DNA of 46,046 bases from Candidatus Omnitrophota bacterium (lineage in GTDB: Bacteria > Omnitrophota > Omnitrophia > Omnitrophales > Omnitrophaceae). Shown here piece by piece: positions 1 to 46,046 of the stretch; the stretch's first letter is position 1; every line of letters begins with the position of its first letter. A program made the translations under genes and the position numbers. The DNA lies in the NCBI GenBank assembly GCA_016209715.1, contig JACQVP010000087.1:1-46046 (forward strand), read 5' to 3'. Under the pieces are notes generated by a model. The model was not told where the DNA came from. It saw only the letters and a program-made list of their open reading frames with translations, and did not search any database.

Positions 1-1
1 G

Positions 2-769
2 ACGATGCAGGCCGGCGTCCGGAGTACGTTTTTGCGGGGCGAGAATGACAACCGGCAGCGGGGGTTGTACGCCGAATCTAATATGTTCGCGCAGGAGTCG
101 CTGATGCTGACCGGCGACCTCAACGTGGCCGAAGTCGAATGGATCGTGCAGTACAAGATCAAGGATCCTGTCCTTTTCGCCTTCAAAGTCCGGAATGCCC
201 AGGAAACGCTGCGGAACATGTCCGAGGCCATCATGCAGCTCGTGATCGGCGATAACTCCATCAATGAAGTGCTGACGGTGGGCCGCGAGAAGATCAGCCA
301 CCAAGTGGCCGAAAAGCTCCAGCAAGTCATGGACAGCTACGAAACGGGAATGCTCATCACGAACGTGGTCCTGCAAGACGTCACCCCGCCCGATCCCGTG
401 CGGCCTTCGTTTAACGAGGTGAACGAGGCCAAACAGGAGAAAGAAAAGGCGATCAATCAGGCCTGGGAAGATTACAACCGGACGATTCCGGCGGCGCGCG
501 GTCAGGCGGATAAAGTCATCCGCGAGGCCGAGGGCTACGCGCTCGACCGCGTGAATCGCGCCCGCGGCGACGCCGAAAAGTTTACCGAGATCTGGAACGC
601 CTACAAGGACTCCAAGGAAGTGACCCGCAAACGGCTCTACCTGGAAACGATGCAGAAGGTTTGGCCCGAGATGAGCGAGAAATTCATCCTGGATGAGGAC
701 GTGAAGGGATTGCTCCCCCTGCTGGACTTGTCGGAGAAAAAGGGAGGGCCCGCCCGTGAAACAGCTTAG
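2..769 (+). CDS. hflK: HflK, SPFH/band-7 protease-modulator subunit (5' end cut by window edge)
   Basis: ORF 5..769 stays open to the window edge. The translation shows an SPFH core and the coiled-coil stretch NEAKQEKEKAINQAWEDYNRTIPAARGQADKVIREAEGYALDRVNRARGDAEKF typical of HflK. It overlaps hflC by 14 nt. Confidence 0.85.
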   Translation, partial: TMQAGVRSTFLRGENDNRQRGLYAESNMFAQESLMLTGDLNVAEVEWIVQYKIKDPVLFAFKVRNAQETLRNMSEAIMQLVIGDNSINEVLTVGREKISHQVAEKLQQVMDSYETGMLITNVVLQDVTPPDPVRPSFNEVNEAKQEKEKAINQAWEDYNRTIPAARGQADKVIREAEGYALDRVNRARGDAEKFTEIWNAYKDSKEVTRKRLYLETMQKVWPEMSEKFILDEDVKGLLPLLDLSEKKGGPARETA

Positions 770-1709
770 CGGCTTGCTGGGTTTTATCGCGATCGTCGCC
801 GGGCTCATTCTCTTCAACGCGGGCTTCATCGTGGACGAAACCCGGCAGGTGGTCATCACGCAATTCGGCGAGCCCATCGGGAAGGCCGTCCAGACGGCCG
901 GGCTCCATTTCAAGGTGCCCTTCGTCCAGAAGGCGAATTATTTCGAGAAACGAATCCTCGAATGGGACGGCTATCCGACGGAGGTGCCGACCAAGGACAA
1001 GAAATTTATCTGGGTGGACACGACCGGCCGCTGGAAGATCGTGGATCCGCTCCTTTTCATGCAGTCGATGGGCACCGAAAACCATGCCCAGTCCCGCCTC
1101 GACGACATCATCGACGGGATGACGCGAGACCTTATCACCGGCCACAATCTTCTCGACATTGTCCGCAGCACGAACCAAATCGTCTCCCTGGTCCAGACGG
1201 AAGAGGACATCGCGAGCGAAGAACGGCTGGAAAAGATCAGCATCGGCCGCGATGAAATCACCCGCGCCATTCTTCTCAAGGCCAAGGAAATCGTCAATGA
1301 TTACGGGATCGAACTGGTGGACGTCCGCATCAAGCGCCTCAATTACGTCGACCGCGTCCGGCAAAAGGTGTATGAACGCATGATCTCAGAGCGGAAACGG
1401 GCCGTGGAACAGCTCCGTTCCGAAGGGCAGGGGGTCCGCGCCGAGATCGAGGGGCAGAAGGAGCGGGAACTGAAGAAGATCCAGTCGGAGGCCTACCGGA
1501 CGGCCCAGGAGATCAAGGGGAAAGCCGACGCCGAGGCCATCAAAATTTACGCGGAAGCCTATTCCAAGGACACCGAATTTTATACTTTTATGAAGACGCT
1601 CGAACTTTATCCTGAAACTTTAAAGGGCAGCCGTTTCCTCCTTTCGACGAAGTCCGATTTCTTGGAGTATTTGAAGAAGACCCCCGGCGATCAATCCGGC
1701 CAGGGCTGA
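756..1709 (+). CDS. hflC: HflC, SPFH/band-7 protease-modulator subunit
   Basis: GTG start preceded by AGGGAGGG. N-terminal TM anchor (LLGFIAIVAGLILF), then an SPFH domain and a coiled coil (ERKRAVEQLRSEGQGVRAEIEGQKERE). Classic hflK-hflC pairing. Confidence 0.85.
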   Translation: MKQLSGLLGFIAIVAGLILFNAGFIVDETRQVVITQFGEPIGKAVQTAGLHFKVPFVQKANYFEKRILEWDGYPTEVPTKDKKFIWVDTTGRWKIVDPLLFMQSMGTENHAQSRLDDIIDGMTRDLITGHNLLDIVRSTNQIVSLVQTEEDIASEERLEKISIGRDEITRAILLKAKEIVNDYGIELVDVRIKRLNYVDRVRQKVYERMISERKRAVEQLRSEGQGVRAEIEGQKERELKKIQSEAYRTAQEIKGKADAEAIKIYAEAYSKDTEFYTFMKTLELYPETLKGSRFLLSTKSDFLEYLKKTPGDQSGQG

Positions 1710-1728
1710 TTCATTCTGAGGTTGCCAG

Positions 1729-3102
1729 TTGTTCCCACCGGTTTCGAAAATCCGGACGCTTTACGAGCGGGGCGAAGTCGTCCCCTTCACCCGCGAGATC
1801 CCGTTCCGGGACCCTTTTCGCGTCTACGAACGTTTCCACGGAGACGGCCCGACGGCCTTTCTCGACAGCCCGCGCTTTCATCCCAAGACGGCGACCCATT
1901 CCTACATCGCCCTGCATCCGTTTGACTCGGCCGATCTGTCCGAGGCGCCTCCGGGCGGCGCCTTCGATTGGCTGCGCGAAAAATTTTCTCCCTGGCGTTC
2001 CTCCCGCTCCGGGAAGGGCGCGCTTTTCACGGGGGGCGCCGTCGGGTTTTTAAACTACGATTCGGCCGAGGGGCTGTTTTTCCTCATGAGGGACGTGATT
2101 GCTTTCGATTTGCGAGCCCGGAAGGCCTTCCTCGTGACGAATCTCCTGCCCCGGCTGGACGGCTCCTTCGCCGCCGCGTTTCGCCGCGCCCGGCAGAGCC
2201 TCGACGCCCTGGAAGCCCGGCTCGCGACTCCCACGGAGCCGGAGTCGAACGGGCATTTTCGTTACGCGAGGCTCCGTTCCAATCTCACCCGCGCCGGCTT
2301 CGAGCGCATGGTCGTCCGGGCGAAGCGCTACATCCGCCAGGGAGACATTTACCAGGCGAATCTCTCGCAATGTTTTTCCTTCGAGTGGGCGGGAAATCCG
2401 CTCCGGCTTTATGAGAAACTGCGCCGGCGGAATCCCTCGCCGTTTGCCGCGTATCTCGATTTTGGCCGGCTCAAAGTGGCGAGCGCGTCTCCCGAGCGTT
2501 TGATTCGGCTGGAGGGCCGGTCCTGCGAAACGCGTCCGATCGCGGGGACCCGCCCGGTGGGGCGCACGCGCCGGGAATCGCGGCGTTTGTCGCGGGAGCT
2601 TCTCCTGAACGAGAAAGAGCGCGCCGAGCATCTCATGCTGATCGACCTCGAACGGAACGATCTGGGAAGGGTTTCCGAATACCGCAGCGTCCGCGTCGAC
2701 GAAATGATGACCCTCGAAAAATATTCGCACGTGTTCCATATCGTCTCCAACGTGACGGGGAAGCTCGCGGCGGGCAAGGACGCCTTCGACCTTCTGAAAG
2801 CGGTGTTTCCGGGCGGCACGATCACCGGCTGTCCGAAGATCCGTTGCATGGAGATCATCCGTGAATTGGAGCCCTGCGGAAGGGGACTTTACACCGGTTC
2901 CATCGGCTATCTGGGGTTTAACGGGGACATGGACTGGAATATCGTGATCCGCACCCTGGTGCTGGAAGGCCAGCGCGGGCGCATCCAGGCCGGCGCCGGG
3001 ATCGTTCATGATTCCGTGCCCCGCCGGGAATATGAAGAGACCCTGCACAAGGCAAAAGCGCTGTTAGAAGCCCTGGGGATTCATGGTAAAATTGCCGGTT
3101 GA
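1729..3102 (+). CDS. pabB: Aminodeoxychorismate synthase component I (chorismate-binding enzyme, PabB/TrpE family)
   Basis: Chorismate-binding blocks SPERLIRL, LLLNEKERAEHLMLIDLERNDLGRV, FPGGTITGCPKIRCMEIIRELE and RGLYTGSIGYL. No fused amidotransferase. Called PabB rather than TrpE because it overlaps the class IV aminotransferase gene by 20 nt. TTG start, so the start is uncertain. Confidence 0.7.
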   Translation: MFPPVSKIRTLYERGEVVPFTREIPFRDPFRVYERFHGDGPTAFLDSPRFHPKTATHSYIALHPFDSADLSEAPPGGAFDWLREKFSPWRSSRSGKGALFTGGAVGFLNYDSAEGLFFLMRDVIAFDLRARKAFLVTNLLPRLDGSFAAAFRRARQSLDALEARLATPTEPESNGHFRYARLRSNLTRAGFERMVVRAKRYIRQGDIYQANLSQCFSFEWAGNPLRLYEKLRRRNPSPFAAYLDFGRLKVASASPERLIRLEGRSCETRPIAGTRPVGRTRRESRRLSRELLLNEKERAEHLMLIDLERNDLGRVSEYRSVRVDEMMTLEKYSHVFHIVSNVTGKLAAGKDAFDLLKAVFPGGTITGCPKIRCMEIIRELEPCGRGLYTGSIGYLGFNGDMDWNIVIRTLVLEGQRGRIQAGAGIVHDSVPRREYEETLHKAKALLEALGIHGKIAG

Positions 3103-3871
3103 TGTTTTCGCGCAGGAAACGGTTTCGGTGTTTGAGAGTTGCCGGAGCTATCGGGGCTGTATCTTCCGGATCGAGGACCACATCGGGCGGCTCATGGCTT
3201 CGGCCCGGACAGTCGGCCTCGCGGTCCCGTCGGGGCCGGACGCTCTGAAACGCGCCCTGTACGGCGCGCTTGCGGATTCGGGTAAAAAAGAGGCCTTCCT
3301 GCGGATCACGCTGTCGCCGGCCGGTCTCCATATTTCGGTGACTCATCGCGTGTGGCCGCGAGAGGTCTATGTCAAGGGCGTGACCCTGAGGACGGCGACG
3401 GTGCGCAAATCGCTGTCGCACGCGCTTTATCCGGAGGCGAAAACGTCGAATTACGGCGCGCAGATGCTGGCCACCCTGGAAATGCCTCCGGGCATCTTTG
3501 ACGTGGTTTTTGTCGGCGTCGATGGGTGCGTCAAAGAATGCCGTACCAGCAATATCTTCCTGGTCAAGGAAGGGGTGCTCCGGACCCCTCCCGCCGCGGC
3601 GATCTTGGAAGGCGTGACCCGGCGCGTGGTGCTCGAGGTGGCGCCCCCGGCGGGGCTCCGCTGCGAAGAGACGCCCCTGACGCGGCACGATTTCTATAAC
3701 GCCGCGGAAGTTTTCTTGACCAACACGTCCGGCGAGATCATTCCCGTGCGGGAGATGGACGGACGGAAAATCGGCGCGGCGGTCCCCGGCGTCTGGACGC
3801 GGCGGCTTCATCAGGCATTCAAGCGCGCGGTTGCGGGATATCTAAAGGAGAGGAAACGTCATCATGCTTAA
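3083..3871 (+). CDS. pabC: Class IV aminotransferase, probable aminodeoxychorismate lyase
   Basis: Class IV fold blocks (TSNIFLVKEGVLRTPP, ILEGVTRRVVLE, FLTNTSGEIIPVREMDG). Coupled to pabB upstream and purH downstream. A D-amino-acid or branched-chain aminotransferase cannot be excluded. Confidence 0.6.
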   Translation: MVKLPVDVFAQETVSVFESCRSYRGCIFRIEDHIGRLMASARTVGLAVPSGPDALKRALYGALADSGKKEAFLRITLSPAGLHISVTHRVWPREVYVKGVTLRTATVRKSLSHALYPEAKTSNYGAQMLATLEMPPGIFDVVFVGVDGCVKECRTSNIFLVKEGVLRTPPAAAILEGVTRRVVLEVAPPAGLRCEETPLTRHDFYNAAEVFLTNTSGEIIPVREMDGRKIGAAVPGVWTRRLHQAFKRAVAGYLKERKRHHA

Positions 3872-5423
3872 AATCAAACGGGCCATCTTGAGCGTTTCGG
3901 ACAAATCGGGAATCGCGGAGCTGGCGCAAGGACTCGGAAAATACGGCGTGGAGATCATCTCCACGGGCGGCACGCTCGCTTTGCTGAAATCCAAGAAAAT
4001 CGCGGCCGTACCGATTTCCTCCTTCACTCATTTTCCTGAAATCCTCGAGGGGCGCCTGAAGACGCTCCATCCCAAAATCCACGGAGGGCTGCTCTACCGC
4101 CGCGAGAAAAAGAGCCAGGTCCGCGAGGCCTCGCGGAACGGCATCCTCCCGATCGATCTCGTCGCGGTCAATCTTTACCCGTTCGAGGAGGCCACTCGGA
4201 CCGGGAAGCTCAAACTCGAGGCGGCCGTGGAGGAGATCGACATCGGCGGCCCCACCATGCTTCGTTCCGCGGCCAAGAATTTCAAATCGGTGGCCGTTCT
4301 TTGCGATCCGGCCGATTATGCTTCCTTTCTCGAAGAACTGGCCCGGAACCGCGGGCGGATTTCGGAGGACACCCTTTACCGGTTGGCCTGCAAAGTGTTC
4401 CAAAACACGGCCCGCTACGATTCGATCATTGCAGGCTATCTGGGCGCGCGCCGGAAAGCGGCCGGGTTTCCGGAGAAGCTCACCCTTCCTTATAAGAAAG
4501 CGGCCGATCTCCGTTACGGCGAAAACCCCCATCAAAAAGCCGCCCTGTATCATGGCGGGATCGGAGGCGGACAGGCCTATTCCTTCCGGCAGTTGCACGG
4601 AAAGGAGCTTTCCTATAATAACCTGCTCGATATCGAGTCGGCCCAGGACACGGTCGAGGAATTCGGGGAACCGGCTGCCGCGGTGATCAAGCACAATACG
4701 CCGTGCGGCGTGGCGGTGGCAGAGGCGTTGGCCGATGCGGCAGGGGCGGCCATCGATTGCGATCTCGAGGCTAGCTTCGGGGGAATCGTCGGGCTCAATC
4801 AGCCCTGTGACGCTGCGACTGCCGGGGTCATTCTTGAAAAACTCGGATTCCTGGAAGTGATCACGGCGCCTTCTTTTTCGCCGGAGGCCTTGGGAGAGCT
4901 CAGGAAGCGAAAAAACCTCCGGCTGATCGTGGTCCAGAAAGAGCGAGAAACGCCGGCCGCTTATCGTTTTTCGAAGCTGGGGCTTCTGGTCCAGGACGCG
5001 GACCGTCCGCTCCGGGGCGAGTGGAACTCATTCCGCAAGAAAATCCAGCCCGTCACCCGGCTGAAGCCCACCGCGGCGGAGCTCAAAGAATTGTTCTTCG
5101 CCTGGCGTTGCGTCAAAGTCGTGAAGTCCAACGGCATTGTCCTCACAAAAGACGGCCGTACCGTCGGCATCGGCGCGGGGCAGGTGAGCCGCGTGGATTC
5201 GGTGCGCATTGCCTGTCAAAAGGCCGGGGACCGGGCCCGCGGGAGTTTCTTGGCGAGTGACGCTTTCTTTCCCATGCCGGACAATATCGAAGTCGCGGCC
5301 GCCGCGGGCATTCGCGCCATCGTCCAGCCCGGCGGATCCATCCGGGACCGCGAAGTCGTAGAGGCCGCGGACCGGATGGGCCTGGCCATGATTTTTACCG
5401 GGGAGAGGCATTTCCGGCACTAG
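3864..5423 (+). CDS. purH: Bifunctional AICAR transformylase / IMP cyclohydrolase
   Basis: MGS-like N domain (KRAILSVSDKSGI, ISTGGT, LKTLHPKIHGGLL) plus an AICARFT domain. Full-length at 519 aa. AAAGGAGAGG RBS. Confidence 0.95.
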   Translation: MLKIKRAILSVSDKSGIAELAQGLGKYGVEIISTGGTLALLKSKKIAAVPISSFTHFPEILEGRLKTLHPKIHGGLLYRREKKSQVREASRNGILPIDLVAVNLYPFEEATRTGKLKLEAAVEEIDIGGPTMLRSAAKNFKSVAVLCDPADYASFLEELARNRGRISEDTLYRLACKVFQNTARYDSIIAGYLGARRKAAGFPEKLTLPYKKAADLRYGENPHQKAALYHGGIGGGQAYSFRQLHGKELSYNNLLDIESAQDTVEEFGEPAAAVIKHNTPCGVAVAEALADAAGAAIDCDLEASFGGIVGLNQPCDAATAGVILEKLGFLEVITAPSFSPEALGELRKRKNLRLIVVQKERETPAAYRFSKLGLLVQDADRPLRGEWNSFRKKIQPVTRLKPTAAELKELFFAWRCVKVVKSNGIVLTKDGRTVGIGAGQVSRVDSVRIACQKAGDRARGSFLASDAFFPMPDNIEVAAAAGIRAIVQPGGSIRDREVVEAADRMGLAMIFTGERHFRH

Positions 5424-5429
5424 GCGGCC

Positions 5430-6776
5430 ATGGATTACCCGCAGTCCCTCAAATATCTCTATTCCTTTCTGAATTACGAAGTCGTCACGGATTATTCCTA
5501 CCGCCGGGACCTCAATCTCGTGCGCATGGCGGCCCTGCTGAAAATGCTGGGCCACCCCGAGCAAAAGCTCCGCTGCGTTCTGGTGGGGGGCACCAAAGGC
5601 AAGGGTTCGACCGCCTGTCTTCTCGAATCGGTCCTCCGCCAGGCGGGGTACCGCACCGGCCTCTACGTGTCTCCGCATTTGCGGGAGCCGCTCGAGCGGA
5701 TTTCCGTGGCCGGCAAAAATATATCGAAACGCGAGTTCGCCGCCTGTCTCACTCAGATCCGGCGCCGCCTGGCCGCGCGTCGGCTCCCTTCGCGCCTGGG
5801 CCCGGTCACTTTTTTCGAACTGCTGACCGCCGCCGCCTTTTGTTATTTTTTCCGCAAGCGCGTCCAAATCGCCGTGCTGGAAGTCGGCATGGGCGGCCGG
5901 TTGGACGCCACCAACATCGTGCGTCCTCTGATGTGCGTGATCACGCCGGTGAGCTATGACCATCAAGACAAACTGGGATCTGCGCTCTCCGCGATTGCCC
6001 GCGAAAAAATCGCCATCCTGAAAAAGGGAGGGACCCTCGTGAGCGGCCGGCAGGCCCCGCTTGTGAAACGCGTGTTCGACCGTTGGGCGGACCGCCAGCA
6101 CGGGCGCATTTATTATCAGGGGCGTGATTTCGGGGTGTCGGTCCGGGGTGCCGGCGAGGCGGGGTCCATCTTTGATTTCCGGGGCGGAGGCGAAGCCCTG
6201 GGAGGAATATTTGTTTCCCTCCCGGGCCTCTTTCAAATCGACAACGCCTCCAGCGCCATCCAGGCGGCCCTCTTGCTTCGCCAGAAGGAACGTTTCCGGA
6301 TCTCGGAGGAAGCGATTCGCTCCGGCCTCGAGCGCGCCCGCTGGCCCGGCCGCTTCGAAACCTTGTCCCGCCATCCTTTGGTGCTCGCCGACGGGGCGCA
6401 CAACGGCGCGTCCTTCCGGGCCTTGCGCGAGTCGGTGCAGGCGCTGTATCCGGACCGGGAAATTGTCCTGATCTTGGCGTTGTCGAAAGGCAAAGACCTT
6501 TCGCGCATCGCCCGGGAAATCAAACTTTTTCGGGCCCAAAGGCTGATCGTTACGGAAGCAAAGACGCCGCGCGCCTGTCCTTCTGAGGTGATTTTGAAGC
6601 GGGTCCGGGGTGCGGCGGAACGCGTGGAAAGCGCTCCGGAGCTCAAGGAAGCCCTGCAAAGGGCACTGGAGAACGGCACGAAGAAGGGGTTGGTCCTGGT
6701 GACGGGGTCGCTTTTTCTGGTCGGCGAGGCCGAAACTCTTTTCGAGGCCGCGCCCCAGACCGCGGGAGCGCTTTAA
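5430..6776 (+). CDS. folC: Folylpolyglutamate synthase / dihydrofolate synthase
   Basis: Mur-ligase fold with P-loop VGGTKGKGST and the DGAHN motif. 448 aa. Lies 6 nt after purH. Confidence 0.9.
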   Translation: MDYPQSLKYLYSFLNYEVVTDYSYRRDLNLVRMAALLKMLGHPEQKLRCVLVGGTKGKGSTACLLESVLRQAGYRTGLYVSPHLREPLERISVAGKNISKREFAACLTQIRRRLAARRLPSRLGPVTFFELLTAAAFCYFFRKRVQIAVLEVGMGGRLDATNIVRPLMCVITPVSYDHQDKLGSALSAIAREKIAILKKGGTLVSGRQAPLVKRVFDRWADRQHGRIYYQGRDFGVSVRGAGEAGSIFDFRGGGEALGGIFVSLPGLFQIDNASSAIQAALLLRQKERFRISEEAIRSGLERARWPGRFETLSRHPLVLADGAHNGASFRALRESVQALYPDREIVLILALSKGKDLSRIAREIKLFRAQRLIVTEAKTPRACPSEVILKRVRGAAERVESAPELKEALQRALENGTKKGLVLVTGSLFLVGEAETLFEAAPQTAGAL

Positions 6777-6777
6777 C

Positions 6778-8166
6778 ATGGCGAAGGGGACCGGGGAAGA
6801 CACCGTTTGCGCAATCTCCACCCCCGTGGGCGAGGGAGGAATAGGCGTGATCCGGCTGAGTGGGGGGCGGGCGTTGGAAATCGCGGACCATTTTTTTCAA
6901 ACTCGCTCCGGCCGGCGCCTCCGCGAATTCCCGTCCCACACGGTGCATTTCGGCCTCGTCAAAGATGGCCGCGGCAAGGTCCTGGACGAAGTGATCGGCG
7001 TGTTCTACCGGGGCCCGAAATCTTATACCGGCGAAGATGTGGTCGAGATCAGCGCTCACGGAGGCATGAAGGTGCTGCAGGAGATTTTGCAGGCCTTGAT
7101 CCGGGCCGGGGCGCGGCAGGCGGAACCGGGAGAATTCACCAAGAGGGCGTTTCTCAACGGCCGCATCGATCTTGCCCAGGCCGAGGCGGTCATGGACCTT
7201 ATCCGGGCCAAGACGGAATTGTCCCGGGAACAGGCCTGCCGGCAATTGCAGGGAGAGTTTTCCCGGCAAGTCCGCAAATTGAGAGAGGACCTGCTCAAGA
7301 TCGCGGCGCATGTCGAAGCTTACGTGGATTTTCCCGAGGACGATCTCGAAGTTTACTCGCAGCCCGAATTTCTCGAGAAATTGAATGGGGCATCGGCAAA
7401 GATTTCGGCCATGCTGGACTCGTACGAGCGGGGCGCGGTGCTCAAAGACGGTGTTTTGTGCGTGATCGCGGGGCGCCCGAATGTCGGCAAATCTTCCTTG
7501 TTGAACGCGCTGCTGGACCGCGACCGGGCCATCGTGACCGACCTTCCCGGTACCACCCGGGACGCGCTGGAGGAGCAGTTGGACATCGGCGGGCTTTTGG
7601 TCCGGATCGTGGACACGGCTGGGATCCGGCAGGGGACGGAAGCGGTCGAGGCCCTCGGCGTCGAGCGGACCCGGCGCTACCTGGCCGAGGCCCAACTGGT
7701 GCTTTTCATGCTCGAGGCGCCGGCCGGCGTGACGGCGGAAGATTTGCAAATTTTTGAAGAAATCCGCAAGAAAAAATACATATTGGTCGTAAATAAAATT
7801 GATCTGCCGGGCGGGGAAGACCGGGCGGACTTGGGCGTTTTTTCTCCGGAGGCCCGGCCGGTGTACCTTTCCGTCAGGACGAAAGAGGGTCTCAAGGACT
7901 TGGAAAAACGCATCCTGGAGACCGCGGCCGCCGAGCGCTTTCAAAGCGAGGGCGTCGCGGTCACGCGCGTGCGGCACAAGCAGGCCCTGGAGAAGTGCCG
8001 CGAGGCGCTGCGGAAGGCCCGGGAAGGTTTTGAAAAGCGGCTGTCGCTGGAGTTCATCGCCTTCGACTTGCGCGAAGCGATGGACCGGTTGGGCGAGATT
8101 GTGGGCGAAATATATACGGAAGACCTTCTGGACGTGGTTTTTAGGGAATTTTGTATAGGCAAATAA
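6778..8166 (+). CDS. mnmE: tRNA modification GTPase MnmE (TrmE)
   Basis: N-terminal folate-binding domain. G domain motifs GRPNVGKSSLLNALL, DLPGTTRD, DTAGIR and NKIDL. C-terminal CIGK motif. Starts 1 nt after the folC stop. Confidence 0.95.
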   Translation: MAKGTGEDTVCAISTPVGEGGIGVIRLSGGRALEIADHFFQTRSGRRLREFPSHTVHFGLVKDGRGKVLDEVIGVFYRGPKSYTGEDVVEISAHGGMKVLQEILQALIRAGARQAEPGEFTKRAFLNGRIDLAQAEAVMDLIRAKTELSREQACRQLQGEFSRQVRKLREDLLKIAAHVEAYVDFPEDDLEVYSQPEFLEKLNGASAKISAMLDSYERGAVLKDGVLCVIAGRPNVGKSSLLNALLDRDRAIVTDLPGTTRDALEEQLDIGGLLVRIVDTAGIRQGTEAVEALGVERTRRYLAEAQLVLFMLEAPAGVTAEDLQIFEEIRKKKYILVVNKIDLPGGEDRADLGVFSPEARPVYLSVRTKEGLKDLEKRILETAAAERFQSEGVAVTRVRHKQALEKCREALRKAREGFEKRLSLEFIAFDLREAMDRLGEIVGEIYTEDLLDVVFREFCIGK

Positions 8167-8179
8167 AATAGGTTATACT
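8151..8179 (+). promoter_or_regulatory. Sigma70-like promoter TTGTAT-N17-TATACT
   Basis: TTGTAT at 8151-8156 and TATACT at 8174-8179, with a 17-nt spacer. It straddles the mnmE stop, upstream of the 8244 gene. Confidence 0.35.
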
Positions 8180-8243
8180 ATAGCTTACGTTTACAACAGG
8201 TTTTATCCCCCAAACCCATAAGACCGAGATGAAGGAGAAACAA

Positions 8244-8900
8244 ATGAATAGAATTCCCGGGTTAGCGATCTTCTTGTTCCTGTCTTTCTTTTTCACGACA
8301 GGGTTCGGTTTCTTCGCCGCGAAAAAGGATGAGCCCAAGCAGGCCGCGTCCGAGTCGCAACAGGAGGCCGTGACCACGCAGGAACAGGCACCGGCGCAGG
8401 AATCCCAAAAGGAAGAACAGGCCGAATCCGAGAAAGAAGAAGGCGTGTTGGACATCACGCCGGAAGGCCGCGACGCCCGTTCTGACGAGAAGAAGAAAGA
8501 ATTGACGGATGAGGAAGCGAAGGCCCTCAAGAAAAAAGTGGAAAAGATCCAGCGTGACATCCAGATGGTCCGCGACGTCCAGACGGCCATGGACACCCGC
8601 TCCACCGTGAATTCTCTGGCCGGCATTTCATCCGCGACCGGCACGGCCCAGGCTCCCGCAGCCCCCGCGACGGCCGCCGCGCTTCCTCCCGGAGTTTCCA
8701 ATCCCGGAGTCGGCGTTCCTTCGGGCGGTTTGGCTCCCGGAACCCGCGGCGCCATTGACACCGCTCAGCGCGTTCAGGACCTCCAGCTCACTTTGGACAA
8801 GATCAAGTCGGAGCAGGAGAGGATCCGTCGCGAACAAGAGAGAATCGCGGAAGAAAAAAGACGTCTCGAGCAGCAGGCTCAGGCCACGCAGGCGCGCTGA
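8244..8900 (+). CDS. Hypothetical membrane-anchored/secreted low-complexity coiled-coil protein
   Basis: Hydrophobic N-terminus (IPGLAIFLFLSFFFTTGFGFFAA), an E/K/Q-rich region, an A/P-rich segment and a C-terminal coiled coil (KIKSEQERIRREQERIAEEKRRLEQQ). ATG 8244 has AAGGAG 6 nt upstream; the ORF-track start is 8229. No family recognised. Confidence 0.6.
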   Translation: MNRIPGLAIFLFLSFFFTTGFGFFAAKKDEPKQAASESQQEAVTTQEQAPAQESQKEEQAESEKEEGVLDITPEGRDARSDEKKKELTDEEAKALKKKVEKIQRDIQMVRDVQTAMDTRSTVNSLAGISSATGTAQAPAAPATAAALPPGVSNPGVGVPSGGLAPGTRGAIDTAQRVQDLQLTLDKIKSEQERIRREQERIAEEKRRLEQQAQATQAR

Positions 8901-8942
8901 AATAAAAAAAAATTTTTTTGCGTGATTTTTGTCAAAATTTAT

Positions 8943-8971
8943 TTGACTTGAGAAAAATCCTGCATTAGAAT
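8943..8971 (+). promoter_or_regulatory. Near-consensus sigma70-like promoter TTGACT-N17-TAGAAT (distal nrdJ promoter or sRNA promoter)
   Basis: TTGACT at 8943-8948 and TAGAAT at 8966-8971, with an exact 17-nt spacer. It lies inside the AT-rich spacer about 285 nt upstream of the nrdJ ATG. Confidence 0.45.
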
Positions 8972-9144
8972 CGCTCCCGCTTGTATGCTACTCGTTCTTT
9001 AAAACGGAGACGAAGCGGCCGGTCACTGAAACGTATTTATTTATTGCTCGGCTTTCCGAATTACCCAACCTGTGATGGCGCTCCCCCTCCAACAAGATTC
9101 ATCTTCATCTCGACCCAGCAACCGATAGAATCAGTCTGAACTTT

Positions 9145-9160
9145 ACACTAAAGATGTGCT
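9145..9160. promoter_or_regulatory. NrdR-box-like site A (ACACTAAAGATGTGCT)
   Basis: About 10/16 matches to the NrdR box consensus acaCwAtATaTwGtgt as I recall it. Lies 42 bp (4 helical turns) upstream of site B. Confidence 0.3.
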
Positions 9161-9186
9161 CACGAGAGGACGATTGTCTTCATAGG

Positions 9187-9202
9187 CCACAAGATGTAGG
9201 GG
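9187..9202. promoter_or_regulatory. NrdR-box-like site B (CCACAAGATGTAGGGG)
   Basis: About 11/16 matches to the recalled NrdR consensus. Lies 31 bp upstream of site C, which is the usual tandem-box spacing. Confidence 0.35.
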
Positions 9203-9217
9203 TTGTCCTTACAGTAA

Positions 9218-9233
9218 GCACTATATATGCTAT
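9218..9233. promoter_or_regulatory. NrdR-box-like site C (GCACTATATATGCTAT), overlapping the -10
   Basis: About 12/16 matches to the recalled NrdR consensus, and it overlaps the proximal nrdJ -10. Caveat: part of it (ATATGCTATAAT) also occurs at the rpsB promoter. Confidence 0.35.
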
Positions 9234-9236
9234 AAT
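9228..9236 (+). promoter_or_regulatory. Extended -10 promoter TGcTATAAT (proximal nrdJ promoter)
   Basis: TG at 9228-9229 and TATAAT at 9231-9236. Lies 20 nt upstream of ATG 9256. Confidence 0.45.
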
Positions 9237-9255
9237 GAAATTGGACTGAGCGGAA

Positions 9256-12200
9256 ATGGACAAGGACCCCATGAAACCTAGGAAGACTCAAAAAAAGGAG
9301 AACGGCATGACAGCTGGAACCTCGACCACCAAACCGCAGGGACGCAAATCTTCCCGCTCCGAAACAGTCCAGGCGAATGCGGGCATCCGTATCGAACGGA
9401 AGTTTACGCATACCGATGTCAATCCCCTAGACACACTCGAGCATGAAGTGCGTTCTTCGGTCATCACCAATCCGGACGGTTCCATTGTCTTCCGCATGGA
9501 CCAGGTCGAGGTTCCGAAAACATGGTCTCAACTGGCCACGGACATTGTGGTCTCGAAGTATTTCCGCAAGGCCGGCGTTCCGGGGATCGGGCATGAGTCG
9601 AGCGTCAAGCAGGTGGTCTACCGCATCGCCCACAACATTCGTAAGGGGGGAGAATCCTTCGGCGGTTATTTTGCCTCCGAGAGCGACGCCGCGGCGTTCG
9701 AGGACGAATTGACCTATTTACTGGTCACCCAGCGGGTGGCCTTCAATTCTCCCGTGTGGTTCAATTGCGGCCTCTTCCATGAATATCAAATCTCCGGGAG
9801 CGGCGGCAATTGGTTCTGGAACCCGCAAACCAACGCCATCGAACAGACGGCCGACTCCTACTCCCACCCGCAATGCTCGGCCTGCTTCATCCAGGCGGTG
9901 GACGATGATTTGATGTCCATTTTCGATTTGGTGAAGAGCGAGGCGCGCCTGTTCAAATACGGCTCCGGAACGGGCACCAATTTCTCGAAGATTCGCGGGC
10001 GGCAGGAAAAACTTTCGGGCGGAGGCACCTCTTCCGGGCTGATGTCTTTCCTGGAAGTGCTGGACAAAGGTGCCGGTGCCACGAAGTCGGGCGGGACGAC
10101 CCGGCGCGCCGCGAAAATGGTCTGCCTTGACATGGACCATCCCGAGGTCGGCGATTTCATCAATTGGAAGGTGCGGGAAGAGAAAAAAGCCCGCGCGCTG
10201 ATCGCTGCCGGATATCCTTCGGATTTCAACGGCGAGGCGTATCGCACGGTTGCGGGGCAGAATTCCAACAATTCGGTCCGCATCAACGACGATTTCATGC
10301 AAGCTTACCTCAAGGGAGGCAAGTGGCAGACCCGTTTCCGGACGACGGGTGAAATATGCGATGTCTACGACGCCCGGGATCTGATGCGCCAGATCGCCTA
10401 TGCGGCCTGGATGTGCGCTGATCCGGGGGTGCAATTCGACTCCACCATCAATGACTGGCACACCTGTTCCGGGACGGGCCGGATCAACGCCTCCAACCCG
10501 TGCTCCGAATACATGTTCCTCGACGACACGGCCTGCAATCTCGCTTCCATCAATTTGGTGAAATTCATGCGGGAAGACGGGTCCTTTGATATCGAAGGCT
10601 ACCGTCATGCCGTCCGGATCTTCATCCTGGCGCAGGAAATCCTGGTCGATTTCTCGTCTTACCCGACCCAGAGGATCGCCCAGAACAGCCACGATTACCG
10701 GCCCCTGGGCCTTGGTTACGCCAACCTGGGCACGCTTTTCATGGTCAGCGGCATTCCTTATGACAGCGAGGAAGCTTACGCCATTTGCGGCGCGTTGACC
10801 GCGATCATGACCGGGCACGCTTACAAGGTCTCCGCGGAGATCGCGGCCTCCAAAGGGGCCTTTCCGGGGTACGCGAAGAACCGGGAGTCTTTCCTCCATG
10901 TGATGAACAAGCACCGGGCCGCCGCTTACCGCATTGACGAGCGGTTCTGTCCGGAAGAGCTTTTGCAGGCCGCGCGGCAGGATTGGGACGCCGCCATTGC
11001 TGTGGGCGAGCAATCGGGTTTCAGGAATGCGCAGGCCACGGTCATCGCGCCCACCGGCACGATCGGCCTTCTGATGGACTGCGACACCACCGGGATCGAG
11101 CCTGATTTCGCGCTGGTGAAATTCAAGAAATTGGCCGGGGGCGGTTACTTCAAGATCGTGAACCAGTCCGTGCCTCAGGCCCTCAAGAAATTGGGATACA
11201 GCCCGCGGGAAATCGAGGAGATCCTGATCTACGTCACGGGGACGGCTTCTTTGAAGAACGCGCCCTGGATCAATGAGGCGTCGCTCAAGGAAAAAGGGTT
11301 CAGCGACGCCGACCTGGAGAACGTCGAAAAGGTCCTCCCGGCGGTGTTCGACTTGCCCAGCGCCCTGAACGTCTGGAACCTGGGCGAGGAGACGTTGCGG
11401 CGGCTCGGCTTCAAGCCGTCGGAATACCAGAGCCCGCGCTTCAACCTGCTGGCGGCCCTCGGTTTTTCGGCCGACCAGGTCGAAGAGGCCAACAAGGCGG
11501 TGTGCGGAATGATGACCATCGAGGGGGCCCCTTATTTAAAGGAAGAACACTTGCCGGTGTTTGACTGCGCCAATAAGTGCGGCAAATTCGGGCAGCGGTT
11601 CATCGCTCCGATGGCCCACATCAAGATGATGGCCGCGGCGCAGCCGTTCATTTCCGGTTCTATTTCCAAGACCGTCAATCTGCCGAATGAGGTGACGGTG
11701 GAGAATATCGAAAGCATTTACGTGGAAGGATGGAAACTGGGCTTGAAATCCGTGGCCCTGTACCGCGACGGGAGCAAGATGTCGCAGCCCCTGAACGCGA
11801 GTTCGGGCGACCGGTCCGCGCAGGAAAAGGAAACCGTCAAAGCGGAGACCGTTCCGGCGGCCGCGTCCGGTGCCCCGCAGCGCAAGCGCCTCCCGAAAAA
11901 GCGGAAGGGCTGGACGCTGGAAGGAAAGGTCGGCGGGCACAAGGTCTATCTCAGGACGGGAGAATACGACGACGGCTCCCTCGGCGAGATTTTCATCGAT
12001 ATGCACAAGGAAGGCGCCGCTTTCCGGAGCATGATGAACTGTTTCGCGATCGCCGTCTCCCTGGGATTGCAGCACGGCGTTCCCTTGAAGGAGTTCGTGG
12101 ATGTCTTCACCTTCACCCGTTTCGAGCCCCAGGGCATGGTGGACCATCCCAACATCAAGCAGGCGACGTCCGTCGTTGATTTCATCTTCCGCGTTCTGGG

Positions 12201-12615
12201 GATGGAATACCTCGGCCGGACGGATTTCGTCCATAAGCCGGTAGACGCAGGAGAACATCATCCTGCCCCGGTGGCGCCGGCCCTGCCCGCACCCGAGGCG
12301 CCGTCCGCCAAAGCCCTGCCTCCGAAAGAGACCGGAACGGGGGAAGGCGCTTACTCGGCGAAAGCGGAACTCAATGAATCCGCGGAACTCGGCAACGGTA
12401 AATACGGCCTGCCGGATGTGACCGAGTCCGTTTCCTCGAGCGTGCTCAAATTCTCGGAGAATCCTCAGGAGTCGGTCCTGATGAGCGTTCTGGACGAGCA
12501 ATTGTCACAAATGATGGGCGACGCGCCCTTCTGCAACATCTGCGGGCACATCACGGTCAGGAGCGGTTCGTGCTACAAGTGCCTGAATTGCGGAAATTCG
12601 ATGGGGTGTTCCTGA
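9256..12615 (+). CDS. nrdJ: Class II (adenosylcobalamin-dependent) ribonucleotide reductase
   Basis: Long-form NrdJ with the catalytic loop [21 protein letters not shown], the GLGYANLG and [21 protein letters not shown] blocks, and a C-terminal Cys-rich zinc-ribbon tail CNICGH...[11 protein letters not shown] 9307 has GGAG 6 nt upstream and may be the true start. Confidence 0.95.
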
Positions 12616-13705
12616 TCGCCGCCTGATCCAAATATCCCTTGAGGTGGACGGAATCGTCCAGCGCCACCTCAAGGGAGTCTTCCCACAGCTCGCGGCTTTC
12701 CATGCACAGATAAACCGGCACTTCCGCCGAATATTCCCGGATCAATCCGCACACGTATTCGTACATTTTCCGGCGGATGGGTTTGAAATACCTTTTCTTT
12801 CCGTCCAAGCCGGGGATGAATTCCCCCGCAAAAATTCCCGTGCGGCCGAAGCGATTTTCGGCGGTTTTTTTCAGGGAAGGCATGAAACGGAGCGCCCCCA
12901 GACTGATCCACGCGATCCGTGACGGATTGAGGTTCCTGAAAATAAGGTCCACCGTCTTCCGGTATCCGTTTTTCCATCCTTCCGCGTGGATCAGCGGATC
13001 CAGATGAAATCCCGTCCGGTAACCCCAGCGCTCGCATTTTCGCGCCGCGGCGACGCGCTCCTCCAGGGTTGCGGTCTTGAATTCCTCCCGCCGCTGGATT
13101 TCTTCGGTGTTCATGGACCAGGACACGATCACGCGGCCCCGCGGATCGGCCTTTCCCAAATTTTGGACATTGTCCGACTTGGTCTTGAATTCCAGCACGG
13201 CGTTTTCGCGTCCGGCAAAAAAGCGCACGAGCGGCACGCTCCATTCCGTCAAATGGTCAAGCGACAGGGAATCGATGAGTTCGCCGGTGCCGACCCGGAA
13301 AAATTGACCGGGGGCGGCGTCCAGCCGGCCGGCCAGTTCCGCGAGGATGTCATCGAAGTTGGTGAAGACGGTGATCAGCGGGTTCGTGAGGTAACTCTGC
13401 AGAATGCAATAGGTGCATTCCAGGTCGCATCCCGTGCCGAGATGCAGGATTTGAAAATGGCAGGACAGATACTCGGGGATCAGCGGGAAGGGTTTGAGAA
13501 AATCCCCCTTTTTCCGGCGGAGCAGCAGCTTTTTCTTGCCGGACGTGAACGGGTCGCTTTCGCTGCGCGTTTCGGAAATCACGCCGGCCGCGTCTTCGAC
13601 GATTTCACGGGGAATGCCGGGAAGGCGCGAGAGGATTTCGCCGGTGAGACGGTCTTCCAGCGCCGACTTTTCGATATAGACCCGCTCAGGCCGGAAATAT
13701 CGCAT
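12557..13705 (-). CDS. Spore-photoproduct-lyase-family radical SAM protein
   Basis: Radical SAM CxxxCxxC (GCDLECTYC). The N-terminal [14 protein letters not shown] block and the EGWKNGYRK block are colinear with B. subtilis SplB as I recall it. 382 aa. The 3' end overlaps the nrdJ 3' end by 59 nt. Confidence 0.7.
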
Positions 13706-14504
13706 ATTCGCGCGCTTCGCCGGGGCGGTCTCTTTTCAGACAGCCGCGGGCATAGATCCGGCACTTGACCTCGAGTTCGTTCGACGCGGCCTCCTTCTGG
13801 GCCGGCGTGAGCGCGCCCGAGTCGATGATTTTCCGGAGGGCCCGGATGCGGAAACGGTCCATCCCCCAATGACGGCGGGAAAGCTGGTCGGCATGACCGC
13901 CGTGCTTCACGACGAGTTTTTCGTCCACGAGCCCGACCGGATGGCGGGCGGTGACCCGCAGCCAATACTCGTAATCCTCGCAAACTTCGAATGATTCGTC
14001 GAAAAGGCCGGTCTCGTCGATCAACTTCTTTGAAAGCAGGGCGCAGGAGGGACTGATGAGACAGAGCTTCAGGCAGGATTCGAAAATAGGCCCCCCCTTT
14101 TTCTCGTGCTTCTTCATGGCGTTGACCCGTTTGCCGTTCCGGATCCAGATCTCGTCGGTCTGCGAAATTCGATGGGGGTGGTTTTCGTGAAACTTCATTT
14201 GACGTTCGAGCTTTCCGGGGAGCCAGCGGTCGTCCGAATCGAGAAACGCGATCCATTCGCCGCGCGCCCGTCGAATGCCGGCGTTCCGCGCCGCGGCCAC
14301 ACCCGCGTTGGCCTGATACACATATTGAATCCGCGGGTCCGCGGCGGGAAACAGCCCGCCCGTGCCGTCCGTCGACCCGTCGTCAATCACCCACAGCTCC
14401 CAATGGGGAAAAGTCTGGAGACGTACTGATTCGACTGCTTTCTCGAGAAAGGAGCGGCGGTTCCAAGTGGGTAGAATCACGCTGACGAGCGGGGCGGCTG
14501 GCAT
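13686..14504 (-). CDS. Family 2 glycosyltransferase (GT-A fold)
   Basis: VSVILPTWNRRSFLEKAVESVRLQTF, VIDDGSTDGT and FLDSDD motifs. Overlaps the downstream SPL-family gene by 20 nt. Confidence 0.85.
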   Translation of the reverse strand: MPAAPLVSVILPTWNRRSFLEKAVESVRLQTFPHWELWVIDDGSTDGTGGLFPAADPRIQYVYQANAGVAAARNAGIRRARGEWIAFLDSDDRWLPGKLERQMKFHENHPHRISQTDEIWIRNGKRVNAMKKHEKKGGPIFESCLKLCLISPSCALLSKKLIDETGLFDESFEVCEDYEYWLRVTARHPVGLVDEKLVVKHGGHADQLSRRHWGMDRFRIRALRKIIDSGALTPAQKEAASNELEVKCRIYARGCLKRDRPGEAREYAIFPA

Positions 14505-14510
14505 GGTTTA

Positions 14511-14539
14511 TTTATAGCACAGCAGGGGGCGCGTCTCAA
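14511..14539 (-). promoter_or_regulatory. Sigma70-like promoter TTGAGA-N17-TGcTATAAA placed for a leaderless GT2 transcript
   Basis: Minus-strand reading: TTGAGA at 14539-14534 and TATAAA at 14516-14511, preceded by TGc. Only TAAACC (6 nt) separates the hexamer from ATG 14504, and there is no SD. Confidence 0.5.
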
Positions 14540-14549
14540 GGCCGCCCAT

Positions 14550-14578
14550 TTGTATTATCTCCAGCCGACTGCTACACT
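14550..14578 (+). promoter_or_regulatory. Candidate promoter TTGTAT-N17-TACACT for the response-regulator genes
   Basis: TTGTAT at 14550-14555 and TACACT at 14573-14578, with a 17-nt spacer. Confidence 0.35.
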
Positions 14579-14607
14579 TAATTGCATTGTCGGATTTCAA
14601 TGTCCCC

Positions 14608-15213
14608 ATGAGAAAAAACTATACGACATTTGAAATCGGAAGGATTTGCCAGGTCTACCCGACCACGGTCATCAACTGGATCAAGGAGGGGAAACTGGCC
14701 AGTTTTACCACGCCCGGCGGACACCGGCGGGTGCGGCCGGAGGACCTTGCCGATTTCCTGCGCCGTTACAACTTCCCAATGCCGGAGGAATTGATGCGAA
14801 ACGGCCGGCCTAAAATCTTGATCGTCGACGACGACCCCGAAATGGTCCGGCTCGTTTCGATGACGCTCGAAAGCGAGGCCCGCGCGCACGGGTGGGACGT
14901 CCAATCCGTTTCCACGGGTTTCGGCGCGGGGGTGAAAATTTTCGAATGGCAGCCGGACCTCATCCTGCTCGACTTTCTCATGCCGGACCTGGACGGCGAC
15001 GAAGTCTGCCGGGCCCTCCGCGAGAACCAAAAGTCACGCCTCACGCCGATCATCGCGCTCACGTGCCTGACCTCGGAAAAAGACCGGGCCAGGATCTTCG
15101 AGTCCGGAGCGACGGATTACATCGCCAAACCTTTCGAGCGGGCAAAGCTGATCGAAAAGGTCAAAAAACACCTGACTCCCAACCGGAGAGGATTGGTCCG
15201 CGAATCCTTGTAG
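14608..15213 (+). CDS. Response regulator with N-terminal excisionase/MerR-type HTH and C-terminal receiver
   Basis: HTH: YTTFEIGRICQVYPTTVINWIKEGKLASFTTPGGHRRV. Receiver motifs: ILIVDDD, LILLDFLMPDLDG, IIALT and IAKPF. ATG 14608 is preferred over the TTG 14587 of the ORF track. Confidence 0.8.
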   Translation: MRKNYTTFEIGRICQVYPTTVINWIKEGKLASFTTPGGHRRVRPEDLADFLRRYNFPMPEELMRNGRPKILIVDDDPEMVRLVSMTLESEARAHGWDVQSVSTGFGAGVKIFEWQPDLILLDFLMPDLDGDEVCRALRENQKSRLTPIIALTCLTSEKDRARIFESGATDYIAKPFERAKLIEKVKKHLTPNRRGLVRESL

Positions 15214-15216
15214 GAC

Positions 15217-15594
15217 ATGAACACCAAAAAAGTCCTCATCATCGATGACGATGTCGATATGGCCAACATGATCGGGGAGGTTCTGAGCAACCATCACTTC
15301 GACATCCTCATGGCCCATGACGGCATTCGAGCCATCGAAAAGTGCAGCCATCAGAAGGTGGACCTCATCCTCTTGGATATCCGGATGCCATTTTTCTCCG
15401 GCTTCTGGTTCTGTGACGCGTTCAAGCAGAACCCCGAAACGAAGGACGTCCCGGTCGTCATCATCTCCGCCCTTTCCAACCCCGAAGACATCGAAAAGGC
15501 CTACCGTCTGGGGGCCTCGGCCTACCTCACCAAACCCTTCCAGGTCCAGGAACTTCTCACGGTCGTGAACCGCGTCACGGCCGGCGCGGATTGA
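15217..15594 (+). CDS. Stand-alone (CheY-like) receiver protein
   Basis: 125 aa with the motifs LIIDDD, LILLDIRMP, VIISA and LTKPF. No output domain. Confidence 0.85.
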   Translation: MNTKKVLIIDDDVDMANMIGEVLSNHHFDILMAHDGIRAIEKCSHQKVDLILLDIRMPFFSGFWFCDAFKQNPETKDVPVVIISALSNPEDIEKAYRLGASAYLTKPFQVQELLTVVNRVTAGAD

Positions 15595-15633
15595 CCCGGT
15601 CAAGAATTCCGTTTCTTTGCCGTACTTGAAGTC

Positions 15634-16020
15634 ATGAATCGAAGGTTTGCGGCAGTGATTTTCCTGGTTTGGCTCGCCCTCGGCGCGGGGGGATGCGCGC
15701 TGTTTCTCGTCGGCGCCGGAGCCGCGGGCGGATATGCCATCAGCAAGGATGAAATCGAAGGCTACACCGACCAAGATTATGACCGGGCTTGGGAGTCCGC
15801 GCGCCGGGTGATCGCCAACGACGGGGCCATTCTCAGCGAGAACAAGACTCTGGGGGAAATTGAGGCCACCGTCCGCGATTCCGACGTGAAGGCCAAGATC
15901 GAGAAGATCTCTTCCGTGTCCGTGAGGATGAGGATCCAGGCGCGAAAGGGTTATAACCTCCTGCCGGATCTCGAGACCGCGCAGGATTTGTACACCAAGA
16001 TCATCAAAGATTTGAAATAA
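15634..16020 (+). CDS. Small lipoprotein, DUF3568-like
   Basis: Lipobox LALGAGGC followed by a ~105-aa domain whose layout matches my recollection of DUF3568 lipoproteins. Confidence 0.55.
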   Translation: MNRRFAAVIFLVWLALGAGGCALFLVGAGAAGGYAISKDEIEGYTDQDYDRAWESARRVIANDGAILSENKTLGEIEATVRDSDVKAKIEKISSVSVRMRIQARKGYNLLPDLETAQDLYTKIIKDLK

Positions 16021-17143
16021 ACTCTAGCACCGAATGGGCCGCCCGGCCGGAGGCGCCCGGTTCGCCCAGCGAATTCCGCACTTCCCGCAGAGAATCCAGC
16101 ATTTGTCTCCTGGCTCCCGCGTCTCTCAGTAGCCGCTCCGCCTCCGCCGCGATCCGGGCCGGTTCCGCCTCGTGCTGAATGAATTCCGGCACGATCTTCT
16201 TTCCGGCCAGGACGTTGGCCAGGCCGATGTACGGAATGCGGATCAGCCGCCGGCCCAGGAAGTAGGTGGAAAAAGCCGTTTTATACACGATCAAAAAAGG
16301 AACGAGGGAGATGGCCGTCTCCAAGGTGGCGGTCCCGGAGGCCACCAAGGCAAAGTCCGAGACGGACAAGACGTCGTACATCCGGTTTCGCAGCCGCAGG
16401 GGCCTTATCCGGCTGGACGCCAGATGGGCGTCGTACAAGGATGCCGGAAGGTGGCCCGTTTCGCCGAGGATGAAGCGCGCATTCGGGAATTTTTGCTCGA
16501 GTATTTCGGCCGACTTCAAGAGTACGGGAAGGATCCTCCGGACTTCGCTTTCACGCGAGCCCGGCAGGAGGCTGATCACCGGGCTTCCATCGAGCTTCCA
16601 TTCTTTTTTAAGTTCCTCTGCGGGCCGCGAGGGCTTGACGAGGTCGATCAACGGATGCCCCACGAATCTGCAATCGAGCCCGCTTTGGCGGTAAACGCCG
16701 ACTTCGAAGGGAAGGATGGCGAGCATTCGCTGAACCACGCGGGCGATGGTCTTGATCCGGCGCGCCCCCCACGCCCACACTTGTGGCGAGATGTAATAAA
16801 GCACCGGGATCCTCCGGTTGATTTTCTTGGCGAAACGGAGGTTGAAGCCGGGATAATCGATCAGGATCACGGCGTCGGGTTTGATCTCGTGAAGGACCCG
16901 GTCCAGCGTTTGGAAAAAGATCTTCCGGAAAACAAAATACTGACGCAGGACGTCCCCCAGCCCGATGGCCGCGATCGACGGAAGGTCGAAAAAAATGTTC
17001 ACGCCCTCGCCCTGCATCGCCTTTCCGCCGAGCCCGTAAAAAACCAGCGAAGGATCGAGCCTTTTCAATTCCCGCACCAGGTGGGCGCCGTGCGTGTCGC
17101 CGGACGCTTCGCCGGCTATCAAGAAAATTTTTCGTTGGGACAT
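16004..17143 (-). CDS. lpxB: Lipid-A-disaccharide synthase
   Basis: The conserved N-terminus MSQRKIFLIAGEASGDTHGAHLVRELKRL starts at ATG 17143. GT-B fold throughout. The ORF track runs on to 17281, but that 46-codon extension covers the divergent promoter region and the neighbouring gene start. Confidence 0.9.
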   Translation of the reverse strand: MSQRKIFLIAGEASGDTHGAHLVRELKRLDPSLVFYGLGGKAMQGEGVNIFFDLPSIAAIGLGDVLRQYFVFRKIFFQTLDRVLHEIKPDAVILIDYPGFNLRFAKKINRRIPVLYYISPQVWAWGARRIKTIARVVQRMLAILPFEVGVYRQSGLDCRFVGHPLIDLVKPSRPAEELKKEWKLDGSPVISLLPGSRESEVRRILPVLLKSAEILEQKFPNARFILGETGHLPASLYDAHLASSRIRPLRLRNRMYDVLSVSDFALVASGTATLETAISLVPFLIVYKTAFSTYFLGRRLIRIPYIGLANVLAGKKIVPEFIQHEAEPARIAAEAERLLRDAGARRQMLDSLREVRNSLGEPGASGRAAHSVLEFISNL

Positions 17144-17162
17144 GATGAGCCGATAGTATAAT
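17135..17162 (+). promoter_or_regulatory. Promoter TTGGGA-N16-TATAAT for the Nramp-like gene
   Basis: TTGGGA at 17135-17140 (just inside the first lpxB codons) and TATAAT at 17157-17162. Its -10 shares base pairs with the lpxB -10 on the opposite strand. Confidence 0.45.
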
Positions 17163-17183
17163 ATGCGGCCTTTCCGCTGACAA
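17155..17183 (-). promoter_or_regulatory. lpxB promoter TTGTCA-N17-TATACT
   Basis: Minus-strand reading: TTGTCA at 17183-17178 and TATACT at 17160-17155. The hexamer lies 11 nt from ATG 17143, which predicts a ~5-nt leader. The -35 overlaps the first base (17183) of the divergent gene's ATG. Confidence 0.5.
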
Positions 17184-18613
17184 TGAAACTCCAAGAACCG
17201 CTGATCCCCAAACCCGTTCCCGAATTTCCCGGCATGTGGAAGGCCATGGGGCCGGCCGTGATTTGGCTCGCCCTGGCTCAAGGGAGCGGGGAGCTGATCT
17301 GGTGGCCCTACATGATCGCCAAATACGGCCTCGCGTTCTTGTTCCTGCTGGTTCCCGCCTGCCTGCTCCAGTATCCGCTGAATTATCAGATCGGTGCCTA
17401 CACGCTGCTCACAGGTGAAAGCATCTTCCAGGGATTCATCCGGCTCAACCGTTTTTTTTCACTTTATCTGTGGGTCCTGATGACCCTTTCGTTTCTATGG
17501 TTCGGCGCTTTTGCCGGGGCGGGGGGGACGTCGCTCGCGGCCCTGACGCATTTTCCGCACGGGTGGAGCGGAAAGGGGCAGACCCTTTTCTGGGCTTATC
17601 TTTCCATGGGGATTTTTTTCGCCGGGCTCATGTTGAGCAAGGTGGTGTACCGGTTCATCGAAAGGACCATGTGGTTCGTCGCGGCCGTGACCCTGGCCGG
17701 ATTGATGGTCGCCTGCTCACATGCCGACGTCGTCAAGGCGGCGGGTGATTTTTTCCGGGGGCTCCTGGTCCCGCAATGGCCCCTCCCGCGGCCCTGGGAA
17801 TGGAAGGACGCGACCAAATTGCTCACGGCCGTGACCTTTGCGGGATTGGGGGGCTTCTGGACGCTTTTTTATTCTTACTGGCTGCGGGAAAAAGGCGCCG
17901 GCATGGCCGCTTACATGGGCCACGTGACCGGGCCGATCACCGGAAAAAAGGAGCTGATCCCTCAGTCCGGTTTCACGTTTGCCGGGACCGAAGAGGACTG
18001 GCGGCGCTTGAAGAAATGGAAGAAATATCTGGCGGCGGATTCGGCGGCCGGGATCGCCGGAAACATCGCCACCACGCTGATGACCTGCCTGCTGGCCTAC
18101 GCGCTCCTGTACCCTCAGGGAATCCTGCCGGACCGCTATGAAATCGCCGTGGTCCAGGCCCGTTTTTTCGAAGTCAGCTGGGGCGTCGCGGGGCGCCTCA
18201 TATTTCTATTCGTCGCCGCCTGTTTCCTCTCCGACACGTGGCTCACGACCCTCGATGCCGTGAGCCGCATCCACACGGACTTCTTCCAGAATTTCTTTCC
18301 CGGCTTCAAGAGGTTCAGTTTTTTGCAGGGGTACTATTTCTTCGTTTTTCTGCTGACCGCCGTCACGGGGATCACCATTTTGTTCAACGAGCCCGGGCCG
18401 CTCATCCTTTTGAGCGCCGTGATCGGGTTCGTGGGGACGGTGAGCTTTTCGGTCGGGCTGATCTTTCTGAATTACCGGCGGCTTCCGGAATTGGTTCCGG
18501 CGGGCGCCGTGCCGGGCCGGTTTTTCTTCTGGGGTTTGGTGCTGGCGACGGCGTGTTACGCGGCGCTCGCGGTGCTGTACTTCGGGACGCTCATGTTTCA
18601 GCCGCGGATTTGA
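17183..18613 (+). CDS. Polytopic membrane transporter, Nramp-related (tentative)
   Basis: About 11-12 hydrophobic helices. The N-terminal GPAVIWLALAQGSGELIWWPYMIAKYG resembles Nramp-related transporter families, but the canonical DPGN motif is absent. Confidence 0.5.
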   Translation: MKLQEPLIPKPVPEFPGMWKAMGPAVIWLALAQGSGELIWWPYMIAKYGLAFLFLLVPACLLQYPLNYQIGAYTLLTGESIFQGFIRLNRFFSLYLWVLMTLSFLWFGAFAGAGGTSLAALTHFPHGWSGKGQTLFWAYLSMGIFFAGLMLSKVVYRFIERTMWFVAAVTLAGLMVACSHADVVKAAGDFFRGLLVPQWPLPRPWEWKDATKLLTAVTFAGLGGFWTLFYSYWLREKGAGMAAYMGHVTGPITGKKELIPQSGFTFAGTEEDWRRLKKWKKYLAADSAAGIAGNIATTLMTCLLAYALLYPQGILPDRYEIAVVQARFFEVSWGVAGRLIFLFVAACFLSDTWLTTLDAVSRIHTDFFQNFFPGFKRFSFLQGYYFFVFLLTAVTGITILFNEPGPLILLSAVIGFVGTVSFSVGLIFLNYRRLPELVPAGAVPGRFFFWGLVLATACYAALAVLYFGTLMFQPRI

Positions 18614-19542
18614 GCGAGCTGAGAGGCTTGATACTGCTTGATGTCTTCGATGATTTTCAGCGCCACTTCCAGGGCGCGGCGGGCGCCGACGTCCGGGTTC
18701 CCGACGCCGGCGCCGGAACGGATCGCGTCCACGAAGTCGATCAATTCATTCCGCAGCGATTCTTCCTTGGTGATGTCGATTTGCTCCCGATTGATGGCGT
18801 TGTTGTCCTTGGTGAAGATCTGCGCCGTCTGGGCCCCGTAATCCAAAGAGATATAGGCATTGTCCTGGAAGATGCGGATCTTCCTTTGCCGCTCGGGAGT
18901 CAGGCGCGAGGCGGTGAGGTCCGCGATGCACCCGCTCTTGAAACGGATCCGGACGTTGGCGATGTCTTCGAACGGGGTGAGGACGTTGATGCCCACGGCG
19001 TCCAGGCTCTGAATCTCGGAGCCGACCAGGCCGAACAGGATATCGATGTCGTGGATCATGAGGTCCAGCACCACGCCGCAATCGTTGATGCGCGGGGTGA
19101 ATGGGCCCAGGCGGTGAATTTCAACGAAACGGATGTTGCGGATGACTTTTTCCACCGCCTTGAAACCGGCGTTGAACCGCTCGACATGGCCGACCCGGAG
19201 CACGGCCTTGTGCGCCAGGGCGGATTCGATGAGTTCATCCGCCTGCTTGAGGGTGCTGGTGATCGGTTTTTCCACCAGGCTGTGAACGCCTGCCGCTAAA
19301 AAATCCTTGGCCACGGCGTGATGCTGGGAGGTGGGTACGGCGACGCTGACGGCTTGGACTTTGGGAAGCAATTCCCGGTGATCCCGGTAAAACGGGACGC
19401 CTAAATCGCGGGCCCTCTGTTCCATCGCGGGATCCAGATCGCAAACCCCGGCCAATTCGACGTTTTCAAGCTGAGAATAAATGCGGGCGTGTTCCTTGCC
19501 GAGATGGCCGATTCCCACGACCCCTACAGCCAATTTTTTCAT
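18598..19542 (-). CDS. Gfo/Idh/MocA-family NAD(P)-dependent oxidoreductase (possible GnnA-like sugar-nucleotide dehydrogenase)
   Basis: N-terminal Rossmann motif VGVVGIGHLGKEH plus a Gfo/Idh/MocA C-terminal domain. The lipid A context suggests a GnnA-like role, but that is inference only. Confidence 0.8.
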   Translation of the reverse strand: MKKLAVGVVGIGHLGKEHARIYSQLENVELAGVCDLDPAMEQRARDLGVPFYRDHRELLPKVQAVSVAVPTSQHHAVAKDFLAAGVHSLVEKPITSTLKQADELIESALAHKAVLRVGHVERFNAGFKAVEKVIRNIRFVEIHRLGPFTPRINDCGVVLDLMIHDIDILFGLVGSEIQSLDAVGINVLTPFEDIANVRIRFKSGCIADLTASRLTPERQRKIRIFQDNAYISLDYGAQTAQIFTKDNNAINREQIDITKEESLRNELIDFVDAIRSGAGVGNPDVGARRALEVALKIIEDIKQYQASQLAQIRG

Positions 19543-19548
19543 GGCCGG

Positions 19549-19577
19549 ACTATATCAGATAGGCTTTTAATAGTCAA
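19549..19577 (-). promoter_or_regulatory. Near-consensus promoter TTGACT-N17-TGaTATAGT placed for a leaderless transcript
   Basis: Minus-strand reading: TTGACT at 19577-19572 and TATAGT at 19554-19549, preceded by TGa. Only CCGGCC (6 nt) lies between the hexamer and ATG 19542, and there is no SD. Confidence 0.55.
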
Positions 19578-19660
19578 TGAATCTAAGTTTATACAAACAA
19601 TGGGGTTAAAACTAAAAATCCAGAAATTCCATTCCGGACAAGTTAAAACCTGTGAAAGGC

Positions 19661-19690
19661 TTGGGGATTGAAACCGTCTTGTGATAAGAT
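19661..19690 (+). promoter_or_regulatory. Promoter TTGGGG-N18-TGaTAAGAT placed for a leaderless msbA transcript
   Basis: TTGGGG at 19661-19666 and TG-a-TAAGAT at 19682-19690. Six nt (ACGCCC) precede ATG 19697, and there is no SD. Confidence 0.4.
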
Positions 19691-19696
19691 ACGCCC

Positions 19697-21445
19697 ATGA
19701 ATATTTACCGAAGGCTTCTGCAATATCTTTTGCCGCATAGAGTTAGATTGTTTTCGGCAATGGCCGCCATGTTTGCCTTTTCCATTTTCAATGCCCTTGT
19801 TTCGGCGGCTTTGTACGTTATTTTTAACGGTTTTTTCAATCAGGGCCAAGTCATCATCAAGGACCTGCCTTATCTCGGGGAGCAGACGCTCGTATTTTCC
19901 GCCCGGATCGTCCCGTTTTTCGTGATCGCAGTTTTCTTGCTGCGGGGCGCCTTCGACTTTCTGTCCAATTATCTGATGTCTAACATCGGCCTCCGGGTCG
20001 TCATGAAAGTCCGGAACGACCTCTACGACCACATGATCCGGCTGTCGCAAAAGTTTTATTCCCATGGCCGGACCGGAGACATGATTTCGCGCATCATGAG
20101 CGACGTGGCCTACATTCAGGGCTCGGTCACCGACGTCATCGTCGATTTGGTCAAACAGCCGCTGATCATTATCTTCAACATTCCCATGGCGTTCATTTGG
20201 GGCGGGAAGCTGGCCGTGGTGGCCCTGGTGACTTTTCCGATTGTGGCGATCCCCATCACGGTGCTCGGAAAACGCCTGAGAAAAATCACCCGCAACATGC
20301 AGGAACGGACGGCCGACATCACCTCCATTCTGGAGGAGACTTTTACCGGGATCCGCGTGGTCAAGGCCTTCAACATGGAGCAGAGAGAAATTTCCAAATT
20401 CGAGGCCGTGAACAAGAGCGTCTTCAATTTCTTCAAGAAAATGCTCAAGATCACGCTCATTCAGCGGCCTTTGGTCGAAGTGATGGGGGCGGTGGGCGCT
20501 GCGATCGCTATCTGGTTCGGCATGCAGTATCTTTCGGCGGACCGGTTTGTCGCGTTCATCGGCGCCATGTTTATATTTTACGAACCGTTGAAGAAATTGA
20601 GCAAGGTGAACAGCAACATCCAGCAATCCATCGGCGCCGGGACCCGTATTTTCGAAATCATCGATCAGGAGCCGGACGTGCAGGACGCCCCGTCCGCCGT
20701 GCCTTTTCGCGAAGCCGTCCGGGAAATCGAGTTCTCGAACGTTTCCTTCCGCTACGTCGAAGACCGGGACGTCTTGAAGGACATCAATCTCCGGGTGGAG
20801 GCGGGCGAAGTGATTGCCCTGGTGGGGGCGAGCGGTTCCGGGAAGACTTCTTTGGTGAATCTCCTGCCGCGGTTTTACGATCCCACGAGCGGGAGTTTGC
20901 GGATCAACGGCCGGGACATCCGGGAATTCAAGGTCAAGACGCTGCGGGACCAGATAGGATTGGTGAGCCAGGAGATTGTCCTTTTCAATGACACGATCCG
21001 CGGCAACATCGCATACGGCAAGCCGGGCGCCACGTTCGAAGAAATTGTCCGTGCCGCCGAGGCGGCTTATGCCGACGATTTCATCCGGGAATTGGACAAG
21101 GGGTATGATTCCTGGATCGGGGAAAAGGGGTTCCTCCTTTCCGGCGGCCAAAGGCAGAGGATCGCCATCGCCCGCGCCATGCTGAAGAACCCTCCCATTC
21201 TGATTCTGGATGAAGCCACTTCGCAATTGGACACCGAGAGCGAGAGGGAGGTCCAGCGGGCGCTTGAAAACCTCATGCAGGGAAAGACGGCCTTCGTGAT
21301 TGCCCACCGGCTTTCCACGGTCCAAAAGGCGGACCGAATCCTCGTCCTGGACGAAGGCCGGATTGTCCAGCAGGGGACGAGCGAGTCCCTCCTTCGTGAG
21401 GACGGTCCGTATCGCCGGCTTCACGACCTCCAATTCAATCTTTAA
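19697..21445 (+). CDS. msbA: ABC exporter, MsbA-like lipid A/LPS flippase (fused TMD-NBD)
   Basis: A six-helix ABC exporter TMD followed by an NBD (GASGSGKTS, LSGGQRQR, ILILDEATS). Located in the lipid A block. Confidence 0.8.
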   Translation: MNIYRRLLQYLLPHRVRLFSAMAAMFAFSIFNALVSAALYVIFNGFFNQGQVIIKDLPYLGEQTLVFSARIVPFFVIAVFLLRGAFDFLSNYLMSNIGLRVVMKVRNDLYDHMIRLSQKFYSHGRTGDMISRIMSDVAYIQGSVTDVIVDLVKQPLIIIFNIPMAFIWGGKLAVVALVTFPIVAIPITVLGKRLRKITRNMQERTADITSILEETFTGIRVVKAFNMEQREISKFEAVNKSVFNFFKKMLKITLIQRPLVEVMGAVGAAIAIWFGMQYLSADRFVAFIGAMFIFYEPLKKLSKVNSNIQQSIGAGTRIFEIIDQEPDVQDAPSAVPFREAVREIEFSNVSFRYVEDRDVLKDINLRVEAGEVIALVGASGSGKTSLVNLLPRFYDPTSGSLRINGRDIREFKVKTLRDQIGLVSQEIVLFNDTIRGNIAYGKPGATFEEIVRAAEAAYADDFIRELDKGYDSWIGEKGFLLSGGQRQRIAIARAMLKNPPILILDEATSQLDTESEREVQRALENLMQGKTAFVIAHRLSTVQKADRILVLDEGRIVQQGTSESLLREDGPYRRLHDLQFNL

Positions 21446-21448
21446 CCC

Positions 21449-21469
21449 CTTGTGCGCCAAGCTTTTTTT
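21449..21469 (+). terminator. Weak intrinsic terminator candidate after msbA
   Basis: CTTG-tgcgc-CAAG hairpin followed by C and then a T7 run (21463-21469). The stem is only 4 bp. Confidence 0.3.
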
Positions 21470-21473
21470 GTCC

Positions 21474-21501
21474 TTGCCGCGGAGGATGAATATGCTATAA
21501 T
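21474..21501 (+). promoter_or_regulatory. rpsB promoter TTGCCG-N16-TGcTATAAT
   Basis: TTGCCG at 21474-21479 and an extended -10 TGcTATAAT at 21493-21501. Predicts a ~91-nt leader ending in an AAAGGAG SD. Confidence 0.5.
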
Positions 21502-21598
21502 CACCGGCTAAATCTCACGACCTTCCGTAGATCGCGGGATCTCGATCGTTCAAATCACCAGGAATCCGATTGCAAGATTAAAGGAGAACTACGTTTAC

Positions 21599-22567
21599 AT
21601 GGTCAGTTTAAATGTGAAGCAGCTGCTTGAAGCGGGCGTCCACTTTGGGCACCAGACGCGCCACTGGCACCCCAAGATGAAGCGCTATATCTTTGGGCAA
21701 AGAAACGGGATTTATATCATCGACCTTGAAAAAACGATGGCTGGATTGGAGAAGGCCTGCCGCTTTTTGAAGGAGACCGCCGAGAAGGGCGGCACCGTGT
21801 TGTTCGTCGGCACCAAGAAGCAGGCCCAGGAACCCATCCAGAAGGCGGCTGCCAAATGCAACATGCCGTACGTGACCCAGCGCTGGCTCGGCGGGATGCT
21901 CACGAATTTCGAGACCATCCGCAGGAGCATCGCCCGTTTGGAGGCCATCGAAAAGATGGAAGCGGAAGGCACGTACCAGTTTCTGACCAAAAAGGAAGTT
22001 TCCTGCCTGAAGAAGGAGAGAGACAAGCTCAACAAGGTCCTTTTGGGTGTCCGAACCATGGCGCGCCTTCCCCAGGCGGTTTTCATCGTGGATCCGGGCA
22101 AAGAATCTATTTCCCTCCAGGAGGCGTCTAAGCTCGGAATCACGGTCGTGGCGTTGATCGATACCAACACGGATCCCGATTTGGTGGATTATGTGGTCCC
22201 GGGCAATGATGATGCTATTCGGTCCATCACCCTCATCTGTGATCTCGTGGCTCAATCCGTGGCGGAAGGGCATGAAAGATTTCTGACCCTGAAGGCCCAG
22301 GAGGAGGCACGGGTGGCTGCCGAGGCCGAGGCGCGCGAGAGAGAAAGGCTGGCCCGCGAAGAGGAATTGGCGCGGCAGGCGAAGGAAAAGGCCGATGCGG
22401 AAGCGGCGGCGAAGGAAGCCGGACTGAAGGCCGCGGAAGAAACGGAAGAAGATCCGGCCGCACCGGCCGCGGACGACGATACCCTGGTGGAAAAGTTTGA
22501 TGAGTTCGGCAAGGCGCGTACCCCTTCCAAATCCAAAGTCCGCAAGGGTTCCAAGGTCAAAGAATAA
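21599..22567 (+). CDS. rpsB: 30S ribosomal protein S2 with long acidic/Ala-rich C-terminal tail
   Basis: VKQLLEAGVHFGHQTRHWHPKM and the rest of the S2 core, then a ~95-aa E/A/K-rich extension. Confidence 0.95.
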   Translation: MVSLNVKQLLEAGVHFGHQTRHWHPKMKRYIFGQRNGIYIIDLEKTMAGLEKACRFLKETAEKGGTVLFVGTKKQAQEPIQKAAAKCNMPYVTQRWLGGMLTNFETIRRSIARLEAIEKMEAEGTYQFLTKKEVSCLKKERDKLNKVLLGVRTMARLPQAVFIVDPGKESISLQEASKLGITVVALIDTNTDPDLVDYVVPGNDDAIRSITLICDLVAQSVAEGHERFLTLKAQEEARVAAEAEARERERLAREEELARQAKEKADAEAAAKEAGLKAAEETEEDPAAPAADDDTLVEKFDEFGKARTPSKSKVRKGSKVKE

Positions 22568-22596
22568 GAGTCACCGATTCAACGGAGGCGAGATCC

Positions 22597-24148
<1,552 letters not shown>

Positions 24149-24175
24149 TTTTTTTCAGGGAAGGGGGACAAAGAG

Positions 24176-24748
24176 ATGCAGACGCTCACGACGCTCAAGC
24201 AAGTCATTCAGGAAGTGACCGCACGCATGGAAAAGGGACTGGAGGCCACGCGCCGGGAATTCCAGAACTTGAGGACCGGGCGCGCGTCGGTCCATCTGGT
24301 CGAAGGCATTATGGTCGACTATTACAGCACCCCAACGCCCATCAAGGCCCTGGGATCGGTTTCCACGCCGGACGCCAAGACCATTCTGATCCAGCCTTGG
24401 GACGCGAGCGTTCTGGGCGAGATCGAGAAGTCAATCCAGGCGTCGCCGCTCGGGATCACCCCCGAAAATGACGGCAAGGTCGTCCGCCTGCGCATCCCGC
24501 CGCTCACCGACGAGCGGCGCGCCGAACTGGCCCGTTTCATCAAAAAAGTGGCCGAGGAAGGCCGGGTCTCGATCCGGAACGCGCGGCATGAGGCCAATGA
24601 GGCGGTCAAACGGCTGGAGAAGGAAAAGATCGCCACCCAGGATGATTCGCAGAAGACCCAAAAGGAAATCCAGAAGCTGACCGACAAATACATCGAGCTC
24701 GTGGAACAGAGCCTCGCGAAGAAAGAATTGGAAATCAAAGAGATCTGA
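24176..24748 (+). CDS. frr: Ribosome recycling factor
   Basis: 190 aa with typical RRF blocks (LRTGRASVHLVEGIMVDYY, IRNARHEANEAVKRLEKE). pyrH-frr synteny. Confidence 0.95.
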   Translation: MQTLTTLKQVIQEVTARMEKGLEATRREFQNLRTGRASVHLVEGIMVDYYSTPTPIKALGSVSTPDAKTILIQPWDASVLGEIEKSIQASPLGITPENDGKVVRLRIPPLTDERRAELARFIKKVAEEGRVSIRNARHEANEAVKRLEKEKIATQDDSQKTQKEIQKLTDKYIELVEQSLAKKELEIKEI

Positions 24749-24757
24749 TCGGGCCGC

Positions 24758-25216
24758 TTGATGAAAAAGGCCGTCGGGATTGCCCTGCTGTTGTGTTTCC
24801 TCGCCACCCCTTTGTGGTCCGCGAAAACTCTGGACGAGCTTTTTAACGAGGCCGCCGTTTTTCTTCAGGACGGAAAATACGACGAGGCCGTGGCCAAATA
24901 CCTGGAGGCGATCGAGCTCGATCCCAAATCGGTTTTGGCCTATAATCTCTTGGGGATGGCCTTTCGATTCCGTTACGCGCTCACCCGGAACGAACAGGAC
25001 AAAAAAGACGAAATCGCCGCGTTTGAAGAAGCCATCAAGATCGATCCCGATTACTGGGTTTCCCTGATCAATCTCGGGGCCACTTATCATTATCTGGGCA
25101 ATGACGGCAAGGCCGCGCCATATTTTAAAAAGGCCCTGGAAATTTATCCGGAGCATCCCGAGGCCCCGTTTTTCCGGGAGATCATCCGGGCCGGGGATAA
25201 ATCCAAACAATCTTGA
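24758..25216 (+). CDS. Secreted TPR-repeat protein
   Basis: Signal peptide (AVGIALLLCFLATPLWSA) followed by about three TPR units (AVAKYLEAIELDP, AAFEEAIKIDP, YFKKALEIYP). Confidence 0.8.
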   Translation: MMKKAVGIALLLCFLATPLWSAKTLDELFNEAAVFLQDGKYDEAVAKYLEAIELDPKSVLAYNLLGMAFRFRYALTRNEQDKKDEIAAFEEAIKIDPDYWVSLINLGATYHYLGNDGKAAPYFKKALEIYPEHPEAPFFREIIRAGDKSKQS

Positions 25217-25250
25217 TTCGCCTTTGTTGCGTAAGGGCTGAGTGGATGAC

Positions 25251-25323
25251 GGGGGCGTAGCTCAGTTGGTAGAGCACCACCCTTTTAAGGTGGGTGTCGT
25301 TGGTTCGAACCCAACCGCCCTCA
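25251..25323 (+). tRNA. tRNA-Lys (anticodon UUU)
   Basis: Hand-folded cloverleaf:
- acceptor stem GGGGGCG/CGCCCTC (one G-U pair)
- D arm GCTC-AGTTGGTA-GAGC
- anticodon arm CCACC-CTTTTAA-GGTGG
- variable loop GTGTC
- T arm GTTGG-TTCGAAC-CCAAC
- discriminator A
The CCA end is not encoded. Confidence 0.9.
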
Positions 25324-25367
25324 GTTTCTCTAAGCCGTCAGTTTCCGCCAAGCGGAGAGCAAAGGAC

Positions 25368-25904
25368 ATGCGACCAACACGGCTCGATTGTCTCCGAATT
25401 TTATCTTTTTTTGCGTTCGGAGCGCTGATCATGAACGGTTGCGCGCGAGCGTCCGTGAAGGACCCGTATTCTGCCGCTCCGGCAGACGTGCTTTTGAGCC
25501 CGCAGCCGGATTTCCAAGTTTACCGACTTCGATTGCCCGCCGAGGCGGTGCCCAGCGAGGGGCTGAAGATCCGTTACCTGCTCGACCGCATCCGGGACTC
25601 GAAAAACAGTTTCATGCGCAACGGGGAATCGCACAACGGCAGGGACGCATCCCGCTGGCTGGGCTACAAGATGGTCCATTGGGTCCAGGGAGTCGAGACG
25701 GCGGAGGATTTTGTGAACCGCGTCGCTTCTTTTTCCCAGAAAACCGGCCAGCCTTACCTGGTCCGCTGCGCGGACGGCAAGACGTATCTTTTGAAAAACA
25801 TCCTCCGCTGCGAGCTTCAGACGTTTGAACAGCATGTTCGCGGGAACGGCACCCTCGAAAATTATCTGGACGTCCGCCGGATTCAGGATTCGGGGCTGCA
25901 GTGA
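25368..25904 (+). CDS. Lipoprotein, DUF5329-like (tentative)
   Basis: ATG 25368 after GGAGAGCAAAGGA. Lipobox LIMNGC. The IRYLLDRIRDSKNSFMRNGESHNGRDASRWL and GQPYLVRCADGKTYLLKNIL blocks resemble DUF5329 as I recall it. The ORF-track start at 25242 overlaps the tRNA and is rejected. Confidence 0.5.
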   Translation: MRPTRLDCLRILSFFAFGALIMNGCARASVKDPYSAAPADVLLSPQPDFQVYRLRLPAEAVPSEGLKIRYLLDRIRDSKNSFMRNGESHNGRDASRWLGYKMVHWVQGVETAEDFVNRVASFSQKTGQPYLVRCADGKTYLLKNILRCELQTFEQHVRGNGTLENYLDVRRIQDSGLQ

Positions 25905-25908
25905 ATCG

Positions 25909-25937
25909 TTGATTCACGGTCCCGGAGGCCTTATAAT
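25909..25937 (+). promoter_or_regulatory. Promoter TTGATT-N17-TATAAT for the GST-DUF429-pepN unit
   Basis: TTGATT at 25909-25914 and TATAAT at 25932-25937, with an exact 17-nt spacer. The -35 lies inside the palindrome GTGAATCgttGATTCAC (25901-25917). Confidence 0.5.
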
Positions 25938-25981
25938 GCCGCAGTTCGATGTTTTATTAACCGTTGAATGAGGAGCTAGTC

Positions 25982-26602
25982 ATGATTGAGATTTATTACG
26001 CGCCGCCTTCGATCTACTGCAGAAAAGTTTTGGCGGTGCTCGAGGAAAAAGATTTGGATTACGAAATCAAGCGTTTGAGCTTCGAGGCCGGGGACCTCGA
26101 GAGCGAGGATTATCTGAAGATCAATCCGAACGGGGAGGTCCCGGCGCTCAAGGACGAAGACACGGTGATTTATGAATCTACCGCCATCATCGAGTATTTG
26201 AATGACGAATACCCGTCCGAGCCCCTCCTTCCCGAAGACTCGGCCGGACGGGCGCAGGCCCGGCTCGTCGAAGATTATTGCGATCTGCATGTCTATCCCG
26301 TCCTGGTCGATTGCTACCTCAAGAAAGAAGTGCAGCACGAAGACCTCGCCGATGCCGATCTGGCTGCCGTGAAGCAGACCATGAAGCGGCTGGACGCATA
26401 CCTCGGCAAAAAGGAATTCATTGCCGGCGCCTTCTCTCTCGCCGACTGCGCCGCGATGCCCATCGTGGCCACGCTGGAATTTTTGGAAATTTTCGACGTC
26501 GTCTCGGACATGCCCGCGCTCAAGGCTTACTTTAAGCGTCTGAAGGCGAGGCCGGGATACAAGGGCGCGAAAATGCTTTCGTTGGAGCCTGCGGCCAGCT
26601 GA
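25982..26602 (+). CDS. Glutathione S-transferase
   Basis: Thioredoxin-like N domain (MIEIYYAPPSIYCRKVLAVLEEKDLDYE, NPNGEVPALKDEDTVIYESTAIIEYL) plus a helical C domain. ATG 25982 follows GAGGAG by 7 nt. The ORF-track start is 25964. Confidence 0.85.
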   Translation: MIEIYYAPPSIYCRKVLAVLEEKDLDYEIKRLSFEAGDLESEDYLKINPNGEVPALKDEDTVIYESTAIIEYLNDEYPSEPLLPEDSAGRAQARLVEDYCDLHVYPVLVDCYLKKEVQHEDLADADLAAVKQTMKRLDAYLGKKEFIAGAFSLADCAAMPIVATLEFLEIFDVVSDMPALKAYFKRLKARPGYKGAKMLSLEPAAS

Positions 26603-27342
26603 TGCCGGGGCGGGCCGCGTCTCCCTGCGTCGCGGGCATCGACGGGGCCCGCGGGGGATGGTGTCTCGTTCTCAAGGACCTGGACACCGGCGAAATCTCC
26701 GGCCGGGTCTTGAGGACATTCGACGAGGCCCTGGACCTTCCGCAAAATCCCAGAATCGTGGCCGTGGATATGCCGATAGGCCTTTTGAATCGGGCGGAGC
26801 CCGGCGGCCGTCTTTGCGATCGCGAGGCCAGGAAGTTCTTGGGCCGGCCGCGCCAAACCAGTGTTTTTTCGCCGCCAGTGAGGCCTGCGCTTGAGGCCGC
26901 CTCTTATCGCGCCGCTTTGAAGCTCAACCGGGCGAGCTCTCCTTCCGCCATTGGAATTTCCATCCACTGTTACGGTTTGTTCCGGAAATTGAGAGAGATC
27001 GACCGCCGGATGACCCCGGCCTTGCAGAGGCGTTTTAGGGAAGCGCACCCCGAGATTTGCTTTTCTCTCCTCAACGGGGCGCCCGTCACGGCGCCCAAGC
27101 GAACTGGTGCCGGAAGGAACATCCGGCAAAATCTTCTGACGCGGGCCGGATACCGGTCCGTCCGCTGGGCGGGCGGATTCGGTCCTTCCCAGGCATCGAC
27201 GGATGACGTCTTGGACGCCCAGGCGTTGTGCTGGATGGCGGAGCAGATTTATTATGAAAGGGTGCGGCCCCTTTCCGAAGGGCCAGCCCCACGCGACGAG
27301 CGGGGGCTCAAAATGGAAATATGGGGGAACCGATGCCTGTGA
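26602..27342 (+). CDS. DUF429-family protein (predicted RNase H-like fold)
   Basis: VAGIDGARGGWCLV and VAVDMPIGL blocks typical of DUF429. Its start overlaps the GST stop (TGATG). Confidence 0.6.
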   Translation: MPGRAASPCVAGIDGARGGWCLVLKDLDTGEISGRVLRTFDEALDLPQNPRIVAVDMPIGLLNRAEPGGRLCDREARKFLGRPRQTSVFSPPVRPALEAASYRAALKLNRASSPSAIGISIHCYGLFRKLREIDRRMTPALQRRFREAHPEICFSLLNGAPVTAPKRTGAGRNIRQNLLTRAGYRSVRWAGGFGPSQASTDDVLDAQALCWMAEQIYYERVRPLSEGPAPRDERGLKMEIWGNRCL

Positions 27343-29945
27343 CGAATCCTTATCGCCTCGATCGATCCGTTGTTCCCGTGACTTACGCCATCGAGCTGGA
27401 GCCTGATCTCGAACGCTTCGTCTTTCGGGGAAGCGAGGAGATCGTGATTCGCGCGCTGAAACCGTTTTCCCGGATCACGCTCCACGCGCTCGACCTGAAG
27501 ATCGTGAAGGCCTCGCTGGACCCGGCCGGCTCCCGAGATTCGCTTCCCGCCCGCCGCATCGATTATGATCCGGAAATGGAGACGGTCACGCTGGACTTCG
27601 GCCGCGTTATCCCGCGCCAGAAGGCCGCGCGGCTCCGGCTCGAATTCACGGGGGAGCTGAATGACCAGATGCACGGATTTTACCGGACGCGTTATGAGGC
27701 GGGAGGGCGCGAGCGCTGGGGCGCGGCGACGCAGTTCGAGGCCACCGATGCCCGCCGTGCTTTTCCGTGCTGGGACGAACCGGATTTCAAGGCCCAGTTT
27801 GACATCACCCTCACCGTGCCCTCCGGCCTGACGGCCCTTTCCAACATGCCGGTCCGGTCCCAACGCAGGGCCGGAAACGGGAAGAAGCGGATTTCGTACG
27901 AGACCACGCCCGTGATGTCCACGTATTTGGTCGCGTTCGTGGTGGCGGACCTCGTTTATTCGGAGGCCAAAGACCGGGACGGCGTCCTGATCCGAGTGTA
28001 CACCGCGCCGGGCAAGAAGGAACAAGGCCGATTCGGTCTGGACGTGGCTCTCCACACGCTCCCGTTTTTCGCGGACTGGTTCGGCATCCCGTACGCCTTG
28101 CCCAAACTAGACATGGTGGCGTTGCCGGATTTTGCTTCCGGCGCCATGGAAAATTGGGGGCTCGTGACTTATCGGGAAACCGCTTTGCTGGTCGACCCCA
28201 AACAATCCTCGGCCTCCGCCCGGCAGCGCGTCGCGGAAGTGATTGACCATGAATTGGCGCACCAGTGGTTCGGGAATCTGGTGACGATGAAATGGTGGAC
28301 CGATCTTTGGCTGAACGAGGGTTTCGCGTCCTTCATGGGACCCAAGGCCGTCGACCGGCAATTCCCGGAATGGAAGGTCTGGGACCAGTATTTCGCCAAC
28401 GAATGCCTGGGCGCTCTCCGCGCGGACAGTTTGCGGAACACCCATCCGATCGAAATTCCCGTCAAAAATCCGCACGAAATCCGCGAGATCTTCGACGCCA
28501 TCACTTACAGCAGGGGGTCCGTCGTCTACCGGATGCTCGAGCATTATCTCGGGGAAGCGGTCTTTCGCCAGGGGCTGCGGCGTTATCTGAAGCGCCATGC
28601 GTTCGGCAACGCCGGCACCGGGGATCTCTGGCGGGCGCTGGAAGAAGTCTCCGGCAAGCCGGTCAGTTCCCTGATGGCCGCCTACACGCGTCAACCCGGT
28701 TACCCGCTAGTGTCGGTCGAATCCCGACGGCGTGGCGAGAACCTGACGCTTTCACTGGAACAATCACGTTTTCTTTTCGACGGGGCCGAAGACCGCGACA
28801 ATTTGCGCTGGAAGGTGCCCGTGGCCATGACCGGGGCAGGCCTGGGCAAACAGCACCTGACCTTGCTCGGCGGCCGCCGGACTTCGATCCGTCTGCCGGT
28901 GCCTCCGGGCGGATGGGTCAAGCTGAACGCGGGGCAAACCGGTTTTTACCGGGTCCGGTATCCCGAGGAGCTTTTGCGGCCTCTCGTGGCGAGACTCGAG
29001 CAGCGCGCCTTTTCGGTGAGCGAATGTCTGGGGATACTCAGTGACGTCTTTGCCCTGACGCGTTCCGGTCACGCGACCACCGCACAGGCGCTGGACTTGA
29101 TCTGGAGCGCGCGCAAGGAAACCGATTTCAATGTCTGGGCGGCCATGATCGGGATGTTGCGCGACATAGAAAACGTCCTGACGGCCGACCGCGCGCTTCC
29201 CGAACTTCAGGTACTGGGAAGAAAACTCCTTTTGCCGGTCGCTCGCCGGCTGGGCTGGGACCCAAGGCCGGAAGATCGTTATTCCGACATTCTCCTGCGT
29301 TCGATGGCCCTGAGCAATCTCGGGCATTTCGGAGAGTTGGAAACCGTCCAGACCGCGCGCCGCAAGTTTCTGGACCACACTCGAAACGGGCGCCTGAATC
29401 CCAATTTGCGCCAGGCCGTGTACGCGATCGCCGCCGAATTCGGCACCGCTGCGGAATACGAGGGGCTTTTGGAAATTTATGCGTCCGCGGGCATGCAGGA
29501 GGAGAAAGTGCGGGTCTTGCGCGCTTTGACCCGCGTCCGCGACTCCAAACAGATCCCGCGCATCCTCAAATTCGCCCTGTCGCCGCGCGTGCGGCCCCAG
29601 GACTCTTACGTCATTTTGGGGGGATTCGGCGGGAATCCGGCGGCGCGGGAGGCCGCTTGGGATTTCGTCCGGGCCAATTGGCGCGTCTTGGAAAAGCGTT
29701 ACCGGGGCGGGAGCGTGAATCTGTTCGGGCACATCGTCGAGGGCGCCGTGACGGGTTTTTCGACGCTCGAGAAGTGGCGTTCGGTCCGCGCCTTTTTGAA
29801 CATGCATCCCGTGCAGGGAACCGAACGGACGGTCCGTCAATCCTTGGAAGTGATCAAGTCCAACGCCGCTTGGGCCGGCCGGGGAACCCGGGAATTGCGG
29901 GCCTGGTTCAGCGCAAACGCGCCAACTCTTCGTTCAGAAAGCTGA
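27321..29945 (+). CDS. pepN: M1-family aminopeptidase N
   Basis: GAMENWG exopeptidase motif and the zinc site HELAHQWFGNLVTMKWWTDLWLNEGFA. ERAP1-like C-terminal domain. An alternative ATG at 27333 is possible. Confidence 0.9.
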   Translation: MGEPMPVTNPYRLDRSVVPVTYAIELEPDLERFVFRGSEEIVIRALKPFSRITLHALDLKIVKASLDPAGSRDSLPARRIDYDPEMETVTLDFGRVIPRQKAARLRLEFTGELNDQMHGFYRTRYEAGGRERWGAATQFEATDARRAFPCWDEPDFKAQFDITLTVPSGLTALSNMPVRSQRRAGNGKKRISYETTPVMSTYLVAFVVADLVYSEAKDRDGVLIRVYTAPGKKEQGRFGLDVALHTLPFFADWFGIPYALPKLDMVALPDFASGAMENWGLVTYRETALLVDPKQSSASARQRVAEVIDHELAHQWFGNLVTMKWWTDLWLNEGFASFMGPKAVDRQFPEWKVWDQYFANECLGALRADSLRNTHPIEIPVKNPHEIREIFDAITYSRGSVVYRMLEHYLGEAVFRQGLRRYLKRHAFGNAGTGDLWRALEEVSGKPVSSLMAAYTRQPGYPLVSVESRRRGENLTLSLEQSRFLFDGAEDRDNLRWKVPVAMTGAGLGKQHLTLLGGRRTSIRLPVPPGGWVKLNAGQTGFYRVRYPEELLRPLVARLEQRAFSVSECLGILSDVFALTRSGHATTAQALDLIWSARKETDFNVWAAMIGMLRDIENVLTADRALPELQVLGRKLLLPVARRLGWDPRPEDRYSDILLRSMALSNLGHFGELETVQTARRKFLDHTRNGRLNPNLRQAVYAIAAEFGTAAEYEGLLEIYASAGMQEEKVRVLRALTRVRDSKQIPRILKFALSPRVRPQDSYVILGGFGGNPAAREAAWDFVRANWRVLEKRYRGGSVNLFGHIVEGAVTGFSTLEKWRSVRAFLNMHPVQGTERTVRQSLEVIKSNAAWAGRGTRELRAWFSANAPTLRSES

Positions 29946-30891
29946 TTCCGGTGACCGTCTCCGCCGACGGGAGGGCCCCGTGGCGGATGAGGTAGCTCTG
30001 GATCCGGGATTGCCTCCCCGTTTGCAGCGAGTCTTTGTGCTTGATTCCAGCCAGAGAAAGTGATTTTCCCAAGGTTTCAATATGGGCCAGTCCGCGGACG
30101 ATGAAGTGGACCGAGTCCGGATGGCTGGCTTGAATTTCCGCGATCGAATCGGCCAGGGCTTGGTCGCGGATCCAGAGGGACCGTTTCAAACGGCGATAGG
30201 CGAGCGCCAGGCTGGCCAGAGCCAGGTCCTTGCGCCCCTTTTCCCGCCAATATTCGGTCATGCGACCTAAGGCATCCCGCCGCAAATCTTCCACGTACGC
30301 CTCGAAGGACGGCTCCTCGCGCAGGATACGGATCTTCCAGGGATTTCCCGCGAGCGCGGTCAAGTCCGGGTGAATCTTCCGCATGAAATCATCGCTCAAG
30401 AAAGGTTTTTTTTCGGGAAAAAGGTCTTCTTTGCGCCGGGCCCTCTCAAACGGATCTCTCAAGGCTATCTCCGTCTCGTGCGGCAGGGTGTTTTCGAGCA
30501 ATTCCCGCTGCCAGTTGACGGCGGAGCCTGCGGCAGAAGGGATCTTTCGCTGAAGGCCGCGGACCGTGTCTGGCATGCCGCCGGGGTAGGCGTGTTCGAG
30601 CCAAATGAAAACCGGGACATCCGCCGGAACGTCCCGAAGGGAACGGCGGATCAGGACGGAACACCATTCGGCATCCCTTGCCGAACCGTGGGCGGACAAC
30701 ACGACCTGAACGGCGGGCAGAGGCGCGGCGGCATAGGGGACGGAGACCGGGGCCGGACGGAGAACCAGGTTCCAAAATTGGCGCTGCGGGCCGGAGACGG
30801 GGGCATTTTCAAGGGCGGTTTCGGCCGGTTGGGCCGGCACGGGAAAGGAGAGAATAAAGGCCAGGAGGAAGGACACGGTTTTGCTTTTCAT
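29908..30891 (-). CDS. Hypothetical secreted protein
   Basis: Signal peptide (VSFLLAFILSFPVPAQPAE). A mixed alpha/beta-looking 327-aa protein. The faint VVLSAHGS...FIVRGLAHIE pattern is reminiscent of ChaN/Tiki-type folds, but this is not supported further. Confidence 0.55.
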   Translation of the reverse strand: MKSKTVSFLLAFILSFPVPAQPAETALENAPVSGPQRQFWNLVLRPAPVSVPYAAAPLPAVQVVLSAHGSARDAEWCSVLIRRSLRDVPADVPVFIWLEHAYPGGMPDTVRGLQRKIPSAAGSAVNWQRELLENTLPHETEIALRDPFERARRKEDLFPEKKPFLSDDFMRKIHPDLTALAGNPWKIRILREEPSFEAYVEDLRRDALGRMTEYWREKGRKDLALASLALAYRRLKRSLWIRDQALADSIAEIQASHPDSVHFIVRGLAHIETLGKSLSLAGIKHKDSLQTGRQSRIQSYLIRHGALPSAETVTGISFLNEELARLR

Positions 30892-30927
30892 GGGAGTTTT
30901 TCGGGCGCACTATATCACATAATACTC

Positions 30928-30957
30928 TTCGACACCTCAAAAATGCTGACTTATAAT
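30928..30957 (+). promoter_or_regulatory. Candidate promoter TTCGAC-N18-TATAAT
   Basis: TTCGAC at 30928-30933 and TATAAT at 30952-30957. Followed by the hairpin AAGCCG-aaccatg-CGGCTT (30958-30976) in the leader of the 31019 gene. Confidence 0.35.
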
Positions 30958-31018
30958 AAGCCGAACCATGCGGCTTGAAGAATTTGATCAATGATGCGTA
31001 AAGAAGAGGTCCCTTGCA

Positions 31019-31360
31019 ATGGAAAATAAAGAGCTGTTCGACAAGGCCGAGAAAGCGCTGAACAATGCGTTTGAAGCGGTGAAGGCTTCGGTGAAAGTTG
31101 TTTCTGAAAAGACGGGGGAAGCGGCCCACATCACCAAACTTATGATCGAGAAAGTTTCCCTGGAACATCGCGTCAACAAAAAATTCGCCCAGCTCGGAAG
31201 CCGGGTGTACGATATTTCAGTCCGCGAAGGGCGCGCCGTGTCCGGCAACGACCCGGACATCCAAAAAATAGTCGACGAAACGCGTAAACTAGATGTGGAA
31301 TTGGCGCAGGTCGAAGCCGAAATCGAATCCGAAAGAAAAAAGAAGAAGACTGCGGTTTGA
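31019..31360 (+). CDS. Hypothetical small coiled-coil protein
   Basis: 113 aa, all-helical in appearance, with a K-rich C-terminus (ESERKKKKTAV). No family recognised. Confidence 0.5.
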   Translation: MENKELFDKAEKALNNAFEAVKASVKVVSEKTGEAAHITKLMIEKVSLEHRVNKKFAQLGSRVYDISVREGRAVSGNDPDIQKIVDETRKLDVELAQVEAEIESERKKKKTAV

Positions 31361-31364
31361 CCGC

Positions 31365-32591
31365 TTGCTGTCCCGTCGGCGGCTAATCCCGGTCCTGCTT
31401 CTTGCCTCCCTTCAGGCCGGATTTTCTTTTCACAAACCGGCTCTGAATGACCAGGACCGCCATTATTTGGACGGGATCTACCGGGACACTTGGAATTATC
31501 TGGCCTCTTCGGCCAATGAGCTGACAGGAATTCCCTATGATTCGAGTGCCAGGCAGCCGGCCAGTTCGCTCTCGAACGCCGGCCTCTATTTGGCGGCCAC
31601 CGCGATCGCCGAGCGCACGGGACTCATCTCGCGGAAGGAGGCGCTGGCGAGGCTCGGCACTTGCCTTGTGAGCCTGCGAAAAATCGAAACCTGGCGGGGC
31701 ATTCCCCGGCCCTGGTTCCTCGTCAAATCCCTCCGGCCCACCCACGGCGATGAATTTTCCTACGGTTCGCACCTGGCAAATTTATTGGGTGGGCTGGTGA
31801 TCGTCAAAATGATCTTTCCCGAACTCGACGGCCTCGTTTCATCGCTGCTCGGGCGTATGGATTTCAGCGATTTCTATGACGCCAAGAACGGCTGGCTGAA
31901 AGCCGGTTACAACGTGAAACACCAGAATTTCGCCGTCTTTCAGGCCTGGGGCCACTGGTATCACAAATATTTCGCTTCCGAAACGCGTCTCTTGAGTTTC
32001 TTTTTGATCGCCGGGAAGAAAGTGCCGCCCGAGCATTGGTTCGCGCTGATCCGGCCGGAGCGGAAAGAAGACGGCGAGGTCTTTTACGCCGCGGGGCCGG
32101 AGGACGGCGGCCTCTTCACCCAGTTTCTCTCGGGCCTGTTTCTAGAGGAAGGCGAAACCGAGATGGGGAATTCGCAGCGGCGTTTCGCGCGCGCGCAGAT
32201 GAAACACGCCGCCCGAATCGACTCGCCCGTTTGGGGCTGGTCGTCTTGCGAGAGTCCGGACGGAAGGTATTTGGCTTACGGAGAACTGCGGGATGAACTG
32301 GTGGCCCCCTACGCCTCCTTGCTGGCGGCCATTTATTTTCCCCGGCAGGCGGCCCAAAACCTTCAGGAAATCGAGAAATTCGGGGCCCGTCCCGGGTCGT
32401 TAGGGTTTCTCGACTCGGTCAACTGGCAAACGGCGGAAACCGCGCGGCATTACTTGACCGCCAATCAGGCCATGGCCTTTCTTTCTCTAGCGAATCTTCT
32501 GCACGACGGCATCGTCTGGAAGACGTTCGCGGCGTATCCCGTCGCGGCGCAGGGCCTGGAAATTCTGGCTTCGCTGGAGAAGTCCTCGTGA
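31365..32591 (+). CDS. Putative (alpha/alpha)6-barrel glycoside-hydrolase-like protein (DUF3131 / glucoamylase-like family, tentative)
   Basis: Blocks YRDTWNYL, GIPYDS, SNAGLYLAATAIA, WGWSSCESPDG and GFLDSVN resemble the DUF3131/putative-glucoamylase family as I recall it. The ORF track starts at 31293, overlapping the previous gene by 68 nt. The in-frame TTG at 31365 gives a signal-peptide-like N-terminus. Start uncertain. Confidence 0.45.
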   Translation: MLSRRRLIPVLLLASLQAGFSFHKPALNDQDRHYLDGIYRDTWNYLASSANELTGIPYDSSARQPASSLSNAGLYLAATAIAERTGLISRKEALARLGTCLVSLRKIETWRGIPRPWFLVKSLRPTHGDEFSYGSHLANLLGGLVIVKMIFPELDGLVSSLLGRMDFSDFYDAKNGWLKAGYNVKHQNFAVFQAWGHWYHKYFASETRLLSFFLIAGKKVPPEHWFALIRPERKEDGEVFYAAGPEDGGLFTQFLSGLFLEEGETEMGNSQRRFARAQMKHAARIDSPVWGWSSCESPDGRYLAYGELRDELVAPYASLLAAIYFPRQAAQNLQEIEKFGARPGSLGFLDSVNWQTAETARHYLTANQAMAFLSLANLLHDGIVWKTFAAYPVAAQGLEILASLEKSS

Positions 32592-33682
32592 AGCGGATCG
32601 GGATTTTGACCGGCGGCGGTGATTGCCCCGGACTGAACGCCGTCATTCGTGCCGTCACCAAAGCGGCTCACCAATCGGGCTATCAGGTCCTCGGGTTCCA
32701 GGACGGTTATGCCGGCCTGGTACTGAACCGCTTCATGGTCCTCACGGACGCCCTGGTGTCGGGTATCCTGACCCAAGGAGGGACCATCCTCGGCACCTCC
32801 AACAAGGCCAATCCCTACCGCTGGCCGGTGCCGAAAAGATCCGGCACGAAGAGGGCCCGCCTGGGGGATGTGTCGAAGAAGGCGTTGGCCCATTTCAAGA
32901 AGAACCGGCTCCGGGGGCTCATCGTGACCGGCGGGGACGGCACTATGGCCATCGCCAAAAAATTGCACGACGACGGCGTTCCGATCGTCGGTATCCCGAA
33001 GACGATCGACAACGATCTCCCCGGCACCGACATCACTTTCGGGTTCGAGACCGCCGTGATCACGGCCGCCGACGCGATCGATAAAATCCACACCACCGCG
33101 CAATCGCATCACCGCGTGATGGTGGTGGAAGTCATGGGCCGGTACGCCGGCTGGATCGCGCTTTACTCCGGAGCCGCGAGCGGCGGCGACGTCATCCTCA
33201 TTCCTGAAATTCCCTACCGTATCGAGGCCGTCTGCCGAAAAATCCGGGAGCGTGCCCGGGCCGGCAAGCATTTCACCATCATCGTCGCGGCCGAAGGCGC
33301 TAAACCGCTGGGCGGGCGCTGGACGGTGCAGCGTCGCGTCGCCGACAGCACGGATCCGATCCGCCTGGGTGGGATCGCCTCCAAGGTGGCCTATGAGGTG
33401 GAGAACAAAACGGGCCTGGAAGCCAGATCGATTGTTCTGGGCCATGTGCAGCGAGGCGGCAGCCCGACCCCCTTCGACCGCCTGCTCGCTACCCGCTTCG
33501 GCACCGCCGCCATGCGTCTGGCCGAATCGGGAAGCTTTGGCCGCATGGTGGCTTACAAGAATAACTGTATCGAGAGCATTTCCCTGGAAGATGCCGCGGG
33601 CCCGATCCGGACTGTGCCGGCGGATCATCCCCTCCTCGTTTCGGCGCGCACGGTGGGGACCAGTTTCGGCGATCTTGATTGA
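32588..33682 (+). CDS. pfkA: 6-phosphofructokinase
   Basis: IGILTGGGDCPGLNAVIRAV, VTGGDGT and IPKTIDNDL motifs. Gly at the E. coli position-104 equivalent and Lys at the 124 equivalent. Confidence 0.9.
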   Translation: MKRIGILTGGGDCPGLNAVIRAVTKAAHQSGYQVLGFQDGYAGLVLNRFMVLTDALVSGILTQGGTILGTSNKANPYRWPVPKRSGTKRARLGDVSKKALAHFKKNRLRGLIVTGGDGTMAIAKKLHDDGVPIVGIPKTIDNDLPGTDITFGFETAVITAADAIDKIHTTAQSHHRVMVVEVMGRYAGWIALYSGAASGGDVILIPEIPYRIEAVCRKIRERARAGKHFTIIVAAEGAKPLGGRWTVQRRVADSTDPIRLGGIASKVAYEVENKTGLEARSIVLGHVQRGGSPTPFDRLLATRFGTAAMRLAESGSFGRMVAYKNNCIESISLEDAAGPIRTVPADHPLLVSARTVGTSFGDLD

Positions 33683-33698
33683 AATGTATCTCTCTTAA

Positions 33699-33707
33699 TG
33701 ATATATT
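33699..33707 (+). promoter_or_regulatory. Extended -10 element TGaTATATT upstream of ptsN
   Basis: TG-a-TATATT at 33699-33707, 15 nt before ATG 33723. No SD and no good -35. Confidence 0.3.
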
Positions 33708-33722
33708 GATGCAATTTTTCAT

Positions 33723-34184
33723 ATGAAAATAGAAGAACTTTTAGATTCCTCCGCCATTCTCTTCGAATTCGAAGCCGAGAGCAAAGACGACGCCCTCAAG
33801 AATCTCGCCAAGCATTTTTCCGCCATCTACACTGACGTTAGTTCCCGGTCGCTTCTGAATATCTTGCGTAAGCGGGAACAGCTCGGTTCCACCGGGATCG
33901 GGGGAGGCGTGGCCATTCCTCACGCCCGTTCGGACAAAATGACCAAGCCGGTCAGCATGCTGGCGATTTCCAGAAAAGGGGTGGAGTTTCAGGCGCTGGA
34001 CGGCGAGCCGGTTTATATCTTTTTTCTCATCGTGGACCCGCAGCAACCGGTCGGGGATCACTTGAAGGCCCTGGCCAAGATCGCCAAGCTCCTCCGAGAC
34101 AAATTCGTGCGCGATTCCATCCTGCGCGCGGATTCCACTGTCCGGGTGATGGAAATCCTGCAATTGGAAGACGCCAGGGCATGA
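33723..34184 (+). CDS. ptsN: PTS EIIA type-2 domain protein (EIIA-Ntr-like)
   Basis: 153 aa with the phosphorylation-site block GIGGGVAIPHARS and a typical EIIA-2 layout. Confidence 0.8.
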   Translation: MKIEELLDSSAILFEFEAESKDDALKNLAKHFSAIYTDVSSRSLLNILRKREQLGSTGIGGGVAIPHARSDKMTKPVSMLAISRKGVEFQALDGEPVYIFFLIVDPQQPVGDHLKALAKIAKLLRDKFVRDSILRADSTVRVMEILQLEDARA

Positions 34185-34342
34185 GCGCCCAACGAATCGG
34201 GTGTGTCAGCGAAGCCCGGTGGATCGTTCTCGCCGTTCTTTTTTTCCTCCTGGCCGGATGCGGAGAGACCATCCGCGGCATCAGCAAAGACGGTTCCCGC
34301 GTGGTCAAGGGCGTCAAGACGATTTTCGTGAGCGGGGAATAA
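34181..34342 (+). CDS. Small (53 aa) lipoprotein, entericidin-like (not in ORF track)
   Basis: Hand translation: MSAQRIGCVSEARWIVLAVLFFLLAGCGETIRGISKDGSRVVKGVKTIFVSGE. Lipobox LLAGC followed by a G/K-rich amphipathic tail, as in EcnA/B-type lipoproteins. The ATG overlaps the ptsN stop (ATGA). Confidence 0.5.
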   Translation: MSAQRIGCVSEARWIVLAVLFFLLAGCGETIRGISKDGSRVVKGVKTIFVSGE

Positions 34343-34346
34343 CTTT

Positions 34347-35306
34347 TTAGGTCGCGGTGCCGATGGCCGCGGCCGGCACCGCCGTCACGTCTTCCTGTCC
34401 GGACTTTCCATCGCCGACCATTCCTGCCTGCGATTTGATCACGATTTCCGCCGTCCCCGGCACCACGGTCAAATGATCCGCGGTCACGCGATAAAGTGGC
34501 TTCGGCGTAAACTTCAATTTCCGGGTCTTCTTTTGGAGGAAATTCCGCCGGTCCTGGTCGGGCGGATGGCCTTTCATGTAGTCCACGAAACGTCCGACGT
34601 CCTCCACCGGGACTTTGGACAGCCGATCCGTGAGCCGGTAGAGTCCTTTCGGGTCGAACCCCGCTTTGGTCATATAGAAAACGGCATCCGCGTCCGCTTC
34701 CTCTTCGTCATTGCCTTTGAATTTGTTGCGGATGCGAGGCGACGCGTAGCCGATCGCCCTCACGCCGGCATACGCCGCGGAGCCGTAGGTGCCCGCCAAC
34801 CCGCTGCCTTCTTGCGCGCCTTTGAGGACCAGGTCGTAACCTTTTCTGACTTTATTGTATCCCTCCGGCTTGTAATCCCGGTTTGCGATGTGACCGATTT
34901 CGTGCGCCAAGGCGCCGGCCAGTTCGGCTTCCGAATCGATGAAATAGAAGAATCCCCGGGTGATGTAAATGCGGCCGCCGGGAAGCCCGAATAAATCGAT
35001 GTCGTCGGAATCAAGGATGAAAAACCGGTAGGGAAGATTCGGGCGCTCCGAAACTTGGGCGATCTTTTTTCCGATGTAGGAAACGTAGGCGTGAAGTTCA
35101 GGGATCGTGTAGAGCTTATACTTGGGCGCTTGATAGGGATTTTGCGATTCGAAAAGGGCTTTGTGCGCCTCGTCACCGACTCTGATTTCTTCGATGTCCT
35201 CGAGCGAAACCGGAAGATACGGGCTGATGATTTCGTTCTGCGTCAGGCGGGAGCAACCCGATATTACGGCAAAAATCGCGATCACCACCCACACTGCACG
35301 CCTCAC
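34347..35306 (-). CDS. M48-family zinc metalloprotease lipoprotein
   Basis: HEXXH motif in ALAHEIGHIANRD. GTG 35306 is preceded by AGGAAAGGG and gives the classic lipoprotein signal MRRAVWVVIAIFAVISGC. The ORF track runs on to TTG 35387, which sits inside the promoter. Confidence 0.8.
   Translation of the reverse strand: MRRAVWVVIAIFAVISGCSRLTQNEIISPYLPVSLEDIEEIRVGDEAHKALFESQNPYQAPKYKLYTIPELHAYVSYIGKKIAQVSERPNLPYRFFILDSDDIDLFGLPGGRIYITRGFFYFIDSEAELAGALAHEIGHIANRDYKPEGYNKVRKGYDLVLKGAQEGSGLAGTYGSAAYAGVRAIGYASPRIRNKFKGNDEEEADADAVFYMTKAGFDPKGLYRLTDRLSKVPVEDVGRFVDYMKGHPPDQDRRNFLQKKTRKLKFTPKPLYRVTADHLTVVPGTAEIVIKSQAGMVGDGKSGQEDVTAVPAAAIGTAT
34354..34382. repeat. GC-rich perfect inverted repeat GCGGTGCCG-N11-CGGCACCGC
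   Basis: 9-bp arms at 34354-34362 and 34374-34382. It starts 12 nt past the small-lipoprotein stop and lies inside the last codons of the convergent M48 gene. No U-tract on either strand. Confidence 0.35.
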
Positions 35307-35358
35307 GGCTGTCCCTTTCCTGATTCGATTTTTTAGAAATGACGTTGTTCTAACCATA

Positions 35359-35387
35359 AGTATAATAGCTGTATATGGCATTTGCAA
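35359..35387 (-). promoter_or_regulatory. Promoter TTGCAA-N17-TATACT for the M48 protease gene
   Basis: Minus-strand reading: TTGCAA at 35387-35382 and TATACT at 35364-35359, with an exact 17-nt spacer. Lies about 46 nt upstream of GTG 35306. Confidence 0.5.
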
Positions 35388-35435
35388 ATTTATAGGACCT
35401 TTTCCGGAGGCGGTAACTACCGGCCCAAAGGAGGG

Positions 35436-36152
35436 TTATATCGCGGGCGGATTTTCTTTTGGAATGTTGAATCGTTCTTTGTATTTGTCGATCAAACTGT
35501 TGATCGTGACGAGGTCGCGCACCCGGACCTGGTTGATCTCGGGGGTTTGATCTTCTCGGACGGCCTCGGCGAAGAGCTTGCGATAGGTCATGAGCGCGTC
35601 CAAGAAACGGAATCCGCTTCGCTGGTCTTTCGAACTCATTTCGAAGATGTATTCGGTGATGAAGCTCATGTTCTGGCTTTTTTCGGGATAATTCTTGAGG
35701 AATTCAATTTCGGTGGCGAAAACCTCCTCCAACAATTGATAAGCGTTCAACAGCGTGTTCCGGACGAAGAGTTGGGATTCCGAACGGGTCTGTATTCCTT
35801 GGAGATATTGGATCTTGGAGCGGATCATTTCCTGCTGCGCGAAAATCCCGGTTGGATTGATCAAGGATTCCGGAGGCACTCCTGTCGCCATAATGTCCCG
35901 GAGTTCCGCTTGCCTGCGTTCGTAAATTTCATCGAAAGTCAGGAACTCGGAAATGCTCAAAAACTGAAAGAAAAGGTCCGGCTTTGGTTTTTCGGGCGCC
36001 GGGGCGGACGCTTCCGGCGCTTTCGCGACGGGCGTTTTCATTCGGCATTTTTTGAGCGCGGCTCCGTGGCGGTATTCGTGGATCGCGTCCGCAGCGAAGA
36101 AGCCCAGAAGAAAAAAAGCGACCAGGGAGAGGAGGGCCGTCGTTTTTCTCAT
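35436..36152 (-). CDS. Hypothetical secreted protein
   Basis: ATG 36152 gives MRKTTALLSLVAFFLLGFFAADA (signal peptide), then a P/A/K linker and a helical domain. The 469-aa ORF-track version extends across the DUF420 gene on the other strand and is rejected. Confidence 0.6.
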   Translation of the reverse strand: MRKTTALLSLVAFFLLGFFAADAIHEYRHGAALKKCRMKTPVAKAPEASAPAPEKPKPDLFFQFLSISEFLTFDEIYERRQAELRDIMATGVPPESLINPTGIFAQQEMIRSKIQYLQGIQTRSESQLFVRNTLLNAYQLLEEVFATEIEFLKNYPEKSQNMSFITEYIFEMSSKDQRSGFRFLDALMTYRKLFAEAVREDQTPEINQVRVRDLVTINSLIDKYKERFNIPKENPPAI

Positions 36153-36182
36153 GGCTAAATTGTAGCATGGAGCGGGCGGTGA

Positions 36183-36191
36183 TGCTAAGAT
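36183..36191 (+). promoter_or_regulatory. Extended -10 element TGcTAAGAT upstream of the DUF420 gene
   Basis: TG-c-TAAGAT at 36183-36191, 9 nt before ATG 36201, which predicts a ~3-nt leader. No SD. Confidence 0.3.
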
Positions 36192-36200
36192 AACCGCCTT

Positions 36201-36620
36201 ATGGACTTTTCGCAATTGCCGGCCCTCAATGCGTCTTTGAACATGGCCAGCGCTTTTTTGGTCCTGCTGGGTTTTGTTTTCATCAAACAGCGGGCCATCA
36301 CGGCCCACACCATTGCCATGCTGGGCGCCTGCCTGACTTCGACCCTGTTCCTCGTCTCCTATCTCACGTACCACTATTTTCACGGCTCCATCCGGTTCCA
36401 GGGGCAGGGATGGCTCCGCGCGCTTTACTTCGTCGTTTTGATCTCGCACACGGTTTTGGCTGCGGTCATTCTGCCGATGGTCTTGGCCACTCTCTGGCAG
36501 GCCCTCCGGGGCCGATTCGTCAAACACGCCGCCTGGGGGCGGGTGACGCTTCCGGTTTGGCTGTATGTCTCGATCACCGGGGTGGTCGTCTATTGGATGC
36601 TTTATCGTCTCCATGTCTGA
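36201..36620 (+). CDS. DUF420-family integral membrane protein
   Basis: 139 aa with four helices. The LPALNASLNMASAFLVLLGFVFIK and ISHTVLAAVILPMVLATL blocks are typical of DUF420. Confidence 0.75.
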   Translation: MDFSQLPALNASLNMASAFLVLLGFVFIKQRAITAHTIAMLGACLTSTLFLVSYLTYHYFHGSIRFQGQGWLRALYFVVLISHTVLAAVILPMVLATLWQALRGRFVKHAAWGRVTLPVWLYVSITGVVVYWMLYRLHV

Positions 36621-37362
36621 ACGGAAAGATCCCTTCGGCTTCTGGTTCTGGCTGGGATGGATTGTCTGGTTCGCCGTCTCTCTGGTCCTCGCGGCGGTGG
36701 TTTGGACGCGTCTGCTCGACAGAGTATTCGGCCGGATTGAAGGAATAGAACTCACGGCGACTTGGAGCTTGGCGGTGTTCGGCACCTGGTTTTTGTTCCT
36801 GGTTCCTTTCATCCGGAAAAAAGAGCAGATATGGAAGCGCCTCAACGACGATCAGGAGGCGGCCGTGGACGCCTGGCTCATCGGACTGAGCGCCTTCATC
36901 GCGTCCGGGATCGGGGCGACTTTTTTCTGGAGTTTAAAGCTGAGAGGGACCCCCTGGCTCAAGGCCGTGACAGTCACTTGGCTGGCTCTCATGATTCCGG
37001 GCCTCCTCTGGATGTACCGGGCGGCGGGGCGCATTTTCAAATCCGCGGAGTCGCGCCAAGGGCCGGAAACGCGCCGGTACCGCAAGCAGTTCGTTCCCCG
37101 GAACCAGCGCTTGATTCCTGAGCCGGTTTCGGAGAAAATCAAGCGCATGTCCCCCACGCTCCCGAAGGGACACGTGGTAACGGTCCTCCTCAAGAGTGGG
37201 GTCCGGATCCCCGGCGTGTTTATTTATGACTGCGCCGAAGTGCTCGGCGTGTATGACCGGGACCTCGATTTTAATCCGGCGGAGATTGAGGACGCGGAAT
37301 TGACGGAACCGGGGCGATTGCCCGCCTTCGAAGAATCCAAATGGCTGAGGCTGGACGGATGA
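36613..37362 (+). CDS. Hypothetical membrane protein (4 TM plus C-terminal soluble domain)
   Basis: ATG 36613 overlaps the DUF420 stop by 8 nt. Hydrophobic segments FWFWLGWIVWFAVSLVLAAVVW, WSLAVFGTWFLFLVPF, LIGLSAFIASGIGATFFW and VTVTWLALMIPGLLWM. No family recognised. Confidence 0.55.
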   Translation: MSERKDPFGFWFWLGWIVWFAVSLVLAAVVWTRLLDRVFGRIEGIELTATWSLAVFGTWFLFLVPFIRKKEQIWKRLNDDQEAAVDAWLIGLSAFIASGIGATFFWSLKLRGTPWLKAVTVTWLALMIPGLLWMYRAAGRIFKSAESRQGPETRRYRKQFVPRNQRLIPEPVSEKIKRMSPTLPKGHVVTVLLKSGVRIPGVFIYDCAEVLGVYDRDLDFNPAEIEDAELTEPGRLPAFEESKWLRLDG

Positions 37363-39203
37363 AAACAATCATGGACGAATATCAAGGGCTGTACGATTCG
37401 TTTCTGTCGTCGCGATGCGCCAAGCAGTGGGCGCGCATCGGCGTCCGCCGGCGGGCCGGGGTGGCGACCCCGCTGTTCTCCCTTTATTCCTCGCAAAGCG
37501 CCGGGATCGGCGACCTGCTGGATCTGAAATTGCTCCTGGATTGGTGCCGGAAGTGCGGCATGACCATCCTTCAACTGCTCCCGATGAACGACGTCGGTTT
37601 TGATTTCCGCCCTTACGATTCGCACAGTTCTTTCGCCCTCGAGCCGGTTTATCTCTCTTTCAGAGGCTTGTCGGGCGTCGACGGGGCCCGCCATCAGAAA
37701 GACGTCGACGCCCTTCGCGCCAAATTTCCCGCCGGGCGCAGCCGCGTGGATTACGGCATCAAAAAAGAAAAAATGGAACTTTTGTGGAAGATCTTCCGGG
37801 ACGTCCGGGCGGCCCTTCCGGCCTCCTTCGCCGCCTACCGGGCGAGGAACCGTTTCTGGTTGAAAGATTACGCGCTTTTCAAGGTCATCAAGGAGACCCA
37901 CGAACAGAGGGCGTGGGATTCCTGGGAAGAGGGGCTGAAGCACCGCGACCCCGCGCGATTGAAACAGTTCGAAGCCGGGAACGAAACGCGCGTGCTCTTC
38001 TACGAATGGCTGCAGTGGCAGCTCCACGAGCAGTTCGTCGAGGTGAAACGCCATGCCGAGAGCCGGGGAGTGCTCCTCTTGGGCGACCTGCCGCTCTTGG
38101 TCTCGCGGGACAGCGCCGATGTCTGGAGCCACCAGGAATATTTCAAGCTCGATTATTCCGCCGGGGCGCCGCCCGACATGTACATCGCGCGGGGCCAGCG
38201 GTGGGGCATGCCGCCCTATGATTGGGGCCGTATCGCCGGGCACGGGTACGATTATTTGAAAGAGAAACTCACTTACGCGCAAAATTTTTATGATCTTTTC
38301 CGGATCGATCACGTGGTCGGTATTTTCAGGATCTGGACCATTCCGCTTTCCGAGCCGTCGGAAAACGGCGGCTTGAACGGCCATTTCGACCCGCCTGACG
38401 AAAATGTTTGGGAAGATCACGGGCGCACCCTGCTCAACGTGATGCTCGACCATACGGGCATGCTTCCTTGCGCCGAGGATCTGGGCGTCGTGCCTCCTTG
38501 TTCCTACAAGCTGCTGGCGGAATTCGCCATCCCGGGCATGGATGTCCAGCGCTGGACCAAGTCCTGGGAGGGGGATCACGGGTTCAAGCCCCCCGCCGGA
38601 TACCGCACGAATTCCGTGAATGTGATTTCGACGCACGACATGAGCAACCTCGCCGGCTGGTGGGAGTTCGAGGCGGGGACCGTGGACGAGGAAATGTTCC
38701 TCCGGAAATGCGTGACGAGGGGAATTTCGTCCGAGGCGGTGAAACCGGCGTTGTTTGATGCCGCCAAATCCAGGCACGGGAAATTGCGCTGGAAAGCCGA
38801 GATATCTTCACCCGCCGTGCTGGCCGGCGCCCTGGGCCGCCGCGAAGACGAAGTCCGGGATTTTATTGATCTTTACCTCGGTTCCTACAACGAAAAATCG
38901 GCTTACTGGAGGTATCTGGGCCTCGAGGGGCCGGTGCGGGAACAATTTTCGCCCGAGTTGGGCCGGAAAGCGCTTGAAACGGCCAACCGGACCGCCTCGA
39001 TCTTCAGCATTCAGCTGCTTCAGGACTGGCTCTCCATGGACCCGTCTTTCCGGTTTGATCCGTGGACTTACCGGATCAATTTCCCGGGGACCATGACCGA
39101 CGCGAACTGGAGCTTGACCCTTCCTTTTCCGCTTGAGAAGTTGTCGAAACTCGAAACCACGGGCCTGATCAAGGGCCTGAACCAACAAACGGGGAGAATC
39201 TGA
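37359..39203 (+). CDS. malQ: 4-alpha-glucanotransferase (amylomaltase, GH77)
   Basis: GH77 blocks LLPMND, SPYxxxSxFA-like (RPYDSHSSFA), LLGDLPLLVSRDSADVW, FRIDHVVGIFRIW, PCAEDLGVVP and STHDMS. ATG 37359 shares ATGA with the upstream stop. The ORF-track start is 37341. Confidence 0.9.
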   Translation: MKTIMDEYQGLYDSFLSSRCAKQWARIGVRRRAGVATPLFSLYSSQSAGIGDLLDLKLLLDWCRKCGMTILQLLPMNDVGFDFRPYDSHSSFALEPVYLSFRGLSGVDGARHQKDVDALRAKFPAGRSRVDYGIKKEKMELLWKIFRDVRAALPASFAAYRARNRFWLKDYALFKVIKETHEQRAWDSWEEGLKHRDPARLKQFEAGNETRVLFYEWLQWQLHEQFVEVKRHAESRGVLLLGDLPLLVSRDSADVWSHQEYFKLDYSAGAPPDMYIARGQRWGMPPYDWGRIAGHGYDYLKEKLTYAQNFYDLFRIDHVVGIFRIWTIPLSEPSENGGLNGHFDPPDENVWEDHGRTLLNVMLDHTGMLPCAEDLGVVPPCSYKLLAEFAIPGMDVQRWTKSWEGDHGFKPPAGYRTNSVNVISTHDMSNLAGWWEFEAGTVDEEMFLRKCVTRGISSEAVKPALFDAAKSRHGKLRWKAEISSPAVLAGALGRREDEVRDFIDLYLGSYNEKSAYWRYLGLEGPVREQFSPELGRKALETANRTASIFSIQLLQDWLSMDPSFRFDPWTYRINFPGTMTDANWSLTLPFPLEKLSKLETTGLIKGLNQQTGRI

Positions 39204-39205
39204 CT

Positions 39206-40156
39206 GTGGTCACAGCCTGGCACTGGATTACCTTCAACGTGTTCATCGTTTCATTGTTGCTGCTCGATCTCTTTGTCTTTCAGCGGAAGACCCATGAGGT
39301 CAAGCCGCGGGAGGCGGTTATTATGGCCGGTTTTTGGATCGCGCTCGCGGGGGTATTCAATGTCCTGATTTGGATGTGGCGCGGCCATGATGCCGGACTC
39401 GAGTTCCTGACGGGCTACCTGATCGAGAAAGCGCTGAGCGTCGACAATTTGTTCGTTTTTCTCCTGATCTTCTCCTTCTTCAAAGTAGACCGCCGCTATC
39501 AGCACAAGGTCCTTTTTTGGGGCATTCTGGGCGCGATGATCATGCGGGCGCTCTTCATCCTCGCCGGCACGACGCTGATCCATCATTTCCATTGGGTCAT
39601 GTACGTCTTCGGCGCCATGCTCATTTTCACCGCCATCAGCCTGGCGATGGAGAAGGACAAGGAGGTGCGCCCGGAAAAGAACCTGGTCCTCAAGATCTTT
39701 CGCAAGCTCATGCCGGTCACCCCCGAGTACCACGGGGAGAAATTTTTCATCCGGGTCGACAACCGGCTGTGGGCCACGCCGCTTTTCGTAGTCCTTCTGG
39801 CCGTCGAAACCACGGACGTTATTTTTGCCATCGATTCCATCCCGGCCATTTTTGCCGTTACCACGGATCCCTTCATTGTCTACACCTCCAACATGTTCGC
39901 CATCCTCGGCCTGCGCTCGCTTTTTTTCGCCCTTTCCGCGTTCATGGTCACGTTCCACCACCTCCACTACGGCTTGTCCTTTATCCTGCTCTTCATCGGC
40001 GTGAAAATGCTCATCGTCGATTTTTACAAGATCCCCATCTGGCTTGCGCTTTCCGTGATCGTGGTGACGCTCATCGTGTCCGTCGTTGCCTCCATCATGG
40101 ATCCCAAAGTCCAGAAGGAACTTGAGAAAGAATTGGATCCGGGGAAGAATCCGTAA
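39206..40156 (+). CDS. TerC-family integral membrane protein
   Basis: GTG start 2 nt after the malQ stop, with GGGGAG upstream. Paired TerC motifs EKALSVDNLFVF and VETTDVIFAIDSIPAIFAVT. Confidence 0.9.
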   Translation: MVTAWHWITFNVFIVSLLLLDLFVFQRKTHEVKPREAVIMAGFWIALAGVFNVLIWMWRGHDAGLEFLTGYLIEKALSVDNLFVFLLIFSFFKVDRRYQHKVLFWGILGAMIMRALFILAGTTLIHHFHWVMYVFGAMLIFTAISLAMEKDKEVRPEKNLVLKIFRKLMPVTPEYHGEKFFIRVDNRLWATPLFVVLLAVETTDVIFAIDSIPAIFAVTTDPFIVYTSNMFAILGLRSLFFALSAFMVTFHHLHYGLSFILLFIGVKMLIVDFYKIPIWLALSVIVVTLIVSVVASIMDPKVQKELEKELDPGKNP

Positions 40157-40219
40157 GCGCCTATCGTTCTCCAATTCCCGGACCGCTGTCCTCCTGAATG
40201 TCCCCCCTTAATCCCCTTT

Positions 40220-40301
40220 TTGCTTATAATTGATAAGAATTGATAAGTATAATTTGCTTCTGATTTGATTTTTTATAAAACCAGGGCTATCTTTTTATAA
40301 A
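40220..40301 (+). promoter_or_regulatory. AT-rich repeat-laden control region of the Hpt/ATPase/kinase operon
   Basis: Two TATAAT boxes 23 bp apart, the 10-bp tandem repeat, TGATT-TGATT (40261-40270), and two TTTATAAA palindromes 22 bp apart (40272-40279, 40294-40301). No convincing -35 for any hexamer. Confidence 0.4.
40228..40247. repeat. Perfect tandem 10-bp direct repeat AATTGATAAG x2
   Basis: Copies at 40228-40237 and 40238-40247, flanked on each side by TATAAT (40225-40230, 40248-40253) and TTGCTT (40220-40225, 40254-40259). Confidence 0.8.
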
Positions 40302-40310
40302 GCAAAGGCT

Positions 40311-40616
40311 ATGGACCCTCAACGGATCGTCGTTCGGGCGGACCCCGAAATCAAAGACCTGATTCCTCTCTTTATAAAGCACCGCCACGAGGACATCGGG
40401 CGAATCCGCGAATGCCTTCGGCAAAGTGATTTTGAAACCATCGAAATGCTGGGACACAGCATGAAGGGCGTGGGGAAAGGATACGGTTTCGCCGAGATCA
40501 CGGTCCTCGGCGGGCAAATCGAGAGCGCCGCGAAAGGCCGGTTCGCGGAGGCGGTCGAAAATTTGGTCCGGGAGTTGGACACCTACCTCAACTGCGTGGA
40601 TGTCATTTATGAATAA
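40311..40616 (+). CDS. Histidine phosphotransfer (Hpt) domain protein
   Basis: 101 aa, four-helix-bundle-like, with the Hpt signature LGHSMKGVGKGYG. Confidence 0.8.
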   Translation: MDPQRIVVRADPEIKDLIPLFIKHRHEDIGRIRECLRQSDFETIEMLGHSMKGVGKGYGFAEITVLGGQIESAAKGRFAEAVENLVRELDTYLNCVDVIYE

Positions 40617-42750
40617 CCACCATTCTTCCATGATGTCCGGGCCGCTGGCGCGCTTTCCGGGGTTCGTCGAATTCATTTGCTCCAAAACGGGCCAGAACCA
40701 ATTGGTGCTGGATCAATTGAAGCAGATGGGAAGCACGGACTTGTTCCGCTTCCCCGAATTGACCGGGATCACGGAAGAAATCCTGGCGGAATTCATCGCC
40801 GAATACTGCGCCCTCCCGCTCTTGACCTACATCAACCCCAGCCAGATCCACCTGGAGCCGTTTTCGAAAAATTTTTGCCGCGCCCATCACCTGGTCCCTC
40901 TCAAGGACGAAAAAGGGCGGCGCGTCCTGGCCCTCGCCAATCCATTCAACCTCGAGCTTTTGGATTCGCTGGCGGCCCGGTTCCAGGGACAGCCGTTCGA
41001 GATCCGCGTGGCCGAGCGGCAGACGATCGCCTTTCTTTTGGTGGAGGAGAACGTCGACGATTCCGAAGAGGTCGGGCAGGGGGCGAGCGGGTTCATCGAT
41101 CTCTTGAAGTCGGAAAGAGAGCTGGAGAAATTCCCGATCATTCACATGGCCAGCAACCTGCTTCACGCCGCCGCGCTCCGCAAGGCGAGCGACATCCACA
41201 TTGAGCCGAAAGACGCTCACATAGCGGTCCGCTTCCGCATCGACGGCGACATGAACGAAGTCTACGGAATCAAAAAGGAAACCGGCGTCAAGTTGATTTC
41301 CCGGTTCAAGGTGCTCGGCGGCCTGGACATCTCGGAGAAGCGCAAACCGCAGGACGGCGCGGTCGAAGTCACCATCGATCACCGCATTTTCAAGCTGCGG
41401 CTGGCCACCAGTTCCACGCCCAAAGGCGAATGTCTCATCATCCGGCTGCTGGACACGAGCGTTAAACCGAGGAGCCTGGATGTCCTCGGGATGTCCTCCG
41501 CGCAGGTGAAGTCGCTGATCGGTTTGGCGAACCGACAGGCGGGATTGATCCTGATCGTGGGGTCGACCGGCTCGGGCAAGACGACCACCATTTACAGCCT
41601 GCTGGCCCAAATGAACTGCGCCACCAAGAGCTTGATCTCGGTCGAAGACCCGGTGGAATACCGCATCCCGTTTGCCAACCAGCAGCAGGTGAACGAGAAG
41701 GCGGGACTCACCTTCGAGTCGCTTTTGAAATCGACCCTGCGCCAGGACCCGGACATCCTTTTTTTGGGAGAGGTGCGGGACCCATTTTCCGCCAAATCGT
41801 CCTTTGATTTTGCCAGCACCGGACACGTGACCGTGACGTCGCTCCACACGGCGAACGCGACCACCGCGATCTTCCGCCTCGAGCGCCTCGGCATCACGCG
41901 TGAAAACATCGCGGACACGATCCTCGGGATCGTCGCCCAGAAACTCCTGAAAAAATTGTGCGTGCACTGCAAGCAAACAGGGCCCCCGACCGCGGCCGAA
42001 AAAGAGTGGCTCGTCCGCTTCCGGGGCGAGATGCCGTCGACCGTGGCGCGCCCCAAGGCCGGCGGCTGCGTGCAATGCAACCACAGCGGATATTCCGGCC
42101 GCGAAGGGGTCTACGAAATCATCGAATTTGACGCGGAAATAACGGCGCGCATCCGCGCGGGGCAGTCGATTTCCGAGATCCGCGGGTTCATCGAAGGCCG
42201 CGGCGATTACCTGATGAGCCATTCCGCCGTCGACAAGGTGAGACAGCTCATATTCTCGCCGAAGGACATTTATGAGAAGGTCCTGGTGGAGGAGCCAGAA
42301 GCCGGAGAGGCGGGCGCCGAGCGGGAAGAGGACATCGTCCAGGAAGAGACGGCCGCCAAGCCGGCCCGCCGGGAGGTCGCCGAACACCCCTCGATCCTGG
42401 TGGTGGAAGACGATCGGGACATGAGGCTTTTGCTCCGGCGCCTCTTGGAAAGCCGCGGGTATGAAATCATCATCGCGGAAGACGGGGTCGAGGCCTTGCT
42501 CACGCTGGGGAAGAAGAAATTCGATCTCATCCTCTCCGATGTCAACATGCCGAACCTGAACGGCTTCAAACTGCTGGAGATGCTCAGCCAGAAAGGCATC
42601 CGCATCCCGGTCCTCTTTTTGACGGGGCAATCCCGGGAGGAGGACGAGATCACGGGATTCGAACTGGGAGCGTTCGATTACATTAAAAAACCGGTCCAAA
42701 AGGAGATCCTCCTGCACCGCATCCGGAAGGCGCTGCAGACGCCGTCATGA
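40600..42750 (+). CDS. GspE/PilB-family secretion ATPase fused to a C-terminal response-regulator receiver domain
   Basis: Domains in order:
- T2SSE_N-like N domain (FCRAHHLVPLKDEKGRRVLALANPFNLELLDSL)
- Walker A GSTGSGKTTT
- Asp box SVEDPVEY
- Walker B DPDILFLGEVRD
- His box TGHVTVTSLHT
- tetracysteine CVHC...CVQC
- acidic linker
- receiver domain (ILVVEDD, LILSDVNMPNLNG, FLTG, IKKP). Confidence 0.9.
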   Translation: MSFMNNHHSSMMSGPLARFPGFVEFICSKTGQNQLVLDQLKQMGSTDLFRFPELTGITEEILAEFIAEYCALPLLTYINPSQIHLEPFSKNFCRAHHLVPLKDEKGRRVLALANPFNLELLDSLAARFQGQPFEIRVAERQTIAFLLVEENVDDSEEVGQGASGFIDLLKSERELEKFPIIHMASNLLHAAALRKASDIHIEPKDAHIAVRFRIDGDMNEVYGIKKETGVKLISRFKVLGGLDISEKRKPQDGAVEVTIDHRIFKLRLATSSTPKGECLIIRLLDTSVKPRSLDVLGMSSAQVKSLIGLANRQAGLILIVGSTGSGKTTTIYSLLAQMNCATKSLISVEDPVEYRIPFANQQQVNEKAGLTFESLLKSTLRQDPDILFLGEVRDPFSAKSSFDFASTGHVTVTSLHTANATTAIFRLERLGITRENIADTILGIVAQKLLKKLCVHCKQTGPPTAAEKEWLVRFRGEMPSTVARPKAGGCVQCNHSGYSGREGVYEIIEFDAEITARIRAGQSISEIRGFIEGRGDYLMSHSAVDKVRQLIFSPKDIYEKVLVEEPEAGEAGAEREEDIVQEETAAKPARREVAEHPSILVVEDDRDMRLLLRRLLESRGYEIIIAEDGVEALLTLGKKKFDLILSDVNMPNLNGFKLLEMLSQKGIRIPVLFLTGQSREEDEITGFELGAFDYIKKPVQKEILLHRIRKALQTPS

Positions 42751-45434
42751 AACTGTCCCTGCTGGAAAAAATACTCGTCGCATTCGGCCTGGCCGTCATG
42801 GGCCTGACGGCGGCGGGATGGATTTCGTACTGGAGCGCGGCCATTTTTCTGGTCGTCGCGCTGGCTTTCGTCGTCGTCGAGCGGGATTTCACCGGCCGGC
42901 GACAGGCGGAGACGGCCCTCTTGAAGAGCCAGCGGGAAGTCCAGCTGCTGCTGGATTCCACCGTGGAAGCGATCTACGGCCTGGACGCCAAAGGGCGCTG
43001 CAACTTTTGCAATCCAGCGTGCCTCGAGCTCCTGGGATACCAGGATCAGCGCGATTTGCTGGGACGCAACATGCATGAGCTCATCCACCACACCCGCGCG
43101 GACGGAAGTTTTTTTCCGGAAGCGGACTGCTTCGTGTATCAGGCCCGCCAGCTTGCCGCCGGAACCCACCGGGACGACGAAGTTTACTGGCGCGCGGACG
43201 GGACCAGTTTTCCGGTGGAGTATTGGTCCTATCCAATCCGCGACGGCAAGGAAGTGCTCGGGACGGTCGTCACCTTTCTCGACATCAGTGAAAGAAAGCG
43301 GACGGAGCAGCGTTTGAACCTTCAGCACCGGATCACCTGCATCCTGGCGGACTGCGATTCGCTGGAAAGCGCCGCCGAAAAAATTTTGTATGAAATTTGC
43401 CGGCATCTCGGGTGGGGCGCCGGCGTGCTTTGGACGGTGAGGGAGGAGACCCTGCAGGCGGGGCCCTGCCACGCGGCGGGCGTGCCGAAGGACGCGCTGG
43501 ACGAGGCGTTTCAAGGGGTTCCGGTCCTTCGCGGCAAGGGGCTCCTGGGGCTCGCCTGGGAGGAACGCAAGCCGGTGTGGTCGCGGGAGATCAAATCGGA
43601 TCCGGCGGTCGAGGGAGCGGCCAATTTGTCCCGCCTCACCTTTGAGGCCGCGCTGGCTTTTCCGGTGATTCTGGGCGACCGGGTGCTGGGAGTGCTGGAA
43701 TTTTTTACCCGTCAGTTCTCGGAGCCCGATCCGGAGCTCCTGACTTTATTCGCGTCGGTCGGCAGCCAGTTGGGCCAGTACATGGAGCGCAGGAGGGCCG
43801 CCGAAGATCTGGAACAGGCCCGGGACGAGGCGGTTCAGGCCTCTCAAAGCAAATCGGAATTTCTGGCCACCATGAGCCACGAGATCCGCACGCCGATGAA
43901 CGCGATCCTCGGGATGACCGAACTCTTGGCGGAGACGCCGCTCACGTCCGAGCAAAAGGAATACCTGCAAATCCTGAAGCGGGGCGGCGAGTCTTTGCTC
44001 AAATTGATCAATGACGTGCTCGATCTCTCGAAGGTCGAGTCCGGGCAGATGGAGGCCGAGCAAAAGGAATTCAACCTCCGCGAGTTCATGGACGCGACGC
44101 TCGAATTCATGGCGTTCCGGGCGCACCAGAAAGGGCTGGAACTGACCTGCCGGATCCTGCCGGGAGTGCCCGAAACCGTCATCGGAGATTCGCACCGCCT
44201 GCGTCAAATCCTGGTCAACCTGGTCGGAAACGCCATCAAATTCACCCACAAGGGCGAGATCTATCTGGAAATCATTTTGGCCGAGAGGCCTTCGGCCGCC
44301 GGGAACGCGGTGCTCCGGTTCTCCGTGCGCGACACGGGGATCGGGATCCCGGCCGAAAAAATACACACGATTTTCAGCCCCTTTTCCCAGGCGGATTCTT
44401 CCACCACGCGACGTTACGGCGGCACCGGTCTGGGACTGAGCATCTCCAAGAAACTGATCGAATTCCTGGGCGGGAATATCCGCGTGGAAAGCAAGATCCT
44501 CGAAGGCACTACGTTTTATTTCGATTTGCCTTTCGGCTTCCAGAGCGGCAAGCCCCAGGTCGCCCCCGCGGCTCCGATCCCTCAGGAATTTTGGGGCACG
44601 CGGACCTTGATCGTGGACGACAACGCGACCTCGCGGTTTGTGCTCAAGGAGATCCTCGAGACCTGGGGATTTTCGGTCCGCGAAGCCGAGGCCGCCCGCG
44701 CCTGCTTCACGGAAATCCGCTCGGCCGCGGAAAGAGGCGCGCCGTATCAATTGCTGTTCATCGATTGCCGCATGTCGGGCATGGGGGGATTCGAGGTGGC
44801 CCGGTGGGTGCGCAATGAGATCAGCGCCGACACGGCGATCCTCATGCTGCTGACCGCGGACGCGAGGGCGAGCGACGCCGAAGATGCGAAAAATCTGGGC
44901 GTCTCGGCCTCGATCGTCAAGCCCGTGAAAAAGCAATCCCTCCGCGACGCCGTCCTCAGCGTGATGGAGCAGAGGATCGAGCATCTCCGGCGCCAGCCCG
45001 CGGACCAGGGGATCGCGGAAAAGATCGTCCGGGACGGCTTTGATCTCCTGCTGGTGGACGATTCGGACGACAACCGGTTGCTGATCAAGGCCTACTTGAA
45101 ACGGACCCCGTACCGGATCGACATCGCCGAGAACGGTCAAATCGCGCTGCAAAAATTCATCAGCGGTCATTACGATTTGATCCTCATGGACATGCACATG
45201 CCGTACATGGACGGATACACCGCGACGCGCCAAATCCGGGATTGGGAAGTCAAACATTCCGCTCGGACGCGGACCCCGATCATCGCCCTCACCGCCGATG
45301 CCTTCAAAGCCGACATTGCCAAGTGCCTGGACGCGGGTTGCGATTCCCATTTGGCCAAGCCGATCAAGAAAGAGGACCTTCTCAAGACTGTGAGCGGTTA
45401 TTGCCCGCCCGCATCCGGACTTTTTGGCACTTAA
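42747..45434 (+). CDS. Hybrid sensor histidine kinase (2 TM, PAS, GAF, HisKA, HATPase_c, REC, REC)
   Basis: Domains in order:
- two N-terminal TM helices with no periplasmic loop
- a PAS domain
- a GAF domain
- H-box FLATMSHEIRTPMNAI
- N/G boxes VNLVGNAIKFT, RDTGIGI and GGTGLGLSI
- receiver 1 (LIVDDN, LLFIDCRMSGMGG, LLTAD, IVKPV)
- receiver 2 (LLVDDSDDN, LILMDMHMPYMDG, IALTAD, LAKPI)
The start shares ATGA with the ATPase stop. Confidence 0.9.
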   Translation: MKLSLLEKILVAFGLAVMGLTAAGWISYWSAAIFLVVALAFVVVERDFTGRRQAETALLKSQREVQLLLDSTVEAIYGLDAKGRCNFCNPACLELLGYQDQRDLLGRNMHELIHHTRADGSFFPEADCFVYQARQLAAGTHRDDEVYWRADGTSFPVEYWSYPIRDGKEVLGTVVTFLDISERKRTEQRLNLQHRITCILADCDSLESAAEKILYEICRHLGWGAGVLWTVREETLQAGPCHAAGVPKDALDEAFQGVPVLRGKGLLGLAWEERKPVWSREIKSDPAVEGAANLSRLTFEAALAFPVILGDRVLGVLEFFTRQFSEPDPELLTLFASVGSQLGQYMERRRAAEDLEQARDEAVQASQSKSEFLATMSHEIRTPMNAILGMTELLAETPLTSEQKEYLQILKRGGESLLKLINDVLDLSKVESGQMEAEQKEFNLREFMDATLEFMAFRAHQKGLELTCRILPGVPETVIGDSHRLRQILVNLVGNAIKFTHKGEIYLEIILAERPSAAGNAVLRFSVRDTGIGIPAEKIHTIFSPFSQADSSTTRRYGGTGLGLSISKKLIEFLGGNIRVESKILEGTTFYFDLPFGFQSGKPQVAPAAPIPQEFWGTRTLIVDDNATSRFVLKEILETWGFSVREAEAARACFTEIRSAAERGAPYQLLFIDCRMSGMGGFEVARWVRNEISADTAILMLLTADARASDAEDAKNLGVSASIVKPVKKQSLRDAVLSVMEQRIEHLRRQPADQGIAEKIVRDGFDLLLVDDSDDNRLLIKAYLKRTPYRIDIAENGQIALQKFISGHYDLILMDMHMPYMDGYTATRQIRDWEVKHSARTRTPIIALTADAFKADIAKCLDAGCDSHLAKPIKKEDLLKTVSGYCPPASGLFGT

Positions 45435-45493
45435 AAAGACACTGCGCCAAATTGACTCACCCCCTGTTATTCTCGCAAGCGCCTTAGAAATTC

Positions 45494-45528
45494 AATAAAT
45501 CCTTCATTTGATTTATTTTGCATAAATC
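45494..45528. promoter_or_regulatory. Interlocked inverted repeats upstream of hsp20 (candidate operator or alternative hairpins)
   Basis: AATAAATC (45494-45501), GATTTATT (45510-45517) and ATAAATC (45522-45528). The central copy is complementary to both flanking copies. It overlaps a weak TTGCAT-N18-CACAAT promoter candidate (45518-45547). Confidence 0.35.
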
Positions 45529-45603
45529 TAACCTCGTTCTTCACAATTGGCATCCGGAATGAATTATGGAAGCGTTCGTCAAACCATACATAAGGAGGAT
45601 GCC

Positions 45604-46046
45604 ATGACACTGATTCCATTGAGGCAGAGAGAAAGCGGTTGGTGGGAACCTTTTCGGGACCTGGAGCGGATCCAGGACGAGATGAACAAGCTTTTTGATT
45701 TCTCGCTGGCTAAATCTTCCGGCAAGAATTCGACTTTTGTCTGGAATCCCGCGGTGGATGTCTATGAGACAAAAGATCATGTGATCGTCAAGGCCGACCT
45801 GCCGGGGATGGAGAAGGACGAGATCCAGGTTTCCGTCCAGGGCGACACCTTGATCATCAAAGGCGAGAAGAAGCAGGAGAAAGAACACAAAGAGGAAGAC
45901 TATGTGAGGACCGAGCGCGCTTACGGGTCGTTTTACCGGGCGCTTGCGCTCCCCGAGTCGGTCGACTCCGACAAGGTCAAAGCGGCCTACAAGAACGGGG
46001 TCCTCGAGCTGACCTTGCCCAAAAAAGAAGAGGTCAAGCCGAAGCA
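45604..46046 (+). CDS. Hsp20/alpha-crystallin small heat-shock protein (3' end beyond window)
   Basis: Not in the ORF track because there is no stop in the window. ATG 45604 lies 4 nt after AAGGAGGA. Alpha-crystallin domain: AVDVYETKDHVIVKADLPGMEKDEIQVSVQGDTLIIKGEKK...GSFYRALALPESVDSDKVKAAYKNGVLELTLPK. Confidence 0.9.
   Translation, partial: MTLIPLRQRESGWWEPFRDLERIQDEMNKLFDFSLAKSSGKNSTFVWNPAVDVYETKDHVIVKADLPGMEKDEIQVSVQGDTLIIKGEKKQEKEHKEEDYVRTERAYGSFYRALALPESVDSDKVKAAYKNGVLELTLPKKEEVKPK

Follow-up and report, generated by a model that had tools for sequence, protein, structure and literature searches.

A candidate phosphorelay ending on a receiver-fused GspE/PilB-class ATPase in an uncultured Omnitrophota bacterium

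Three overlapping plus-strand genes of an uncultured Omnitrophota bacterium, at positions 40311–45434 of the 46,046-nucleotide stretch of DNA analyzed here (the window), encode a stand-alone Hpt phosphotransfer protein, a GspE/PilB-class ATPase with a C-terminal receiver (REC), and a hybrid histidine kinase. We propose that these genes probably constitute one operon for a His-Asp-His-Asp phosphorelay that ends on the C-terminal REC of the ATPase, and the in silico evidence supports the idea that such a relay would place a T2SS/T4P-class motor under phospho-control. Pilus and T2S motors are known to be controlled in three ways: by binding of c-di-GMP, by accessory proteins (PilZ/FimX), and by CheY-like proteins that are separate from the motor. 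If the proposal is correct, a motor with its own receiver and a dedicated Hpt would connect a signal directly with filament or secretion activity by two-component signaling, and response regulators would gain a new class of enzymatic output. The REC-fused ATPase family is common in databases, and its N-terminal form has been catalogued; its characterization was not found in the literature.

The three-gene unit and its products

The coordinates of the features are summarized in Table 1. The sequence-only reading of this DNA had described three plus-strand genes packed with start/stop overlaps, and an ORF check returned the same coordinates, with the ATPase-REC ORF opening at either 40600 or 40609 and an ATGA at 42747–42750 that serves as both the ATPase stop and the kinase start (4-nt overlap). 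Of these two starts, 40609 is the more likely, because it gives an 8-nt overlap with the Hpt gene and the "MN" N-terminus found in relatives. The lengths of the two AT-rich spacers also hold, and the GC content of the three-gene unit is 60%, compared with 38% and 40% in these flanks. No convincing sigma-70 promoter and no match to any Rfam family were found in the upstream spacer, a terminator-like hairpin was not found in the downstream spacer, and the scans did not reveal clear operon boundaries around the unit. The gene after the downstream spacer, from 45604, encodes Hsp20 (HSP20 Pfam match).

Table 1 Features of the three-gene unit and its flanking spacers
Feature	Position	Strand	Properties	Evidence
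Upstream intergenic spacer	40157–40310	+	154 bp, AT-rich (38% GC), likely promoter region	
Stand-alone Hpt phosphotransfer protein	40311–40616	+	101 aa	Pfam Hpt, 22.7 bits; orthologue profile
GspE/PilB-class ATPase with C-terminal receiver	40609–42750	+	713 aa	Pfam MshEN, T2SSE, Response_reg
ATPase N-terminal region	40636–41037	+	Helical bundle (aa 10–67) and T2SSE_N1-like alpha/beta domain (aa 87–143)	AF2
T2SSE ATPase core	41125–42249	+	N2 and C-terminal domains	Pfam T2SSE
Acidic linker between ATPase and receiver	42292–42381	+	aa 562–591, predicted disordered	AF2, pLDDT 27–34
C-terminal REC of ATPase	42394–42726	+	Predicted acceptor Asp644 (codon 42538–42540)	Response_reg, 101.1 bits
Hybrid histidine kinase	42747–45434	+	895 aa, membrane-anchored PAS-GAF, two receivers	Pfam
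Kinase TM hairpin	aa 8–45	+		Hydropathy
Kinase PAS	42936–43286	+		Pfam
Kinase GAF	43356–43784	+		Pfam
Kinase HisKA	43848–44045	+	His378 (43878–43880)	Pfam, 84.7 bits
Kinase HATPase_c	44184–44534	+		Pfam, 103.2 bits
Kinase REC1	44604–44954	+	Asp673 (44763–44765)	Pfam Response_reg
Kinase REC2	45048–45392	+	Asp815 (45189–45191)	Pfam Response_reg
Downstream spacer	45435–45603	+	169 bp, AT-rich (40% GC)	

The first gene product had been read as an Hpt protein with the motif GHSMKG, in which the predicted phospho-His is His49 (codon 40455–40457). The Pfam score of this single sequence is slightly below the cut-off of 24.6 bits, and its identity as an Hpt is supported by the family profile, not by the lone Pfam score. 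A profile of 29 Hpt orthologues, in which His49, Lys52, and Gly53 are invariant, matches solved HPt proteins including 8rqj, 7c1i, ArcB (1a0b), and YPD1 (E = 2e-5 to 2e-4). The identity with Hpt genes adjoining related ATPases is 43–48%.

In the ATPase, the GspE hallmarks, the acidic linker, and the complete receiver named in the sequence-only reading stood, and its length of 716 amino acids, which follows from the start at 40600, gave way to 713. The Pfam scores are 47.6 bits for MshEN/T2SSE_N, 101.1 bits for Response_reg, and 326.6 bits for T2SSE (PF00437; cut-off 24.9, E = 2e-97, profile positions 4–361 of 370). In the 713-residue numbering, Walker A (GSTGSGKT) is at 318 (nucleotides 41560–41583), Walker B (DPDILFLGEVRD) at 380, the His box at 404, and the tetracysteine CxxC...CxxC at 451–490 (nucleotides 41959–42078). 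These catalytic and Zn-binding motifs are intact and are invariant in an alignment of 20 relatives. Among solved chains, the nearest are PilF (6f8l), GspE (1p9r), and PilB (5tsg) with ~240–260 bits, whereas PilT gave only ~90 bits. The NCBIfam equivalog scores, 347 for GspE (TIGR02533, cut-off 630) and 345 for PilB (TIGR02538, cut-off 676), are far under both cut-offs; orthology with either is ruled out, and by these scores the protein classifies as a member of the superfamily and an orthologue of neither.

The N-terminal region (AF2 pLDDT ~82) matches Pfam MshEN at residues 84–144 (716-residue numbering), covering only profile positions 17–77, the T2SSE_N1-like half. The 24-residue MshEN motif in tandem, RLGxx(L/V/I)(L/V/I)xxG(L/V/I)(L/V/I)xxxxLxxxLxxQ, was absent from the ATPase in strict and relaxed regular-expression searches; by this motif, the protein does not classify as a c-di-GMP MshEN receptor.

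At the C-terminus, the Response_reg (PF00072) match covers profile positions 1–111. Glu600/Asp601, Asp644, Thr672, and Lys694 are present in the alignment with CheY, and Asp601, Asp644, Thr672, Lys694, and Pro695 are invariant across 20 relatives, so that the tail is a receiver with an acceptor Asp, as had been claimed. In the AF2 model, it forms a (beta-alpha)5 fold (pLDDT 81–88) on a disordered tether. The sequence, length, and charge of this linker vary across the family, and its acidic character is confined to the clade of the window.

The third gene had been described as a cytoplasm-sensing PAS-GAF kinase with two complete receivers, with which Pfam and the CheY alignment agree. A two-helix membrane hairpin at the N-terminus is newly recognized; it is not accompanied by a periplasmic domain, and the kinase is therefore membrane-anchored yet cytoplasm-sensing. 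Both kinase receivers look catalytically complete, and all three receivers of the unit align to Asp57, Thr87, and Lys109 of CheY, each with an acidic pair.

Relatives, gene neighborhoods, and selection

All of the best 120 database relatives of the ATPase (120/120) have T2SSE with a C-terminal REC. This architecture is common in databases under automatic names and therefore not unique to the window; it is not rare and is present in more than 10 phyla. Full-text literature searches found no paper characterizing a REC-fused GspE/PilB ATPase, in line with the sequence-only reading, which knew of no characterized Hpt-fed C-terminal receiver in this ATPase class. A 2024 review of PilB regulation does not mention the architecture.

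Gene neighborhoods were counted in species-representative genomes, all uncultured, from more than 10 phyla. A family-specific Hpt gene lies directly upstream of the ATPase gene on the same strand in 52/67 species-level genomes and anywhere in the locus in 59 of the 67, and its overlap with the ATPase start often equals the 8 nt of the window. A dual-REC hybrid kinase is found in the locus in 40/62 species-level genomes. The adjacency of Hpt and kinase to the ATPase is thus conserved in relatives.

Most relatives are ~850 aa long and carry an N-terminal REC besides the C-terminal one. Approximately one-third additionally have a Zn-ribbon membrane protein, which is bitopic and has no known fold match, and a prepilin-like gene, whose product often has a lectin-like head; a prepilin-type (N_methyl) gene adjoins the ATPase gene in about one-third. 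Three loci encode the Hpt as a fusion with the Zn-ribbon membrane protein of this long-form module. The window represents a short form, which has neither the Zn-ribbon membrane protein nor the prepilin-like gene, and alignment with the ~850-aa relatives detected no receiver at the N-terminus of its ATPase. The N-terminal REC is absent from the whole short clade, where the C-terminal REC is the only receiver on the ATPase; Hpt and kinase are still kept, and the exact three-gene unit is found in five different flanking contexts. The sensor-kinase-REC-REC layout accompanies most relatives, with sensor domains that differ (PAS arrays, dCache-HAMP, or an adjacent H-NOX gene). Variable sensors combined with a constant kinase-REC-REC core, Hpt, and ATPase are as expected of a fixed output with interchangeable inputs.

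The divergence of the Hpt correlates with that of the C-terminal REC (r = 0.79) and of the N-terminal REC (r = 0.51), with partial r values of 0.40 and 0.20, respectively; this is only a hint that the Hpt may follow the C-terminal REC more closely. The dN/dS values, which are rough because dS is near saturation, are lowest for the REC (0.018), followed by the ATPase core (0.030) and the Hpt (0.22), and the comparison of the ATPase with an 88% relative gave 0.05, likewise a rough value near dS saturation. Within the ATPase protein, constraint is strongest on the REC, and strong purifying selection acts on the core as well.

As to other signaling genes, further response regulators exist, for example an orphan HTH-REC protein in the window at 14587–15213.

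The module is conserved in more than 10 phyla, mostly uncultured and largely anaerobic, among them Omnitrophota, Syntrophales/Desulfobacterota, Elusimicrobiota, and WOR-3. Attachment, uptake of material, or interaction with partners in these little-studied bacteria therefore probably depends on it to an important degree.

Proposed phosphorelay and alternative explanations

We infer from sequence the following order of transfer steps, their consequence for the ATPase, and the machine that it drives. A cytoplasmic cue would be sensed through the PAS-GAF region of the kinase, leading to autophosphorylation on His378. The phosphoryl group would be transferred to one of the kinase's own two receivers, then to His49 of the Hpt, and finally to Asp644 of the ATPase receiver. 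This domain is held on a disordered tether of ~30 residues, and its phosphorylation state may alter the behavior of the ATPase. Most probably, this would influence how the hexameric ring assembles, how active it is, or how it engages a membrane machine; activation by relief of inhibition is the preferred direction. Because the relay would end on the ATPase receiver, it would act on a filament or secretion motor after translation instead of on transcription. The relay could also branch, given the two complete receivers of the kinase and the presence of other response regulators.

No gene for a pilin, platform protein (GspF/PilC), secretin, or prepilin peptidase was found in the 46-kb window or in the 10 kb around the short-clade relatives, and no conserved platform protein was found near any family member; the full form likewise has no secretin or peptidase conserved in its vicinity. 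A motor of T2SS/T4P type is therefore predicted from family membership. Tentatively, and with considerable doubt, the family may be read as an undescribed phosphorelay-gated type IV filament-like device, whose full form would have five parts, namely the dual-receiver sensor kinase, the dedicated Hpt, the REC-ATPase-REC motor, the Zn-ribbon protein, and the prepilin-like protein, with the window as a reduced short form. If so, an adhesive or lectin filament could be deployed within seconds of a signal without a transcription step, and the short-form ATPase would either plug into a general pilus machine or have become a pure signaling ATPase.

The same absence of machine genes, of a conserved platform protein, and of equivalog-level scores would also suit an ATPase that is mainly a signaling or scaffold protein, whose nucleotide or oligomeric state is set by the phosphorelay and relayed to other targets; PilB of Myxococcus xanthus is reported to have a signaling role in exopolysaccharide regulation (PMC5544727). 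We consider such a role unlikely for the window ATPase, because the extension-ATPase catalytic and Zn motifs are invariant, the core shows strong purifying selection, and a prepilin-type gene adjoins one-third of the relatives. Moreover, to our knowledge, every studied member of the GspE/PilB class serves a type IV filament machine.

In phosphorelays, one stand-alone Hpt protein can donate to several acceptors, and this property, the two complete receivers of the kinase, and the orphan HTH-REC regulator would fit an ATPase receiver acting as a side branch or phosphate sink, with the true output being a response regulator elsewhere, such as a transcription factor. This is quite unlikely in view of the linkage of the Hpt and ATPase genes in 52/67 genomes across phyla, often with the 8-nt overlap; in addition, no conserved DNA-binding regulator was found in the neighborhoods of family members, the REC is more constrained than the rest of the ATPase, and a sink would not account for its fusion to an intact ATPase.

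Pseudo-receivers are common, as exemplified by FimX, whose REC has no acceptor Asp but still influences pilus localization (PMC11656802), and the C-terminal domain might similarly mediate dimerization or localization independently of phosphorylation while the Hpt and kinase act elsewhere. The complete and invariant set of acidic pair, acceptor Asp, Thr, and Lys-Pro and the match spanning the full Response_reg profile make this very improbable. Finally, two-component genes are abundant and frequently cluster by chance, and the boundary scans were not clear, but a merely incidental adjacency of three unrelated signaling genes is hardly credible and already contradicted by the neighborhood statistics, given the 8- and 4-nt overlaps, the same gene order in five short-clade contexts, Hpt-ATPase adjacency across more than 10 phyla, and the three loci in which the Hpt is fused to a further component of the module.

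Comparison with known motor regulators and phosphorelays

Wang et al. 2016 (PMC5013675) reported that c-di-GMP controls MshE/PilB/GspE-type ATPases via the N-terminal MshEN domain. The window protein belongs to the same ATPase class, with a regulatory module on the catalytic core, and retains the T2SSE_N1-like half and an N-terminal helical bundle; its control would be exerted by phosphorylation of an Hpt-fed C-terminal receiver, not by a nucleotide ligand. Supplementary Table 4 of the same paper lists REC-MshEN-T2SSE of Geobacter metallireducens (Gmet_3473), with an N-terminal REC only and with no function and no Hpt or kinase link. This protein shares the ATPase class and a fused receiver, and the ~850-aa relatives have exactly such an N-terminal REC, whereas the window ATPase lacks it and has a C-terminal REC, which is not in the table.

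Receivers that modulate the activity or localization of PilB-class motors post-translationally are known as separate proteins. DrdR of Xanthomonas (PMC13507683), the PATAN-REC proteins PixG/PixH of Synechocystis (10.1101/2021.06.11.447907, PMC11181946), and PilG/PilH of Pseudomonas (PMC10519157) act in trans and bind type IV pilus motors; DrdR reportedly increases the ATPase activity of PilB/PilT. These phosphorylatable receivers are mostly fed by CheA-type kinases, whereas the REC of the window ATPase is covalently tethered and would be Hpt-fed.

The multistep phosphorelay ShkA-ShpA-TacA of Caulobacter (PMC6969517) pairs a hybrid kinase with a stand-alone Hpt. In common with this system, LuxQ-LuxU-LuxO, and Sln1-Ypd1-Ssk1, the window combines a hybrid kinase, an Hpt of ~100 aa with HxxKG, and a separate response regulator. 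ShkA has the kinase-REC1-REC2 layout found in the kinases of this module; its REC1 is a pseudo-receiver, whereas both receivers of the window kinase look complete. In the known relays, the last acceptor is a transcription factor or a MAPK regulator, whereas the one predicted here is fused to a GspE/PilB-class ATPase.

In NtrC, DctD, and NtrC1, a receiver is fused to a ring-forming AAA+ ATPase, and phosphorylation switches ring assembly or activity. The window ATPase has no Sigma54_activat match in Pfam and is not a member of this group. These proteins are nevertheless the best mechanistic analogue for a tethered REC gating a hexamer; the window ATPase differs from them in belonging to another fold family, in having its receiver at the C-terminus rather than the N-terminus, and in an output that would not be transcription.

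The Hpt–ATPase–kinase unit

Three ORFs of the plus strand lie where the sequence-only reading had placed them, and the start and stop overlaps that it described are present in the ORF list and the sequence (table). The tetranucleotide ATGA at 42747–42750 is common to the ATPase and kinase genes, and the TAA stop of the Hpt gene (40614–40616) overlaps by 8 nt with the ATPase gene when the ATG at 40609 is taken as its start. The spacers on either side are 154 bp (38% GC) and 169 bp (40% GC) long, and the unit itself has a GC content of 60%. Scans of the spacers for sigma-70 promoters and intrinsic terminators gave nothing exceeding the shuffled background, and no riboswitch or known RNA was found by Rfam scan (no match at E ≤ 1). 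Apart from small corrections, the observation of a three-gene unit was confirmed.

Coordinates of the unit, its predicted phospho-residues, and selected genes at related loci (L numbers denote loci of related ATPases in other genomes, with locus-internal coordinates)
Feature	Sequence	Position	Strand	Size or residue	Basis
Hpt gene	Window	40311–40616	+	101 aa	ORF list
ATPase–receiver gene	Window	40600 or 40609–42750	+	716 or 713 aa	ORF list
Hybrid kinase gene	Window	42747–45434	+	895 aa	ORF list
Predicted phospho-His of Hpt	Window	40455–40457 (codon)	+	His49	Residue location
Predicted acceptor of ATPase receiver	Window	42538–42540 (codon)	+	Asp644	Residue location
Predicted kinase phospho-residues	Window		+	His378, Asp673, Asp815	Residue location
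Zn-ribbon membrane protein	L003	12534–13085
Zn-ribbon membrane protein	L006	12555–13082
Zn-ribbon membrane protein	L008	12564–13109
Zn-ribbon membrane protein	L010	12540–13088
Prepilin-type protein	L003	13082–13927
Prepilin-type protein	L004	8784–9680
Prepilin-type protein	L006	13079–13510
Prepilin-type protein	L010	13085–13678
Prepilin-type protein	L014	8666–9523
Hpt–Zn-ribbon fusion	L004	7969–8787
H-NOX (HNOB) gene	L008/L009	6984–7526
MshEN-domain protein	L092	165–695		176 aa
Cyclase-domain gene	L092	692–2224

The product of the first gene gave a Pfam Hpt score of 22.7 bits, slightly under the cut-off of 24.6. Despite this marginal score, its earlier identification as an Hpt protein is upheld by three lines of evidence. 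The protein is 43–48% identical to small genes adjoining related ATPases, several of which have recorded Pfam Hpt matches; His49, Met51, Lys52, and Gly53, followed by GxxYGF, are invariant in 29 orthologues; and the family profile matches solved HPt structures (fungal 8rqj/8pbw, 7c1i, ArcB 1a0b, YPD1, CheA P1, and LuxU).

The second gene product matches the Pfam families MshEN/T2SSE_N (47.6 bits), T2SSE (326.6 bits, E = 2e-97), and Response_reg (101.1 bits, full profile), and the Walker A, Walker B, His box, and CxxC...CxxC motifs were located in its sequence. When the three receivers of the unit were aligned to the CheY sequence, all of them matched Asp57, Thr87, and Lys109 as well as the acidic pair, with Asp644 of the ATPase at the position of Asp57. 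The AF2 model of the ATPase (mean pLDDT 73.9) starts at the N-terminus with a helical bundle and continues through a T2SSE_N1-like domain and the pair of ATPase domains to a disordered tether (residues 562–591, pLDDT about 30) and, last, a well-folded (βα)5 receiver (pLDDT 81–88). Of the solved chains, PilF, GspE, and PilB, all extension ATPases, come nearest to the ATPase core, and PilT lies far off; the protein scores well below both the GspE and PilB equivalog cut-offs. No solved structure was found that combines an ATPase of the GspE/PilB class with a receiver in one chain. In a comparison with the relative of 88% identity, dN/dS was 0.22 for Hpt, 0.05 for the whole ATPase, 0.030 for its core, and 0.018 for its receiver, figures that are rough because dS is near saturation. 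The receiver is the most tightly constrained segment of the ATPase, with a clear contrast between pN (0.02) and pS (0.61). Control by c-di-GMP via MshEN was ruled out for this ATPase, because the motif that binds c-di-GMP was looked for and is absent.

The third gene product contains PAS, GAF, HisKA, HATPase_c, and two Response_reg domains by Pfam, and its N-terminus is a two-helix membrane hairpin without a periplasmic domain. The Pfam matches, together with the ATPase motifs and the CheY alignment, bear out the earlier description of the second protein as a GspE-type ATPase followed by a complete receiver, and of the third as a PAS–GAF histidine kinase with two complete receivers.

Distribution and neighborhoods of the ATPase–receiver family

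All of the best 120 database matches (49–88% identity) carry T2SSE and a C-terminal Response_reg domain; the architecture is thus a common one that the databases already show. The source names of the relatives are generic (such as “Flp pilus assembly complex ATPase component TadA,” “response regulator,” or “PilB”). The first of these, an automatic NCBI name on many members, looks like a misnomer, as the core lies nearest to extension ATPases of the GspE/PilB/PilF type, whose tetracysteine motif it shares. In an alignment of 20 members, the ATPase motifs and receiver residues are invariant, and most members (~850 aa, the long form) bear another complete receiver in the N-terminal position, which is missing in the window ATPase and its closest relatives (713–726 aa, the short form). 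In a one-genome-per-species scan, 88 loci were confirmed and 80 of them retained, all from metagenome-assembled or single-cell genomes. They belong to Syntrophales/Desulfobacterota, Omnitrophota, Elusimicrobiota, WOR-3, Gemmatimonadota, Planctomycetota, Acidobacteriota/Aminicenantes, Actinobacteria/Coriobacteriia, Chloroflexota, Victivallales, and Auribacterota. The closest genome match of the ATPase tail is a single-cell genome of Candidatus Omnitrophus fodinae, and nearly all named homologues of the window's RpsB likewise come from Candidatus Omnitrophota. A profile of the junction and receiver, run against 1.84 billion representatives, gave 11,556 matches at E ≤ 1e-30, a number inflated by multi-receiver proteins; since, of the 150 best clusters, only about 40 span the ATPase–receiver junction, it provides only a lower bound on the family size.

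The window ATPase has no exact entry in the contig index, and neighborhoods were read from the homologue loci instead, over about 10 kb to either side of the gene, by running profiles made from the module's own proteins on all their ORFs. Among the 67 loci with enough flanking sequence, the family Hpt lies directly upstream on the same strand in 52 and anywhere in the locus in 59, and a hybrid kinase core is present in 40 of the 62 loci whose flanks suffice for that feature, so the adjacency of Hpt and kinase seen in the window is kept in relatives. By the longest-ORF rule, the same 8-nt overlap between Hpt and ATPase occurs in at least 16 loci. The exact three-gene unit of the short form is found in the window, L091 (88% identity), L001, L011, and L092, and the genes flanking it differ in part among these five. 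Just upstream of the unit in L092 are genes for a stand-alone MshEN-domain protein and a guanylate/adenylate cyclase-domain protein.

Nearly all kinases of the family loci consist of a variable sensor, HisKA, HATPase_c, and two receivers; the sensors include PAS arrays and dCache–HAMP. In a WOR-3 genome (GCA_011052815.1), an H-NOX gene lies directly upstream of the module kinase, which suggests that in that lineage the ATPase relay receives a gas signal (NO/O2). The idea that the short clade shifted its missing N-terminal receiver onto the kinase was rejected, because kinases adjoining long-form ATPases likewise bear two C-terminal receivers.

About one-third of the loci (19–22/62) encode two further proteins. 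The first, a bitopic protein of roughly 175 aa, combines a CxxC...CxxC zinc ribbon on the cytoplasmic side with a single TM helix and a conserved periplasmic domain (GTYxTD...CIxNLW...VCPVS..PY...CPNPExH). No Pfam family covers it, its zinc-ribbon matches are all subthreshold, and the names of its 138 database clusters are missing or generic, mostly “hypothetical protein.” Its AF2 model is of moderate confidence overall, with a pLDDT of about 88 in the periplasmic domain, and a Foldseek search against the PDB for related folds found nothing below E = 1. The second, encoded beside the long-form ATPase, is of the prepilin type (N_methyl). These proteins have a C...CPxGGxY...CSxH core in common, often with a 3-keto-disaccharide-hydrolase (3keto-disac_hyd)/DUF1080 lectin-like domain or, in others, a low-complexity tail that is Pro-rich or Lys/Glu-rich. 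The Zn-ribbon protein is usually encoded after the ATPase. In three long-form loci (L004, L057, and L062), it is fused to an Hpt domain in an ORF of 272–288 aa, upstream of the ATPase by about 1.2 kb, with a stand-alone second Hpt still there; this fusion is a Rosetta-stone link from the relay to the membrane partner. Neither partner was found in the window, and neighborhood clustering of the loci revealed no other conserved partner (platform, secretin, or peptidase) beyond pilin-like genes.

Proposed phosphorelay to the ATPase

Within the reach of sequence and comparative-genomic evidence, the best-supported reading is a His–Asp–His–Asp relay onto the ATPase. Phosphate would pass from His378 of the kinase to a kinase receiver, then to His49 of Hpt, and finally to Asp644 of the ATPase, whose phosphorylation would switch the enzyme post-translationally. 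The C-terminal receiver is favored as the Hpt target because the ATPase of the short clade has no other receiver although Hpt and kinase are retained there, and because its catalytic positions are invariant. Hpt divergence also follows the C-terminal receiver (r = 0.79) better than the N-terminal one (r = 0.51); given that the pairs are not independent, this is no more than a hint. Receivers gate AAA+ rings of the NtrC/DctD type, and by analogy the favored mode is that the tethered receiver would control ring assembly or activity of the ATPase, activation being the more likely effect of phosphorylation.

Known receiver inputs to pilus motors, such as DrdR (PMC13507683), the PATAN–REC proteins PixG/PixH (10.1101/2021.06.11.447907, PMC11181946), and PilG/PilH (PMC10519157), act in trans, whereas the receiver here is fused to the ATPase. 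Wang et al. 2016 (PMC5013675) listed a REC–MshEN–T2SSE protein (Gmet_3473) in a supplementary table, but their list has neither the C-terminal receiver form found here nor an Hpt link, and receiver-fused PilB is absent from a 2024 review on how PilB is regulated. No published characterization of a receiver-fused GspE/PilB ATPase was found in the literature searched, with most subscription journals outside its coverage, and the module appears to be without prior study. The earlier proposal of an Hpt-fed relay ending on a motor ATPase is supported, but not as a feature unique to the window: as judged by these comparisons, the unit belongs, in reduced form, to a module that is widespread and conserved. 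Its novelty would lie in the class of output on which the two-component phosphorelay acts.

Other genes of the window

Outside the unit, the window is ordinary chromosomal DNA, with genes for SPFH proteins, PabB- and ADCL-like enzymes, PurH, a Mur-ligase-type protein, MnmE, class II ribonucleotide reductase, LpxB, an MsbA-like ABC exporter, rpsB–tsf–pyrH–frr, M1 peptidase, PFK, PTS EIIA, M48 peptidase, GH77, TerC, and Hsp20. Genes for pilin, platform, secretin, and prepilin peptidase were not found in the 46 kb, nor was a prepilin-like N-terminus in any reading frame. An orphan response regulator (14587–15213, +) without an adjacent kinase has an unusual domain order, HTH_17 (excisionase/MerR-like) being at the N-terminus and the receiver at the C-terminus. 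A radical-SAM gene of the spore photoproduct lyase (SPL) family is located at 12557–13705 (−); spore formation is not known in Omnitrophota, the lineage to which the genome appears to belong. Four ORFs of 223–476 aa (8229–8900, +; 17183–18613, +; 29908–30891, −; 35436–36845, −) have no Pfam match at E ≤ 1e-4. Codon-position GC is coding-like in the first, third, and fourth; the second, which is outside the ORFs selected in that screen, shares about 100 bp with the start region of lpxB. Ribosomal protein S2 (21599–22567, +; 322 aa) carries a C-terminal extension of ~100 aa beyond its Pfam domain (residues 9–224), and only its closest (Omnitrophota-like) homologues match it over the full length.
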